A DNA stretch of 63,814 bases, counting the filler, from Folioceros fuciformis (lineage: Eukaryota): assembly GCA_049999805.1 (NCBI GenBank). It is 4 parts of 4 records of this genome, joined end to end, with 100 filler letters (N's around TTAATTAATTAA, not from the genome) between each part and the next. Parts side by side here need not be neighbours in the genome. Positions count along the whole stretch, not along the records: positions 20,804 to 45,384 come from JBNGIO010006341.1; 3 more parts are not named here. One strand, written 5' to 3'. A model generated the notes under the pieces. The model was not told the DNA's origin, searched no databases, and saw nothing but the letters and a program-made list of their open reading frames with translations. Numbering within the stretch: the stretch's first letter is position 1; each line of letters begins with the position of its first letter. This document shows, in pieces, positions 1-63,814 of the stretch. The position numbers and the translations under genes were made by a program.

Positions 1-274
1 GAGAGTATTTTTATTCAATATATTAAGTTTGATATCCTTCTAACTAAAGAGCATTGATCTCATCATATCCATAAGAGAGTATTTTTATTCAATATATTAA
101 GTTTGATATCCTTCTAACTAAGGAACATTGACCTCATCATATCCATAAGAGAGTCTTTTTATTCAATATATTAACTTTAATATCCTTCTAACTAAGGAAC
201 ATTGACCTCATCATATCCATAAGAGCGGAGTTTTATTTAATATATTAAGTTTGATATCCTTCTAACTAAGGAGC
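1..274. repeat. 74-bp AT-rich tandem repeat, about 3.7 copies, truncated by window start
   Basis: Unit GAGAGTATTTTTATTCAATATATTAAGTTTGATATCCTTCTAACTAAGGAACATTGACCTCATCATATCCATAA restarts at 1, 75, 149 and 223. Confidence 0.92.
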
Positions 275-3200
275 CCTATTCTTGCTAAGATGCACATGCT
301 AGATTGGCCTAATTGGCAAATGGTAGTGGAGCATGAATTTGAATGTTAGCTTGGAACTTGCTGCATTACTAAACCCAACAAACTTGTTAAGTTGAGGAAT
401 AATATATATATCTAAGCATTTGGAGGATCTAGATGATTTATAGGATTTAATTCATGTAGATTCTTAGAAGGATAGAGTTTAACACTTGTCTAGTTTGTGC
501 GTGGTTCCCTGTCAGATGAGATAAGCGCTAAGACCTATTAGTTCATGCCTGCCCCTAATTGACAAACTCTAACTCACAACTCATTCAATGGCTTGTCTTA
601 TGAAGCAAAATTGTTAACATTTAACAAGATATGACGATCTCTCAAAGATGCTTACTTCACTACATAGTCAACTTGTGTTATAACTCTATGGATTGTAATA
701 CATGCTTCACATCATGCTACTTATCCTCAAATAGTGGTCCTCCACTCTTAATAAGGAGGAGCTAGCTCTACTCTCTTGGCCCTTATGGCCTTCAACCCCG
801 CAACTAGGATTGGATCTACCTCTCTAGAATAGTACACCTCTCACCTTTGTTCTTGCTCCAACTCGAATTGTGTTGTTGCCACCCAAGGAAGGGGCTGTGA
901 TTAGTTGTAGCAAAGTTGTTGACTTGCGACAATAACCCTTCTAGAGAGAAGCTTCAAGTTGGCATCCCTAGCTATGATGGAACATTGGAGGCTAGCCTAA
1001 GAGAGGTAGGCTTCCACCCCGACCCCTTGGCCTCCTTTGAAGGGAACATCAAAAAGAAAAAAAATCAAGGGACATACAACTCATTGTGTGACCTGTCCAT
1101 ATCAATTATCCACGCATACCCCGGGTTATGCCTTGTACATCCTAGCTGATCAAGTAGAGTGTCACAATAGCTACCATAGCTGGCCATTGTGCGAGAACAA
1201 ACGCGGATTTTCCATACAAGTCCTCGTGAGAAGCTCTATTCTCTCAAACAAGCCCTCCCCGTTGATTTCCTGCAGGCTGTCTTTCCGTGGGAAACTTTAA
1301 GATGCAATTTGGAAGCGAGACCGCCCACAAGCATGGATGGCGTGGATGCAAGCAGGGTGAATCGGACGCGCTTGGGCTGAGTGACCATCGGCCTTGGTTG
1401 AGCTCGTGGTCTGGCCAAATGTGAGCTGCTTGGCTAAGCTCATGGCTTGCCAAGCTACGGGCGCCGTTTGGGCTGGGCCCTCGGCGTACACAGCTGCATG
1501 TCATGGTTGCGAGCATGGCTAAACTGCATGCGTTTGAGCTCTATTTCAAACGCCGCACCTGAATAGCTCGGGATGAATGTGTTTGCTCTTTTCCTTTGTG
1601 AGTGGCCCCGAAGCTGCCTGACCCCTGTGCAAGCTTTCGACTCGTTTTTGATCTCCCACATTCGCTTGTCGCCTTCCTCATTCTCAGGGTGTGGTCCAGC
1701 TAAGCTAGTCCCTCCAACATTCAAAATGATGAAATAATGCTTTTTTGGAGAAGTAAGCGGTAGGGTGGTCAATACAAACTAAACGCAGGTGGTGTCGCGA
1801 TGCGTCGGGCGATCCACTATGATCCCTCGTGGCCCGCCGGTTCCCGATGTGCTCACCGTGCCATCCATACATACCCCGGATGCTCGCATCGGCATGCGGC
1901 ATCGCTTCGCTTAGAAGTGGGAGACGGGCTGAGCACGGCGTGACAGTGTGGCTGGTGTTCATGGCACAGGTGGGACCGATCACAGGTGCAACGAGTGACT
2001 TGCAACTTTTTGCAAGCCGTTGGAGCGTGTTTACGTGTTTGGCCTAAATAAAGCACTGGTTGGTCTTTGCCCTGGCACGGCAGGGGATACGAGCCCGCAA
2101 TTTTATGAGTGATGTAGACCTGGATCGGAGGGTGATGGGCATACGGAAGAGGGGGCAAGGCGATGGAGACGCGGAGAGAGATGGCAGGAGCCGGTTGCAG
2201 GGGGTCCCCTTGGGATTCGAGGGCTCATGTGAGCGTCGTCACCTCTGTACTTGGTACTCGTACCACTTAGAGCCTGGCGGGTCGAACCGAGAGGCCTGAA
2301 GAGGAAAAGGGGGTTCGTGACTAGAGCCGTCCCAGGCTTTGTGCCCCTGTGATCTACTACGTACCTACCCCGGGGGCGGGAGTGTTGTGGTACGACAAAC
2401 AACGATGGGTTGGGTCCTTTTTGTCCCCTTTCCAGACGTGGCCCATTTCCTCCAACCCTTAAAACCCACCCTTAAAACCCAGGGGGCTGGGGCTAGGTTG
2501 GCTGGGCATTCTGCACTAGTCTATTGGAGCAAACTGTTCCTTCATCCAAGCCGCCCCAGTTTCCACGAATCCTGCTCCTTCACTGGCTGTCAAAGGATGG
2601 TCGTGCTACTTGTAGGCTTAGCTGTGCTCAATCTTCAGCGAAATTTGAAAGTAAACCGACCGGTGCCCGAAGACTTCTCTAAAAGCCATTGTACTATACA
2701 TACAAGACCCCCTGGACTCCACGGGCTGACTAAAGCCTGGAGACTTGGTTGCGGAAGTGGCAAGATTCGTCCGGATGATTTCAGTCTTTTGGCCATTGAC
2801 AAGAAGGGTACTTACTGCATGTATTGAATTCGTGTGGCCGCCGCGGGTAGGACGGCTGCAACATCGAATACCTGTACAGAGGCTGCTGGTTCCGACAGGT
2901 AAAGAGTTGACAAATGTGCAACCAGCGGGCGCGGTCTCCTACTGCCGGACGCACGGACATTATCTAAAGTCCGTTGGAGGCCGAACTGGGCTGCGCAGAT
3001 TTAGACAAAGTAGGTGACTTTGTGGGCCAAATGCATAGCAGCCGATTCGGGGGATGGCAATTGAGAGTCAAGCGCGGAATAGCAAAGCAATTTCGAGTTC
3101 GCCTTTTTTAGTAGCGTGTGGCCAGTGGCGTTGACAGACCGACGAAGCGCCAGGCAACAATGGCGTCTCACAACCGACAGGTCTCTGACAGATGACCAGC

Positions 3201-3619
3201 AAGGAAAGTAGCTGCCAGGGTGCCGAGGGTTTGTGGGCAGCTTCGCCCCGAACCGTGTTGAACCAATCCGACTGGTGAAGTTGGCGACTGGTGAAGTTGC
3301 CTAGCCAGAGGGGTTGGGAGCTCTATAAGGCGGGACTCTGTGGCCCGATTCCAGCACCTCACATGTCTGCAGCTCAACACCACCATAGCACACCACGAGC
3401 TGTACTGTGCTCTGACACCCACAATCGTCTTCCTCCGCATTCCAGGCTCCCAGCTGTCCGACACCAACACCGCGCCCGACCCCGATACCATCGCCACCCA
3501 CACAATTGCTACTGGTGTATCCAAATTGAGCGCCAGGCAGCTGCTGGATCTGGACTCCAATTCGACGATACTGGGGTCCAGCACCCAGAAGGCCCGCAGT
3601 TCCGGGTTCTGCTGCAGCG

Positions 3620-3985
3620 ATGGCGTCCAAAGCTCTTCACTTGGGCCGCGCGCGGGCACTCTTCTTCTGGTCGCTTCTGATGGTCGCATTTTCCGCAAAC
3701 TCTGCTCTAGGCGCTAGGAGGTCGGCCACCTTCAACAGCACGCCGGCACCAGCACCCTCTGAGGAGGGTACGCTGGCAGAATTCGAGGACGAGCGTGTGC
3801 AACTGGTGGGAGGGATTGAGTTCGGGACTGCGGACGCCCCAGCAGAGGACTTCGGACACCGCCCTCCTCCGGCCCCTGGCTCGGACCAATTCCTGGAGTC
3901 TCGAGGAAGTCTGAGGTTGCCTCCCGGTCTGCAGCGACGAGAGCTGCATTGCATAACCTCGATACCCGGGGGTTGCCCTCCTTGA
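3620..3985 (+). CDS. Small secreted peptide precursor (121 aa): signal peptide, acidic/Pro-rich prodomain, RREL site, C-terminal HCITSIPGGCPP
   Basis: ATG-initiated intronless ORF with hydrophobic N-terminus ending SALG; shares colinear motif blocks with the ORF at 5670-6065; TATAA at 3324-3328 upstream. Confidence 0.8.
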   Translation: MASKALHLGRARALFFWSLLMVAFSANSALGARRSATFNSTPAPAPSEEGTLAEFEDERVQLVGGIEFGTADAPAEDFGHRPPPAPGSDQFLESRGSLRLPPGLQRRELHCITSIPGGCPP

Positions 3986-5669
3986 AACTGCTACAATTGT
4001 CCTACAAGGATGGTATTTGCAGAGCGAACAGTGGGACATTTTCTTCGACTTCGTCTTCGTGTTCTTCGCCGCCCGCTGGGAGCTGAAGAGTAATTGCGAC
4101 CGGGCATCGGTATGTTTTTGCACTGTGAGCTTCCTTGCTGACTGGTGGCCACCAGTCGAACTGGGCTTGGCCTGGGCTACATTTATTCACTGCGAGATTC
4201 TCCAAGCTCAATTCTATTCGACAAAAAGGCCGAGACGAGCATCTGAAGAGAAAGTCCTGCAGGGTGCCAAGAACGGTTTCCCCTCTGACCACCAACTGCC
4301 GGGGGCACACCTCGGGTGCATCCCTCGCATGTGGACTACTCCCCCGGAGCTGACTCCGAGCCCGGAGTTGGAGATGGACAGGAGCATCCGACCCCTCCTA
4401 CTTACTAGGCATCTCTCATCATAAGCTAGGAAATGATGTGTAAAAATTCCCGATTTTGAAAGTGCACATTGCACATTGCGGAGTCTCAGGTTGCCTTACT
4501 AAGACGTAGGGTTCCCCTACTAAAATCTGAAAGATGAATTTTGCCGCTCCTCACAGCCGCTCGATCCCCATCCTGATGAAAACCGCGGGCCGAGACTTGG
4601 TCCGCACCCCAGGCAACATACACTGCCAGGTCTCTCTGGATACGCTTGGTCAATGCTTGTAAACGGACAGCGCCCTTAATTTAATGCCAGGACCACGACG
4701 ACTCCTCGCGCACGTCGGTTTGGTCAAGCGGTGATGTCACATAGGTCGTCACGTAGGATTTCCTGGCAGGTTGTCAATGGCCATTCCTTGAAGACGTCAA
4801 CGTGGCCCCTGCGCAGGTCCCTGCCCCTGCTCAGCTGTTTTTACCACATTAGACGATTTACGCTCCTGGCTGCGGTGGCTTGCAACTTGTGTAGCTAGAT
4901 CACAGTCTGAAAGGCGTTCACCGGGGTACTGCGTGTGCACGCTTTGACAGTATTCTCTGACAAGTGCACGATACAATTTCTGGCAGCCTCTCCTATCCTC
5001 CATTGGACTTTGGCGGCCAGGCTTCGCTTGGACGCTAGAGGGTAGCTGGTTTTCTTGCAAGCTTCATTTTTTCGTCAGGAATGGTTTGCATAATGTGTGT
5101 GTGCACTCTACCGTGTGCTCTTGACAGTGGGCCAGATGCATACTTTAAGGTTGACGTATCTTGATGGTTCACCGACCACTTGCAAAAGTTTAATCAGAGA
5201 CTCCAATCCGCTGTCAGAGATAGCCATTTCCATGACAACAAGTGTGCTGCACTGGCACTGGGTCACATGCCTTGTGCTTTTTAGTATAGGATTTGTGTGT
5301 GACGGTGTAACTGTAAACTGTGGTTTTTGCCCACTACTGCCACTGCACTGACCACTGTTAAACAATGAAAATCAAGGACGATTTTGTGCAGGTTTTGGAT
5401 TTCATTGATCTCTACAGCCATGCACGATTTTGTGCAGGTTCTGCTGCTCCATGCGAGCGGTGAGTCATACATGAATGTCCTAGAGGACCTAGTACAAGTA
5501 GCCAATGCGGCTCTTAACAAATTCCTAACCAAAAATCTTAGAAGTGCGTTGTTTGGCACTTTGAAGTTGGACGGACGTCAGTTGCAGATCGATCCGCCCT
5601 GTCGGGAATGCCGGCCCGAGCATACGGGCTTTCCCAACAGATAGAGCAGACGGGACCAGAAAAATTCAG

Positions 5670-6065
5670 TCAGGGGGAGCAGCCACCGGGTATTGAGGTC
5701 ACGCACAGCATCCTTCGCACATCAACATCGGGCGCCATTCTAGGACCTGGGGCCGGTGGGGCACCCTCCAACGCGAATCCACCATTGATCTCCGGAACAA
5801 AACTGCTTGCATCTGTGTCCGTGTCCGAGTCTCTGTCCATGTCTTCGTCTGCATCTTCCTCGGCTATTCCGAATCGGATTCCAGCTGGTACCATTGCAAT
5901 ACCAACGTCTTCGAAATGGTGCGCGTCGGGGCAGCCTATGGCCGGCGCCGCAGCGGGCGGACTATCATTGAAAGTGGTGGATTTTCTGATGGCCAGAACA
6001 CTCTCACTGGACATGGCAACGAGAAGAAGAAGCGTGACAACGGCCGGCAAAATTGAAGAAGCCAT
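5670..6065 (-). CDS. Small secreted peptide precursor (131 aa), paralog of 3620-3985: signal peptide, acidic prodomain, RRML site, C-terminal CVTSIPGGCSP
   Basis: MASSILPAVVTLLLLVAMSSESVLA signal peptide; shared motifs RxSxTFN, FED, GIxFG, PPAPG, RRxL and C-x-TSIPGGC-x-P-stop. Confidence 0.85.
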   Translation of the reverse strand: MASSILPAVVTLLLLVAMSSESVLAIRKSTTFNDSPPAAAPAIGCPDAHHFEDVGIAMVPAGIRFGIAEEDADEDMDRDSDTDTDASSFVPEINGGFALEGAPPAPGPRMAPDVDVRRMLCVTSIPGGCSP

Positions 6066-6333
6066 CCTGAAATTGCAGCTTCTTGGTCTGTTTCAACCTG
6101 ACACAGACGATGTCTTAGCAAGGCTGACGGGCTGTGGGCACTTGACAAATTGCTCCCTGCTCCCTGCTCCCTGCTCCTCCTTGCTTCCTGGGCACGAACA
6201 ATGGCCACTGAGCAAGTTGTTGCTTGCTGGGCAGTGGGTACTGGCAGTGCTGCTACCTCGTCTGGGGGATTGTCGCTCAGGACTGGCGTTGAGGAGGAAG
6301 GTATGATGTCAGTGAAGAAGTAGCAGAGCTCAA

Positions 6334-6339
6334 TTTATA
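6334..6339 (-). promoter_or_regulatory. Candidate TATA box of the minus-strand peptide gene
   Basis: TATAAA on the minus strand about 270 bp upstream of the ATG at 6065; position only. Confidence 0.35.
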
Positions 6340-7064
6340 CACTGCGGACAAGTTCGGGAAGGGAATTTCTGGAGTGCATTCAACACGGTTACAGAGGAAG
6401 CTGCTTCCTTCAGTGTCCTGTTTCAGCCAACTACCTTGCTTGTAAAGGCTGTCCTTGTATCTGTCGCATGTGGCCCGAAGATGTATCCTCTGAACGAGAC
6501 CGCGGAGCGCAATTCTTTTTTTTTTTGGAGAAGGAGTCAAATCCTGTTCAGTGGATACGAACTGGGAAGCATTCATATTTTAGTGTTCGGACCAATCATT
6601 TCATGGCAGCTCTCATGCCTGCAAGTTCGTACTTGGAAGGTGGACAGGTGCGTGGTAATCTCATGCCGCGCAGTTGTAGTCTGATTCTTGTCATGACTAA
6701 CAAAACATGCAAAATACCGTTAACGCCGGTCAAGGCCACAACGGCAAGAACACGGTACCGGACTTTGACTACTTGACAATCAAAATGCCAGCCAGATTAT
6801 GATAGTCTCGCTCCGGATAACCACGTTTAGTGCATCGTTCCCGGTAGTTAAATTGACAAACGTTTACCTTGTACCGTTAAAGACAAGTCCACACTTTTGC
6901 GCCTTTCTGCGGCTACAAAGTAATACACGTGTAACATAGGTGGTAGCTTTGAAATATCACACTGGTTAAAGTATTTTTTCACACTGGTTAAAGTATTTTA
7001 CGTTAATCCAGCTAGTTTTCTTAGTGCTTAAGATGTATATGGACCATATTAGTACAAGCTTACA

Positions 7065-10000
7065 TTTTTTTTCTTTTTTCGTGAAAAAATTCTGATTAAA
7101 TTGGAAAATACCTCCCACTACAATACAAAGGGAAAGTCCTACTAACGTATGTACCAAAATCAAGCACCATAGGAGAGGGGGAGCACTGGCCTTGAGTCCA
7201 AGACTTAAGACAAGGTGCTCAGAGAGCGCTCCCCTACACTATGATACCCTCCAACTGCCTAAGCCACTTATACTCACCCTCAAGGTCTCCCACGAACTTT
7301 AAGACTCATCGTTCCCAGGGGTATGAATAATTCCACCGCGTATCTTTCCCAGACGCTAGGAATCCCGCCATCCTCCAGTCTTTCCGCTTAAACTGCTTCC
7401 GATGGGATTGCTCGCATATGCGCCACATCAAAGCTTTCGATGAAGCTGAATCTTGTCCTCCATAGACCACCGCAGACCAGTTGACCCAAAGATGGAAAAG
7501 GCAAGAAGACCACAGTAAGCCCCACCATTGTGTTTTAAGGAGAGGTTTGCCCGAGGTTGCGTCCAGCCCAAATAAGGCTGATTGTGACATGATCTTGAGG
7601 TTAGCACCAGGAAAAATCAAACAGAGCCACCTGCCAACCTCCCTCCAAATCTCTTGGGCAAAGCTGCAATGATAGAACATGTGTTGGCTCTTGTTCGGGG
7701 CCCCAGCGGTGCACAGTCGACACACATCCTCCCCCATCGCAGCTAAAAGCCCATCCCACCAATTCACATTAGGCAAGCACGCTTGAAAAAAACACCAAAC
7801 TGTAGACCTGACCTTGGGGGGGATTCCTACGGACTTCCATAGAAGTTTGATGGCTTCCCTTTGTCGCCGTCTAGCGAGTTGCAATCGGGGAGCCATTGGC
7901 TGTTGTTGCTTGATTTTCTGCGCTTGCACTAACCAAAGGAACAAGTTCGCCGTAGGGAAGTTGAAGAAAGATCGAGGGATAGCCTTCTTGCACCCTGGAC
8001 GCCTAGGCCATTTATAGAGATTTGGTCTGAAGGTCAGAGTCCAATTCTCGCCCAGTCAGAACCAGCACTAAACCTTTGCTTTATCGGAAGGTAGTGGCCC
8101 AATTGGGTGTTCGCCTGGGATGCACCATCGCCCTACCCACACGGACTTGACGAGGATAGTGATAGCCCGCAATTCCCCTCCTCGGGCTTCCCCGTCATCC
8201 CTGCCTTGTTCTTCCAAAAATCCATCAAGCGACAAGACCTTGAATGACTGCAACGTCCCTTTGTCATCCGTTCTCTCGAGCCAAACCGCTCTACCTAGTT
8301 CTAATGCTTCCACTTGATCGTCCTCCTCCTCCGAGTCGACTCCCCTACTATCCATGGAGTATGCATACCACCCTTCACTTCCTATGGTAGGCTGTTGCCT
8401 TAAGAACTGTTGCACCTTTTCCTCTAGCCCCTCATGCATCCACGAGAAAATGAGTCTGACGTGCCGGGTCCCTAAGCCAAACTCCCCTTTGACCTCCTCT
8501 ATCTCCTTCTAACGAGCCTCTGACTTGTTCCACAGATGACCAAGCTGGATAACGCCTTTCCGACAAGCCAACCCAAAAATTTGTGACCAATAAACCCTTG
8601 ACATGAACTCCTGCACCCACAACCTCGAGAATCCCTGTAAAGGAATACCAAGAACATCATCCGCACAAGAAAAGTCGCCCGGGATAATGTATTGTTTAAC
8701 CTCCAGGTAACTGCTCCAGATGGAATTGAAGAGTGGGGAGCATTCTGCAGTGTCGAGAATCGGTTTGTCAGCCAGAATGTTGTCGGTATATCTCCTTCCC
8801 CTGGGAATAGCTTGGGTGCAGTCCAGGTGGTGTGTTAGCAGACTCTTCCAAGGATAGTACGCCGGATTAGCTGCCCTGACAACCCACTGAGCATGCAACA
8901 CTTTCATCTTGGCAACCAGGTCGACCACCTCGAGCCCCCCCAAACCACGCGCCTGAATAATATGCTGCCAAGCTACTTTAGAGCACCCAGCCGTACTGTC
9001 CCTGAATGCTTCCACAGGAAAGAGGTCAGCACCTGTTGTAGGCGCTTCGCTTCTATCTTGGAAGGGGCCCATAAAAAAAAATAATACCATAAAGAGGCAA
9101 TAAGGATATGATTAATCACCACTAGCCTACCTGCTAGGTTAAGCTCCAGCAACTGTAGACTAGCCGCTTTGCGAATGAACCTGAGGCAGACGTACTTCCC
9201 AATTTCCCCATTCTCATCCCCCTCTTGGAAGGGAAGCCCCAAATACTTGTGGGTAGAACCCAGAGTCACTCGCCTGATGTGATTAATACAGTGAGGAAGC
9301 TCCCCGTCCATGTGAAGACACATCATGCGCGTCTTGCTCCAATTCACCTTGTAGCCCGATAGTTCACCAAAGACCTTGACCTGTTGGAACAACGCTTTCA
9401 ATGAAGCCTCCTCAGCCAAAGAGAAGAGGAGAGTATCATCTGCGAATGCAGAGACCCTTAGTTGCGTTCCATCTGGGTTCCGTATACCCACCACTACCGG
9501 GTTTTGCTTGATTGCTCTAAGAAAGAAGTCAGTGACGATGATAAATAAGAACGGAGCGAGGGGGCAACCTTGACGTACCGACCAAGAGATGCCAAAGCGC
9601 TGTGTAAAAGACCCATTAACAGCCACCTTGGCTCCTGCGTCTTCACACAAAATGGCTATCCATCTGCAGAAATTGTTCCCAAACTCGAAGCTACGCAGAA
9701 ACCGCCACAGGAAATGCCACTCAACAGAATCATAAGCCTTGTAAAAGTCAAGGGAAATGAAAACAACGACTTTCTTCTGTACCTGAGTGTTGTACTTAGC
9801 TTCCCTCAGGAGTAGTAGGTTATCCAAAATGCACCTATTTTGAATGAACCCTCGCTGCTCTTTCTCAATCTAATCATCAAGAAAGGGTGTAATTCGGTTA
9901 GCCAGTACCTTAGCAATCACTTTGTACCTGGTAGTAAGCAAGGTAATCGGGCGCCAATTGGAGATTGATAAGCTGGCGTCTTGCTTAGGGAGTAGGGAGA

Positions 10001-11372
10001 TAACCCCCATATTGAACCAGCTCCCCATGCTACCTTCTTCCCAAAACATACTAACCGCTTCCATGAATAACGGATGCATAAATTCCCACCCCCACAGCAA
10101 GAACTCGGGAGGAATACCATCATGTCCCGGGGATTTATCCCTCGGCATCCCCTTCAGGGCCTGGAACACCTCGTCAGCTGTTATCGGCTTATCCAGAGCC
10201 CTACACTAGTCATCAGACACTTTGGCCGAAAGCACACCATATGAAGAAGACCAAAGTCGTTCCCACCCTGCCACCTTCCCAACACTGGAAAAAATGCCAA
10301 CAAAGAAGAGGGTAATAAGAGTTTTTAAACCTTCGAGCGATTCTTGCACCACGCCTCGCGCGTCTGGGAGGGCAGGATTGCGCGTTCGATGCCGGTTAGA
10401 GGCCACCTTATTGAAGAAGAATTTAGAGGGGTTGTCCCCCTCCCTCACCCACTTGACTTTGGCCCGCTTGAACCAACCTCTGGCCCTGTCTTCCTCCAAC
10501 TTGGCCAAAGCGCACTGCACCTCTATTTTCTTGGCCTCTTCCGCACTTGTGAGATCCTAGTCCTCATAGCTCCTATGTAACCAGCATAGTTCCTCCCTCA
10601 AAAAACATTCTTGCTGGCGTTGTTCTCGTGCACGTTGAACCCCTAGCCTCCTCAAACACCTAGTCGCCTCATTGTTAGCACACATGACCACCGCATTTTC
10701 TTCCCCCTGTTCAACTCCCTCCCAGATGTTTTTGATATCTTCAAGGACACCTTTTTCCTTCAATAAGGATGTGTTCATCCAAAAATTTTGCATATGCCTC
10801 CTTGGGCGCTCACCTTCCGGAGCAAGCCCCAAGTGCAAGCTAATGGGGGGGTGGTCGGATAGAATCGTACTAGCAAGAATACTGTACGACTGTACGAAGG
10901 CCAATCGCCCTGAAGGTAAATAAAACCTATCCAACCTGTGCGCTCCCAAATTCTGTTGTTGTAGATTGGACCAGCTGAACATCAAGGAGTGTGGTTGGCG
11001 ATGGGCCGGGAGGGCCACCCAAGGATCTTGCACAGCCAGGACCGTGTCTCTCAGCTCCTGCCAAGACAAAGGCACTGCTCGTAAATCTACTAGGCTATCC
11101 CCTCGAATGTCCTCACGGCGTTCAACAAAGTTGAAGTCGCCAACCAGAATCCACGGGATCTGCTCATCAAGCTGATCCCGCAGCCTACACCACATGATAC
11201 TCCTGTCAATGGCAGCATTAGGCGCATAAATATTGCAGATTACAACTAGACCTTGAGGAGTTTGCAGCACCAACCACACAAACCTCCCCTGCTCATCTTG
11301 CCCCGACTCCAGGATGTTGTGGGTTTGCTTTGGGTGGACTGTAATGGACACGCCACCGCGGGTCGCTGAAAC
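7065..11372 (-). mobile_element. L1/Tx1-type LINE, 5'-truncated, degenerate ORF2 (APE endonuclease, RT, C-terminal zinc finger) with A-rich tail
   Basis: APE motifs NIYAPN, GDFN, RLDRFY, SDHPPI (10557-11351); RT motifs KSPGHDG, NWRPITLL, LDFYKAYD, VRQGCPLAP, FADD, KYLG (8973-10169); CRLC...HMFYHC (7306-7944); T-run at 7065-7079; several stops and frameshifts. Confidence 0.93.
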
Positions 11373-12101
11373 TCATTGAGAAGACCTCTCTCCATCTCTT
11401 GGATCCTCTGCTCTAGTTGCTGCCCATTCTGTTTGACTAGGAAACAAGAGATTCATGACAGCAATGGGCTTGGGCATCCTAGCCTCAGACACTGACTTGG
11501 GCTGCGCCAGATTATCCTTTGTTTTGAGGTTAAGGGACAATCTTTGAAGCCTTACAGACTTGCGAACAACGAGAGCAATCCTCCTGTCCTGGCCATCTAA
11601 AAGCCCCTCGACTTCACCCACTGCCACGTCTGGACTCCATATCCTGCCTTTTGCCCAAGGCACATCCAAGGACCACCTCCACTCTGGGGTAAGTGGCATA
11701 TTGGGTCCAAAACCTTGTTTTAGCCGTAGGTCAGCAAAAAGTTGACCATCCCTCTAGTATATACCACTGAAGAATTCCACCTCCTTTCCTTCCTTACCAA
11801 CTGGAACCCCTCTGGCTGACAAGAATTCAAATATCCTTTCCTGCCCTGTATGCAACTGGTGCAGTGTAATGATAAGGGATAACTGCTCCCTCCCAGGGGG
11901 CCTCTTGTCATAACCAGGAAAGAATAAAGGTCGTTAACCTTTCTCGTAACCATTAGGTTAATCTCAAACTGTCTGCCTTTCCCCCTTGTTGTACCTTCCG
12001 CCTTCTTGATCTCTTGGCCACTCAGCAAAAAAGATACCTCCTGCACTGGAGGAGGATGCTCATCCTGTGCCTCCTTAACCTGCATTGGGGCCTTTTCCAA
12101 G

Positions 12102-15100
12102 GCATTCCTGCCCTCCCAGACACATGAGGCGTGGTGCAAGAATCGCTCGAAGGTTTAAAAACTCTTATTACCCTCTTCTTTGTTGGCATTTTTTCCAGTG
12201 TTGGGAAAGTGGCAGGGTGGGAACGGCTTTGGTCTTCTTCATATGGTCCACTTTCGGCCAAAGTGTCTGACGACCAGCACAGGGCTCTGGATAAGCCGAT
12301 AATAGCTGACGAGGTGTTCCAAGCCCTAAAGGGGATGCTGAGGGATAAATCCCCGGGACATGATGGTATCCCTCTCGAGTTTCTACTGTGGGGGTGGGAA
12401 TTTATGTAGCCGTTATTCATGGAAGGGGTTAGTATGTTTTGGGAAGAAGGTAGCATGGGGAGTTGGTTCAATATGGGGGTTATCTCCCTGCTCCCTAAGC
12501 AAGACGCCAGCTTATCAATCTCCAAATGGCGCCTTATTACCTTGCTTACTACCACGTACAAGGTGATTGCTAAGGTACTGGCTAACTGAATTACACCCTT
12601 TCTTGATGATTGGATTGAGAAAGAGTAGCGAGGGTTCATTCAATATAGGTGCATTCTGGACAACCTATTACTCTTGAGGGAAGCTAAGTACAACACTCAG
12701 GTACAAAAGAAAGCTTCCGTTTTCATTTCCCTTGACTTTTACAAGGCTTATGATTCTGTTGAGTGGCATTTCCTGTGGCGGTGTCTGTGTAGCTTCGTGT
12801 TTGGGAACAATATCTGCAGATGGATAGCCATTCTGTGTGAAGACGCAGGAGCCAAGGTGGCTGTTAATGGGTCTTTTACGCAGCGCTTTGGCATCTCTCG
12901 GTCAGTACGTTAGGGTTGCCCCCTTGCTCCGTTCTTATTTATCATCGTCACTAACTTCTTTCTCCGAGCAGTCAAGCAAGACCCAGCAGTGGTGGGTATT
13001 CGGAACCCAGATGGAACGCAGCTAAGGGTCTCTACATTCGCAGATGATACTCTCCTCTTCTCTTTGGTTGAGGAGGCTTCATTGAAAGCGTTGCTCCAAC
13101 AGGTCAAGGCCTTTGGTGAACTATCGGGTTGCAAGGTGAATTGGAGCAAGACGCGCATGATGTGTCTTCAGATGGATGGGGAGCTTCCTCAGTGTATTAA
13201 TCACATTAGGCGAGTGACTTTGGGTTCTACCCACAAGTATTTGGGGCTTCCTTTCCAAGAGGGGGATGAGAATGGGGAGATTGGGAAGTACGTTTGCCTC
13301 AGGTTCATTTGCAAAGCGGCTAGTCTACAGTTGTTGGAGCTTAACCTGGTAGGTAGGCTGGTGGTGATTAATCATATCCTTACTGCCTCTTTATGGTATT
13401 ATTTGTTTTTATGGGCCCCTTCCAAGATAGAAGTGAAGCACCTACAACAAGTGCTGACCTCTTTCCTGTGGAAGCGTTCCGAGGACAGTACGGCTGGGTG
13501 CTCTAAAGTAGCTTGGCAACATATTATTGAGGCGCGTGGTTTGGGGGATCTTGGGGTGGTCGACCCGGTTGCCAAGATGAAAGTGTTGCATGCTCAGTGG
13601 GTTGTTAGGGCAGCTGATCTGGCGTACTATCCTTGGAAGAGTCTACTAACACAACATCTGGACTGCACCCAAGCTATTACCAGGGGAAGGAGATCTATCA
13701 ACAACATTTTGGTTGACAAACTGATTCTCGACACTGCAGAATGCTCCCCACTCTTCAAGTCCATTTGGAGCAGTTACCTGGAGGTTAAACAATACATTAT
13801 CCCGGGCAACTGATGTTATTGGTATTCCTTTGCAGGGATTCTCGAGGTTGTGGGTGCAAGAGTTCAGGTCAAGGGTTTATCGGTCACAAATTTTTGGGTT
13901 GGCTTGTCGGAAAGGCGTTATCCAGCTTGGTCATTTGTGGAACAAGTCAAAGGCTCATTGGAAGGAGATAGAGGAGGTCAAAGGGGAGTTTGGCTTAGGG
14001 ACCCAACATGTCAGACTCATTTTCTCGTGGATGCATGTGGGGCTAGAGGAAAAGGTGCAACAGTTCTTAAGGCAACAACCTACCATAGGAAGTGAAGGGT
14101 GGTATGCATACTCCATGGATAGTAGGGGAGTCGACTCGGAGGAGGAGGATGATCAGGTGGAAGCATTAGAACTAGATAGAGCGGTTTGGCTTGAGAGAAC
14201 GGATGACAAAGGGACGTTGCAGTCATTTAAGGTCTTGTCGCCTGAAGGATTTTTGGAAGAACAGGGCAGGGATGACGGGGAAGCCCGAGGAGGGGAATTG
14301 CGGGCTATCATTGTTCTTGTTAAGTCCGTGTGGGCAAGGCGATGGTGCATCCCATGCGAACGCCCAATTGGGCCACTACCCTCCGATAAAGCAAAGGTTC
14401 AGTGCTGGTTTCGACTGGGCAAGAATTGGACTCTGACCTTTAGAGCAGATCTCTACAAATGGCCTAGGCGTCCAGGGTGCAAGAAGGCTATCCCTCGATC
14501 TTTCTTCAACTTCCCTACGGCAGACTTGTTCCTTTGGTTAGTGCGAGTGCAGAAAATCAAGCAACAACAGCCAATGGCTCCCCGATTGCAACTTGCTGGA
14601 CGGCGACAAAGGGAAGCCATCAAACTTCTATGGAAGTCCGCAGGAATCCCCTCCAAGGTCAGGTCTATAGTTTGGTGTTTTTTTCAAGCTTGCTTGCCTA
14701 ATGCGGATCGGTGGGATGGGCTTTTAGCTGCGACGGGGGAGGATGTGTGTCGACTGTGCACCGCTGTGGCCCCGAACAAGAGCCAACACATGTTCTATCA
14801 TTGCAGCTTTGCCCAAGAGATCTGGAGGGAGGTTGGCAGGTGGCTCTGTTTGATTTTTCCTGGTGCTAACCTCAGGATCACGTCACAATCATCCTTATTT
14901 GGGCTGGACGTAACCTCGGGCAAACCTCTCCTTAAAACACAATGGTGGGGCTTACTGTGGTCTTCTTGCCTGTTCCATCTTTGGGTCAACTAGTCTACGG
15001 TGGTCTATGGAGGACAAGATTCACCTTCATCGAAAGCTTTGATGTGGCGCATATGAGAGCATTTGTTGATTGCAACAAAAGCTTGGGATCAATCCCGTCG

Positions 15101-15134
15101 GAAGTAGTTACAGCAGAAAGACTGGAGGATGGCA
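12102..15134 (+). mobile_element. Second copy of the same LINE (RT to zinc finger), inverted relative to the first, truncated at both ends
   Basis: Translations of 12131-12409, 12674-12913, 12989-13813 and 13830-14993 closely match the minus-strand copy at 7366-10381; multiple stops. Confidence 0.93.
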
Positions 15135-18100
15135 GGTGTGGAGGCCACAGGAGGAACAAACCTTAGAAAATGGTAGGGTTTTTTTTTTTTGGAATCTCTT
15201 ATTGAATTTTGTAGAGAAACGGTTAGGAGATTAGGTTAGATTATTAGTTAGATTAGTGGGTTAGTGAACAAGGTTTAGGAGGGTGTGTGGTAGATAGGAC
15301 ATGGGCTCCGGTTCCTCAGGATAGGGTGACAGAGGGACGAGGAACCCTAGAACGGGTCATGGGAAGTGAGTCGGGGTCCCCTTTGGCTGGTGCTGGTGGA
15401 AGCGGAAGATGGAGGTAGAGGTGCCTGAGGCCGAGNNNNNNNNNNGTAGTAGGCCGACCGGCTGAGGCGGATCCGAAGGCCAGGCAGGGCTACTGGGTCC
15501 TGGAGGTCCGAGCCGAGAACGCAGACAGGGCTGCCCAGCTACTGAGGAACTTGGCTAGCAGATCGGGTAGGCCCAGCTGCAGGCAGGCAGCGAGCGGGCC
15601 GTGGTCTAGCTGCCTAGCCAGACCCGGAAGGGAAATGGCAGACCGCTAGTCGCAGCTGGCTAGCAGGCAGGCAGCACCAGATCCAGGCAAGCGCGCGGGC
15701 AGGTTGGCTGGATCCAGTCACGATCAGCTGAGGGCTGCGCAGTTGGGGACAATCGCGGATGATGGCTGTCCAGCTAGGCTAGGGGAACAGGTCGGTCGAA
15801 CGAGGAGGGGGCTTCAAGTGCCGCTGCACCAAGCTGGCTGCAGCAGTGGGTGGCCAGATTAGTTAGACGACTGACGGCTCAGCGACAGCTGGGTCTGGAA
15901 GCCAGTAGGAGGTTCATTCAAGTTCTAGCCGATCAGCCAGCAGCCAACCGCTAGCAAATTGGGATACGGGCGGGCAACTCGACAGCCCTGCATAGCAGAA
16001 AGCCAGCAGGGTGCATGGCAGATGGATCGAGCTGTGTCGAAGTGGGTTGATGGCGGGCTGCGGGCTGGATCCAACAAACCGACTGGCCGAGGGGATCCGG
16101 GGAGGCGACCCGACTTGTCGATGGTGGCTGGGTCCAGGCAGTCAACGGGCGATCTGATCAGGCTACACAAGCCGCTGAGATGGATCAGAGCAGGTCGGCC
16201 ACAGGCGCAAGGGGCAGGCGGCCCGGCCCGTCAGCATGCAGGCACCCAGACCGGTCCGGCAGTGGCCAGCCCAGCCGGTGGGCTGCAGGCAGGCAAGAGT
16301 AGCGGGAGTCAGCCTGGCTGCTTGGCCAGCAGATCATGGGGTTTGGCTGAGCGGTCGGATTGGTCGTGGTTGCAGGCAGGCGGGCGGCCGGGCTGGTCGG
16401 ATGGCGGCGGGCTAGAAAGGCAGCCAGCAGCGCCTGGCCGAGGGGAGGAGTCTAGACAGGCATGGTAGGAGGCTGGGCCAGTAGTGGCCCGGCTGTTAGG
16501 CTAGCCGATCTGGCCGGATGGTCTGGAAGGTTGGAGGCATGTAGTCGGGGCCAGATCAAGCTGGGCTAGATCTAGGCGGTGGATCCAGGCCGGCTGGTCA
16601 GTCGGCCTAGCTGGATAGTCGGTTGGCAACCGGTAAGAAGGGGCCTAGTAGGGGTCTAGAGGAGGGCTGGGCCAGCAGCGGCCCGGCTGTGCCACCAGTC
16701 GAGTTGGCCGGCTGGTCATGGCTAGAGCCAGCAACGGCGTGGATCCCGCCTGGGGCTGGGCCAGCAGTGGCCCGGCTGCAGGTGGGCAGCCCGGCCTAGC
16801 AGCAAGCAGCCAACAGGGGGGGAGGCAGCCAGGCTGTCGCCTGACGGCTGGCGACTAGGTGAATCAGCAAGGCAGGGGCGATTCGATCCAGCCAGGGGAT
16901 AGCAGGCTGGCCGGTGGGCGAGTTTGAGGCTGGATCGAGGTGGTTGGCTGGGTGGGATTGTGGAGTGAAACTTGCACCCAAGAACCACCAAGGGGCCACA
17001 CTTCCCCTTATTATCGTTGCAGTCTTATGATTCGCTCCCAAGGGAGTGAACTAATGTCAAGGTTACCTACATCTCCCTAATCTCACCCTATCTATCAGCA
17101 TATACCAAGTGCTACAGCAATAGGTCAGAAGCCTCGGTCCTGTCTTCGGCTCCTACCACAACACCAACCCCAGCCTCAACAAAATGAGAACTCCAGCATT
17201 GTCTTCAGCCTTCATTTCCAGCTCCAAGTATCAATCACTTCAGTGCTAAGAGGAGGCTCCAGCCCCAAGTCTGGCCTCCAACTCTCTGCACCTAGTGCTA
17301 GCTACCTTCGCAACTGAACGAGAACCTCAACTTCAGCTAGGTCCTCACTCCAGCTCCAACACTTCATTTCACCACTTCAGCACTTCACTTGAGCACTTCA
17401 GTCCTTCACTTCAGCACTTCAGTCCTTCACTTCAGCACTTCACTTCACCCTCCAGCCCCTTACTTCAGCTCAACTCCTCACTTCAACACTTCCACTTCCA
17501 AAATCTGCAACTGAACCCTTCTCTCCTTCAATTTGGAACACAACAGCCTTCCCTCTTGCAGCCTTCAAGGCAAAGGCGAGGCCTAGGGCTGGGTAGCCTA
17601 CTTGGCTCACGGCCCTGCAACCTCACCTCAGCCAGCATGCAAGGTGGTCAGCCATTGCGGATCCGGCCACACGAATCTTGGCAGTCTTGGGATCCTCCAC
17701 GTTCCCCTAGTGGCAAGGGAAACCAAGACCTTGGTTTAGTCTCAACCAGCTCAGCGCCCTAAGCCAGGAGTTCTGCACCCAAGGTCCAGGGAAATCGCAC
17801 TGTAGACAGCCCGCTCCTCAATGGCAGGTCTAGCCTCTTATACTACCTTGGCCCAAACCTCCATCTCTATCTATTAGGGTTAGCCTCAGTCAACCACCCA
17901 GCAATCTCTCTCTGACCTAAGCCGGCCCTAATTCTGACCTAAACCTAACTTTGACCTAACCCTAACTTTGACCCAAACCTAGTTCTGACAAGAAAGGGGT
18001 TGTGTCCCATGGACACCACTGGATGCCCTTACCAAAATTTACCAACCTCTCAAGACTACCAAAATGGTCAGTGCCTCTCAACCCTCTCCCTCCTCTCTCA

Positions 18101-20960
18101 AATCATTCCAGCAACCCTTCAAAGACACATCTCGCGTCACCATCAATCTAGCTACTAATCTAACCTCATCTTTTAACTATTTCACCACAGAGTTCACTTA
18201 GAGATTCCCAAAAAGAGAAATCCTACCATTTTCCAAGGACCTATGCAGCATGTGGAGTCCACAGGGATCCAGACGGTGACGAGGCGGCTGCGGAGGAGCA
18301 GGTCATCCTACAGGCGGCTTGGCAGGTGGTCTAGGCAGTTGCGGGCGGGATCGCTAGGCAGTCCAGCCCGGCAGGAGCACGCCAGCGTGCCGTCTGGCTG
18401 GGGGAGACCTGCTGGCTAGCAGGGTGGTTAGGATCGGATCCCAAAGCCGGGCAGCGGCCTGGCTGGCTGCCTTAGCCAGGCAGTCGCCCAGCCTGCGGGC
18501 GGTCGGTAGGCAGCAGGGGTGGATTTAGGTTGGTCAAGACCGGGGCAGGATCCGGAAATTGGCAAGCGGCCCAATAGTAGCTGAATCCTGGCCGGCAGGG
18601 CGCTCCGGGGCATGGCAGGCCAGGGCAGGATTGAAGTAGGCCGTGTTGGCAAACGGGTAGGCTGGGTTTGGGTTGTGGTCCTGGGTGGATCCGGCCGACT
18701 ACGGGGCAAGGTGGGATTCAGCCGACCGGACAGCAGGTGAATCTCAGCAACGGCCTAGCCAGATTGCTAGTCTGGTTGCATTGGTGGCAGGCTGGCCGGA
18801 CCCGCAGGTGCAGTAGGCTGGGAGCTGAATTCGGGTTGAGGCCCCGGTGGGATCCAGTGGGCTGAACAGGCAGGTAGCAGCCAGACAGGTCGGAGGTAGG
18901 CTCCTGGCAAGCGCTAGTAAGGGCTGGAGGGCACATGGCCGGCAGGCTCCAGGAGGTCTGGCAAGATCAGGACAGATGGATATCACCAAGTGACTGCAAG
19001 CAAGTAGCCAGCTGATGACTGGCGGGCTGGCTGAACCGTAGCCAGTCGATGGGCTGGCTCAGTCGTGGCTGCAGTAGCCAGGCTGTTGGTGGCTGGATAA
19101 GCGGCTAGCACGACTGGAGCCAAGCAGGCGGCCTGGCTGATCGGCTAGCAAGGGCCGCTGCAGGGGATGCGCAACCTGGCAGCGGGCTGGATCGTGGCCA
19201 GGTCGATCAGGCAGGGAGCAAGGGGCTACCTTGCGACATGGATAGGCTGACGAATGTCGACCGGCAGGAGGTCGCCAGCAGGTGGGTTGCAGGCGGATCC
19301 AGGTAGGCAGGTGCCTGGCCGGATCGCCAAGGCAGACTACGCTTCCAAGCAGGAAGGCAAAACGGATTGGCAGGACCCGGTCCAGCCAGCTGGCAGGTGA
19401 CTCCAAGACGAATCAAGGTGGGGGTTGACCGGATCCAGGGGAGCTAGCAGACGTGCATCGAGCGGGAGCAATCGAATCAAACCTGGATAGCAGGCTAGAG
19501 GCTCGTCGGCCCTCCTCTTCTGAACGAAACCAGCCAGATCCTCGCGCCCGAGCCAGAATTGGAGTCCTGTCTCACCAAGCACTATCAGTGAAAGTGTGAA
19601 AATAGTTCTCCAACTTAGCGAAGGGGGGCCTGTGGAGGGAAGTTGGCTTGTCTCAGGCACCGAAGATGTTTTAGATCTGCTAGCCGGAACCAAGTAGGGA
19701 GCAAGAGGTAAGGGCCGGGAAGCTCTCGGGAAGTTGATATCCTACTGGGGTCGTGGGTGGAGTTGCAGAAGGTGGCTCCTGTGGAGGGACTAGCCAAGGG
19801 AAGTCCTGGAGGTTGTGGAAAGCTTGATGGTGGTGGAGCGGATTGCCAGGATAGTAGCTTGTTGTCCAGGGGGAAGCCAATGGGGGTGTTCTGAGTGACA
19901 CTCCAAGGATGACAGGCCTTCCTAACAATATGAAGCAATGGAGCATTCCATCTTATGATCCTACAGCTTGGGGAGAAGAAGTGGTCAATTTAGGAGGTGA
20001 CCTAGAAGAAGGGGAGGTTCGAGAGGCATTGGTGATTGTTGGTGGGGCAACTAGTGTCCAAGGGGTAGTGAGCAATTAGGGTTAGAATTAGTTCGGATTA
20101 AGGTTAGGTCAGAGTTAGGGTTAGGATTAGGTCAGAGATAGGTTAGAGTTAGGGGCGGCTTAGGTCAGAGAGAGATTGCTGGGCGGTGGACTGAGTCTAA
20201 CCCTACTAGATAGAGATGGAGGTTTGGGCCAAGGTAGTATAAGAGGCTAGGCCTGCCATTGAGGAGGGTGGGGTCTACGGTGCGATTTCCCTCGACCTTG
20301 TGTGCAGAACTCCCGGCCTAGGGTGCTGAGCCGGTTTGAGACTGAACCGAGGTCCTGATTCCCCTTGCCACTAGGGGAACGTGGAGGATCCCAAGACTGC
20401 CGAGATTCGTGTGGCCGGATCCGCAAGGGCTGAATATTTTGCAGGCTGGTTGAAGTGAAGTGATAAGAGAGGACTGTGAGCTAGGAGGGCTATCCAATCC
20501 TAGAATCCACACCATGCCTAAGATTGCAAGGGGTGAGGCCGTTGTGTCCCAATTTTCCGGGAATAGCTGAAGCAAAGAGAGAGAGAGCTGGAGTGAAGTG
20601 CAGTGAAGTGAAAAGTGAGTTGCTGAGGTGCAGGAGTGTGTGCTGAAACGAAGTGAAGTGAAGTGAAAAGTGAGTTGCTGAGGTGCAGGAGTGTGTGCTG
20701 AAANNNNNNNNNNNNNNNNNNNNNNNNNNNNNNNNNNNNNNNNNNNNTTAATTAATTAANNNNNNNNNNNNNNNNNNNNNNNNNNNNNNNNNNNNNNNNN
20801 NNNGACTCACCATAAATCTAGCTACTATTCTAACCTAATCTCCCAACCTTTCCTCTACACCACTCACTCACAGATCCAAAAAAAAAAAACCTATAATTTC
20901 CCAGGGGTCTGTTCAGCATGTGGAGTCCACAAGAGGATCCGGACCCTACCACCTACAATT
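15135..20960. repeat. GC-rich degenerate repeat complex built from fragments of one unclassified non-coding element in both orientations
   Basis: 17648-17980 is the reverse complement of 20095-20433; a ~130-bp module ending in a TGTGGAG[T/G]CCACA hairpin occurs at 15135-15270 (-), 18130-18265 (+) and 20803-20935 (+); CACTTCAG-type microrepeats at 17340-17520 and inverted at 20570-20700. Confidence 0.7.
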
Positions 20961-21842
20961 TCCCTGCCAGCAGTTGATCCTCCTGTACACACGAAACCAC
21001 CAAGCCCGCCTTATCATAGCATCCATTAGCCCCTAAACCTTGAAATGCACTCTTGTGTGAAGAACCCGCCATCGAAGGGAATGCCTATTGCAGTGACCAT
21101 GACCACTGTCACGGAACCACCTGATTGACATATGAATGACGGAATCTAAACAGCGGGCATAGCCAGCTCGCAGTGCATGTCTCCTAGGCATAAGGCAGCT
21201 TGCTTGATCATCTGTGCTGTCCCGAGCCCCACCCAAGATAGAGTCGTCATCGTGGTGACCTTACCAATCCTGCATACACCTGGACATGAACAAGTTGCAG
21301 TAAGAAACCCGGAAGCCAGTACTATGAGTTGCAACAAGAATAGCTGCAACCTCTGACGTGTATTGCAAAAACCTACCACAAGAACTCCAGTCGTCATAAG
21401 CGAATGTATTGCAGGTGCGAAGTCCATTCGTGGCTTGCACTGGGAGGCCATAGGGGCTTTCTGTATGCACCACGAAAGCAAAGCTTAGTAGCCGAGAGGT
21501 AGCAAGAAACACACAAATAATAAGGCCTCGACAACATTGTTCAGGATATACCTTTGTGATCTGTTTTTCGCGAGGCTGTCAATGACGGAGGTGGAGGGCG
21601 TTGGTATGGATGGCAAGAAGGGGGGGGGGAGGGCTGAGCGCATGAGCCCAAGCAAGCTTGGCGGTTGGGGGAAAGCGTGTGCGTCGGAAGGGACAAGGCA
21701 GGCGAAACCCTAAACCCCGAGCACGAAAGGCAGAGAAAGGGCGGCGAGAGATTTGGCTAGGCTAGTGGCAGCTTTTTTTTGATCCGAGGAAACGTGTTTG
21801 AAGTGGCCTCTAGACAAGTTTTTTCATATGCATCTGTCAAAT

Positions 21843-22207
21843 GTCCGATTTAGTTTTGGCCTCCAAACTCGCGTACACGCCAGAGGGGTCCGGTTTGGTT
21901 TTGGCCTCCAAACTCGCGTACGTGCCAAAGGGGTCCGGTTTAGTTTTGGCCTCCAAACTCGCGTACGCGCCAAAGGGGTCCGGTTTGGTTTTGGCTTCCA
22001 AACTCGCGCCAAAGGGGTCCCGTTTGGTTTTGGCCTCCAAACTCGCGTACGCGCCAAAGGGGTCCCGTTTGGTTTTGGCCTCCAAACTCGCGTACGCGCC
22101 AAAGGGGACACACCTCTTTGGTTTTGGCCTCCAAGCTCGCGTACGCGCCAAAGGGGACACACAATCGCCAAAGGGGACACACAATCGCCAAAGGGGACAC
22201 ACAATCG
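21843..22207. repeat. 45-bp minisatellite (about 7 copies, one with a 6-bp deletion) followed by three 20-bp units
   Basis: Unit GTCCGGTTTGGTTTTGGCCTCCAAACTCGCGTACGCGCCAAAGGG, then CGCCAAAGGGGACACACAAT x3. Confidence 0.92.
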
Positions 22208-22546
22208 GTATGTTCATAAACCCTAAACCCATGTTCTAGAGAGAGGGGGCGTGTCCCCTTTGGTATGCCATACCCACCATCAGGTAACGTGTACAATAGA
22301 GGGTTCTGGAAGGACATTTTGTAGGCCGGTATATATTATAGGAACCTAGAGTGGGCCCTTAGTNNNNNNNNNNTTTTGTAGGCCGGTATATATTATAGGA
22401 ACCTAGAGTGGGCCCTTAGTTCTTGAACTCTGTTCTCCATAATGTTTGAAAGTCTCGCAGTCTAGGTGTCTATGGTGGCCTCATGGGCTGTTTAGGGTGT
22501 GGGTTTACAGTAGGCAGAAATCACTTCTCCGTCCTTGTGTTCCCCT

Positions 22547-24330
22547 TCATGGTCGGCCTTTACAACTGCAACCACCACTGGAGAATCGATGCACACGGTA
22601 CCCATCCCTCACAACAATGTCTCTCTGCTCAAGCCTTGATATGACCTCCGTGGAACTGCGGCAATCACTGCACATGCGTAGATTCTTCGTTACCACCAGA
22701 CGGATCCTGTGGGAGTGTTCAACAGGCCAAACGCCAGCGCCAGCTTCTCAGCGTGCCCGCACAGTGCATCCTCCTTTTCCTTCTCACCCAATGGCTTCAA
22801 CACCAACCTTGTCTGCGGTACGTGGCCCCCTTCCTGCTTTACACAAGCATTCGTGCTCTCGACCTTGAGCAGAAGCGCAATATCCTCTCTCCCTTCTCCT
22901 ACCAAGAACCTATGTACCTGCTTATTTACCTCGATGGTTGCCACTGCAGGTTTCTTGTTAGCTCCTGCGACCATTCTCTGTGTTTCGATCCTGTCTACCT
23001 CTCACCTACCTGCATCTGCGAAAGCATTGGCCATGAGCACATGCGCAGACGTGTTTTGAGGGTCCAGCCTCACGATGCTTTCAAAACACCACCTCGCCCT
23101 CTCTATATCCTCGTGACTTCTGCAAGCGTGCAACAAGGCCGTCAAGCCCACAACATTACTTTCTCCCCCCTCACATGATAACATCTTCTCAGCCTCATCC
23201 AAATGGCCTGCACGCCCAAGAAGATCAACCATGCAAGTGTAATGCTCAATAGTAGGTTTGATGCCATGCTGTGCAGCCATGGAATCGAAGTACATGAGAC
23301 TATCATGGACCAGTCCCACGTGACTGCATGCTACCAAAAGGCAAGCGAAAGTAGCATCATGGGGCTGAATACCGGCAGCTAACATGTCCTCGAAACAAGC
23401 TAGTGCCTTGTGACCTTCGTCACAGGAACCGTACCCGGCAATCAGCGCATTCCATGTCACCACACTCTTTGTGGCCAAGCTGTCAAAACCTGGCGTGCAT
23501 CTTCCGCTTCGCCACACTTTGCATGCATGTCCACCAGGCTTGTGCCCACCACCACTTTGTCCAGCAGTCCTCTTCCCACAATCTGTGAGTGCAGCTGCCT
23601 GCCCTTCTGCAACGCACCAGTGCTTCCACAGGCCTTCAGAAGGCAAGAGAAAGTAACATCGTCAGCTACAATGACACCCGGCTCCTCCATTTGTCCATAC
23701 ACAAGAAGCGCCTCTTGGCCCAGTCCTTGCTGTACGTACCCAGCTATCAGAGCATTCCATGTCACCACATTCTTGTTCGGCAAGCTGTCAAAAACCTGGA
23801 GTGCATCTTCCAATTCGCCACATTTTGCATACATCTCCACCACGCAAGTGCCCACCACTATGTCATCCAGAAGATTCCTTTCAACAATCTGCAAGTGCAG
23901 CTGCCTGCCTTTCAGGATTCCGCGCTGAAGCAGCGCAGAGGAGGTCCGGGGAGTCCCACACTCTCCATGTATCTTCCAAGCGACCCCACTTTACGTTTGC
24001 AGACATGTTCACCAAACTGCAGGCTACAAACATATCATCTTCATGTCCTCGTTCCTTAGTTTGCTCATGAAACTCCTTTCCTCGCTTTAAAGAGGTTCTG
24101 CCTGAATTTGCAGATGCCTGCAGACGCAGCTAAATGTCACGGAATCAGGTGTAGCCATACCCGTCCTCTTGCATAGCACTGTACAGGCGAAGGGCTTCCT
24201 GGCCCGTGCCGTGCTGGGGAGTTTCCTGCTATCATGGCATTCCACGTTTCCACAATAATTTTCTGACCTAATTCATCAAACACAGCTGCCACACTCGTCG
24301 TGCATCCTGCAAGCTGCAAAATCACAGAGA
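22547..24330 (-). pseudogene. PLS-class PPR protein with E and DYW:KP domains (GRP C-terminus), putative U-to-C RNA-editing factor, disrupted
   Basis: PPR motifs (VVTWNALIAGY, DDVTFSCLLKAC, HYTCMVDLLGRAG); KKPAVATIEVNKQVHRF, GHVP, HAEKLALAFGLL, TKNLRMCSDC, VRDGYRVHRF, CSCKGRP-stop (22547); frameshifts near 22700, 23495 and 23900, in-frame TGA at 23002. Confidence 0.9.
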
Positions 24331-24369
24331 AGTGACCACGTTTCTGTCACTCTCCAGTATAGTTGGTGT

Positions 24370-24741
24370 GGGTTGATGGCGGATTGGAATTGATTGGGAA
24401 AAACGGTAAGCATCGACCCAGCTTGAGGACGACAGTGGAGCGGATTTGAAGAGTCGGAGAGGTTTAGCTCTGACCCCGCCCTGTTCGTACAGGTAGCAGA
24501 TTAAGTTGGCTTCATCCGTTTTCTTTCCTCTCTTCTGCAGAGTGGCGAGGCGTAGTGATGTACAGCATCCGCTCGGGTTGATGGCGGATGGGTTGTGACC
24601 GGGAAATCAACCCAGCTTGAGATCGACCGTGGAGCGGGTTTGACGAATCGGAGGTTTAAGTTCTGAGCCCGCATTTCCCCACACCCTCAGGAAGCAGATT
24701 AAGTTGTGCGTGCCAAAGGGTTTGGCTTCATCCGTTTTCTT
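24370..24741. repeat. Diverged direct duplication (about 155-165 bp units) upstream of the Crinkler-like gene
   Basis: GGGTTGATGGCGGAT...ACCCAGCTTGAG...GTGGAGCGG...AGCAGATTAAGTTG...GGCTTCATCCGTTTTCT at 24370-24524 and 24575-24741. Confidence 0.75.
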
Positions 24742-24786
24742 CACGCTTCCTTATGCATAACTACGTGACTGTCCTTATTATTCAGG

Positions 24787-26721
24787 ATGGAGCAGCTAAA
24801 CCAGGAGATTGCTGCCGCGAATGAACAGAGCATCGCTTTTGAGAAGGTCTTGCTCAACACCACAGACCCGCAGCAAAGAATCCTTTTAGAAAAGGTATGG
24901 GAGAGGTCGGTGGAGAAGTGGCAGGCGCTGAGAAAGGAAAGGCAGCTAAACCAGGAGATTGCTGCAAAGGAAAGGCAGCTAAACCAGGAGATTGCTGCAA
25001 AGGAAAGGCAGCTAAACCAGGAGATTGCTGCCTTAACTGGGGAGATTGCTGCCGCGAATGAACACATTACCGCTCTTGCGAAGGACTTGTTCAACGCCAC
25101 AGACCCGCAGCAAAAAATCCTTTTAAAAGAGGTATGGGAGAGGTCGTTGGAGAGCAAAGAGCGCCTCGTGGCGACCCGGCAGGCGCTGCAGGATAGCCTT
25201 CGGGCCAAGCAGTCCATCCCAGGTCAGTGCACTCCGCTAAGGGAAGGTGTCATCTGCATGATGCTGTCGTATGTTTGTTTGCAGACTTGTTAGTATTTGA
25301 ATGGCAGACATGCTTGTAATTGGAGCTCAGAGGTTCTTATCTTGATGTAGGCGATGTCTTGAGTACAAGAAAACAGAGGAGCAGCTCCAAGCTATATTTG
25401 ATATTGTGCAAGAGGAGAGAAAGGAAAAGTCAACCGTCTGCATAAACGGCGTGAAGACTGAAACATGGTTGGCAGTGCAAAGCACTGCGAAGCTATCTAT
25501 CCTTGTAGTTGAGGATCTGCCAGCATCTTCACCAAAAGAAGCGGTGGTTGCATTTGACTGGGATGGCAGCGTCGAACGTGCCCAGGCTGACAGGTGTCGT
25601 TATGATATCAATCTTGTCATCTTGTAGGTGTGTTATAATCTTGGATTTGTTTATGGTTGACCGTCTTGTGCTAATGAGATGTTCTTTGTGTATGAACAGG
25701 TACATAGCCCATCTCCGGCAGATCATCAACCTCGATAACAGGAAGATTGATTGGGTAGACGCAAATCATTTTCCACAGTTATTCAGTTATCATGGAGTAG
25801 AGACGCTTGGCCGGAACTTCAGGGGTACCACTGACGTTCTGATAGCTGACACTTCAGTAATTAGGGCCCGGCAACCATGGCTGGGCATGCGGGTCTTATT
25901 TGAGCTCAAGACAAGGGTTCGACATTCTCGTGTCAGGCAGGCACAAATTTCCTTGCTGTTGGCCAACCTACTTTCTCCGGAATCCAAACCAGTAATGGTA
26001 AGATCTGAGTCTGAACCACCATCTTTTGCACTTAACATTCAGGGGTCTTAAAATTTTGGTTGGGTTGTGGCAGGTCCTCACAGACCTCTGTGATGAATGG
26101 CATCTGTTCTGGTTGGATGGCGCAACAATCAACCAGCACGCTTTCATATCCAGAGAACGGGCTGTAAGTTTTATCGAAGATCTTTTGGCTGGGCGTTTGG
26201 AAGCAAGCGAGGAATTCGACCGTACTGCTGTCCCGTTATCGAAAAGGCGCAAGGTATTCAACAGATTGGTTTCGACTCCGGAATTAGAGAACACACTCCC
26301 TGAAGATCAATTAGAGAGTCTGGAAGGCGTGTTAGCTCCAAGTGAGATCACACAGATGAGAGCTCATCGTTTCATCCGCCAATTCGAAACACTCCAAAAT
26401 TGGAGGCCAGTCCCAGATATATATATACGTAGACACTCTTTACCTCTCTTGCAAGTGTCATCATTGAAGGTTGTATTCGAGGGGGCGATTTTGGTGCTTC
26501 TGGCATCATCCTCAGTCTTGCTCGAGTCTTCACTGAAAGGGCGTTCCAACTCGAAACTCTCAATTTTCTCCGAATTGGAGGCCTGTCCCAGATATGAAAG
26601 TATCATTTTACCGAGCACGTTAATGAACGTTTTGTTCGGTTTGAGCACGGACAGTTCTGCTTCTATGAGTTTCTTTGCTGCGGCTTCTACTGATTATTTC
26701 GCGGTGGTCGTAGTGGTCTGA
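24787..26721 (+). CDS. Crinkler (CR-effector)-like protein: coiled-coil header + PD-(D/E)xK restriction-endonuclease-fold domain; exons about 24787-25222, 25351/25377-25593, 25700-25997, 26074-end
   Basis: Spliced protein reads FDWDG..E..Q..RYIAHL, FRGTTDVLI, LFELKT, RQAQISLLLANLLS, KPVM|VLTDLCDEWHLFWLD; GT-AG introns 25594-25699 and 25998-26073 are phase-compatible; first acceptor and true stop are uncertain. Confidence 0.7.
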
Positions 26722-27740
26722 AGATGAGGGCTAAGGTCTTGTGCTCCCTTGTTCTGCCTTGCCCTATCTTTAGCTCATCCGCAGGATCCTGGGGAACTGC
26801 TGAGGTTGCTATGAGATTGCTGAATAACTGAAGAAAGTTGTTGAGAATTGACTGGGTGGGTGTGAGTGATTGCTGGAAACTTGGACGATTACTGGAGAAA
26901 TTGCTGAGGAATTCTTGGGCGTTTGGGAAGAACCGTCGGGGGTTGTTGAAGATTGTGGCAGCGTGTGAAGTATGGGGAAGGATCACTAAGGAATTGCTGG
27001 AGGTTGGTCAGCATTGCTAAACGATTTGAGATGTTGGAAACAGACCGGTGAGAAGTAAGTGTACCCCCGAGATCTGGTGTGTTTCGTGTGTGTGTGCGCG
27101 TGGGTGTGAGAGAGTGCGGTGATCTGCAGGGTCCTGCTCCCCAAAAGATTAGCACGCGGTGGGACCTGCACGGAAGATATTAGTTAGGGTTTAAGGTGGG
27201 ACCCACCACTGTTATGTAACCCCCTACCAATCGTGGAAGTTACCAGTGGTTGCGGAGGCCACGATCGTGGTCGTAGAGTAGGGACGATTGGTAGTTACCA
27301 GTGGTTGCGGAGGCCACCACCGTGGTCGTAGAGTAGGGACGATTGGTAGTTACCGGTGGTTGCGGAGGCCACGAACGTGGTTGTAGACTAGGACCAAAGT
27401 CGTAGAGTCGGGACCGCGGTAGCTAGGCTAACTGGGGGTAGTGGATAAGGCCTGACCTAGGTAAGAGTCAGTAGTAGAAGAAACTTGTGTTACTTGGCTT
27501 AAATCATTCCCTTGGGATCGAATCCCATGGCTACAACAACGTAGAGGGTTTGTGTGGGCCTCGCGATGTTCTCGGACATAACATTTTACTCCACAAATCA
27601 CGATTACTAGCATCCACAATATCCGCCTAGGTGTTGACTACCGAAGGTCTAACTTGATCCTATTAGGGGTGTTGATTGCCGAAGGTCTAACTTGATCCTA
27701 TTAGGGCTCGATCTTATCGATTTTGCACACGATTCTTGGT
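26430..27740 (-). mobile_element. Fragment of an LTR-type element (repeat-bearing terminal region, leader, start of a degenerate ORF)
   Basis: 27140-27600 is homologous (inverted) to 28400-28790 and to 43625-43700; internal 55-bp and ~37-bp tandem repeats. Confidence 0.5.
27238..27392. repeat. 55-bp tandem repeat, about 2.8 copies
   Basis: TACCAGTGGTTGCGGAGGCCAC... restarts at 27241, 27296 and 27351. Confidence 0.9.
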
Positions 27741-28339
27741 CCTATCAATTGGATATGGAGATCGCAAGGCTCATCCATGGAAACCTTGCTTTAAGGGCCA
27801 CATAATCTTCAAGTTGGCCTGCCTTGCTGAAGGCCAAGTGCCGTATAGAAGAAACAATAACAATGGTTGAAGGGAACACAAAAAACAGGATGTCCATTGT
27901 GGTGGTTGTTAAGATATGGCTTATGATAAACCTCCGGACATAGTAACAAGGCACAACTCTCCAAGCAAGTGCACCCCACCTTTGGCCATCCACCTTGCCA
28001 TGCTCACTATTGGCTATCCACCTTGTCGTACTCCATGCATGCCATGAGGTGCACCCATCCTGCCAACCGGTGCACTTCACCATCGCGCCAACCCGTGCTC
28101 TCCCACTGGCCATCAACCTTCTATCTCCTTGTCTTTATACATATCGTCGTCGTATGTATAGCATGTTGAGATATACATTTGAATTTCAAAAATCAAATTA
28201 CATACTTGGTTGCTATGGTAGCAACGTGAAGCCTTCATGCTCACTCTAGTTCGGGAGGCCAAAAGACAACATGGGCAATACAATGACGTAAAGCCTCTAT
28301 GCTTGCTTTGGTTGGGAGGCCAAAAGACGACAAGGGTAG

Positions 28340-29107
28340 CACTCCAAGAGTAATAGAAAGTAGGTTGTCTTCATTCTATCTTTGGTAGTATTGGGATACG
28401 ATTGTTGTGGAGGAAAATATTGTGTCCGAGGACACTGCGAGGTCCACACAAACCCTCTATGTCATTTTAGCCATGGGATTCAATCCCAAGGGAATGATTT
28501 GTGCCAAGTAACACAGATTTCTCCTAATACTGACTCTTACCTAAGTCAAACCTTACTATTAGTTCTTCTACCGACTACCCTCTTCCACTACCCCTTAGTT
28601 TGTCTAGCTATCGCGGACCCTACTCTACAACTCTGGTCCCTGCTCTACGACCGGGGTTGGGGTCTCCACGACCACTAGCACCCCCACGACCGGTTGGGGT
28701 TTCCACAACCGATAGCGGGTTCCACTATAGTGGTGGGTCCTACCTAAAGCCCTAAGTAACACATGCCAGTGTAGGTACCACCGCGGGTTCCTACCCACTG
28801 GTTCCTGTCAGGATCCCCTGAGTCACGGGTCGGGGTTTGTTGAACACTCCTCGTACCCGCAGATACACACTTAGACAAACCAGTTCCATGGGGCAGCCAC
28901 ACCTCACACTTTGCACCTACACCGTGCTTCCAGCACACACCAAATCTCCAACGTACAGTTACTCCTCACCAACTTGCTCTCGAATGTCTTTGTCCCTCAG
29001 CAGCGTCCACGATTTCCCAGCGGTCTCTCAGCGATCCTTCACACCACAGTCTCTTAACAACGTTCCACATCATTCAGGAATTCCCTAGTAATCTTGTCTC
29101 AACCTTA
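28340..29107 (+). mobile_element. Diverged copy of the same LTR-type terminal/leader region, opposite orientation
   Basis: CACACAAACCCTCTA...CCATGGGATTCAATCCCAAGGGAATGATTT...AAGTAACAC...TACTGACTCTTACCTA matches the reverse complement of 27455-27560. Confidence 0.55.
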
Positions 29108-30368
29108 TGTCAATAGGATCGACTCCAATCTATGTGCAGGTGTAGGAGAGGAGAGGAGAGAAGATGAGAGGGTGGTATTGGTAGTCACAACCAAAAACAA
29201 TACACATCACCACTCTCTTACTATGGAGGTTCAGGGCCTCCATTTAAGTAGTACATTTAGGGGTACACATCTTCAAGGTTCAATACAGGATAATCTACAC
29301 TATCCTAAGTGCCCCTTTATATACTATCAAATCCACAACTTAACTGGTTCACTAATAACTAGAACTAGTCTAGTGTGAACCCAACCAGGATAACTAACAC
29401 CACATGAGTTTAGCTCATATAGAGCTCGATAACTTAACACTCCCCCTCGAGCTCAATATAGCATCTATATGCCTAACATAGCTCGGAATTTCTTCAAGTT
29501 CTTTGCTCCCATTGGCTTAGGAAATATATCGGCTATCTGCTCGTCTGTGTTGACATACACAAGATCAATAGCTCCAAATAAATTCCTTTCTCGAAGAAAA
29601 TGATAATGTACCTCAATGTGTTTCGTCATGGCATGAAACTATGGGTTTCGCGCCAATTGTATGCTGCTAAGATTGTCACAGTACATAACAACCTTGTCGT
29701 TGACCTGCAATCCAAAATCTTTGAGTAACTTACAAATCCAAGTCACTTCACACGCTGCCATTGCTGCATCTCTGTATTTAGCTTCTGTACTAGACAAAGC
29801 CATTGTAGGCCGCTTCTTGCTACTCCATGTTATTGCTGCACTCCCAAGTGAAAATATGAATCCACTTGTAGATCTACGATAAGTAATATTGCTTGCCCAA
29901 TCCTAATTTGTGTACCCACACAAGTTTATTCCTGAATCTGCAGCATAAAAGAGAGCATGATCCATAGTTGCCTTCACATTACGTAAGGTTTGCCTTACTA
30001 CATCCAAATGTGGCTTTCTTGGCTCCTGCATAAACTGACTCTGCTGTCCCACTGTATAGTTTAAATCTGGTTTGGACAGAGTGAAATATATTAAGCTACC
30101 CACAATCTTCCTGTATATTGTTGGATCTTCAAGTGCTTCACCATCATGAGTACTGAGCTTTAGATTTTGATCCAAAGGAATCGAGATTAGCTTGCACTCA
30201 GCCATACCATACCTAGTTAGTACATCCGATGCATACTTCCGCTCTGATAGCCAAATGCCTGTGTTGGTTCGTATAATTTCAATGCCCAAGAAGAACCTCA
30301 GTTCACCTAGGTCCTTCATCTCGACCTCCTGTTGCAGAAGTTCCTTGATCTACTCCACTTGATCCAAC
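29108..30368 (-). mobile_element. Ty1/Copia 3' remnant: end of RT, RNase H, PPT and 332-bp 3' LTR (29108-29439)
   Basis: MKDLGELRFFLGIEI, YRKIVGSLIY, RSTSGFIF, WSSKKRPT, YCDNLSSI, TKHIEVHYHF; PPT AGGGGGAG just before an LTR bounded by TGTTAA...TTGACA on the minus strand; RT cut off at 30368. Confidence 0.9.
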
Positions 30369-32160
30369 TGTAGCGGAAAAAATATTTGAGAACCCCCTTC
30401 CCGAGTGTCATATCTGGTGGATTTTGGTTTTTTCGTAAAGTAAGGAGACAGCGGCTTAGGTTGAGAGTAAGCAGGGGTATATATGCACAAGACCTCCTTG
30501 GAACATGAGGTTTCGGGGTAGACTAGTGGCCGGACCAGGTGTCCGAGGGCTGTTTGGTCCTTGGGTCTCGATAGTTAAATAAACACTAGGGAGCCTATAT
30601 ATGTAGACCCCCCCCCCCCGAAATTAAGAAATAAGAGACGACCCCTAGGTGAGGAAGGTCATGGACTTAGGCTAGAAAATAAGGAAGTCGTGACTCAGCA
30701 ACGGTAGGGGAAGGTGAACCACCGTCATGGAAGGATGACTAGTCCAGGGGGTGGTGGAACTACAACGACCAGACAAGAGAAAACCCTAAGTAAGGATGAG
30801 GAGGGTCCGGGTGTGATTTCGAAAAGGGAGCGCAACCGAGGAGTCGGGGAGCGGAAGTGGTGGATGGCACGTGAGCGGAAGAGGGGCAAGTAGATCAAAG
30901 GCATGGCCACGGGCAGCGACTTCTAAGTAGGACAGGGATAGCACAGGCGTCGACCAACCATGGGGAGGTGCGGTGTTAAGAAGAAGACCATGGAGGATGA
31001 AGAAGGAGGAAGCGACTGCGAAGCTGGTGCCGGCGGGCGTGGCCAGGGATGCAGATTAGGTCATTGTGCTCCTAGTTTAGGTCGCGCTCTGGCCTAACAT
31101 GGATCACTAGAGGGCTAGTAGAGGAGCTAGGCCTCGGGTTCATGGCCCAATGGTGGAGCCACGCAGGACTTGCCTTGGTGCGGGAGTGTGCACAACGGCT
31201 GAGGAGTCCAGCGGAAGGAGAAGGCATCAGGGGGAATCCTCAGGACTGGAGCGTCGACTTGGTCCGAATGGTGTATGGGCGCAGCCAGGAGGAAGCAGGA
31301 GGACTGGTCATAGAGTCCTTGAGGAAGCGTAGCACGACGGCAGCAGCGGCGGCGTTGTTCAAGGCAAGGATAGGGAGAGAAGCCAACAGCTGGCTGGCCC
31401 GAGAGATGGCGGCTGCCCAACTCATGGGGCTGGCTAGGTGGCTCCTGTGCTTCCTACAGAATAGGAAGCAGGACTACTTGTCTGACCACATGCTCTTGTT
31501 TCTGCATGAGGTGGTCAAAGGCAGTCGGATGGATTGGGGGAACATCCTTTACGATCGGCTAAATGAGGAGAGACAGAACCTGTCCTCCCCCACTCCCCGC
31601 TCGTCGATGATTTCGCCATTTCTTGTGCATTTGTCTTGTCACGCTAACAGCTTACCCGAGATAAAAGTCGTTGCCTCTCTGCACATGTGGAAGCCGGTTA
31701 GGGAAGTCAAGTGGAAGCCGGAGGAGCCAAGGGAAGAAGTCGAATCCAGCAATTGGGAATCAGGAGCCACGGGAAGCTCAGAGGAGGAAGTAACAGTCAA
31801 CAAGAAGCAGAAGGCAGGATTAGGGCGAAGACTCCTGCGAAGAAGAGGAAGGTGGGTGGCCGAGTTGCCAAAATTACAGGCGAGTTAGCACGGCAGGAGG
31901 TCGTTGAGAAGGTGTGCGACAAGGCCTTGGATGCACCTCAGGAAACGGTGCCAGGAGGGAAAGTGGGCCCAGCTAAGGTGGCAAGTGAGTTAGGGCAAGC
32001 CCAGGAGGAAGAACCCTTCCCAGGATGGGAAGGGATTTTCAACAGCGTTCCCATGGTGACGACGTTGCAAGAGGAGGATCTTGTAAGGAATGGAAACCCT
32101 AACATGACTTATACTACAGTTAAGGAGTTAACTCAAAAGACACTCAAATATTTTTGTATT
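30369..32160 (+). mobile_element. LTR-type element fragment inserted into the Copia RT, carrying an uncharacterised accessory ORF (31142-31888)
   Basis: Starts TGTAGCGG exactly where the Copia RT stops; ORF has homologs at 44748-45102 and 63050-63560. Confidence 0.55.
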
Positions 32161-33249
32161 TAAGGACACTTGGTCCTTGCAGTAGTAGTGATATTGCAGA
32201 ATTCTGTTGCCTTCTCATGCAGCTGCAAGTGAGCACTATGGTAGGAGCATCACACAGGAAGCCTCTTGGACCATCTATATTCGGATTTCCCAACAGTCTG
32301 TGGCAGATGTGGATGTCCTCAGTGTCATGACTTAGAAAGTTTGCTAGAGTTTTGCGTCTGTGAGAACTTTTTGTGCAGATCGCAAATGTGAAAGCTGTTT
32401 GCGTGGGACAAATACGCTTGTGCTAAGAATAAACCCCTTTCGTTATGACTGAAGATATAGTTGGCAGACAAAATTTCTCGTGAAGGAGCGGTTGAAGAGT
32501 AGGGTTTTTGATAGATAACTTTTTAGGCAGTTGATAACGGTTTGAAAATGATCATTCAGGTCATTAGTAACGGTATGTTATAGGGATATAGGGTCAAAGA
32601 AAGAATGGTCGAACATTCTTTTGATAGCTCACTTAGAAAGCCTGAAAATCGGTGGCGCACTGAGGATTTTTCAATGTGTGATAGAACTCTAAAGCTTGTA
32701 GCAAATTGAACAATTGAATCAAAGGTTCTGTGTTATCAGTCATCATTTGTACACATTAGCAAACAGGAAAGCGCTGTAATGGCTTAGCACGGAGCATCAT
32801 TAGATTGATATCTTAAAACTTATCACTATCAAAAGAATTGTTCGTTAGAAAGTAAGCATGTGCATGAGTTTTTCATGTCTTGAGAACAAAATGCTTTGTT
32901 TAAGAAAAGAGTGTTTAAGAGAGAGAGTTGTGGCAGAATTGCAAGGAACTGTTTAGATTATCTTGATGAATTGTGCGATTGAGTGAGTGGTCTTGCTGAG
33001 GTCTGAAGGGTGTATGAAGGTTTTAAAAACATAATTGTGAGGAAGGACTAGGCAGTAAGTAGGACAGAGAGAGTGCAAAAGTGTTAGCAAAGCAGGCATT
33101 GCTGAAAAATTTTGTTTGGGTAAGGGTTGCCAAGATCAGGGTGAGTCAAGTTGGCATTTGAGCATAGTTTGTTCTTGCCTTGTTGAGAGATGACGAGAGA
33201 GGGTTTGAGCCGTGGTACTGGAGAGGAAACTTAAGGCAATGGAACGTAG

Positions 33250-35491
33250 GGTAGTGAGATTAGGTGTGTGGAGAACTTTGCAAGGAGAGCAAGACGGAAG
33301 GAGGCGCAGCCATGGCGGGCAAGGGGAAGGAATTTGCAAGGGGTTCAGGAGCTTGGAAGGCGCACGGTGGGCAACAAGCGAAAGGTCGCTCCGGAGCAGT
33401 GACTATGGGCAGGGTCAGGAAAGCTCAACTTCTCCAGCAGCTTGAGGAGTAGAAGGCGGAGTTGGAAAGACTTAGGGGTGGCTTGAGTCCTAGGTTGGAG
33501 AGGCTGAGAGATGCAGTGACAAACGTCTGTGGACCATTTGTGCTACCAGCAGTGATAGGTAGCTTGGTTGCAGCTCGATTGGGAGAAAGGGGAAAGACTG
33601 GCATGGAGAAGTTTGAAGGGGGTAGGTGTCGCCGTTTTGACAGATCAGGAGCAAGAGCAAAGGGCACAGTGTGGCAGTGGTGAGGTTTTGTCAGAGAAGT
33701 TGTCACTGTCCGCGCGTGAGCAGTGAGGTGAGGCCGAGTTTGCAAGAAACACTCCACCTACAGTTCAGGAGGTTGAAGAAACTGTAGTGCTGCCAAGAAC
33801 TGGAAAGGAGGTCGTGTGCGAGGTGAGAGAGGAGAACGGGCTGCTAGAGTGTGATGCGCCAGGAGCACACGAAGCAGGAGAGAAAGGTTGGTGTCCGGCA
33901 GGGGTTCTTTCGATGACGTTTACAGAAGGGGGCGAAGACGGACTGCCAGGAGAGGGTTTCCTAGCAAAGCCGACAAAAGTGAAGGAGGTTGCGGTGTTGG
34001 AGGAGAAGTTTGTAGCAGCGCTGTTAGCTTGCAAGGAGGGCACGCCTAAGGGGAGCGTGTTGTCGAAGGAGGACGCTTCAACGAACAAGGAACACATGCT
34101 GAAAGAAGGCGTTCTTTCAGGAGGAGAGATTGCGGCAGTGCCAAAGGTGGGCGAGAGAGAGATACAGCAAGGAGGGAGTCTTATTGTGGTGCTGACAATG
34201 GATGAAGAAGGTGCAGCGCCAGAGAATCCTACGTTGGTGGTTGCAACAACAGGAGGGGAGAATGAATTCTTGAAGACGATACCGGTGGCAGCATCGACGA
34301 TTGAGGAAGGTGGTGGGCTGTTAGCGGAAGGTTTTGTGGCAGCACGCCTAGTGGAAGAAGAACGCAAGTCGCCGCTGAAGCCTACAACTTTGGCAGTTAC
34401 AGCAGCAGTCCCAGACATCGAGGCGGAGCACGAAGAGGTCGCCAGCAGCGTTGCCAAGGCCGAGGCGAAGGCGGTTATTGGAATACAGTTCCTCGTCGTA
34501 GGAAGTGAGTAGTGCCAGTAAGGAGCTGGTGGGTGGGAAGCAAAAAACGGTTACGAAACCGTTGGTGACAGAAAAGACTGAGCAAGATAAAGGACCGGGG
34601 CAAGAGGAACGCGAGCAATTGTGTGAAACAGAGACAGCGCAGGACGTAAACGCTGGAGCAGAGGAGGAATTTTGTGACGGTAATCAAGACTCGTTGCAAC
34701 CTATGTAAGATGAGCGTGAGCAAGAATTGGAATAATAATAATAATCCATAATGGCAATACAAAAATGTTTAAATACTTTCTAGATGTCCTTTCACTAGAC
34801 AACCCCTAATTATATATAAACTATATATATATCCCTAACCGTGGGTTAAGTTTAACCATTCTGCGCTAACACAACCTCAGTGGAATTTGCTGCAGAATCA
34901 CCGATTTTCTAGGGAGGAGCTGCGAAGGTTTCGGGAGGAGACAGAGCGGGAGGTGGAAGAGCTCTCTATGGAGATTGTGGAGCATACAGTAGAAAAAGTC
35001 AGGCTTGTGGCACTGCTGAAGGACTTGCAAGCACGTGAAGTGGAGAAGAGGCCTCAGCTCGAGGAGATTGTCTCCATAGAGCTGCTATCGGAAGGTGGGG
35101 CGAGCTCCATCTTCAGTACTCTCTGGGCAGGCAGCCGGACGTTGCCTATGAAGTTATTACGAGGCAATATCAGCAATTGAAGAGGAACGAGTCGCCACTG
35201 GTGAAAAACGGAGTGGGGAACAAGTGGAAGGCTTCTGAGGGGCCTAGGCAAGTCGAGAACTACCACGAGAAGGACCCACCTAGGAGGAGTTCAAACTATC
35301 AGGCTGGGAGAGGGAGAGTATACCGAAGAGGATACGCCAGATGGAAGGTTAGTGAGGGTGCGGTGACTGGGGACCTTCCTATGAGAAGGTCCAAAAGACT
35401 TAAGTTAGAGAAGATTGCTTCAGAAGCTGCAACAGATAATGTTAGTGTAAAATTGGTTAGCAGCAGCAGTGAGGGAGGTTCTGCAATATAG
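33250..35491 (+). pseudogene. Long degenerate Glu/Lys/Ala-rich ORF upstream of gag, inside the candidate 5' LTR/leader
   Basis: Run of plus-strand ORF pieces 33264-33683, 33787-34512, 34505-34708, 34887-35180 and 35177-35491; 34505-34702 joins 34878-35180 in frame once the 169-bp insertion and one repeat copy are removed. Confidence 0.45.
34703..34871. mobile_element. 169-bp AT-rich insertion, probable solo LTR
   Basis: TGTAAG...CTAACA termini flanked by direct repeat CAACCT (34697-34702, 34872-34877); removal restores the reading frame DSLQP-QWNLLQNHRF. Confidence 0.7.
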
Positions 35492-36152
35492 AAGCAGTTC
35501 AGCAGTAAGACAGAATTAAAGTTTTGCATGAGTATACAAGTTTTTACCTTTGGAAATGATAAAGGGAACTTATCATTTGGTTGTGTAAAGATAACTGGTG
35601 AATTTTTTTTTCTTGTAAGAATGACGAAAGTTGTGTAGGGAAAACTCATTTGGGTGAGGAGAGTGAAATAAAGAAGAACAGTTTGGAGAAATCAGAAGAG
35701 AAAGAGGAGTTGGGCGAGCAAACTTTTCGAAGGAGGACCAAGAGTTTTATAAGAAGGAGGAAGAACAAAAAGAAAGAGGACAAGAAATTTACAATAATAG
35801 GATGTTCACAACCAAAGAATTGGAGTCAACTCGAGGCATTCTGTGATGATTTGATAGCGCTTGAATGACACTTTTCAGATGTGAAAAGTTTAGTGAAGTG
35901 CTTAGAGAGAAAAGAGGGAGAGGTGAACTTAGTGTGGAATGCCACCAGGCGTCTTGTTTTTGAGCTAGTGTATTCTCCACTGTATCCGTGCTGGTTTGGA
36001 TATAAACCAATGTGAGACTTGATTAGTTGTAAAAGTTATCAAACTTTGGCATGACAATCTTTATTTGAACTGGTGCTTAACTTTTAAACATAAGAAGACC
36101 TGTGATAAAAAATGTTAGAGTGACTCAGCCAAGTGTTAGATGAGTTGAAGTA

Positions 36153-37607
36153 TTGCCTAGGCCAAGAAGTGAGACAAACTCTGTACAAGTTGGGAGAGGT
36201 GAAAAGAGGGTAATGAAGGATAAAAGTTCACACAAAAGATTTAAGAAAAAGGTTGAGCAGTCAAAGATGAAGAGTAAAGGAGCAAACACTAAGAGTCTGG
36301 GGGGGAGCTATATTTCAGGCAGTGTGCTGGATGAGGAAGGAGGGAATCCGCATAGAGCGAGTGTTTTAAATAAAGACGTAGAGGGAGAAATTGGAAATGT
36401 AGATCTTAATAGGAACATTGACAAAATACATAAAACATCTGTGGGAGTAGAAGCAAGGGAAGAAAGATTACAACTGTCAGATGAAGAGTGGAGGCGTAGG
36501 TGCAAAGAAAGAGGGTTTGTGATTAGAGACAAAGAACTTGTCATGGACGTACAGAACCGGACTATGGAGCCTATGGAAGTACAAAGACAGCCAAAAGAAG
36601 TGAATGATGTGAGAACGTTGGTGAGAAGAACAGACAATCAAATGTTAAGCTTGTCAACTGAAAAGGTTTTTGGGATGGAAAGAAAAGGTAGAGGGGGAGT
36701 GGTACTGCCTGCAAAGAGTGAGAAGTATTCTGGGCATCCCAAGTCATCAGTATCCATTAGCCAGTTAATGTGTATGTTTCATATGATTAAGTTACAGGAG
36801 TGTGGAGGTGAGGATGTTGAGTTGGATCTTATATATGAATTTACTTTGTTAGGGAATTTGTTATGTGGAGATTCTTACAAGTTTTATTTGAAGAGTTTCA
36901 TGGATTTGGTAGTGTCCAATAAACATGTTGAGCCAGTGAATGAATTCTTCATTCGATTGGAGATGAGGTTTCCATCTGTTAATGCCATGAAGATAGAAGA
37001 GTTGGCAAATTTAAAAAGGAAGCTGGATGAGATAGCACTTATGTTTTTCAATCGTACTAGTCAGCTGGTAACAGATACAGGAATGAACAACGAGATGGAA
37101 GTTTGTTTTAAGTATATTTGTAATTTGGATGAGGATATTAAGGAAGATGTGTTTAGAGAATTGACAGCATTGTATGGTAAAACATACACACTAGAACAGG
37201 TATTTTCAATTGTAGAAAAGCATGAGTAGGCAAGAGCATTGCTAAAGGCCATGGGAAGAAAGGTTGGAGCGGATAGGAAGGGAGGTGTATTTTCAGCGAC
37301 AGTTCACCAACATAATTTTTTGCCTAAATGGAGACTGACTCGATAGCAGCAACCAAACATGTCAAGAATGGACAACAGGTACATGAAACCTGTCTTGAAT
37401 GTAGAGACAAAAAAAGGGATAACGTGCTTGTGTTGTGGGAGTAGTTCTCATGTGATGATGGAGTGTTCAAATAAGAGGGTTGTAGGTTGTAATCATTATG
37501 GAAAGAAAGGACATTTGGAGAGAGTTTGTTGGCAGAAGTATCCTTCTCTCAAGCCTACAAAGTTTGGTTTTAAGGGGCATGGTGTTAAGAATGTGAGACA
37601 AGTGTAG
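36153..37607 (+). pseudogene. Gypsy gag with two CX2CX4HX4C zinc knuckles (second one degenerate)
   Basis: CLCCGSSSHVMMEC and CNHYGKKGHLERVC at about 37425-37530; capsid-like helical region before; in-frame stops. Confidence 0.75.
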
Positions 37608-37868
37608 AGGGCTGAAGAAAATAAATTTGGAGGAGCTAGTGAAGATAGTTTAGGTCGGATGGGCAAATCTTACAAATCGTTAGAGTTGCAGATAGCAAAC
37701 TTGAACGCTGAGAATGATAGGTTGAAGGCAGCTGGTGGACCGAATGGCGGAGTTTAAATCAAGGAAGTTAGGACAATGGAAAAAAAGAAGGATTTGGGTG
37801 AGAAGGAGAAAGCTTAAAAGGAATTTCAGCTGGATGCATTTGTTTGTGAAGTAGACAGGGGAGATGCA

Positions 37869-38924
37869 TTGGAAGTAGAGGTTGCTCAGAAAAGATACAA
37901 CACAAGGCTGGAAGGTCAGCATAAGGACCATGGAAAATCGACGGTGTCAGGTTGGAAATATCTGCAGTCATTTGAAGTATTAGATGTGGATATGAAAGAT
38001 TTTGGTGAGAAGATGCATGGCAGAGTGGTAAAGGTGTTGAAACAACAAGTGAATAAGAGAATGCACGTGTCTCAAAATGATGTGATTGGTTGTATTCGAA
38101 GTATGTTAGAGTTGGGCATCAAGGTGGGGGTGAGCGAGGCAAAAGTCCAAGAACTTTTACAGGACGTGATAGTAGAGTGTCCTAATGCAAATGAGAAGTT
38201 AAGCAAAATAATTTTATTTTGTCTCAATGGTAATATGCGTAATAATGGAGATAGAGCAAAAGTTAGACCAGGAATTTCATTTCTGGACAATGGTGGGTGT
38301 GAAGTTTTGATAAAAGGTTTTGCGCCTGAAAAGGTATTGATAGATTCAAGAGCGCAACCTACATTGATCCATTTCAGCACAGCATATGCTATGGGATTGA
38401 GAAAGGAAGATATACAGGAGACAAAATGGAAGATTAGGATGGCCAATGGAGGTCTGGAGATAGTGATGGGGGAAACTAAAGAGAAATTTCAGTTGTGTTT
38501 TAAGTGTGGGATAGAACAAGAGACGATGATTGATAAGAAATGTTTGATTGTTGAATATGGAAATTTTGATGTTATTTTAGGGACAAAGGCTTTATTTATG
38601 CATGGAGGAGGAGTGGACTTATGGACAAAGGAGTTTTACTATCGTCTAGGGTGGCTACAAGGTGAAGAAACAAGAGTAGCAACAATTCCACTTAAGTTGC
38701 AATTACAGGAGGACATGCAGGATGCGTGTGTAGTAAATATGACGACTTCTTGGGATGAGCAGGAGGAAGAAGATGAAGATGATAAGTTGTGGATGGAACG
38801 TCATATGGATAAGTTATGTTTAAAGGAATGTAGTCATAACATAGTGGAAGAAATTGCAATGAGAGAAAATGTTGGTAGAGCATTAGCTGAAATTTTTAGA
38901 GAGCTTAAAAAACGACAAAACTGA
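37869..38924 (+). pseudogene. Gypsy aspartic protease region
   Basis: VLIDSRAQPTLI (degenerate DSG), IRMANGG flap, FDVILG. Confidence 0.8.
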
Positions 38925-39024
38925 GTTTTAGCTGGATGATAAAATTCAGCTTTGTACAAAGGAAGCAGTTTGTAAACTTGAACTTGTGTGTAATAAACTT
39001 GTGACATTGAGTTTGTCTAAGTAT

Positions 39025-40010
39025 GGATTGGTAGTGGTTGAGTTGTTTGCTAGGATTGCATCTAGTCTGGAGGCTGTGTTGGCTGCTTGGTATGTGATTA
39101 GACGTTACATTTATTGTGATCCAGATGAAGTTTGTCACGCAATTGCAAAGTCTAGGGTATTTAAGTTATGCAAAAAGTATCCTGAATAGTTAAAGGTTGA
39201 AGCTGTGAAGCAAGCATTTTCTGTCTGGCCGCAAGATGTTAGGCTTATTGGATTGGTACAATTTCAAATGGAGGAAGAAGTTGATTTGATAATAGCTGGC
39301 TGGGAATGTCAAGGGCATTCAATGGCGGGCAAGGGAAAAGGCTTGTTGGATTATAGGTCATTGTTATTTTATGAGCTAATTAGGATTTTGAATTGGGTGC
39401 AAAGACATTAGAAGGAAGAATGTGGTTTTTTGATTGAGAATGTGGATTCGCAAATGGATAGTGAACCTTAAACCCTAAACCCGAGATGGATTGAAGAGTG
39501 GTGTTGAGGCGGAGTTTTGAGGAGATCAAGTATTATTTGGGTGAACCTATAAAGTTGGATATGGTGCAGTTTGGATCTAGGGCTCATAGGCATCGTTGTT
39601 TTTGGAATAATATGATGCCTAGGCATTTGTTGCAAATGCTTGTGAGTCAGTGGCGAAGGGATGATAATTTAATAGTTGATCAGATATTAGATGAGGGGCG
39701 AGTGAGTAGGCAGGTGATTTCAGATGATAGACAGCCCTTTTATTGTGTAAATAAGAAGGGGGAGCTCAAGAGGGTGTTACCGACGTTTGTAAGTTTTGAG
39801 GGCGCCAAGGCATTTAAAGGGGAAGGACTTGGGATGATATTTGATACGAAGAGGAAGGTGTGGGATGTACCATCTCCCATGGAGAGAGAAAGGGCGATGG
39901 GTTTTGATACAAATACTACTCAAGTGGAGGGCATAACATTTGAGCAGAGCAATAAAAAACTCGGACAAGCTATGGATTTGAATACAATTAGATGGCTCAT
40001 GATGTCTATA
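39025..40010 (+). pseudogene. C5-cytosine DNA methyltransferase domain within pol
   Basis: Motifs in canonical order: I VELFARI (39037), IV DLIIAGWECQGHSMAG (Cys at 39307), VI FLIENV (39436), VIII GSRAHRHRCFW, IX ERERAMGF, X KLGQAMD; stops at 39187 and 39409, frameshift near 39470. Confidence 0.88.
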
Positions 40011-40379
40011 AAATTTTATCATGAATGGAAGAGAAAATGGAAAGTTATTTTAGGCAGAAGGTTGGAAGAAAGTAAGCTGGGTGAAGTAAGAAGAGATGAA
40101 GACCTACACGCTAGGGGGGAGACTAAGAGGATGAGAGAGCATGATGAAGTTTTCGGTGATGACTGTAAGCAGAGCAAATAGATGAGACATGAGGCAGAGG
40201 TTGTAGATGAAGAAAGAAAAACTGGGAATGTGGCTAGCTCAAGCTGGGAGTTTAACGTTTAACAGGAGTGTACGAGTTTTCAATGGGATATTTCCGATGA
40301 GGTAACTTTGGAAGATAGGAAGGATTTTGTAAGGATTTTGGAAGCTAGTAGGCAGGTATTTGCTTTTTCCAATAAGGAA

Positions 40380-41400
40380 ATTAGGCAGGCACAAGACGTT
40401 TAAGTTTAAGATTCGACTTAAAACGCTGAACCGGTTTTTAGAAGGCCATATCGTTTGAGTACATTGGAGAATGAGATTGTAGACAAGAAATGTCAAGAGT
40501 TACTTGAAGCTAGATTGATAAGACCCTCGGAGTCAGAGTATGCAGCAGCTACGGTGCTTCCACCAAAAAAGAATGTGCATGGTAATTGGACTGAAAAGAG
40601 GATGTGTGGTGACTATAGGCCGCTTGAGCATAAGGAGCACGTTAGGCGAGTGTTGGAGAGATTGGAAGAGGTCAGTTTGACGTGTCACCCACAAAAGTGC
40701 AGGTTTGGGTCCTCTAAGATAGCATATTTGGGACATTTTATAATGCCTAAGGGTACGACACCATCTGATGTGAAAGTTGAAGCAATAGCAAAGATGATAC
40801 CACCTTCAAATGTGGGAACTTTGCGTTCTTTTTTAGGATTGGTGAATTATTACCGCAATTTTGTGGCAAACCAGAGTGTGGTGGTAAAACCAATGACAAT
40901 GTTGTTAAAGAAAGATGCAGTGTGAGTTAGGGGAGAAAATCAGCACAGAGCATTTAAGGAGATAAAGGACATTTTGATGAGCAAGCCCTTATTGACAAGA
41001 CCTAATTTTGATAGAAAGTTTAAGTTATATATAGATTGGAGCAAACTTGGTTTGGGGGCAGTGCTAGTGCAAGATGATGAGAATGGAGTAGAACATGTGG
41101 TAGCATATGCAAGCAGGAGTAACAATTCTGCAAAGAGCAATTATTCCTTGTATTATAGGGAATGTTTGGTGGTTGTATGGGCAGACCTTATTTGTATGGG
41201 ACTCAATTTGAGTTGGTGATTGATCATTAGCCTTTGAAGTGGTTGTTGAAGAATGAAAAGTTGAGAGGAAAGTTAGCAAGGTGGGCACTTATTCTGCAGG
41301 AGTATAATTTTTCTATGGAGCATAGGGTGGGTGTGAAGCATGCAAATGCAGATGTATTGTCAAGGAATCCATTAGGGACTTTAGAGGACTCAACAGTTGC
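40380..41400 (+). pseudogene. Gypsy reverse transcriptase (central YxDD segment deleted) and RNase H
   Basis: LIRPSESEYAA, KRMCGDYRPL fused directly to EHKEHVRRVL, KCRFG..IAYLGH, LRSFLGLVNYYRNF, LYIDWSKLGLGAVLVQ, VAYASR, GKLARWALILQEY, HANADVLSR. Confidence 0.9.
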
Positions 41401-41518
41401 CAGGCAGGATTTTGATAACAATGTTGGGATTGACTGGAATTTGGTGGTGTCCAGATAGACACCTCATGCATACTTGGTAAATTTGGTAGAGTTGGGAGTT
41501 TCTTTGGTGTGAGTAGAT

Positions 41519-42961
41519 GTGTGGGAGGATAAGAACACATTAGGGAGAGTGATGATAGGTGGTAATCAGGAATCGCTAACGGTGAAGGAAAATGACAGGG
41601 TGACAAAGCAAAGTAGGAGATATGTATGGGTTGACAATAAGTTGTTGTTGAAAGAGAACATGAGGGTGGTACCAAGACCTGAAGAAAGAATGGGTTTGGC
41701 AAGAAAGATTCATGTAGAATTAGGACATTTTGGTACAAAAAGAACATTAAGTTTGCTCATGAATAGTTATTATTGGAAGGGAATGATGGATGTAGTTGAG
41801 AAGGTAGTGTCTACTTGTGAGGTTTGTGATAGGGTGAAGGCAAGTTTCTCAAGCAAAACTTCTCAACTTCACCTACTACCTATTAGAGGGATGTTTTATA
41901 GGTGAAGTTTGGATTTGGCTGGAGAGTTGCCAGTCACGCAAAGAGGTTTTAAATATGTGTTGGTAATGATAGAACATTTTTCTAAGTGGATAGTTTTGGT
42001 GCCTTTGAGGGGGAAGAAGTCACATGATATTAAGGAAGCATTTCTTAATCATGTGTTGAGTGTTTTCGGGGCTTGTGCACAAATTTTGACAGATTAAGGT
42101 ACTGAATTTATGGGAGAGTTTGACAAATTTTTAAATGAGTACCTTATTGATCATAGGGTAACTTCAAGAAATCATCCGGAGGCTGATGGTTTGGCAAAAA
42201 GAATGGTACAAACATGTAAGAGTGCTTTGAGGAAATATTGTTTGGTAATGGACAAGAATGAGTGGGATAGGATGTTACCATTTCTTGCAATGGGTTATAG
42301 AATGAGCAGGCAAGCATCGCTGGGAAAGTTTTTGCTGTACATGTTGTTGTTTAGACGTAGACCACAAGTATCTAGGATGTTAGAAGACAAAGTGAATGCT
42401 ATAGTGGATTTGGATGATCCTAATAAGTGGTTAAAGATAGTCACACATAGAGTAGAGTTGTTTAGAAAAATATTGCCTATGGCAATGGATAATTTGTTAA
42501 TAGCTCAACATTGGGATGAGTTAAGATACAGGAAAACAAGGAGTGGACATTTCAAGCCCAAAGTGAAAAAGTTTGAAGTTGGAGATTATGTATATTTGCA
42601 ATGGAACACAATGACAACAATTGATACAAGTGCGAGCAGGGTAATATTAAGGGTGAGAAGTGTGAAATTGAATGGAATTTTGGAGTTTGAGGGAAAGGAT
42701 GGTACAACTTGTTTGGAGCACATGAAAAATTGTGCACTATGTCATTTACCTCACTTAAATCCGATAATTGATGTGCAAGCTTTTGTGCCAAGGAAGGGGT
42801 TTGCTTGTACAGGTTGTGGAGATTCTGGAGGTGATCATTGTATGTTGTTGTGTGATAGGTGCAATGATGGGTGGCATAATTTTTGTTTAGAGCCCCCACT
42901 AGAAGCAGTGCCAGCTGGGCAATGGTTTTGCCCAATGTGTGTAGCAGACGATACGTTGTGA
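41519..42961 (+). pseudogene. Gypsy integrase with C-terminal PHD finger (42806-42940)
   Basis: HVELGHFG...CEVC zinc finger, DLAG, IEHFSKW, LTD*GTEF, HPEADG, FEVGDYV; then CTGC-x11-CDRC-x4-H-x2-C...WFCPMC (C4HC3). Confidence 0.9.
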
Positions 42962-43130
42962 AGGGCAGTATGTTCAGCATATATGTATGTTGATGAAAAG
43001 TTTGTTAATCTAGCTTTCCAACGAGAGATGGTTAGCAGATTAAGGGAGGGAGTGAGGAAACATCCAGGAATTATGAGTGTGATCACAGAACTCACATCAA
43101 GGGAGGAGGAGTAGAGATGGGCTACTCCTT

Positions 43131-43473
43131 TCGTCGAACTTGTGTGTAGCAAACCACCAAAGAGTGGCAAGATGACCAGTAGCCTTGATGTGCACGACGG
43201 AGAGGAAGCACTCAAGGGGAGGCATCAAAGTGCACTATCGACAAGAATATACGCGTATACCATATAGGGGCTGGCCACCCCATATACATATGTATGCATG
43301 ATCGTCGATCTCGTGTGTAGCAAACCACCAAAGAGTGGCAAGATGACCAGTAGCCTTGATGTGCACGACGGAGAGGAAGCACTCAAAGAGAGGCATGAAA
43401 GTGCACTGTTGACAAGAATATAGACGTATACCATATAGGGGCTGGCCATCCCCATATACATATGTATGCATGA
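43131..43473. repeat. 171-bp tandem duplication in the 3' UTR of the Gypsy element
   Basis: TCGTCGA..T.GTGTGTAGCAAACCACCAAAGAGTGGCAAGATGACCAG... at 43131 and 43302. Confidence 0.9.
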
Positions 43474-43607
43474 TATATATATAGTATGTATGAGTGTTCA
43501 GAGACGTCTAGGGTTAAGTTCAGATGTTGAGGAGCAAGACCTCTTAAAGCATGACAGCTGCCATGACTTAGAAAGTCTGCTAGAGTTTTGCGTCCGTGAG
43601 AACTTGG

Positions 43608-44745
43608 AACCAAATTGGGATTTGGTTCCAAGGGAATGATTTGTGTTAAATAACACAGGTTTCTTCTAAAAGTCAGTTACTACCTAGGACGGACTTTAAC
43701 TACCTCAGTTCCACTACCTGCTGGTTCAACTACCCCTACCTTTGTCCCTGGACTACCTGATAGACCTACTCGGCTACCGGGGTGGGGGTATCTACAACTA
43801 CGAACCCTTCAACTACCGCGGTAGGGTCTAAACTACTAGTAGCCGCTTCGGCTACCATGTCACCCTTACAACTACTGGTAGCCGCNNNNNNNNNNGTAGC
43901 CGCTTCGGCTACCATGTCACCCTTACAACTACTGGTAGCCGCTTCGGCTACCTTATCCCGTGACTACCCTACGGATGACCTGGCTAATCTGTCACCCCTC
44001 CGGCCAGTACTGCACTCGACTACTTCCGTTCCCCTTCCAGCAACGGTCGCCCGTCCGACTACCCTAGTGGGGTCCTCTTACTCTCTCTCCTCTCTTTCTC
44101 TCTCTTTGCTTTCTTTCTCTAGCCCGAGGAACTTACCTTCCCTCCGATTCCTCCAACCTTAACCCTCGTATCGGGGCTTTCACCTTCATGCACGTTTCCT
44201 CAGGCACACACCTACCCACCCACACGGACTTATAACTCCCCACATACTCCAATTGCACACGGGTACGCCCCGCTGTCAATTCTCAGGCATTACCTCACAG
44301 CATGTAAGCACCTCCATTTCTCACCCCCTTCCGCGCTCCGGACATTCCCCTCCCCCCCCCTCAGTCGCGCATACACGATCTATACCCCATCTTGCAACTG
44401 CCACGAAGAACGCTCGCACAACCCCACAGCGACATCTCAGCTAAACTCTTACTAGGGACTGGCCCACAACCTAGTCGCACTCGGTCACTCATCCATCATA
44501 TTGATTCCCCTCGCATGCTCCAGCGGTCTCCGCTCTACCAGTGCCGCGACTGCCTCTCACAGTACTTTGCTCAGCCCCCCCGCTCTCTCCCGAATCACAC
44601 CAATAGCACTCAACCGCTCGACCCCAATCCCAAAGTTTTTTCTCACTCACGCACTTTACTACACGTCGCCACAATGCACTTACCACCTACTTCCCCACCT
44701 CCTAAGCCACATTGACTTCTCTTTCTCCCACTCGGCGAGGCTCCT
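43608..44745 (+). mobile_element. Fragment of the LTR-type family seen at 27-29 kb, with 39-bp tandem units spanning a small N-gap
   Basis: CCAAGGGAATGATTTGTG..AAATAACACAGGTTTCTTCTA matches 28485-28530; GTAGCCGCTTCGGCTACCATGTCACCCTTACAACTACTG repeats at 43838-43950. Confidence 0.5.
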
Positions 44746-44747
44746 CC

Positions 44748-45102
44748 TCCCGAGTCCACCTTGCTCCCCTTGACCACCTTGTGCACAAATAGGAGCATCT
44801 GGTCGAACAGATAATCTTGCTTGCGAACCTACAGGAAACATAGGAACCACCTGGCCAAACCCATCAGCTGAAGGTTGGTAATGTCGCGGACCAGCAGCCC
44901 ATTGGCTTCCTTCTTGGTGCCTGGTTTGAGTAGCCCTTCGGCCTCCGCTGTGCCACCTCGTTTCTTCAAGGACTTCAGCACCAGTCCCCCCTCCTCTTGC
45001 TGGTAGCGGCTATACACTCGCCTTACCAGCTCTAAATTCCACGCTTGGGGTCTGCCGTGGATTCCCTCTTCTCAGGCAGGCTCCCTCATCCTGAGGGCAC
45101 AC
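44748..45102 (-). pseudogene. Fragment of the TE accessory ORF, homologous to 31142-31888
   Basis: GIHGRPQAWNLELVRRVYSRYQQEEGGLVLKSL...LMGLARWFLCFL*VRKQDYLFDQMLLFVHKVVKG aligns with GIRGNPQDWSVDLVRMVYGRSQEEAGGLVIESL...LMGLARWLLCFLQNRKQDYLSDHMLLFLHEVVKG. Confidence 0.8.
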
Positions 45103-45384
45103 TGTTAAGCATGATTAACGTTGATATTAATTAGTGCTAATCCAGCTTATTGAGTTTGTACTAATTAGTGGTAAGAGTGATTAAGGTTATGATATATATA
45201 TATATATATATATAGCTTATTAGACTTTGCTATGTTGGGCAAAAGAAGTATTGTAGGGTCATTTATCCCATATTGGGCACGAAATGAGAGTGCCACCCAT
45301 AGGTCCATAAAAGAAGGGATGAACCCACTTAGTATATGCAGTCTAACTCCCTCTTCACTTGTATTGTGTTGTTTTTGTAATTCT
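45103..45384. mobile_element. Probable Copia-type LTR fragment running into an assembly gap
   Basis: Abrupt TGTTAAG start interrupting the ORF fragment; AT-rich with a (TA)n run. Confidence 0.45.
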
Positions 45385-48300
45385 NNNNNNNNNNNNNNNN
45401 NNNNNNNNNNNNNNNNNNNNNNNNNNNNTTAATTAATTAANNNNNNNNNNNNNNNNNNNNNNNNNNNNNNNNNNNNNNNNNNNNAGCTCTTCCTTAAGAG
45501 TACCATTCAAGAATGCTGTTTGTACATCCATTTGGTGGACATGCAAATCATGAAGAGCAGCCAAGGCAAGTATGACTCTGAGTGAGGTTAGTTTTACCAC
45601 AGGATTGAATGTTTCAGTATAATCCAGGCCTTCACGTTGGGTGTACCCACGAGCAACTAGACGTGCTCTGTACCGAGCCAGTGAGCCATCTGCTTTGTAT
45701 TTCTTTTTTTAGACCCATTTGCAGCTGATGACATGCTTTCCAGGTGGCAGGTCTACAAGTACCCATGTCTTGTTGAGCAGCAGTGAGTTGTACTCATCAT
45801 CTATAGCTGCCTTCTAGTGTGGGGCTTCAGAACCTGCAAAAGCTTCTTGCACAGTGGATGGGTCTCCAGCTTGAGTTAGGAGAGCATGTGCCATCAATCC
45901 CCGAGAAGATGTAAAAGTTAAGTCATGAAATTTGACAGCAGGGATGCCACGGTTGGATCTAGATGAGTGTCTTCCAAGAGAAGGCATGGATTCAGAGACT
46001 CCCTCCGTAGATACACCTGAAGTTGACAAGTGTGGAGGCTGAGATGAACCAGATGATAAAGATTGATCAATTAGATCTTGGTCAGTGTTTGCCCCCCAGC
46101 CTTCACTAGTGTCAGAGAGGGAAGTCGGTGCATCTTGAAAGTCTTCCTCAGGAAAAACATCGAAACCTGGTGGTAAAGGTAAGTGAAGTGCAGCCTGCTG
46201 ATACGGTGAGAACCATGGCCTCTGCTGTGACGTTGCCACAGGTGGTGTGGGTGGATAGCCAATAGGGGGGGCAGGAGCATTAGGAACAATGGCCTGTTGT
46301 GAAGCTAGGGGGGTAGGTGAGGACGGTGTGGAATCGTCACCATCATCGAAAGAAGCCACCACGCCATGGGAGGGATCAGCAACAGGAGAGGCCACGGAGT
46401 GAGAAGGGGCATCCCAGTGAGAAGTGAGGACGAAATCTTCATCAAAGCGCACACTACGGCTGAGAGTGACACGCCGAGTTTGTCGATCCAGTAACCTGTA
46501 ACCCTTCACACCATGGAGCTCACCGTAACCAATAAAGGTAAGTTGCTTGGACTTGGGATCAAGCTTCTTCCGTTGTTCATCTGGAACATGTTGGTAAGCC
46601 ACACAACCAAAAACTCTAAGATACTGCAAATTGGGTTTATGTCCTGTCCAGATTTCAAAAGGAGTTTTGCCCTGCAACGCAGATGTGCTACATCTATTTT
46701 GAACATAACATGCTGTAGCCACAGCATCTGCCCAAAGGAAATGAGGGAGATTTGCAGCCTGTAGCATACTACGAGCAGAATTCAGCAAGTCTTGGTTCCT
46801 CTTTTCAGCTTTGCCATTCTATTGAGAAGTGTAAGGAGTAGTATGTTGGAGTTGAATCCCAGCTGTAGAGAGGAAGCTCCGAAAATCCCCGGAGGTAAAT
46901 TCACCACCCCCATCAGCTCTGAAAATCTTGATTTTGTGGTTGAGCTGATTTTCCACAAGTGCCTTGAATTGCTGAAAATAATGCAAGGTTTCGAACTTGT
47001 GCCGTAGAAAATATACACTGGTGAAGTGACTGAAGTCATCTAGAAGGACGAACATGTATAATTTGCCAGCCAGGGATTGGGTTTGCATCGGACCACAAAA
47101 ATCAGCATGAATTAATCCTAACAAGGCTGTACTTTTGCTAGTGGAAGCTGAGAACTTATGGACACGGTGCTTCCCTTTAAGACAGCCTTCACAAAGAGGA
47201 AGATCTGTCAACCTGCTAGGAAGACCAACAACCATGTCTAATCTTTGCATCTGTTTGATAGAATTAAGATTCAAGTGAGCCAACCGATGGTGCCACAAAG
47301 TGGTGGTTGCTTGGGCAGGAGCTGTAGAGGCTATAAGGCTAACAACAGAGCCTGACCCTGTAGCAACGGGGAGACCTCTACCAAGAGGATACAACCTCCC
47401 AGATTGGGAACAATCAAAGGAGAATTGCTGACCAGAGGGTGTAACAGAAATAACTTTGCAATGATTATGGAAAAATTGCTTACTGCTGCCGCTGATCTTT
47501 GTAGCCTCATGTACAGAGATGAGATTCTTAGCTAGACCAGGTACATGAAGCACATTATCAACAATGATGTGCTGATGGTGGGGAGAACCAAGCTGTATTT
47601 GAACAGAGCCTACACCAGCAGCAACGTGAGAAGTGTTATCACCCATGAAGACTGGACGAGGTTGGGAGAGGGGTTTATAAGTAAGAAACCACTCCCTTTT
47701 TGGAGTCATGTGCTCCGTGGCACCAGTATCCAGATACCATGTGTCCTGCAGATATTCGTCACTTGTAGAGGTGACAGAGAACAGATGGATAGGAGCTGAG
47801 CAAGCAAGGTTTGCTTGAGAGTTTGAGGAGGAAACGCCAGAGGATTTGTCCCGTTTCTTCTTCCTACTATCAGGAGCAATATGGCCTTTCTTTTGACAAT
47901 AATGACAGATTTTGTCCTTGTGAGCGGGGTTGGATGGAGGAAACCTAGAGGCAGACGGTGGTCTACTAGACGGCTTCTTCCAATGCTTAGAACCCCCAGC
48001 AAAGAGAACAGTAGGACCCTTAGCAGATTGAGTAGGATCTGACCTAAGGACTGCATTATGCATAATCTTCGAGATTAATACTGTCAATATTAATGGATTG
48101 GCAGGTGTATACATACTAGATTGAGTGGATACGAAGGGTTGCCACGAGGGTGGCAAAGACCGCAACAAGTGCATGACTTGTTCTTCTTCATCAATCTTCA
48201 GCCCGGCGGAAAGGGCCTCATCCAAAACACCTTGCCAAGACTCCAAGAAGTCAAGGGGAGAGTCCCCTTCTTGCATGCGGGTGGCTGCAAGTTTGTCCTG

Positions 48301-48938
48301 TAGGTGAAGTTTGGAAGCCATGCTGACGGCTTGATAGGTGCTAGCCAGCTTGTCCCAAACTTCCTTGGAGGTTGTCAACTTACTAAGAAAGGGTATTTGA
48401 CGATCTCCCACATGGAGAATAAGATCGGAAAGTGCTTTAGAATCGCGTTGTAACCAAGCAGGCTCATCAGCATGGCCTGCTGAAGGTTTGACATCGGTTC
48501 CATCAACCACCTTCCACAAATCATTTCTTAGTAATAACATTCTTAATTTGACACTCCAAGTATGATAATTAGTACTGGTGAATTTGTCAATTTGATAGGT
48601 TCTGGAAACATTGCTCACAGACGCCATGATACTTTGTAGTAGAAAAACCAACAAAGCAAACTGGAGTATAAGAACACTGATTTGAGGTTTCAAGAACCGT
48701 GCCAAAGTTTTAAAATAAGTTCTATAAAGAACCTCTATAAGAGTCTAAAAGAAGGAAGTTCTATAAAGAACCGCCATAGAACTTGTAAAAGTTCAAGAAA
48801 GGTCATTGCCGATTATGCAGCGGAGTGCACACATCGACCAGCAGTCTCTTAGATTCAAGAACATTACAAAGAACATTCTGTGAAATTAGACGTAGAAAAT
48901 ATTTTGTGGTTTCTACATGCAAGACCACCGCATCTAAC

Positions 48939-49020
48939 TGCCTCTGAGATTGTGACATTGCCTCTGAGATTGTGACATTGCCTCTGTGATTGTGACATTG
49001 CCTCTGTGATTGTGACATTG
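48939..49020. repeat. 20-bp tandem repeat x4 in the Copia leader
   Basis: TGCCTCTG[A/T]GATTGTGACAT x4. Confidence 0.92.
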
Positions 49021-49160
49021 GTCATGATGGACAAGAATCCCAGAAAAGAGAGGAGACAGGGTCTAAAAATTCTGCTGTCTACGCTCCCACAGTATGGACA
49101 GGTTTTGCCAATGTCATTAGAGACCTTGGCAGAATTGCATTGGAGCATTGCTCTAGCCAT

Positions 49161-49172
49161 GCTCTGATACCA
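49161..49172 (-). other. Primer-binding site for initiator tRNA-Met
   Basis: TGGTATCAGAGC directly after the LTR end ...AAGACA on the minus strand. Confidence 0.9.
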
Positions 49173-49353
49173 TGTCTTAAAACACAGGCACGGCACTGGC
49201 GACCGTCTAAACAAGGATCACATGATCGGATCGAAAGAGTATGTTTTCATTGGATCGGGAGAGGGTATGTAAGAAGTGGCGCAGCACAGACGGTCACATC
49301 GGTTCGCACGTGAACGTCGCCAGTTAGTGTTATTCTAAACGGGCATTGTAACA

Positions 49354-49967
49354 AAATCCACCACTGTCACGACACCAGATTTGCTGCTGCTGTCCTCCCT
49401 AACCGATCCAATCATGATGGACAACTCTTGAGCCCGTAGTTTCTCAAACTGCTGGAATCTCTTGTTGTTCAGGAGCTCCATGACAAGTACCTTTCTACAT
49501 AACAGACAAGCGTCAAATCCTGAGCTGGCTGCCGGTCACTTAGAAGTGGATGCTCGACTGCACTCCGTTTCTACCATGCCTCATGTTTTTGTATTGCGCA
49601 TTATAAGGGCAGTACGCGAGGTGACTGTCTCCATACAAAAGATAGTCCTTGGCAACTATATTGGGCCTGTCTGCGAAATTCTGGTCGTGAACCTGTAGCA
49701 TCTCTCTGGCCAGTTCTGGTGAAGACACAACAAGAGCTGGCTTCGATCCCAATCTGATGGAAAATAAAGGCCCGTACACCTGGGAGATGCGAAAGAGCTC
49801 CTCATGCGGGGCAGGGGTCATAAAAATGGAGAGGTTTCCAAGGATTGGAACTCCCTTGGGCCCTGGAGGAAATCTGAGCACCTTTGCCCGTGCTTTGCCA
49901 CGAGAACACAAGCACTCAGCATTGCCAACCCGACCAGGATCCATGACAACACGACGGTGCCCTCCAT
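49354..49967 (-). pseudogene. Cytochrome P450 (CYP71-clan-like) 5' portion, frameshifted and interrupted by the Copia element
   Basis: Anchor MEGTVVLSWILVGLAML; frameshift near 49878; FPPGPKGVPILGNL, YGPLFSIRLGSKPALVVSSPELAREML, FADRP; intron about 49494-49579 (GC-AG); exon 2 KVLVMELLNNKRFQQFEKLRAQEL...VVDF, then the LTR. Confidence 0.85.
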
Positions 49968-51365
49968 GGGATGCTTGGGAGTGCAGTTCTACTGGTGGAG
50001 AAGATGTACTCGCCGTGCTTGTGCTTTATGGAACCGTTCTGTCGTGGATCGAGCTGCATCCAGGTGTCGAGGACGAGACTTGACTTGAATCTACTTTTGC
50101 TCGCTATTTTATTTTTATTTGAAGTTCTTTTGTCGTACTTGGGGCGGCGAAATCTGTGTGTCTGGACGTACAGGGTACTTCGAAATTTTATGATTTTTCC
50201 GTAAAGCGTTTCACAGAAAGTGAGAGTGTCACTGCCTGTGGGGAGGTGAGATTTTGCTGTCTGCCAAAGACAGTACCGTCCTGAGCTTGACGATCCAACC
50301 ATTTGTTTCCCAAACCTTGAGACAAATTTGAATTTGATTATATGCTTCAATTGCTGTGCTGTCTCTTTTGATGTGGAAATGCTATGCGTTAACAAAGGTT
50401 GGATGGAAACTGATTGGATTTGTGCAGGTCAGGTCCACAACAAAGTAGGTTCCAGAGGTGGATGTCTCTGGAGGCGTGATAGTAGGGAGGAGCTTGTCTT
50501 GCTTATCAGTAGGTACGACAATACAAAGCCGAAGCCGGGAATCAAGAGTATACCGAGGTGGATGTGCTGGAAGTCCCATGAGTAGGTGGCACCAATGTTG
50601 GAAACTCATCTCTCTCTCATGGCATGAATGGGATTTTGCATATGTGCTACTTACAAAGCACGTGCACTAGAAAATATTTATGACTGTTGCATGTCGTACC
50701 TGTGTCTCTCAGGAGATGAGGGCATGCACTGTGCTGACCACAAGGTCGAACATGCTATAGACTGTACAGGGTTGTGTGTTTCCGATGTATCTTTCAGGGT
50801 TTGCCTGGAGTTTTAGGAATGGGTGACAACGCCACAATGAGCAGCGTAAAATCCTAAGGCCATAGCCCTTGGTTGCAGGGTGGGTTTTTTGGAAGGATTC
50901 CACCCCCAAGCCCAGTGGCCCTGACAAGACTTTGCCAGCACACGGGCGTCGCAGGTTACAGAACCCGTTCCTCAACGACATCCCTAGTGTTTTGTCTGAG
51001 CCAGTACCACTGGACCAATTCCTTTTGTCTATTCTGAGAAGACAGGAGTCGAAACCGCCTTCCACCTCACAACAATTTGGCCTGCATCTGGAAGCTGTTC
51101 AGGGCCGAAACGAGAGCCCTGTTTTAGCACGATCCTAGGTCATGTGACTGCGGCCACAGTGCTTTTATTTATTTATATGTGAACAAAAATTGAGTTATCT
51201 TTTATTGTACGAAAAAAACTGAGGGAAAATTCCAGCAACACTACTGTCCAATGAAACGTTAAGCTGTTCGCAGGGGAGAGACGATGCACCGTATGGTCAA
51301 AGGTGGACCAGTGCCAACACCCTTACAAGACCAACGGTTCGTACGTTCGACGCGCGTTTTGTCAT

Positions 51366-52445
51366 TCATTTCACGGATACAAATCGGTCCTTACTTAACG
51401 ACGAAATGAACTTACGGTTCGGCTTCGGATCTCTCGTCTTCACTGATTGTTTAGCGTCGGCTGAGCAGGCTGCTGTCCAAGGGCTTTCTGGCGCGCTTTG
51501 AACACCTGTCATATCTGAAAACGCAGAGTAGACGCTGTAGGCATCAGCATCTGCGTCACTGCTGCTGATGGACGAGGATTCGACCTCCGCATCTGGAACG
51601 GTCTCTGTACCTGAGTATGCACCCGCAACCTCCTCAGAGAAAGGCGTATACTGTGGCTTTGAGTTGTTGGCTAATTTCCGCTTATTTTCCACCTGCACGT
51701 CCAGAGTCACGGAAGAGGGCGCCCTACGACTACAAGGCATTGGTGTCGGCTCCCTTGAAAACATATCCAGTGGACGCCTTCCCCCAGAATCTCTGGCCCA
51801 TGGAACATTCCCCGAAGATGTTGAACCAGGCGAAAATCGTCCAGAAATAGCTCCAAACTCCGAAACATCTGCAACCCGAAATACCCTGTCATCAGTCGTG
51901 CTGATTTCGATCCTACAAGATGGCATAGCTCTGGGCCCGGAATATGTGGAATCTGTGTTCCTGTCAATCGTTAATGCCACGTGACCAACGGGACGCTCCG
52001 CGTCTCTTGACGTATTATCCAGGCGAGTTCTAAGCTTGTCCCAAAAGCAATTGGACACTACTACAGCGGTTTGTGACACTATCATAAGGAAGAAAGTGAT
52101 TTGGCAGAAGAGAACCACTTCAGAAGCTGCTTTGGTGGTCTGCCAGCCAGATTGGAGAAGAAGAAAAACCACAACATCCTTGCGCAGTGTCATATAGAGA
52201 AAGACTCCCACTGAAAGGAGGAAGGAGAGAGAAAAAACTGCCCATTGTGTCCATCGGCATGCCCTCTGATATTGTGCAACACAACCGAAGAAGCCCGAAG
52301 TGACAGAGAAAGTTGAGACAACCATCGGAACATATGCTGGAAACCTAGGTGAGCCAGGCTCAAACCAGAATAGAACTCCAATGCTAGTTGATGCGAAGCC
52401 GATCACGAGAACGTTCAGGCAGCATAAAATAGGTCTGGCTTGCAT
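51366..52445 (-). CDS. Unknown protein with four N-terminal transmembrane segments and a Ser-rich disordered tail (359 aa from ATG 52445)
   Basis: Long open frame with four hydrophobic stretches in the first 135 aa; paralog at 55330-56203. Confidence 0.65.
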   Translation of the reverse strand: MQARPILCCLNVLVIGFASTSIGVLFWFEPGSPRFPAYVPMVVSTFSVTSGFFGCVAQYQRACRWTQWAVFSLSFLLSVGVFLYMTLRKDVVVFLLLQSGWQTTKAASEVVLFCQITFFLMIVSQTAVVVSNCFWDKLRTRLDNTSRDAERPVGHVALTIDRNTDSTYSGPRAMPSCRIEISTTDDRVFRVADVSEFGAISGRFSPGSTSSGNVPWARDSGGRRPLDMFSREPTPMPCSRRAPSSVTLDVQVENKRKLANNSKPQYTPFSEEVAGAYSGTETVPDAEVESSSISSSDADADAYSVYSAFSDMTGVQSAPESPWTAACSADAKQSVKTRDPKPNRKFISSLSKDRFVSVK

Positions 52446-55329
52446 TTGAACCACAACCCAGGCCACAGCGACGCGGTCGCATATTCTATCCAACAACCAG
52501 CCGGTGTGAGATAATTCTCAAAAACATGGTATCCGAAAAATAGGGTTAATCTTCCCTGGTTGCCTTCGCAACCTCTGCCATAAGAAACTGCACAGCAGCA
52601 AGAAACAGCACGTACAAAGAGCACAGTTCAGCGCATATCGGAACACAACGCCTGTGCATCACTTTAAGTTAGGAGTCTTTGCATGAAGCTGACCAGCATT
52701 CTGCCTATCCCACCTACCATGTGTCTCCGTCAGGGCCCTCGTGATACTCTCCTACGACGCTATCATGAATAGGGACTACTTCCACCAAGCGGACACAAAC
52801 AATTTTGATTTCAAGGGTTTCATACCTTGAACTTGTGAGCACTAGCACTAGCGGTACTGCCAGCCGTTTGGCTACAAACGCAGGAGCATCATGGAAGCAT
52901 ATCGATTGCAGTGCAGCGGAAACTTGCAGCAGAAAAAGATACCTCAACTACAGTTCCGCAAAGCAAAGACTCTAGCACGGGAATCAGAGATCCTGCAATG
53001 ACAACTCATCGGCACGCCACACCTCGGTTAGCCATCTTTCTCATGACAAGGGGGACAGAATTCGAGTAGTTGGAGGCTCACAGTCATGCATAGCCTAGAG
53101 CTATTTCCACAGCACACTGTCGTACCAAATGAGGCCTTGGAGATCTCGAATCAGATGTAACAAATGCCAAATGGTCCACTGCAACTCAGAAGCAGTTTCT
53201 CGGGCGGAAGATCTCAAATCCTTGATTCATGATACAATCAAACCACGCAGCAGGGCGAACTGTGGATATCATATGATGCGGCGGAAGTGCTCTGCCCCGA
53301 AGTGTGAAGCTAGGTGGAAGACAGGGCCCGGTACGCTACCAGGAATACTTCTACATACAATTTGAGTACGATCCCCCGCTGAGGCTACGGGTACCGTGAT
53401 TGCGGAGCAGGGGCAACAGGTTGTTTTCTCTTCAAGGTTCTTGCCATAACATGACACGGTTCGCAGGGGACGAGTACGGCGAGTAGGAAGAAGAGCAGCA
53501 GATCGACCGCATCATTCATGCTGATTTGCTTCTTGTGCAGGGAAAGAACTTCTGTGGCCGGGCGCAAAGGTGAAGACGCGATCGCAAGTTGCATGGGGAA
53601 ACGAGATGCAAGCAGTCGAGGATATCCAGACTACGAGCAGAATGTCGAGCACCATAAAACGAGCGTGGATCGTAGAGCCGACGGAACCTTCTGCCCGTCG
53701 CCGTTTCAGGTTCCGGAAGCTTCAACGGCCCTTTCTCAAGCAACCAGCCAGCACAAACCACGGAGTACCGGTTGTTCCTTAAGGTTTGAACAGAGTCTTA
53801 GGGAACCGGGAAAAGAGATCGCATCCTCGTCGGATGCATGCAGCCAAGTCGACATGGCCGAGACGGGGACATCCAGCGATGACGACCATCTTGGCTGGGG
53901 AGAGAGCGGTGGGCGTGAAGCTGAAGTGAAAGGATGCGCCTCCTTTACATCCAAATTCCTGGTCGGGAGGAGGGACCTAGAGTTGTGACGCAGATGCTTC
54001 CTGCTGATTTTCCCGACTCCCACATTTTGGAGTTCGGCGGCGGTGAATCCGCGCACTGGACCCGTGAACATCAGAGTTGCCAAGTTCTTCAACAGGCATT
54101 GGATGGCAGGACCAGGAATGACCACAGCCGGGGAGGAGGATGGGACTCGCATCACTTACCAGCACACGGGCAGGCAGAAACCTGGGCCAGGTTATTTCCA
54201 TTGGTGTGAAGGGGGGATGGTGTGCATCGCCGTTGTGACCCCGCTGTCCGGGCAGCATGGTGGGCACCTGGAAGTTTGGGCGTACAGGTTGGAGATGGAG
54301 GTATTTGCTGAACATATCCAGTAGATTGGATGGCAAGCTAACCATCATTTTGGGGAAGGCCGTGAGGGAGACATTCCAGGTGCTGTACCACTACGAGAGC
54401 CACACCTTAATGATCTGGGCCGGCTGGACGTAAGGAGGACAAATTGTACACCGGCGGGGTGGACATGACACATACACATAAATGGAAGACGAGTACATTC
54501 GGAACGACAATGTCACCAGCAAATGGGCTCTGAAGGGAGATAGATGTCATTCATGTCGTGGCATGTACACCTGTGAAGAGTCTGACGAGTCTTGAGCTCC
54601 AGGACAGAGTAATAACGAACATGCCAATGAAAGTGCAATATCATGTAAAAAGCGTAACAAAAAGTGTTAGAAAACCATAACAAATAGTGTAATAAAATGC
54701 CCCTTATCTAATAGCTATAGCATTATTCTCGGCATCCCTTTAAGTATATTCAAGAGCTTCTAACCATGGACAAGATGTTAGAAGCTAATCTATCGCTACG
54801 CCCATGGAAATGAGCCTCAAGCTTATCAAAGAAGCATACCAGCAGCTTCGATAGTACTCTTACTCCTTTCGCTTCCGCAGTAGGCGGTCTTCTCTATATT
54901 ATTGTGTGCACTAGATAAGACTTATTCTTTTCAGAAAGAGCTCTATGGAAGCTCTTGTTAGCTCCTACCCAAGCTCCTTGGAAGAAAGAGCTCTATTGGG
55001 GTTCTCGTTACCTCCTACTCAAGCTCCTCAAAGAGTAAGATGTCACATATCCAGGGTTGAGGACTGTCACAGATCTTGTTAGCTCCTGCTCAAGCTCATT
55101 GGAAACGTATCCAGGGTTGAAGTGGGTCAAAGTTCTTGCTAGCTCCTACTCAAGATCATTGGAAGGCAGTTAAGAGGGTGTTTCGATACCCGCAGTTAAG
55201 AGGGTGTTTCGATACCTCAAAACCACCTCTGACATAGGGCCCGGTTCATTTGTATTAGATATTAAAAAAATATTAATAATATTATAATTTAACGCTTCAT
55301 TGTTGTACTACATAAAGCTCCAAGGCTGA

Positions 55330-56203
55330 ATGTCAATCTTGACATTTTTACGCCCCGTTAGCACGAGGTTCCGCTTAAGCTCTGTGCACGGACGACATCT
55401 CAAATTCCGTATCTGGAACAGATTCTGTGCTCGAGTATCCACTCACGAGCTCAAAACATCGTGCAAATTGTGGCTTTGGAGTTGCTGGCTAAGTGTCGCA
55501 TCTTTTCCACGTTGAAGTCCCTCGTCGTCACTCTGGCTGCTCTNNNNNNNNNNNNNNNNNNNNNNNNNNNNNNNNNNNNNNNNNNNNNNNNNNNNNNNNN
55601 NNNNNNNNNNNNNNNNNNNNNNNNNNNNNNNNNNNNNNNNNNNGGACTGAAGGGCATGGGCGCCGTTTCCCTTGCAAGACATTCCCGCAGCACAACTTCC
55701 GCAGAATCTCTGGCCCATGGGCCATCCGCCGACGATGTTGACCCATCAGCCATGAAAAACATCCAGAGTGAGATCCGGAATTTGGTACCGAGACGTCTAA
55801 AGCTCGGAATACCCTGTCATTAGAGCGGATCATTTCGATCTTAGCTGAGCATGGCCGGGCCCGAAATGTGTACAATGGAATGTCTTGCATCGCATTCTTT
55901 TGGGCCGCGTGACCAACTGCACTCTCCGCGTCTTGTCCTGCACGCGTGCAACGTCGTAACAAGAGACTCCCGCTAAACGGAGGAAGGCTGAGACAGTAGT
56001 GAAACCTTCCTACCCTGTCCTTTGACACCCAATCTGAAATTGTGCAACACACCCGAAGTGGCAGACAAAGTTGACGAAGCCAAGGGAAAATATGACGGAA
56101 ACCTGGGTAAGGCATGCTCCAACCCATACTGACCTGCAATAGCAGTTGCTGCGAAGCGGATCAGAAGAATGTTCAGCCAGCATAAAAGGGGTGTGATATG
56201 CAT
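55330..56203 (-). pseudogene. Frameshifted tandem paralog of the 4-TM gene (contains an N-gap)
   Basis: MHITPLLCWLNILLIRFAATAI...PRFPSYFP..SSTLSATSG vs MQARPILCCLNVLVIGFASTSI...PRFPAYVP..VSTFSVTSG; DRVFR and GPWARDS blocks lie in different frames. Confidence 0.75.
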
Positions 56204-58274
56204 TTGAACCACAAGCAGCGATGGAGAAGTCGCATATTCTAGACACCTTCCAGCCAGTGCAAGGAATTTCCCAAAGATATGGGTATCCGGAGAACAGGGT
56301 TTATCTTCCATCGCTCCGTTTGCAAGCAAGCTCTGCCACAAGAAACTGTACAGCACCAAATGAAAAAGCACGCACATAGAGCACAGGTCAGCACATATCG
56401 GAACACACTGTCTGTCCATCACTTCTAAGTCTTTTCATCAAGTTACCAGCATTCTGCTGATCCCACCTAACAATGTGTCACAGTGAGGGCCATTGCAACT
56501 CTATCGCAGATAGGGACTGTTTCAAGCTACCGGCCGCACATAATTTCCCTTCGAAGGGGTTCTTACTTTCAACTTGTGAGGATTAGCGTTACTCCAGCCA
56601 GTTGAGTGATGGAAGATATCGTTTGAACGGCAGCGGAAACTGGCAGTAGAAGATATGTCATCAACAGTTCCGCAAAAAAGATAAGACCCCAGCACGGGAA
56701 GCAGAGTTCCTGCCATGGACAATTCATACAAGAACGCAACACCTTGGTCAGCCATCTTTCCCATGACAAGGAGGGACAGAATTCGAGTACTTCTGAACTC
56801 ACAGGCAGTAATTGCAAAGAAACAAATTCTACAGCTGTACACAGTCATACCAAACGAGGCCTTCGAGATCCCGATTTCGATGTAACTAACGCCAAACGCT
56901 CCAATGCACCTCAAAAGCAAATTCTCAGGCGGAAGATTTCAAAGCCTCAACTCAAGATGTAATCAAACCACAAACGTGTATCTATTATGAAGCTAAGTCG
57001 AAGCCAAGGCGCCAAGTACGCTACCAAGAATTCTTCTACAATGATATAATGTGAGTAAAACCTTAAGGTCCCACAGAGGCTGCAGCGGCGGCTTGCGGCT
57101 GCGGCCTGCTCCGCCGCTCAGCCTCCAAGTCTCCAAGATCGGGAACAGGGAATGAAACGAGCTGATCCTTGGCAATAATGTCGGTGAAAAAAAAACACGC
57201 GGCGCAGAGGCCGCCAACGATCGCCAAACCAGCAATGAGAAAGATGAGCACCAGCCCGACCTGGTGATTCATGGCTTAGCTGTTGATTCCCTTCTTAGTG
57301 CGGAGAAGGACGAACAGCTATGGCCGGTGGCAAAAGTGAAGCCGCGATCGCAAGTCCGAAGGGAAGGAGGAGGTGCGAGCAGTGGAGGATATCCCGACGT
57401 GGATGAGGTCATAGGACGGGGGAGCGGGGCGAAAGGGACGTGACGAAAATGTGGCGCGAGCCTGAGAGACGCTAGCCAGCTTGAATGCTTTGAGTACAGG
57501 ACCATCCCAGCACGCACGGCAGTCGAGTCACGAGTCACGACGCGCGTGCATAAGCATCATTCGCACATTTCTGTCCTCCGTTTCGACGTTTCTCCATTGC
57601 TCAACGCACGAGTATGGTTAACCTACAAAGATTCATTACAAGGGTGAAAAGTACACTTTCTGGCTCGCCCCTTCCCTTCCCAGCCCGCTCTACATTCAAT
57701 ATATAGAGTATTTCTCATTTCACCTTTTACTGTTTTACTTGGAAGCCCATGAGCTTGCTCTGCAGGAGGACAAGCATCTAACGCAGGAGAGCTGTCTCGT
57801 CTGACGCCTACGAGCGGACTAGAACTGTCATGATCTTGATGCACAATTACCAAATGCTGATGGGAGTGATCAGCGTGGGCTGACGATCACAAATTTCAGA
57901 GTAGGCGCAACGCAAAATCCAGAAGAGCTGGGGTGCTGCAACAGTACACGAATTCAGGCAAGGCTGATGGGAACCTGAAGGCATACACACGGATTTGCGT
58001 CTTCCCAACTGGTTGTTCTGGGCGTCGGGCATTGGCATGAATGGAGGCCTGCCTTTTCAGGAATAGGGATTGGTACTGTCGACAAAAACGAGGGACAGAG
58101 GAACGTATCTCACAATCCCAGCCACTACTGAAGCGCTGCGTTGCGTCTTCAGACAGTACGAGGAGCAACACAAGAGCGATGGATTGAAGGAAGTCCTGAG
58201 GCAGCTGGATCAGTCCAACTACCGCCCTTCAACAGCTTCAGACTTGGGCGTCCTGCGGCTCACTCAGATTCACG

Positions 58275-59658
58275 TCAGGCATCGTCAGGGGAGCATTCGG
58301 GACTGGGCAACTCGCCATGCCTTGCAGCAGGCGCAGCGTGCATCGATGACACCGACCTGGAGTCGTACTCGGAGCAGCTGGATCGAGAATCGTAGTCGGG
58401 GCTGGCGCGATTGTCCATGTACGACGTGCTGGCGGCGCCCAGGCTGGGCCTGGAGTCGATGTAAGAGTAGATGGGGCGGCAGGAGTCCTGCAGGAACGGC
58501 CTCCCACAGTCGAGGTAGGACGTGGATGCGGGTCCCGGGCGGTTGGGTGCTCGGGACTCGATGTAGGAATTGGTGGTCGGGCTGGGCCGGGAGTCCAGCT
58601 GGTACGAGTTGCAGCTGAGACTCGGCCCTGCCGAGCTGTCCTGCGCTGCGCCATGCTGTAGGTAGGCAGCGTTGAAGCTCACGGCACCGTACCCAGACGG
58701 ACGGTAGTCCATGAAGGAGCTGAAATTGTGGCGCATGGTGTCCGCCACAGCGTAGCTTCCGGCCCCCCCGGCCCTGTAATGGCCCGTGGGGATGCAGGCC
58801 GCGTCGTAGTGGGAGTGGCCCGCGATGCTGCTCCCCCGGGGGCTCACCACGCTCACGCTGTAGCTGGGCTGCTGCGCCAGTCCGATGAAGTGCGCCCCCG
58901 CGCCCCCGAGACTGCCCTGCCCCGACGCCATGCCCGCCAACTGCAGCGCGTGCCCGTGCCCTGCAGCCCATCCAGGACTGAGAACCAGGCAGACAAGACG
59001 ATTGCAAGTGAAATCCATCCCCCATGCACAGACGGACACTATACACAAAACAGAACGCGCGGCTTACCCGCTGCGGCCGCCAATGCCTGCTGCTGCGCAT
59101 GCACCGCCAGTTGCTGCTGGACGTAAGCAGGGTGATGGTGCTGCTGCTGCAGCACGTAGAGCTGCTCCCGCGCGTAGGCCAGCTCCTCCTTGAGCTTCAC
59201 AATCTGACGTGGAAGTGGGAGTCGATTACAGTCCGGATTCCAGCGGCAGCATGCGCCATGCAGCAGCAGTGATTCAGCACGCAAGCAGTGCAAGATGAGA
59301 AGGAGTTGGACAGAAGGTGGTGGCGGGAGGTGGAGGCAGAATCCGGACGCGGACGAATTGGAGCTGCTGCAGGTACCTGGCTCTGGAGGAGGGTGATGAC
59401 GCCGAGGCAGCCGTGGACGGCGTCCTTCTCGCGGGTGTCGGCCTCGTAGACGATGGACTTGACGGCATCCTCGCGCTTGCTGGGTTCCACAAGCTTGAGG
59501 ATGCGGAGGATGTTGCTGACGCCGAAGAGGCGGTGGACGTTCTGGAAGCGCTTCGGCTGGTCCGGAGGGAAATAAGGGGCCAGGGGACAGTCAGGCGCGC
59601 ACTTGCGGCGCTGGTACTTGCAGGCCGCACAGGCCTGCGTGGTGCCGGCGCCGGTCAT
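58275..59658 (-). CDS. LBD: Class I LOB-domain (LBD) transcription factor, LBD27/LBD22-like; exons 59658-59377, 59203-59068, 58960-58275
   Basis: CAACKYQRRKCAPDCPLAPYFP C-block, FQNVHRLFGVSNI...YEA..RE.D.V.GC GAS block, leucine zipper LQSQIVKLKEEL; phase-compatible GT-AG introns. Confidence 0.93.
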
Positions 59659-61297
59659 GGGACACCACTCACACACACTCAAACACACACAATCACTCAC
59701 ACATGCGATCACCAATGGATCTCACGTCTGATGATCCCAGGCTCTCCGCACACGCAGCCGCAGCGGCAGAGGGAGAGGGAGACGGAGAAGCAGAGGCAGC
59801 CGCAGCCGCAGGCAGAAGCAGGCCCAGATCTCGCAAGCAACGCAGACGGAACGAAGACGACGCATACGCACACGCAGACGCAGACGGGTTCGCGTTTCCC
59901 GGCCGCTGGAGCGCGAAGACGATGCAGGCCTTGGCGGTGAGCCACCGCCTTCCTCTTACTGGGAGCCGGCCACCGCGACCTTCTACTCCTCTGACTGCAG
60001 TCCACTGAACCACTTCTACCAAATTAGGTCGCTTGGCTTAGCCAAATAAGGCAGGATTATCGGGGGCCACTCGTCCGGCCAGCCCAGCTTCAGCCCGCAC
60101 CTGCTTTCCTCCGTTTTCTTTGCATCTCAGCTAAATCGGATTACGCCCCGCCCGTCTGGAGTCCCTTGCCTGCAGTCCCTGCCTCTGGCCACACATCAAA
60201 CCCTGGTTTTGCAGCATATGCGAGTATGTTTGCATGCGTGCACTGACAGACACCGCGCCAAGAGCGCTGCTGGTAAAGCACTCCTCAGATTATCGTGACA
60301 GTGTCCAGACCCTGATTTTCTTTCAATGCTTCTCTGCCATGCTCTTCTCTACTGCTATTGGCTGTCACTGGCTGGTAGCCAAGCAGGTGGAGAGTGTAAG
60401 AAATCGCCGTCTTGTTTGTTCCTTTTCACACATCGGGTGCGAAGTGTTTCTGGAATGCTCCATTGCTGGGCGGCATGGATGGATGAAGAAGCTATGCAAT
60501 AAGGCATCGCTAGGTGTCGGGACATGGCAGCCGGGTGGAAGACGGCCAAGAAGAATCCTCACACATCCATTTCTCATTTCAGGCGTGGGGCGTAGTAGAG
60601 GGGTCCAGTCTGATCTCTCCGAATGATTCCAAGATTCGAGGGATAAGAAATTGCTCAGAATGGATCCTTGTTAATGCGTCCAGAACCCAGATTCGAAGGA
60701 TGAGGCATTGCCCAGGCTGACAGGCAGCAACCGAGAGTTGTCGCAGAGCTTAGTTGACGGCTGAGGTAACATCTCGATCGAATTAAGGCACTCAACGTCC
60801 TAAACTGAGGAGGATCACTGGGGTGGATGGACAATTTCCGCGGGTTCAGCCCTAACCGTATCACCTGGCGTTACAAGAACAGCGTTGACGCGGACGAAAT
60901 GGGGGTGTCCTGAAACATCGCGGAACTGGGAAAACTTAAGGCCTACAGCAAGGAAGGAGCCCATTTTCCAAATTGTCCGAAGTTTACTTACCCAGTCACA
61001 AGCCTGACTCAATGTACAGATTCAATCAAAGTCTTGCTCTGCCAGCGTAAGCCCAGTGAGGCTGCACACACTTCCATTCAAAACAGAGCTACTTCCCTCC
61101 CTCAAAATACCTACATGCTTGCTCTTGGCAACCTGCACCTGAAGGATTTATCCGGAGAATCCAACTGCTGCACAGGCTTTAGAAGCAACCGAGCTTTCAA
61201 TTACACGCTTGTCTTAAAGCCTCAAATGGCTCAGATCACTTCACAGGCCACAAGAATCTTGCTACTACTACTCCCCCTACATGTCCACTGCGGCTGC

Positions 61298-61897
61298 TCA
61301 CACTTCTAGCACCTCGTCCAGCGCGTAGTTGTTTGTGGAGATGCCGGCATAGTTCACCTTCTCGAAACGCACCACAACCGGGTACTTTACGGTTGATCCC
61401 TGATCAAAGCGCATCCAAAACGATCAGAGAATGAGTCAACATATCACAATGCACCTCCATAACAAAGCCGTGCCAATCCGAGCCAATGCAAAGCAACAGA
61501 CACCACCACCTCACCTGGTCCACAGAGACAACCTTGCCGGTGTCGTTGAACCAGTAGGACTCCGGTCGAAGGATCTTCACCTGAACACACCAAGCATCAC
61601 ATTACATTTTCCATCGAACTTCCGGACTTCTCGGCACAGAACAGACAAGCAAGGGTTTCCTCAGTCCCGCACCGTGGCTCCACGCTTGGGGCCGACGGGA
61701 GGAGGGGGAGGCGCCTTCACGGGGGCTTCGACGGGAGCCTCGTCCTCAGCTCGGACGGACAGTCGGACCGAGCGAACGGGAATGGCGTTCACCGGCCTTA
61801 ATTGCACGCGGCTGGCGACGATGCTGCTGCTGCTGGAGCCGACGGCGGCATAGGCCGGCGCCACCACTCCCACCATGCTAGACGCTGCGGCGGCCAT
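61298..61897 (-). CDS. PsaE: Photosystem I subunit IV, nuclear-encoded with transit peptide; exons 61897-61673, 61580-61515, 61399-61298
   Basis: [62 protein letters not shown]; phase-0 GT-AG introns. Confidence 0.97.
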
Positions 61898-63049
61898 GGC
61901 CGTGTCTGTGCTGTGCTGTTCTGCTCTGCTCTGCCTGACGCGGCTCTGAGCACTGAGCTTCGCAGGAGGAGCGGACAATGGCGGCGGATACGAGCACTGG
62001 CACCAGAGCAGAGCGGGAATTGAATGGGCAGAGGAGTGGGAGTGCAGGGAGTGGAGCGTGGAGGACCGTGTGAGGCATGGACAGGCCTATCCTTACCTCT
62101 GGACCCTCCACCAATCCTGCTCCCCTGCGTTTCCTTGCCAGGATAGCGTTCTCTTTCTTATCTAGCCTTACTTATTCTCGCACTTTCTCCACTCGTTTTC
62201 GTTAACCTACTCATTTCCTCTCCGCTTGCTCCTCCCTCTCTGACCGTGTCGTTGTTTTCTAAATTACGAACGAGGCCCTGAGAGTATACCGCATGGGTGA
62301 AAAGAAAAGAAAACAGATATCATATTAAAAGAGATAAACATTATGACCAGCCGACTGCTCCGCGCATTCTTCTTAGTGCTGAGGGCACAAATGAAGAGCT
62401 GCCCAAAGAAAGCTATGCTCCACCGAAACAAATCCTAAGTGTATGTTGCAGTCTTGGTGTTGAGAGAACTTGTTCTTACATCAAAGCTAAGCACTAAGGA
62501 ACCCAAGGAATATTACTTTGATAATTATCTATCGAGCTTAGGATGTTATGATTGTAGAAAACCAAGGGCCTACATGATATCAGAGCCAGAAGTCACTAGA
62601 TGTGTTAGAGCCCGACAAATCACTAGGCATTAGGCATGAAGCTATTAAATCTATACTAGTATTAATATATATAACACGTTTGCTAGCCCTCTTTGNNNNN
62701 NNNNNNNNNNNNNNNNNNNNNNNNNNNNNNNNNNNNNNNTTAATTAATTAANNNNNNNNNNNNNNNNNNNNNNNNNNNNNNNNNNNNNNNNNNNNCCGAT
62801 TTAGCTCTGCGATTACCTTTTGAGTTGTCCAATATAAGAAGGGGCACCAAGGTGATCGGAAGCGCCTTGGGCTGGGTTGTGGGGGTAGCAATCTTCTTTC
62901 TTGCTGGAGTAGCAGCATAGGGTGGTGTCAAAGCAAGTGGTAGCCTACAGATGGCCACTCTTTCCAAGTATGTTAGGACCCGGTGGCAACCCCAAATATG
63001 GAAATAAGAATGGGGATAAGCATGAGGCAAGAGGTTTCTCCTGCCGAAG

Positions 63050-63560
63050 CTTCCTAACATCGGATTGGATCCAATGTGCCACTACTTTCCCTCAATCCAC
63101 CGATGTCCGCTGGGCTAACCCATAAAGAAGCAACAGAACTTCATCTACAACATGGTCCGTCTTGGTGACCAATAGCCAATTGACGACAATTAGCGCTACT
63201 CCCCGAATTCATAGGTCCTTAATATCATGGATAAACCACCCATTGGTGGTCTTGAAAGACCCTTCTATCAGGAGTGCTGCAACAACCTCCTTCACCATAG
63301 CCTTATTCTGTTGGGAGTTTAGGTAGAGGCCCCCTTGCTCCGTTGTTGGTCTCTGATAAACCTCCCTCATCATTTGGATGGTCCAAAGAAGAGGGTTGTC
63401 CCGAATCTTAGAAGACTCCGACTTGCCCCGAGTGCAACGCAAAAGTGTCCTGGCGAATTCCCAGACCACCGCTCTGGATTGGATACCCTAAGGGAATTGG
63501 ACGATCCCCAACTTCCATTGCACAATCAAGTCATTGGCGGTTGCTATCCATGGTGAGAAA
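63050..63560 (-). pseudogene. Third, more distant copy of the TE accessory ORF
   Basis: KIRDNPLLWTIQMMREVYQRPTTEQGGLYLNS...NGWFIHDI...KTDHVVDEVLLLLYGL...VDWG matches the motif order of 31142-31888. Confidence 0.65.
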
Positions 63561-63814
63561 TTTGGATACCCTTGTGTCTGTATTTGGTCCTCATTAATCC
63601 GCTAGATGTTGTCTACTTCGAGGAACTGCCCTGGTGCCATGGGGAGCGGTGGGAATGTAGAGGGAGAAAGTGTGGGTGCAAAGGAGCGGTAGTGATTTGC
63701 GCGTTGTGTGGGTCAGTTCCTGGAGGGGAGTAGGTGGAGGCGAGGAGGGCGAGAAGACGGAAGAGAAGAGGGAAGGCGTCAAAATGAGGTTGAGATGGGG
63801 CGATGGGAGGGAGG

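What the first reader, a model, noticed from the sequence alone, without database searches (positions are those of the whole stretch)
3620..6065. Convergent pair of paralogous secreted precursors defining a candidate two-cysteine peptide family (RRxL-(H)-C[IV]TSIPGGCxP)
Seen: two intronless tail-to-tail ORFs 1.7 kb apart. Each has a signal peptide, a diverged acidic prodomain with shared islands (RxSxTFN, FED, GIxFG, PPAPG), an RRxL site and an almost invariant 11-residue C-terminus with two Cys seven residues apart. Established: RRxL is the site-1 protease (S1P/SBT6.1) site of RALF-type precursors, and a variable prodomain with a conserved C-terminus is typical of plant peptide hormones. Inference: the mature product is a disulfide-cyclised ~11-12-mer ligand. 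It is not CLE, CEP, IDA, RGF, PSK or RALF. The nearest resemblance I can recall is the angiosperm SCREW/CTNIP loop (CTNIPG...CP), so it is either a new family or a deep CTNIP-like lineage in a seed-free plant.
Basis: partly seen in the sequence, partly recalled or inferred. Interest (0 to 1): 0.85.

Follow-up and report, generated by a model that had tools for sequence, protein, structure and literature searches.

The report
Paired secreted cysteine-loop peptide precursor genes
Two neighbouring, transcribed plant genes encode small secreted precursor proteins whose best-conserved part is a short cysteine-closed loop at the very end, probably a new lineage-restricted secreted peptide and not a member of the flowering-plant CTNIP family.

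Summary
ORF A (3620-3985, +, 121 aa) and ORF B (5670-6065, -, 131 aa) are true paralogs (BLASTP E 2e-15). Their differences fall mostly on third codon positions.

Both appear to be intronless genes. One run of the same organism, guessed to be RNA, holds one gap-free contig over each gene and nothing between them. Each contig starts 46-49 nt after a conserved TATA box, with a shared 12-nt element further upstream.

Each protein has a signal-peptide-like start, a conserved N-glycosylation sequon, an acidic region predicted disordered, an RRxL site and a C-terminal C[IV]TSIPGGCxP. Synonymous sites are near saturation, yet this tail is 9/11 identical (omega about 0.09 versus 0.35 elsewhere).

No relative turned up in any protein, structure, family, metagenome or paper search.

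A neighbouring DYW:KP-type PPR gene places the organism among hornworts, lycophytes or ferns. The CTNIP/SCREW link is not supported: the loop length, motif register and flanking IDA-like motif all differ. A Bowman-Birk/SFTI-1-like loop is an equally weak alternative.

Best reading: a new family of processed, disulfide-closed secreted peptides. Its function is untested, and so is conservation in other species.

The parts
3620..3985 (+). ORF A, 121-aa precursor including the stop codon
3620..3712 (+). ORF A signal-peptide-like N-terminus (residues 1-31; cleavage after A-L-G is inferred)
   Evidence: Hydropathy maximum 2.38 at residues 14-22. AF2 helix over residues 3-36. The -3/-1 rule was read by eye; SignalP was not run.
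3734..3742 (+). ORF A N-glycosylation sequon N-S-T (residues 39-41), in the same alignment column as the sequon of B
3935..3946 (+). ORF A R-R-E-L (residues 106-109), candidate S1P/subtilase site
   Evidence: motif definition from PMC13082318
3950..3982 (+). ORF A C-terminal 11 residues, C-I-T-S-I-P-G-G-C-P-P (candidate disulfide loop)
5670..6065 (-). ORF B, 131-aa precursor including the stop codon
5991..6065 (-). ORF B signal-peptide-like N-terminus (residues 1-25; cleavage after V-L-A is inferred)
   Evidence: Hydropathy maximum 3.21 at residues 8-16. The -3/-1 rule was read by eye.
5961..5969 (-). ORF B N-glycosylation sequon N-D-S (residues 33-35)
5706..5717 (-). ORF B R-R-M-L (residues 117-120), candidate S1P/subtilase site
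5673..5705 (-). ORF B C-terminal 11 residues, C-V-T-S-I-P-G-G-C-S-P (candidate disulfide loop)
3373..4543 (+). Transcript-like contig over gene A (1171 nt, collinear with the genome, no mismatch, no joint). 5' UTR of 247 nt without ATG; 3' UTR of about 558 nt.
5374..6293 (-). Transcript-like contig over gene B (920 nt, collinear, no mismatch, no joint). 5' UTR of 228 nt without ATG; 3' UTR of about 296 nt.
3324..3328 (+). TATAA box of gene A, 49 nt before the 5' end of the contig
6335..6339 (-). TATAA box of gene B, 46 nt before the 5' end of the contig
3237..3262 (+). Conserved upstream element of gene A (GCAGCTTC ... AACCGTGTTGAA)
   Evidence: Inverted repeat I1. A shared exact 12-mer has shuffle P 0.012.
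6379..6404 (-). The same upstream element of gene B

Best explanation
The two genes are an old inverted duplication. They encode secreted prepropeptides of a family with no detectable relative in the databases searched.

Proposed course of events:
1. The signal peptide takes the precursor into the secretory pathway.
2. The acidic, Pro/Ala-rich, N-glycosylated middle part is a disordered pro-region.
3. An S1P/SBT-type subtilase cuts at the conserved RRxL. This releases an 11-12-residue C-terminal peptide: (H)C[IV]TSIPGGC[PS]P.
4. The two Cys form a disulfide that closes a 9-residue ring stiffened by Pro-Gly-Gly.
5. The peptide acts outside the cell, most likely as a ligand (phytocytokine-like signal).

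Shown: paralogy, the coding frame, transcript-like contigs, conserved promoters, the motif, and stronger amino-acid constraint on the C-terminus.

Inferred: signal-peptide cleavage, cleavage at RRxL, disulfide formation, and extracellular activity as a ligand.
For: Paralogy and coding:
- BLASTP E 2e-15.
- Differences at codon positions 1/2/3 are 47/31/68, p 0.0008. The sense frame pair scores best, 142 against 91.

Old duplication with protein-level constraint:
- pS is 0.67 over 105 codons.
- Omega is 0.33 overall, 0.09 for the last 11 codons and 0.35 for the other 94.
- Four synonymous differences sit inside identical S, G, G and P codons of the loop.

Transcription:
- Run X3, of the same organism and guessed to be RNA, holds exactly 2 contigs on 3000-6800.
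- They cover 3373-4543 and 5374-6293, with 0 mismatches and no joints.
- X3 has nothing on 3000-3372, 4544-5373 or 6294-6800. The DNA run X1 covers all 30 depth bins of the stretch, those parts included.

Promoters:
- TATAA lies 49 and 46 nt before the contig 5' ends.
- A shared element, GCAGCTTC..AACCGTGTTGAA, lies upstream of both. Shuffle P for the 12-mer is 0.012.
- The first ATG of each contig is the ORF start. P(no ATG in the UTR) is 0.10 and 0.05.

Precursor anatomy:
- A hydrophobic N-terminal core, net charge -5 and -12 after it, and a conserved sequon.
- AF2 models a helix over residues 3-36, and 76 of 121 residues have pLDDT under 50.
- RRxL lies directly before mature RALF23 and is cut there by AtS1P. 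RxxL/RxLx sites are cut by SBT6.1 and SBT3.5 (PMC13082318, passages).
- Single-disulfide cyclic plant ligands exist, namely SCREW/CTNIP and DEP (PMC13261660, parts 1-2 of the text read).
Against: - There are only two sequences, both from one genome. No orthologue is known, so preferential conservation of the C-terminus across species is untested. Within the pair, an 11-column window with 9 identities somewhere in the alignment is expected 34% of the time.
- Conservation is not confined to the tail. R.S.TFN, FED, GI.FG and PPAPG are also invariant, so the middle part may be more than a spacer.
- The peptide ends in Pro. From my recall, ligands of subfamily-XI LRR receptor kinases typically end in His or Asn; no call tested this.
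- B carries an unpaired third Cys at residue 45.
- The 'RNA' label of run X3 is a guess by the tool. Contigs give no strand and no expression level.
- No peptide, cleavage, disulfide, receptor or activity has been observed.
Confidence: 0.45

Rival explanations
1. Deep CTNIP/SCREW lineage. The loop would be a homologue of the angiosperm C-T-N-I-P cyclic phytocytokine, perceived by an HSL3/NUT-like LRR receptor kinase together with a SERK co-receptor.
For: - Both are small secreted precursors under 150 aa with a C-terminal single-disulfide loop followed by two residues and the stop codon.
- T-[N/S]-I-P lies inside the loop in both. Ile61 and Pro62 of CTNIP4 insert into a hydrophobic receptor pocket, and Pro62 is highly conserved.
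Against: - CTNIP4 is Cys58-Cys68, with 9 residues between. The confident CTNIP set was filtered for 9-11 spacing. Here there are 7.
- The T-x-I-P is shifted by one residue relative to the first Cys.
- Asn60, which contacts the receptor and whose mutation markedly reduced co-receptor recruitment (N60A/F), is Ser here.
- The PVPxSGPN/S motif (P49-N56) that abuts the loop and fills the IDA-type pocket is absent. The 12 residues before the first Cys are LPPGLQRRELH and MAPDVDVRRML.
- CTNIP4 ends C-H-N (His69 and Asn70). These end C-P-P and C-S-P.
- CTNIPs were found only from Amborella upward, and the NUT superclade arose in gymnosperms. The window's organism carries a DYW:KP PPR, a type restricted to hornworts, lycophytes and ferns.
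- No sequence-level test was possible. I held no CTNIP sequences, and the supplements with the alignments are closed.
Confidence: 0.06
2. Stand-alone Bowman-Birk-like reactive loop. The 9-residue disulfide ring would be a canonical (Laskowski-type) serine-protease inhibitor loop. It would have arisen independently, as in sunflower SFTI-1 or frog-skin BBI-like peptides, and would serve in extracellular defence.
For: - BBI loops are a 9-residue ring, C-T-P1-S-X-P-P-X-C (PMC7760496, abstract). The ring here has the same size.
- In that register it has Ser at P1', Ile at P2' and Pro at P3', as in SFTI-1.
- SFTI-1's second Cys is followed by F-P (Table 2 passage). Here it is followed by P-P or S-P.
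- Minimal one-disulfide BBI-like loops evolved independently at least twice (SFTI-1 and amphibian peptides).
- Replacing P4' Pro with Ala in SFTI-1 keeps trypsin inhibition, so Gly at P4' need not be fatal.
Against: - Only 2 of the 4 fixed non-Cys positions match: Ser and the first Pro do, Thr at P2 and Pro at P4' do not.
- P1 would be Thr. Searches list Lys/Arg, or Phe, Tyr, Leu, Trp, at P1.
- Pfam Bowman-Birk gave no hit at E<=10. The PDB sequence search gave 0 hits at E<=10.
- The resemblance was noticed after the fact, among many known loop motifs.
- RRxL processing is typical of signalling-peptide precursors. SFTI-1 is excised by asparaginyl endopeptidase.
- No inhibition data exist.
Confidence: 0.12
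3. Unprocessed small secreted glycoprotein. The whole post-signal-peptide chain of 90-106 residues would be the product: an acidic, Pro/Ala-rich, N- and possibly O-glycosylated apoplastic or cell-wall protein. The C-terminal Cys loop would be only one of several conserved patches.
For: - Conserved islands are spread along the chain (R.S.TFN with a sequon, FED, GI.FG, PPAPG).
- Omega of the prodomain is 0.23, so it too is constrained.
- Ala-Pro, Ser-Pro and Thr-Pro dipeptides right after the sequon resemble arabinogalactan glycomodules (my recall; not tested).
- The third Cys in B could form intermolecular bonds.
Against: - The RRxL directly before the most conserved segment is the textbook arrangement of a processed precursor.
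- The middle part has a 23-residue and a 10-residue indel between the paralogs.
- The middle part is predicted disordered.
Confidence: 0.22
4. No functional product. The two ORFs would be transcribed but decaying or non-coding remnants in a transposon-rich region.
For: - The window is transposon-rich.
- No homologue was found in any database.
- The Atlas recognition score is below the level reached by most known families.
Against: - Both ORFs are intact after divergence to pS 0.67, with omega 0.33 and a third-position excess of differences.
- Both have conserved TATA boxes and an upstream element.
- Both have ATG-free 5' UTRs.
Confidence: 0.05

Closest known systems
CTNIP/SCREW phytocytokines (Arabidopsis CTNIP4/SCREW2; monocot DEP peptides), ligands of HSL3/NUT-clade LRR receptor kinases
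   Same: Small secreted precursor. The bioactive part sits at the C-terminus. A single intramolecular disulfide closes a loop that contains T-x-I-P and is followed by two residues and the stop codon.
   Different: - The ring has 7 rather than 9 or more residues between the Cys.
- The motif is shifted by one residue, and Asn is Ser.
- There is no IDA-like PVPxSGPN/S segment before the loop.
- The C-terminus is Pro, where CTNIP4 ends His-Asn.
- The receptor clade is reported only from gymnosperms onward, and the peptides from Amborella onward.
- Homology could not be tested by sequence.
Bowman-Birk inhibitor reactive loop and its minimal mimics (SFTI-1 from sunflower PawS1; amphibian BBI-like peptides)
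   Same: A 9-residue disulfide ring. Ser-Ile-Pro lies in the P1'-P3' register. An x-Pro follows the second Cys, as in SFTI-1. The loop is a stand-alone, one-disulfide peptide cut from a larger secreted precursor.
   Different: - P2 is Ile/Val, not Thr.
- P1 would be Thr.
- P4' is Gly, not Pro.
- There is no BBI domain (2-3 Cys; Pfam 0 hits).
- There is no Asx for AEP-type excision or head-to-tail cyclisation. An RRxL site is present instead.
S1P (SBT6.1)-processed plant peptide precursors such as RALF23 and GLV1/CLEL6, and PROSCOOP12 (SBT3.5)
   Same: Signal peptide, variable pro-region, and an RRxL motif immediately upstream of the conserved C-terminal peptide.
   Different: There is no RALF, RGF or SCOOP motif, and no Pfam RALF hit at E<=10. 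The released peptide would be far shorter than RALF and would hold one disulfide, against two in RALF (the RALF count is my recall).

Membership tests
CTNIP/SCREW | Small (<150 aa) precursor with a predicted signal peptide | tested here: met
   121 and 131 aa. Hydrophobic N-terminal core and AF2 helix over residues 3-36. SignalP itself was not run. Criterion from PMC9191895.
CTNIP/SCREW | Two conserved Cys with 9-11 residue spacing (Cys58-Cys68 in CTNIP4) | tested here: not met
   C111-C119 and C121-C129, with 7 residues between. Criterion.
CTNIP/SCREW | C-T-N-I-P (or C-T-N-N-P in DEP) starting at the first Cys | tested here: not met
   C-[IV]-T-S-I-P: one extra residue after the Cys, and Ser for Asn. 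Only T, I and P are shared, out of register. Motif.
CTNIP/SCREW | IDA-like PVPxSGPN/S segment directly N-terminal to the loop | tested here: not met
   The preceding residues are ...LRLPPGLQRRELH and ...PRMAPDVDVRRML. Feature from PMC13261660.
CTNIP/SCREW | Cognate HSL3/NUT-clade receptor in the same genome | not testable with these tools
   No genome is held. The literature places the clade's origin in gymnosperms. The window's organism is a hornwort, lycophyte or fern by its DYW:KP PPR.
CTNIP/SCREW | Significant profile or sequence similarity to family members | not testable with these tools
   No CTNIP sequence or model was available. The PDB sequence search, which could hold a CTNIP4 chain of 20 residues or more (the paper cites entry 9T26), gave 0 hits at E<=10. 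Supplementary alignments are closed.
Bowman-Birk inhibitors (PF00228) and BBI-like loops | Nine-residue disulfide-closed loop | tested here: met
   The ring is C plus 7 residues plus C. Definition from PMC7760496.
Bowman-Birk inhibitors (PF00228) and BBI-like loops | Fixed residues of C-T-P1-S-X-P-P-X-C | tested here: not met
   Ser (P1') and Pro (P3') are present. Thr (P2) is replaced by Ile/Val, and Pro (P4') by Gly. P1 would be Thr.
Bowman-Birk inhibitors (PF00228) and BBI-like loops | Multi-disulfide BBI domain | tested here: not met
   Pfam gave 0 families at E<=10. There are only 2 (A) or 3 (B) Cys.
Bowman-Birk inhibitors (PF00228) and BBI-like loops | Inhibition of a serine protease by the standard mechanism | not testable with these tools
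   This needs a bench assay. The one complex job was not folded.
S1P-processed peptide precursors (RALF23 type) | RRxL (RxxL/RxLx) immediately upstream of the conserved mature peptide | tested here: met
   RREL, then H, then the loop in A. RRML, then the loop in B. Definition. Actual cleavage is untested.
RALF (PF05498) | RALF domain | tested here: not met
   Pfam gave 0 families at E<=10.
Generic plant small secreted peptide precursor | Signal peptide, then a variable disordered region, then a conserved C-terminal motif | tested here: met
   but conservation is measured on only two paralogs.

The most novel reading that the evidence does not exclude
This would be the first single-disulfide cyclic peptide family of a seed-free land plant (probably a hornwort). 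An 11-12-residue ring peptide would be released at RRxL. It would either signal through a still unknown receptor, or inhibit proteases through a loop that converged on the Bowman-Birk/SFTI-1 geometry. Either way it would have arisen independently of the seed-plant NUT-SCREW/DEP module.
Probability: 0.3. Interest if true: 0.7.

Novelty: new variant of a known kind. Interest (0 to 1): 0.42.

Why it matters
Few single-disulfide signalling peptides have been characterised in plants; Bai et al. name DEPs, with SCREW/CTNIP now shown to be one too (PMC13261660). Their receptor clade is reported to begin in gymnosperms.

A transcribed, constrained, RRxL-flanked Cys-loop precursor pair in a hornwort, lycophyte or fern genome would give a concrete and cheap test: an 11-12-mer that can be synthesised. 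It would address whether cyclic peptide signals, or minimal protease-inhibitor loops, arose independently in seed-free plants.

For now it remains a candidate, based on two paralogs in one genome.

Tried and rejected
Homologue searches, all blank:
- The search for homologous proteins with ORF B: 160 word candidates, none at E<=10.
- The same with alignment A1: 1921 candidates, none.
- The same with residues 82-121 of ORF A: 2 candidates, none. All three cover only proteins of about 66-230 aa.
- phmmer of ORF A against 1.84 billion representatives: 0 at E<=0.001.
- PDB sequences: 0 of 177,635 at E<=10.
- Pfam: 0 families for either ORF at E<=10.
- These searches cannot see an 11-residue motif on its own. 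Even the window's own proteins were not in the collections, so the blanks do not show that the family is absent from related plants.

Metagenome scans:
- The search for related loci used patterns from the prodomain (TFN.. and ..FED..), not from the tail. 593 pattern matches, none confirmed.
- A degenerate pattern for C[IV]TSIPGGCxP plus stop: 0 matches.

Papers:
- 0 papers hold TSIPGGC, SIPGGC, CITSIPG or CVTSIPG.
- A search on small secreted peptides in bryophytes showed nothing matching in the 12 of 206 titles and abstract openings listed.
- 'KPAxA' together with DYW: 0 papers.

ESM Atlas:
- Best scores were 0.81 (unnamed Streptophyta clusters) and 0.77 (PF10950 Organ_specific), both below the 0.9 lead level.
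- Pfam did not confirm PF10950. Rejected.

Other blanks:
- No whole genome is held, so further copies and receptors could not be sought.
- Runs X5 and X6 (other organisms of the same study) gave nothing at 85% or more nucleotide likeness. This says nothing about diverged orthologues.
- No listed holder is on record as RNA. X3 is RNA only by the tool's guess.
- Rfam: 0 matches over the window.
- The search of earlier findings: nothing relevant.
- AF2 on the two-sequence alignment gave no fold beyond the signal-peptide helix, so no fold search was run.
- Complex prediction of the C-terminal part with a bacterial serine protease as stand-in target was not folded. No verdict.
- James et al. 2017 on Selaginella BBIs is not held. 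I know it only from a reference list.
- Supplements were closed. The CTNIP alignments of Rhodes et al. and the SCREW/DEP-like peptide table for 38 species in PMC13261660 may bear on whether seed-free plants have such peptides. I did not see them.
Full report
**1. The observation**

They are tail to tail, with 1684 nt between their stop codons.

- BLASTP of one against the other gives 54.7 bits, E 2e-15, 43/129 identities.
- MAFFT gives 47 identical residues in 105 ungapped columns.
- The last 11 residues are CITSIPGGCPP and CVTSIPGGCSP, 9/11 identical, with seven residues between the two Cys.
- RREL, then His, precedes the first Cys in A. RRML precedes it directly in B. At the nucleotide level CGA-CGA/CGA-AGG and CTG/CTG line up best with a one-codon (His) indel (codon table).
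- A six-frame scan of all 63.8 kb finds the motif only at these two places.

Two corrections apply.

- B has a third Cys, at residue 45.
- With two sequences the excess conservation of the tail is only moderately significant. P is 0.010 for the last 11 columns taken a priori, but 0.34 for some window of that size anywhere in the alignment.

**2. Are they genes?**

Several lines say yes.

(a) Differences fall on codon positions 1/2/3 as 47/31/68 (chi-square p 0.0008). The sense/sense frame pair scores 142, against 91 for the next best pair.

(b) The duplication is old (pS 0.67), yet both frames are intact.
- Nei-Gojobori omega is 0.33 overall, 0.09 in the last 11 codons and 0.35 in the other 94.
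- Four synonymous differences sit inside identical Ser, Gly, Gly and Pro codons of the loop.
- The tail is therefore held by selection on the protein and is not explained by recent gene conversion.

(c) Three runs hold the stretch. I laid X3, X1 and two other-organism runs of X3's study, X5 and X6.
- X3 is a 2017 run of the same organism that the tool guesses to be RNA.
- It has exactly two contigs on 3000-6800: 1171 nt covering 3373-4543 and 920 nt covering 5374-6293.
- Both are complete within the stretch, with no mismatch, gap or joint.
- X3 has nothing on 3000-3372, 4544-5373 or 6294-6800. The DNA run X1 covers all 30 depth bins of the stretch, those parts included.
- This is the pattern of two separate intronless mRNAs. 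The caveats are that the RNA label is a guess and that contigs give neither strand nor level.

(d) The two upstream regions share promoter features.
- Both carry a GCAGCTTC...AACCGTGTTGAA element (A 3237-3262, B 6404-6379). It was first seen as inverted repeat I1.
- Both carry a TATAA box (A 3324-3328, B 6339-6335).
- The contig 5' ends lie 49 and 46 nt after the TATA box.
- A shared exact 12-mer has shuffle P 0.012.

(e) Neither 5' UTR (247 and 228 nt) contains an ATG, so the ORF start is the first ATG of each contig. Shuffle P is 0.10 and 0.05.

**3. Anatomy of the products**

- Both start with a hydrophobic core. The Kyte-Doolittle 9-residue maximum is 2.38 in A and 3.21 in B.
- AF2 models that start as a helix over residues 3-36.
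- Small residues sit at -3/-1 (ALG|AR in A, VLA|IR in B). This was read by eye; SignalP was not available.
- After it come a basic pair (RR in A, RK in B), an N-glycosylation sequon in the same column (NST and NDS), and a short Ala/Pro/Ser/Thr stretch.
- An acidic region follows, with net charge -5 and -12. It contains indels of 23 and 10 residues.
- AF2 predicts that region to be disordered: 76 of 121 residues have pLDDT under 50, and the mean is 52.1.
- Then come PPAPG, the RRxL and the Cys loop.

**4. What organism?**

The window is transposon-rich. It holds a copia gag/integrase at 45.8-48.7 kb, LINE-type RVT_1 plus zf-RVT at 7.3-15 kb, and a retroelement with a PHD finger near 42 kb.

A PLS-class PPR gene lies at about 22.5-24.0 kb on the minus strand.
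- It has PPR repeats, an E motif and a DYW deaminase domain.
- Its translation shows K-P in place of the PG box, H-A-E at the active site and a C-terminal G-R-P.
- According to PMC9478123 (passages), these are the marks of the DYW:KP type.

**5. Search for relatives**

Nothing was found.

- Protein searches.
- PDB sequences.
- Pfam.
- Metagenome scans.
- Motif strings in papers.
- ESM Atlas: best 0.81 and 0.77, below the 0.9 lead level.

These blanks show there is no close, full-length relative in the collections. They do not show absence from related plants. An 11-residue motif is below the reach of whole-database E-values, the window's own proteins were not in the collections, no plant genome set was available, and no genome is held for this window.

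**6. Mechanism**

RRxL directly before the conserved C-terminal segment is the arrangement of RALF23 (INRRIL|ATRRY, cut by AtS1P/SBT6.1). RxxL/RxLx sites are also cut in GLV1/CLEL6 and PROSCOOP12 (PMC13082318, passages).

The best-supported reading is a prepropeptide:
1. The signal peptide is removed.
2. A subtilase cuts at RRxL.
3. An 11- or 12-residue peptide is released.
4. Its two Cys close a 9-residue ring stiffened by Pro-Gly-Gly.

Secretion, cleavage, the disulfide and any activity are all inferred. I put the ligand reading first. The processing site and overall precursor layout are those of signalling peptides, and single-disulfide cyclic ligands are now established in plants.

**7. 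Comparison with CTNIP/SCREW**

From the papers:
- CTNIP4 has Cys58-Cys68.
- C-T-N-I-P starts at the first Cys, and the protein ends His69-Asn70.
- An IDA-like PVPxSGPN/S segment (P49-N56) abuts the loop and is needed for high affinity.
- The confident CTNIP set was filtered for 9-11 Cys spacing, and CTNIPs were found from Amborella upward.
- The NUT superclade 'initially emerged in gymnosperms'.

Here:
- The ring has 7 residues between the Cys.
- T-S-I-P is one residue out of register.
- Asn is Ser.
- The flanking IDA-like motif is absent.
- The C-terminus is Pro.
- The organism is seed-free.

Three defining features were tested and not met, so I do not file the genes as CTNIPs. What remains is a functional analogy: a C-terminal single-disulfide loop in a small secreted precursor.

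**8. A second resemblance: the Bowman-Birk loop**

The Bowman-Birk reactive loop is C-T-P1-S-X-P-P-X-C, nine residues (PMC7760496, abstract and passages). Its minimal mimics are SFTI-1 and frog-skin peptides, which arose independently.

- Shared: the ring size, Ser-Ile-Pro in the P1'-P3' register, and x-Pro after the second Cys as in SFTI-1.
- Not shared: P2 is Ile/Val where BBI has Thr, P1 would be Thr, and P4' is Gly.

This resemblance is as weak as the CTNIP one and was found after the fact. I keep it as a rival at 0.12. A complex prediction with a stand-in protease was not folded by the tool.

**9. Verdict**

- The prepropeptide interpretation is the best reading, at about 0.45. The inhibitor variant adds 0.12 and the CTNIP variant 0.06.
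- An unprocessed small glycoprotein remains a serious rival, at 0.22.
- The CTNIP link is not supported.
- Novelty: a new family within the known kind 'plant small secreted peptide precursors'.
- Interest is moderate. The candidate is clean and cheap to test, but it rests on two paralogs from one genome, with no cross-species or functional data.

Noticed in passing
window 22545-24000 (-): A PLS-class PPR gene with an E motif and a DYW deaminase domain of the DYW:KP type (K-P for the PG box, H-A-E active site, C-terminal G-R-P). The type is reported only from hornworts, lycophytes and ferns and is linked to U-to-C RNA editing. As assembled, the reading frame is broken by an in-frame stop after the E motif and by at least two frame changes, so it may be a pseudogene or carry assembly errors. 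A run of N lies just downstream.
   Followed up: partly
window 3237-3262 and 6379-6404; 3324-3328 and 6335-6339: The two paralogs keep a common promoter layout: a GCAGCTTC..AACCGTGTTGAA element followed by a TATAA box. This holds despite near-saturated synonymous divergence, which suggests a conserved cis-regulatory element worth testing. Gene A has a 21-nt tandem duplication between the element and the TATA box.
   Followed up: partly
window 36000-43000 (+): A long stretch with low GC (0.39-0.43) and very strong positive GC skew (up to 0.46). It carries large ORFs with no Pfam match, followed by retroelement-like ORFs and an integrase-like ORF ending in a PHD finger. It is probably a large retroelement of unusual composition.
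   Followed up: no
window 45814-48744 (-); 7306-15000: A copia-type element (gag, Pol beta-barrel, integrase, SH3-like domain) and LINE-type reverse transcriptase fragments with zf-RVT on both strands. The peptide gene pair sits in a transposon-rich neighbourhood.
   Followed up: no
window 1-272 and 21780-22340: Tandem repeats. One has a 74-nt period at the window start (3 overlapping 124-nt copies). The other is a short-period array near 22 kb that reads as repeated GLQTRVRAKGVRFGF-like units in several frames.
   Followed up: no
window 3168-3713 (-) and 5542-6306 (+): Long antisense open frames overlap both peptide genes (181 and 254 codons from stop to stop). The antisense frame pair scores 91, against 142 for the sense pair. 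They are most likely by-products of GC-rich coding sequence and not genes.
   Followed up: partly

Follow-up and report, generated by a model that had tools for sequence, protein, structure and literature searches.

The window, that is, the whole stretch of 63,814 nucleotides analysed, carries at 32323-43605 on the + strand what is very probably a decayed, RT-deleted copy of a Ty3/Gypsy-type retrotransposon, which belongs to a multi-copy land-plant family and has its own DNA methyltransferase (DNMT) and a PHD finger in its polyprotein. The domain order is gag(CCHC)-PR-DNMT-RT-RH-INT-PHD, and the following features were identified in and near the element:

22550-23990: PPR-E-DYW pseudogene of the DYW:KP type (Pfam matches to PPR, E and DYW; KP, HAE and GRP features read)
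32323-32369 (+): 5' copy of a direct terminal repeat of 47 nt, marking the true 5' end of the element (94% identity to 43559-43605)
32323-32735 (+): 5' terminal segment, multi-copy, probably an LTR-like 'A' repeat (from depth and the divergence of other copies)
32736-34600 (+): low-copy internal segment, subfamily-specific or inserted, C-poor like the element (from depth and composition)
36144-37229 (+): gag-like ORF (tblastn match of a relative)
37425-37529 (+): two CCHC zinc knuckles, the second minus one Cys (CLCCGSSSHVMMEC and CNHYGKKGHLERVC in translation)
38238-38700 (+): aspartic protease, PR (weak Pfam matches and tblastn)
38932-39492 (+): DNMT N-terminal half with motifs I, IV and VI (frame 1, three in-frame stops, PF00145)
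39034-39066 (+): DNMT motif I, VVELFARIASS, degenerate (family consensus F-x-G-[IL])
39295-39321 (+): DNMT motif IV, AGWECQGHS
39427-39444 (+): DNMT motif VI, FLIENV
39461-39495 (+): DNMT frame change, from frame 1 to frame 0
39495-40010 (+): DNMT C-terminal half with motifs VIII, IX and X (open frame; relatives, PDB and alignment)
39570-39605 (+): DNMT motif VIII, FGSRAHRHRCFW
39882-39905 (+): DNMT motif IX, ERERAMGF
39960-39995 (+): DNMT motif X, LGQAMDLNTIRW
40431-40925 (+): RT remnant, N-terminal lead-in and tail (RVT_1 tail), catalytic core deleted at 40625/40626
40926-41300 (+): RNase H, RH (RT_RNaseH_2, E=4.8e-26; tail matched in frame 2)
41680-42540 (+): integrase, INT, H2C2 zinc domain and catalytic core (Integrase_H2C2, E=2.2e-15; rve, E=2.9e-5)
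42806-42940 (+): PHD finger at the integrase C-terminus (PF00628, E=8.3e-9)
43131-43474 (+): unit of ~171 nt duplicated in tandem within the 3' untranslated part (copies 93-94% identical), where relatives have their 'B' repeats
43559-43605 (+): 3' copy of the terminal repeat, truncated after 47 nt (94% identity to the 5' copy)

The Gypsy identity of the element is based on its Pfam matches to RNase H, integrase H2C2, rve and the RVT_1 tail, which are arranged as in Gypsy. By tblastn the element is colinear with relative P0027, whose residues 1698-2181 match the integrase region and which in the PDB finds the Ty3 Gag-Pol polyprotein as its best match (2.3e-91). The gag-like ORF gave no match in a Pfam search and is matched at 36591-37133 by residues 120-319 of P0036 (tblastn, E=2e-4); P0320 and P0321 match 37500-37580. 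The active-site stretch of the protease reads LIDSRAQ (38337-38357), with D-S-R in place of D-S-G, and its Pfam matches are weak, both being below cut-off (PF13975, E=0.004; RVP_2, E=0.036), while the PR parts of P0320, P0321, P0308 and P0060 match the window with tblastn E of 1e-12 to 7e-21. The PHD finger reported by the earlier note is indeed present, and its closest PDB relatives are the PHD1 fingers of Lid, KDM5A and KDM5B (E 7.6e-15 to 1.2e-13), other top relatives being KMT2C/D, ATXR5, CHD4, BAZ2A/B, PHF21A, UHRF1 and AIRE. Most PHD fingers of that list, KDM5/Lid PHD1 among them, bind H3K4me0.

At the 5' end, 10-11 contigs per run depart from the window just before 32323, and because these agree poorly among themselves (mutual agreement 0.42), the boundary is common to many insertion sites. 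Summed depth in run X1 reaches 282 over the bin 32371-32741, while beyond 32735 the other copies diverge; the A repeats of relatives measure 292-534 nt. The adjoining segment 32736-34600 has a depth of just 18-60 across bins in three DNA runs and contains 15.5% C and 34.9% G, and a Pfam search with its ORF at 33727-34512 gave no match. In relatives, B1-A2-B2 follows directly after the PHD finger. From 43616 onward the DNA is a different repeat, with further copies at 27475-27527 and 28474-28527. Classical LTRs are not demonstrable at the window's element, where we found the 47-nt repeat only, no TSD and no clear PBS.

The copy is dead, as had been claimed, with 21 internal stops along its gag-pol path, three frame changes (38924/38932, 39461-39495 and 41219/41222), a deletion of the RT core and damage to motif I as well. 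The RVT_1 match at the RT remnant is confined to positions 165-203, and approximately 106 residues of the RT core are absent between 40619 and 40629, a loss that comprises P0027 residues 1432-1537, the F-I-D-D box included. Eight contigs of run X1 continue from 40621/40625 into RT-like sequence that is absent from the window.

Between the PR-like region (38238-38700) and the RT start (40431-40625), the + strand carries a C5-MTase. All six motifs listed by the earlier note (I, IV, VI, VIII, IX and X) were located at 39034-39995 in canonical order, with no DRM-type rearrangement, and the DNA_methylase profile that it had named as a check matches as well: 38932-39501, with its three stops read as X, hits PF00145 with E=1e-8 and scores 35.4 bits (cut-off 22). 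At the frame change within the domain, other copies vary in length, with either a skip of 32 nt at 39461-39492 (1-2 contigs per run) or 21 nt in place of 53. The C-terminal ORF (39495-40181) alone gave no match in a Pfam search; it matches 553 cluster representatives at E<=1e-3, 295 of these at <=1e-10, and all 26 of its PDB matches at E<=1 are DNMT3A/B/C, albeit weak (best E=0.018). A profile built from 20 family members finds DNMT3A (1.5e-26) and DNMT3B (1e-22), with DRM (7e-14), M.HhaI (7e-10) and DNMT2 far behind, and the structure predicted by AlphaFold for relative P0305 (pLDDT 85.6) aligns with the catalytic domains of DNMT3A/B/C at E~1e-16, with TM of 0.76-0.84 for target chains made up of the catalytic domain only. 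Although only 27-39% identical to the first, the 20 members have 11 columns that never vary and 26 that are nearly invariant, suggesting long-term constraint on the DNMT. We conclude that the domain is a C5 cytosine methyltransferase of the DNMT3 type, not rearranged, within a large green-lineage clade of retrotransposon-borne DNMTs.

On the DNMT tree, the window's group consists solely of rows with the order PR-DNMT-RT or of undetermined order (FastTree support 88; IQ-TREE SH-aLRT 85). The named members of the PR-DNMT-RT clade are from Marchantia, Calypogeia, Sphagnum, Closterium and Spirogloea; this sub-clade is thus represented in Zygnematophyceae, liverworts and a moss, which fits the earlier proposal that the lineage persisted into embryophytes. 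Horizontal transfer into a land plant, for instance from an alga, instead of vertical descent from a streptophyte ancestor, is unlikely, even though it survives best among the alternatives. In its favor, the nearest relatives of the window (P0304, P0030 and P0002) are environmental sequences, the C-poor composition of the element is absent from related loci, and the window, at best 49% identical to any relative, sits in an unresolved polytomy among Marchantia and Closterium rows with its exact sister unplaced. However, the presence of the clade in Zygnematophyceae, two liverworts and a moss is what would be expected had it persisted by vertical inheritance as land plants arose from algae, and of the 1648 contig pieces of run X1 that match the element with an identity of 80% or more, 576 are below 90% identity, so that the family is old and diverse inside its host.

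With regard to function, we speculate that in intact members the DNMT would be made within Gag-Pol and would thus travel with RT in the particle. With SAM, it could methylate cytosines of new cDNA or of insertion-site DNA, such that new copies would arrive pre-methylated, while the PHD on the integrase might steer integration into silent chromatin. The PHD fingers closest to that of the element are readers of H3 unmethylated at K4. If true, this would represent a low-damage, self-limiting strategy of the element; methylation of its own cDNA or insertion site plus H3K4me0 targeting is, as a specific mechanism, possible rather than probable in our estimation. A 'writer plus reader' cooperation of DNMT and PHD is conjecture, because polyprotein processing would separate the PHD, located on the integrase, from the DNMT.

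It is also conceivable, but a little less so than horizontal transfer, that the domain is integral and no longer a DNA cytosine methyltransferase, instead methylating RNA, binding DNA as a module or serving Pol structurally, with no role in cDNA methylation. Motif IV can be recognised in 84 relatives, and in 54 of them, as in the window, Glu takes the place of the Pro of the catalytic Pro-Cys dipeptide. Glu before the catalytic Cys is thus a family trait rather than decay and, given this substitution, catalysis in the family may depart from what textbook DNMTs do. Furthermore, the SymbioLINE DNMT is described as unable to methylate DNA in yeast, and RNA methylation was raised there as a possibility (PMC5890265). 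On the other hand, Pro-Cys is kept in 27 of the 84, even members that have diverged widely retain the catalytic Cys, ENV, the motif VIII R-x-R and motifs IX and X, and the fold is that of DNMT3A/B according to the P0305 model. For retrotransposon DNMT3 domains the same source describes de novo CG methylation, shown for the DIRS-borne DNMT3, and proposes cDNA methylation as a role (PMC5890265).

The host is a land plant, a placement that rests on one nearby pseudogene and on DNA runs labelled as one organism. All named relatives of the PPR pseudogene are from land plants, and DYW:KP proteins are described as confined to hornworts, lycophytes and ferns (PMC9478123); by its DYW:KP PPR gene the plant belongs to one of these three groups, and by the GRP ending it is most like a hornwort. 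That the contig is instead algal contamination or a misjoin, with the element lying outside any land-plant genome, is very improbable. Algae are among the closest annotated relatives (Closterium, Spirogloea and Chromochloris), the window contains ten N runs, and the best Copia relative is just 36% identical, the genome therefore being poorly represented in databases. Against this, the 9 kb from the pseudogene to the element are gap-free, with no N run in between, the stretch is contained in three DNA runs that bear one organism label, with near-identical contigs, and liverworts and a moss have related copies in any case.

The DNMT is an integral part of pol by composition, copy number and recurrent architecture, bearing out the view that it is no nested host gene. 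Its C content of 10.8% resembles that of PR (10.2%), RT-RH (12.6%) and INT-PHD (10.9%), compared with 25% in the flanks, and the summed contig depth in run X1 is 234-312 in DNMT bins and 121-460 across RT/RH/INT, as opposed to 11-19 for single-copy contigs. In an architecture survey of 80 related loci, RT lies downstream of the DNMT in 58/58 and PR-like sequence upstream in 58/63; BLASTP identifies Marchantia MARPO_0008s0049 and MARPO_0084s0073 as CCHC-PR-DNMT(-RT start) fragments. The architecture PR-DNMT-RT-RH-INT-PHD, which the earlier note proposed to look for in intact copies, is found in full in 20 of the 41 loci with enough sequence (and as DNMT-RT-RH-INT-PHD in 7 more), but no intact copy was seen, an ORF of at least 600 aa occurring in only 2 of the 80 loci. 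Although host sequence is occasionally picked up by retroelements, and the frame of the DNMT N-half differs from the PR frame, a one-off capture, through insertion or transduction of a host DNMT3 gene or pseudogene into a single Gypsy copy, is scarcely credible in view of a depth equal to that of RT/INT and many-fold over single-copy depth, a composition identical to the remaining pol, an order that recurs in all 58 loci and in named Marchantia and Closterium proteins, and frame changes located at sites where other copies vary in length.

Our literature searches found no land-plant report of such a DNMT-carrying element, print descriptions coming from algae only. The novelty is nonetheless smaller than first implied: databases already list bryophyte copies under the name 'hypothetical proteins', and the expression 'streptophyte Gypsy-DNMT3' is in use in reviews. 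Compared by description rather than by sequence, KnitGypsy-Dnmt3 of the charophyte Klebsormidium nitens (de Mendoza et al. 2018, PMC5890265) is likewise multi-copy with a non-rearranged DNMT3-related domain within a Gypsy-type Pol ORF, and that account gives it an unusual DIRS-like repeat arrangement; the window's relatives show A...B-A-B, and the window itself a duplicated B-like unit and short A copies. Its host is a charophyte, whereas ours is a land plant. SymbioDIRS-Dnmt3 and SymbioLINE-Dnmt of Symbiodinium are also retrotransposon-borne C5-MTases, the DIRS one being DNMT3-like with de novo CG methylation, but belong to other classes (tyrosine-recombinase DIRS, LINE) and another host kingdom, and were acquired independently according to PMC5890265. 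EpiLTRs, LTR elements with DAM, DNMT and chromodomain from Cymbomonas and Euglena, similarly combine several epigenetic domains, although their DNMT is sister to DNMT4, lies at the 3' end of pol and is distinct from streptophyte Gypsy-DNMT3 per the authors (bioRxiv 10.64898/2026.05.21.726589). Chromoviruses, too, have a histone reader fused to the integrase C-terminus, a chromodomain presumed to tether integration to chromatin state (bioRxiv 10.1101/2021.11.30.470311); the reader of the window's element is a KDM5-PHD1-type PHD instead, and chromoviruses have no DNMT.

The 'type A' elements (for example Chromochloris zofingiensis Cz02g39130, here P0003, and many metagenome proteins) share the DNMT family and the PHD at the integrase end but, being RT-RH-DNMT-INT-PHD, have the DNMT after RNase H and before integrase, whereas in the window it lies between protease and RT. 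Among 168 relatives, PR-DNMT and/or DNMT-RT was found in 24 and RH-DNMT and/or DNMT-INT in 71, and the two orders separate on the DNMT tree with one exception among 24 type B rows. Host DNMT3A and DNMT3B have the same catalytic fold and motifs, and their catalytic domain is likewise paired with a zinc-finger reader of the H3 tail, the ADD, which reads H3K4me0. Unlike these enzymes, the window's DNMT is encoded by a mobile element, lacks PWWP and ADD, has its reader elsewhere in the polyprotein and shows G-W-E/P-C-Q at motif IV instead of S-P-C-N.

The coding parts of the decayed Ty3/Gypsy-type element at 32323-43605 are all colinear on the + strand, and the Gypsy pol order of protease (PR), RT, RNase H (RH) and integrase (INT) is present by Pfam and by the matches of its relatives, one of which, the database protein P0027, has 7q5b, a structure of Ty3 Gag-Pol, as a match at 2.3e-91. 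A C5 cytosine methyltransferase (DNMT) lies between PR and RT, and a PHD finger follows INT.

Coding parts of the element
36144-37229, + strand: gag-like ORF, no Pfam match
37425-37529, + strand: two CCHC knuckles, read in translation and without a Pfam match (relatives match at E~4e-4)
38238-38700, + strand: aspartic-protease-like region, weak PF13975 match (E=0.004); the PR parts of four relatives match at E 1e-12 to 7e-21
38932-40010, + strand: C5 cytosine methyltransferase, PF00145 on 38932-39501
40431-40925, + strand: RT lead-in and tail, RVT_1 tail 2.9e-4
40926-41300, + strand: RNase H, RT_RNaseH_2 E=4.8e-26
41680-42540, + strand: integrase, Integrase_H2C2 2.2e-15 and rve 2.9e-5
42806-42940, + strand: PHD finger, PF00628 E=8.3e-9, 35.8 bits against a cut-off of 24

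The PHD finger that the earlier note had read here is of the C4HC3 type and scores above the Pfam cut-off; 79 PDB PHD chains match it at E ≤ 0.01, and in that search it is nearest to Lid/KDM5A/KDM5B PHD1, KMT2C/D, ATXR5, CHD4, BAZ2A/B, PHF21A, UHRF1 and AIRE. The same note had proposed PF00145 as a check on the methyltransferase and had listed six C5-MTase motifs in order. PF00145 matches the translation of 38932-39501, with X at its three stops, at E=1e-8 and 35.4 bits, above the cut-off of 22, and an alignment with 20 relatives agrees on the motifs, which stand in the canonical, non-rearranged order; the C-terminal ORF at 39495-40181, searched alone, gave no Pfam match.

Methyltransferase motifs of the window copy
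39034-39066, + strand: motif I, VVELFARIASS
39295-39321, + strand: motif IV, AGWECQGHS
39427-39444, + strand: motif VI, FLIENV
39570-39605, + strand: motif VIII, FGSRAHRHRCFW
39882-39905, + strand: motif IX, ERERAMGF
39960-39995, + strand: motif X, LGQAMDLNTIRW

Motif I is degenerate in this copy (F-A-R-I-A against F-x-G-[IL] in the family). The Pro-Cys dipeptide, near-universal in C5-MTases, is absent from motif IV of the window, where the Cys is kept and preceded by Glu (GWECQ). Comparison across relatives shows this Glu to be a family trait rather than decay: motif IV is recognisable in 84 of the 168 relatives, and there the residue before the Cys is Glu in 54, Pro in 27 and another in 3. 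The Glu-Cys variant occurs in both domain orders described below. The C-terminal ORF has 553 cluster representatives among its relatives at E ≤ 1e-3 and 295 at ≤ 1e-10. All 26 PDB matches of the C-terminal half of the window's DNMT are DNMT3A/B/C, if weak (best E=0.018), and a profile of 20 family members reached DNMT3A at 1.5e-26, DNMT3C at 5e-23 and DNMT3B at 1e-22, with DRM (7e-14), M.HhaI (7e-10) and DNMT2 (1e-4) weaker and no DNMT1 or CMT chain among its 57 matches. In addition, an AlphaFold model of the relative P0305 (mean pLDDT 85.6) matched DNMT3A/B/C catalytic domains at a Foldseek E of about 1e-16, with a target-normalised TM of 0.76-0.84 for targets whose chain consists of nothing but the catalytic domain, and only DNMT3A/B/C chains stand among the top matches listed. 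Taken with the motif order, these matches identify the window's domain as a DNMT3-type, non-rearranged enzyme domain, for which methyl transfer to cytosine C5 in DNA would be predicted in unbroken copies. Across 20 members only 27-39% identical, 11 DNMT columns are invariant and 26 nearly so, and what is kept includes the catalytic Cys, ENV, the motif VIII arginines and motifs IX and X; such conservation at this level of divergence argues for a selected enzymatic role and speaks, if only indirectly, for purifying selection on the DNMT.

The methyltransferase is an integral part of the element, because three independent lines, namely base composition, copy number and recurring architecture, agree. 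The sense strand of the DNMT holds 10.8% C, as against 10.2% in PR, 12.6% in RT-RH and 10.9% in INT-PHD, and 25% in both flanks, so the likeness to the rest of pol on which the earlier note had relied is borne out. Copy number was read from the Logan contigs of three DNA runs (X1, X2 and X3) under one organism label, placed at ≥80% identity. Of the 1648 X1 pieces on the element, 188 lie at ≥99%, 349 at 95-99%, 535 at 90-95% and 576 below 90%, and the summed X1 depth, which is not a copy number and shows only that the DNMT is as repeated as the remaining pol, is 234-312 in the DNMT bins and 121-460 over RT/RH/INT, with near-identical single contigs at 11-19.

As to architecture, 168 relatives (the best 150 of the 553, 7 cluster members and 11 more) were classed by BLAST with domain segments. 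Among the 163 rows used for the tree, 24 relatives are type B, the order of the window (PR-DNMT and/or DNMT-RT), 71 are the more numerous type A (RH-DNMT and/or DNMT-INT; for example P0003, P0023, P0029 and P0034), including 20 with complete RT-RH-DNMT-INT-PHD, and 67 show the DNMT alone. In P0003, from Chromochloris, the DNMT is followed by a G-patch domain. When metagenome contigs were scanned with the DNMT alignment, 174 relatives came up and 80 loci were retained. Every one of the 58 loci with enough sequence has RT 0.3-1.5 kb downstream of its DNMT, and 58 of 63 have PR-like sequence upstream. Where at least 3.6 kb follows (41 loci), the order is PR-DNMT-RT-RH-INT-PHD in 20, DNMT-RT-RH-INT-PHD in 7, PR-DNMT-RT-RH-INT in 8, DNMT-RT-RH-INT in 3 and shorter in 3. 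Two of these loci, L001 and L002, share 50% identity with the window's INT-PHD ORF over 281 residues. Composition, repeat depth and the recurring DNMT-RT neighbourhood thus speak for the earlier note's view of an integral domain over a nested host gene. An open frame of at least 600 aa is kept in only 2 of the 80 loci. An assignment of the metagenome loci to the Sphagnum jensenii family of P0313 was rejected, identity being only about 40%, and an ESM Atlas search returned no informative cluster or taxon. A further run, X4, guessed to be RNA, placed four pieces on the element, one of them a 9251-nt contig that matches the element nowhere but at motif IV (39292-39314) and at the RT start (40587-40621), with 1211 nt from motif IV to the RT start as against 1273 nt in the window; this suggests a diverged relative and does not prove transcription.

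The window copy itself is dead, as had been claimed. Its gag-pol path, through frames 0, 1, 0 and 2, holds 21 internal stops besides the terminal one, and its frame changes at 38924/38932, 39461-39495 and 41219/41222 include two that match length differences among other copies (1 nt at 38919 and 32 nt at 39461-39492). Between 40619 and 40629, about 106 RT-core residues lack a counterpart (P0027 residues 1432-1537, including the F-I-D-D box), so that the RT catalytic core with Y/F-x-D-D is absent from this copy, with the deletion at 40625/40626. The relatives keep this core in the alignment, and eight X1 contigs continue from 40621/40625 into sequence that is missing from the window and reads like RT domain 1.

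At the ends of the element the direct repeat is only 47 nt (32323-32369 and 43559-43605, 94% identical). A search for longer LTRs by BLAST (word size 9) and local alignment gave nothing above about 50 nt, other scores lying within shuffled scores; no inverted repeats were found in the element, no matching target-site duplication was read at its ends, and the LTR/PBS test found no tRNA genes. In each run, 10-11 contigs part from the window sequence just before 32323 and also differ among themselves there, which places the real 5' end of the element at this point and indicates many insertion sites. Multi-copy sequence fills the 5' segment 32323-32735, and nearly single-copy sequence 32736-34600 (depth 18-60 in the host runs); the latter sits between multi-copy parts, shares their composition and holds a 261-aa E/G/A/V-rich open frame without a Pfam match. 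Six of eight related loci examined have direct 'A' repeats of 292-534 nt flanking the coding part, and in four of the six (L001, L009, L049 and L069, three plus one variant; A of 292-524 nt) a second 'B' repeat of ~180 nt stands on either side of the 3' A, giving A...B-A-B instead of plain LTRs. The arrangement recalls the 'DIRS-like' repeats noted for KnitGypsy-Dnmt3, the Klebsormidium nitens Gypsy element with a DNMT3 domain, in the legend of Fig. 4c of de Mendoza et al. (PMC5890265). At the position of the relatives' B repeat the window has a tandem 171-nt duplication (43131-43474), and its 3' A copy would be truncated after 47 nt. Besides these, a repeat of about 54 nt with the palindrome GGAACCAAAT...ATTTGGTTCC was seen three times:

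27475-27527, - strand: ~54-nt repeat
28474-28527, + strand: ~54-nt repeat
43616-43669, + strand: ~54-nt repeat

Two of its copies are inverted about 950 nt apart, as in a MITE-like element, and the third adjoins the 3' end of the DNMT element.

The element has a marked strand asymmetry (C 12.8%, G 29.2%, GC skew about +0.4) that is absent from its flanks. A C-poor sense strand common to all DNMT-Gypsy elements was rejected, as five related loci have 21-24% C. Hypermutation of this copy relative to its sisters is unsupported, since the differences are symmetric (in X1, A>G 428, G>A 422, C>T 232, T>C 244), and the asymmetry is therefore a trait of the family in this host. Over window 32000-43100, C>T places number 608 in X3 against 232 in X1, many of them complete in X3 (100%) and absent (0%) from X1 and X2, and all 14 of the X3-only places listed are CHH cytosines, with CHH making up 63% of all Cs. 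In this X3 resembles a bisulfite or enzymatic-conversion library; if it is one, the family's CG and CHG sites may be methylated and hence protected.

On the C-terminal half of the DNMT, with 163 rows (5 others of the 168 relatives aligned over fewer than 120 residues and were dropped), FastTree joins the window with 23 of the 24 type B rows, all except P0312, in one 53-row cluster with support 88 and no type A row. An IQ-TREE 'quick' run on 71 rows (51 of the type B cluster and 20 others; the 92 left out are mostly type A) sets the window inside a 46-row group of type B or unclassed rows with an SH-aLRT of 85 and no resolved sister; given the long branch and deviant composition of the window row, finer placement is not to be trusted. 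The type B carriers, as named in the sources, are Closterium sp. NIES-53/54, Spirogloea muscicola, the liverwort Calypogeia fissa, Marchantia polymorpha (MARPO_0008s0049, MARPO_0084s0073 and AXG93 entries) and Sphagnum jensenii, and the named type A carrier is Chromochloris zofingiensis. By BLASTP against P0027, MARPO_0008s0049 and MARPO_0084s0073 are CCHC-PR-DNMT fragments, one of which reaches the start of RT. Judged by these carriers and fragments, the PR-DNMT-RT lineage spans Zygnematophyceae and bryophytes.

That the element sits in a land-plant genome, as the earlier note had held, is upheld by a neighbouring gene with no N run between it and the element. This frameshifted PPR gene at 22550-23990 (- strand) has PPR and E motifs and a DYW deaminase in two pieces (E=4e-10 and 4e-16), with K-P in the 'PG box' (KKPAVATIEV), an H-A-E active site and a G-R-P end. 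It is of the DYW:KP type, which is linked to U-to-C RNA editing. Such domains are described as confined to hornworts, lycophytes and ferns, and GRP as one of two hornwort variants (PMC9478123). The named relatives of the PPR piece are all land plants, the best being Diphasiastrum (48%) and Ceratopteris (45%); relatives without a species name reach 61%. The host is thus a land plant and probably a hornwort, less likely a lycophyte or fern. With one in-frame stop and two or more frame changes, the gene is probably a pseudogene, or else there are assembly errors there. The remaining window is rich in transposable elements, with a Copia element and LINE fragments with zf-RVT:

45814-48744, - strand: Copia-type element in two open frames of 641 and 334 aa, with gag, Pol_BBD, pre-integrase, rve and an SH3-like domain
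7306-9869, - strand: LINE fragment, RVT_1 and zf-RVT
12914-14993, + strand: LINE fragment, RVT_1 and zf-RVT

The closest database relative of the Copia element is just 36% identical. The N runs at 43839-43942, 20704-20803, 45385-45484 and 62696-62795 are flanked by or alternate with short exact duplicates, including a 47-nt unit repeated on either side of the gap 43886-43895, a pattern suggestive of masking or of an artefact of gap closing.

In intact members the DNMT would be translated within Gag-Pol, between PR and RT, and hence would be co-packaged with RT. Most PHD fingers of the Lid/KDM5, KMT2C/D, ATXR5, CHD4, BAZ2, PHF21A, UHRF1 and AIRE type bind H3 unmethylated at K4, and the PHD finger of the element might tether the integrase to silent chromatin, much as chromodomains are presumed to do in chromoviruses. 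A DIRS-borne DNMT3 methylates CG de novo according to de Mendoza et al. (PMC5890265), where methylation of the cDNA on reverse transcription is proposed, with effects on self-recognition, protection from deamination or insertion-site chromatin. None of this would operate in the window copy, as it is dead. Here we speculate, as a long shot that we would sooner bet against, that in land plants, and not only in algae, a living Gypsy lineage with its own DNMT3-type enzyme (mostly Glu-Cys) and an H3K4me0-type PHD finger pre-methylates its own new insertions in bryophytes, perhaps also in ferns or lycophytes. If so, it would be a transposon-borne version of the DNMT3 logic of reading unmethylated H3K4 and writing 5mC, and transposons themselves would write part of the transposon methylation in bryophytes, perhaps in ferns and lycophytes as well.

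Hosts fight transposons chiefly by DNA methylation, and thus a transposon with its own de novo methyltransferase inverts the usual picture. Transposon-borne DNMTs are documented for dinoflagellates and one charophyte alga (PMC5890265); the present element, of that same kind, has many copies in a land plant, and its relatives stand unrecognised as liverwort and moss 'hypothetical proteins' in a family large enough for hundreds of cluster representatives and two domain orders. This makes it testable, in plants such as Marchantia, whether a transposon-encoded DNMT3 writes part of the methylome. For annotation it is also a warning that transposon-borne copies can swell the DNMT3 counts of non-seed plants.

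Within the main text of the open literature searched, we found no explicit report of a land-plant Gypsy-DNMT3, the cases being K. nitens or 'streptophytes' only, and no mention of a PHD finger or Glu-Cys motif in Gypsy-DNMT3. The present case therefore extends the host range of a known kind of element to land plants, alongside a family-wide census. Gypsy-DNMT3 has later been cited as 'streptophyte' (PMC12344493; bioRxiv 10.64898/2026.05.21.726589), and among the K. nitens copies Ka/Ks for the DNMT is reported as <0.2 (PMC5890265). As in KnitGypsy-Dnmt3, where a DNMT3-related domain lies inside the Gypsy Pol ORF in several copies, so in the family of the window the DNMT3-type domain is carried within pol and repeated with it.
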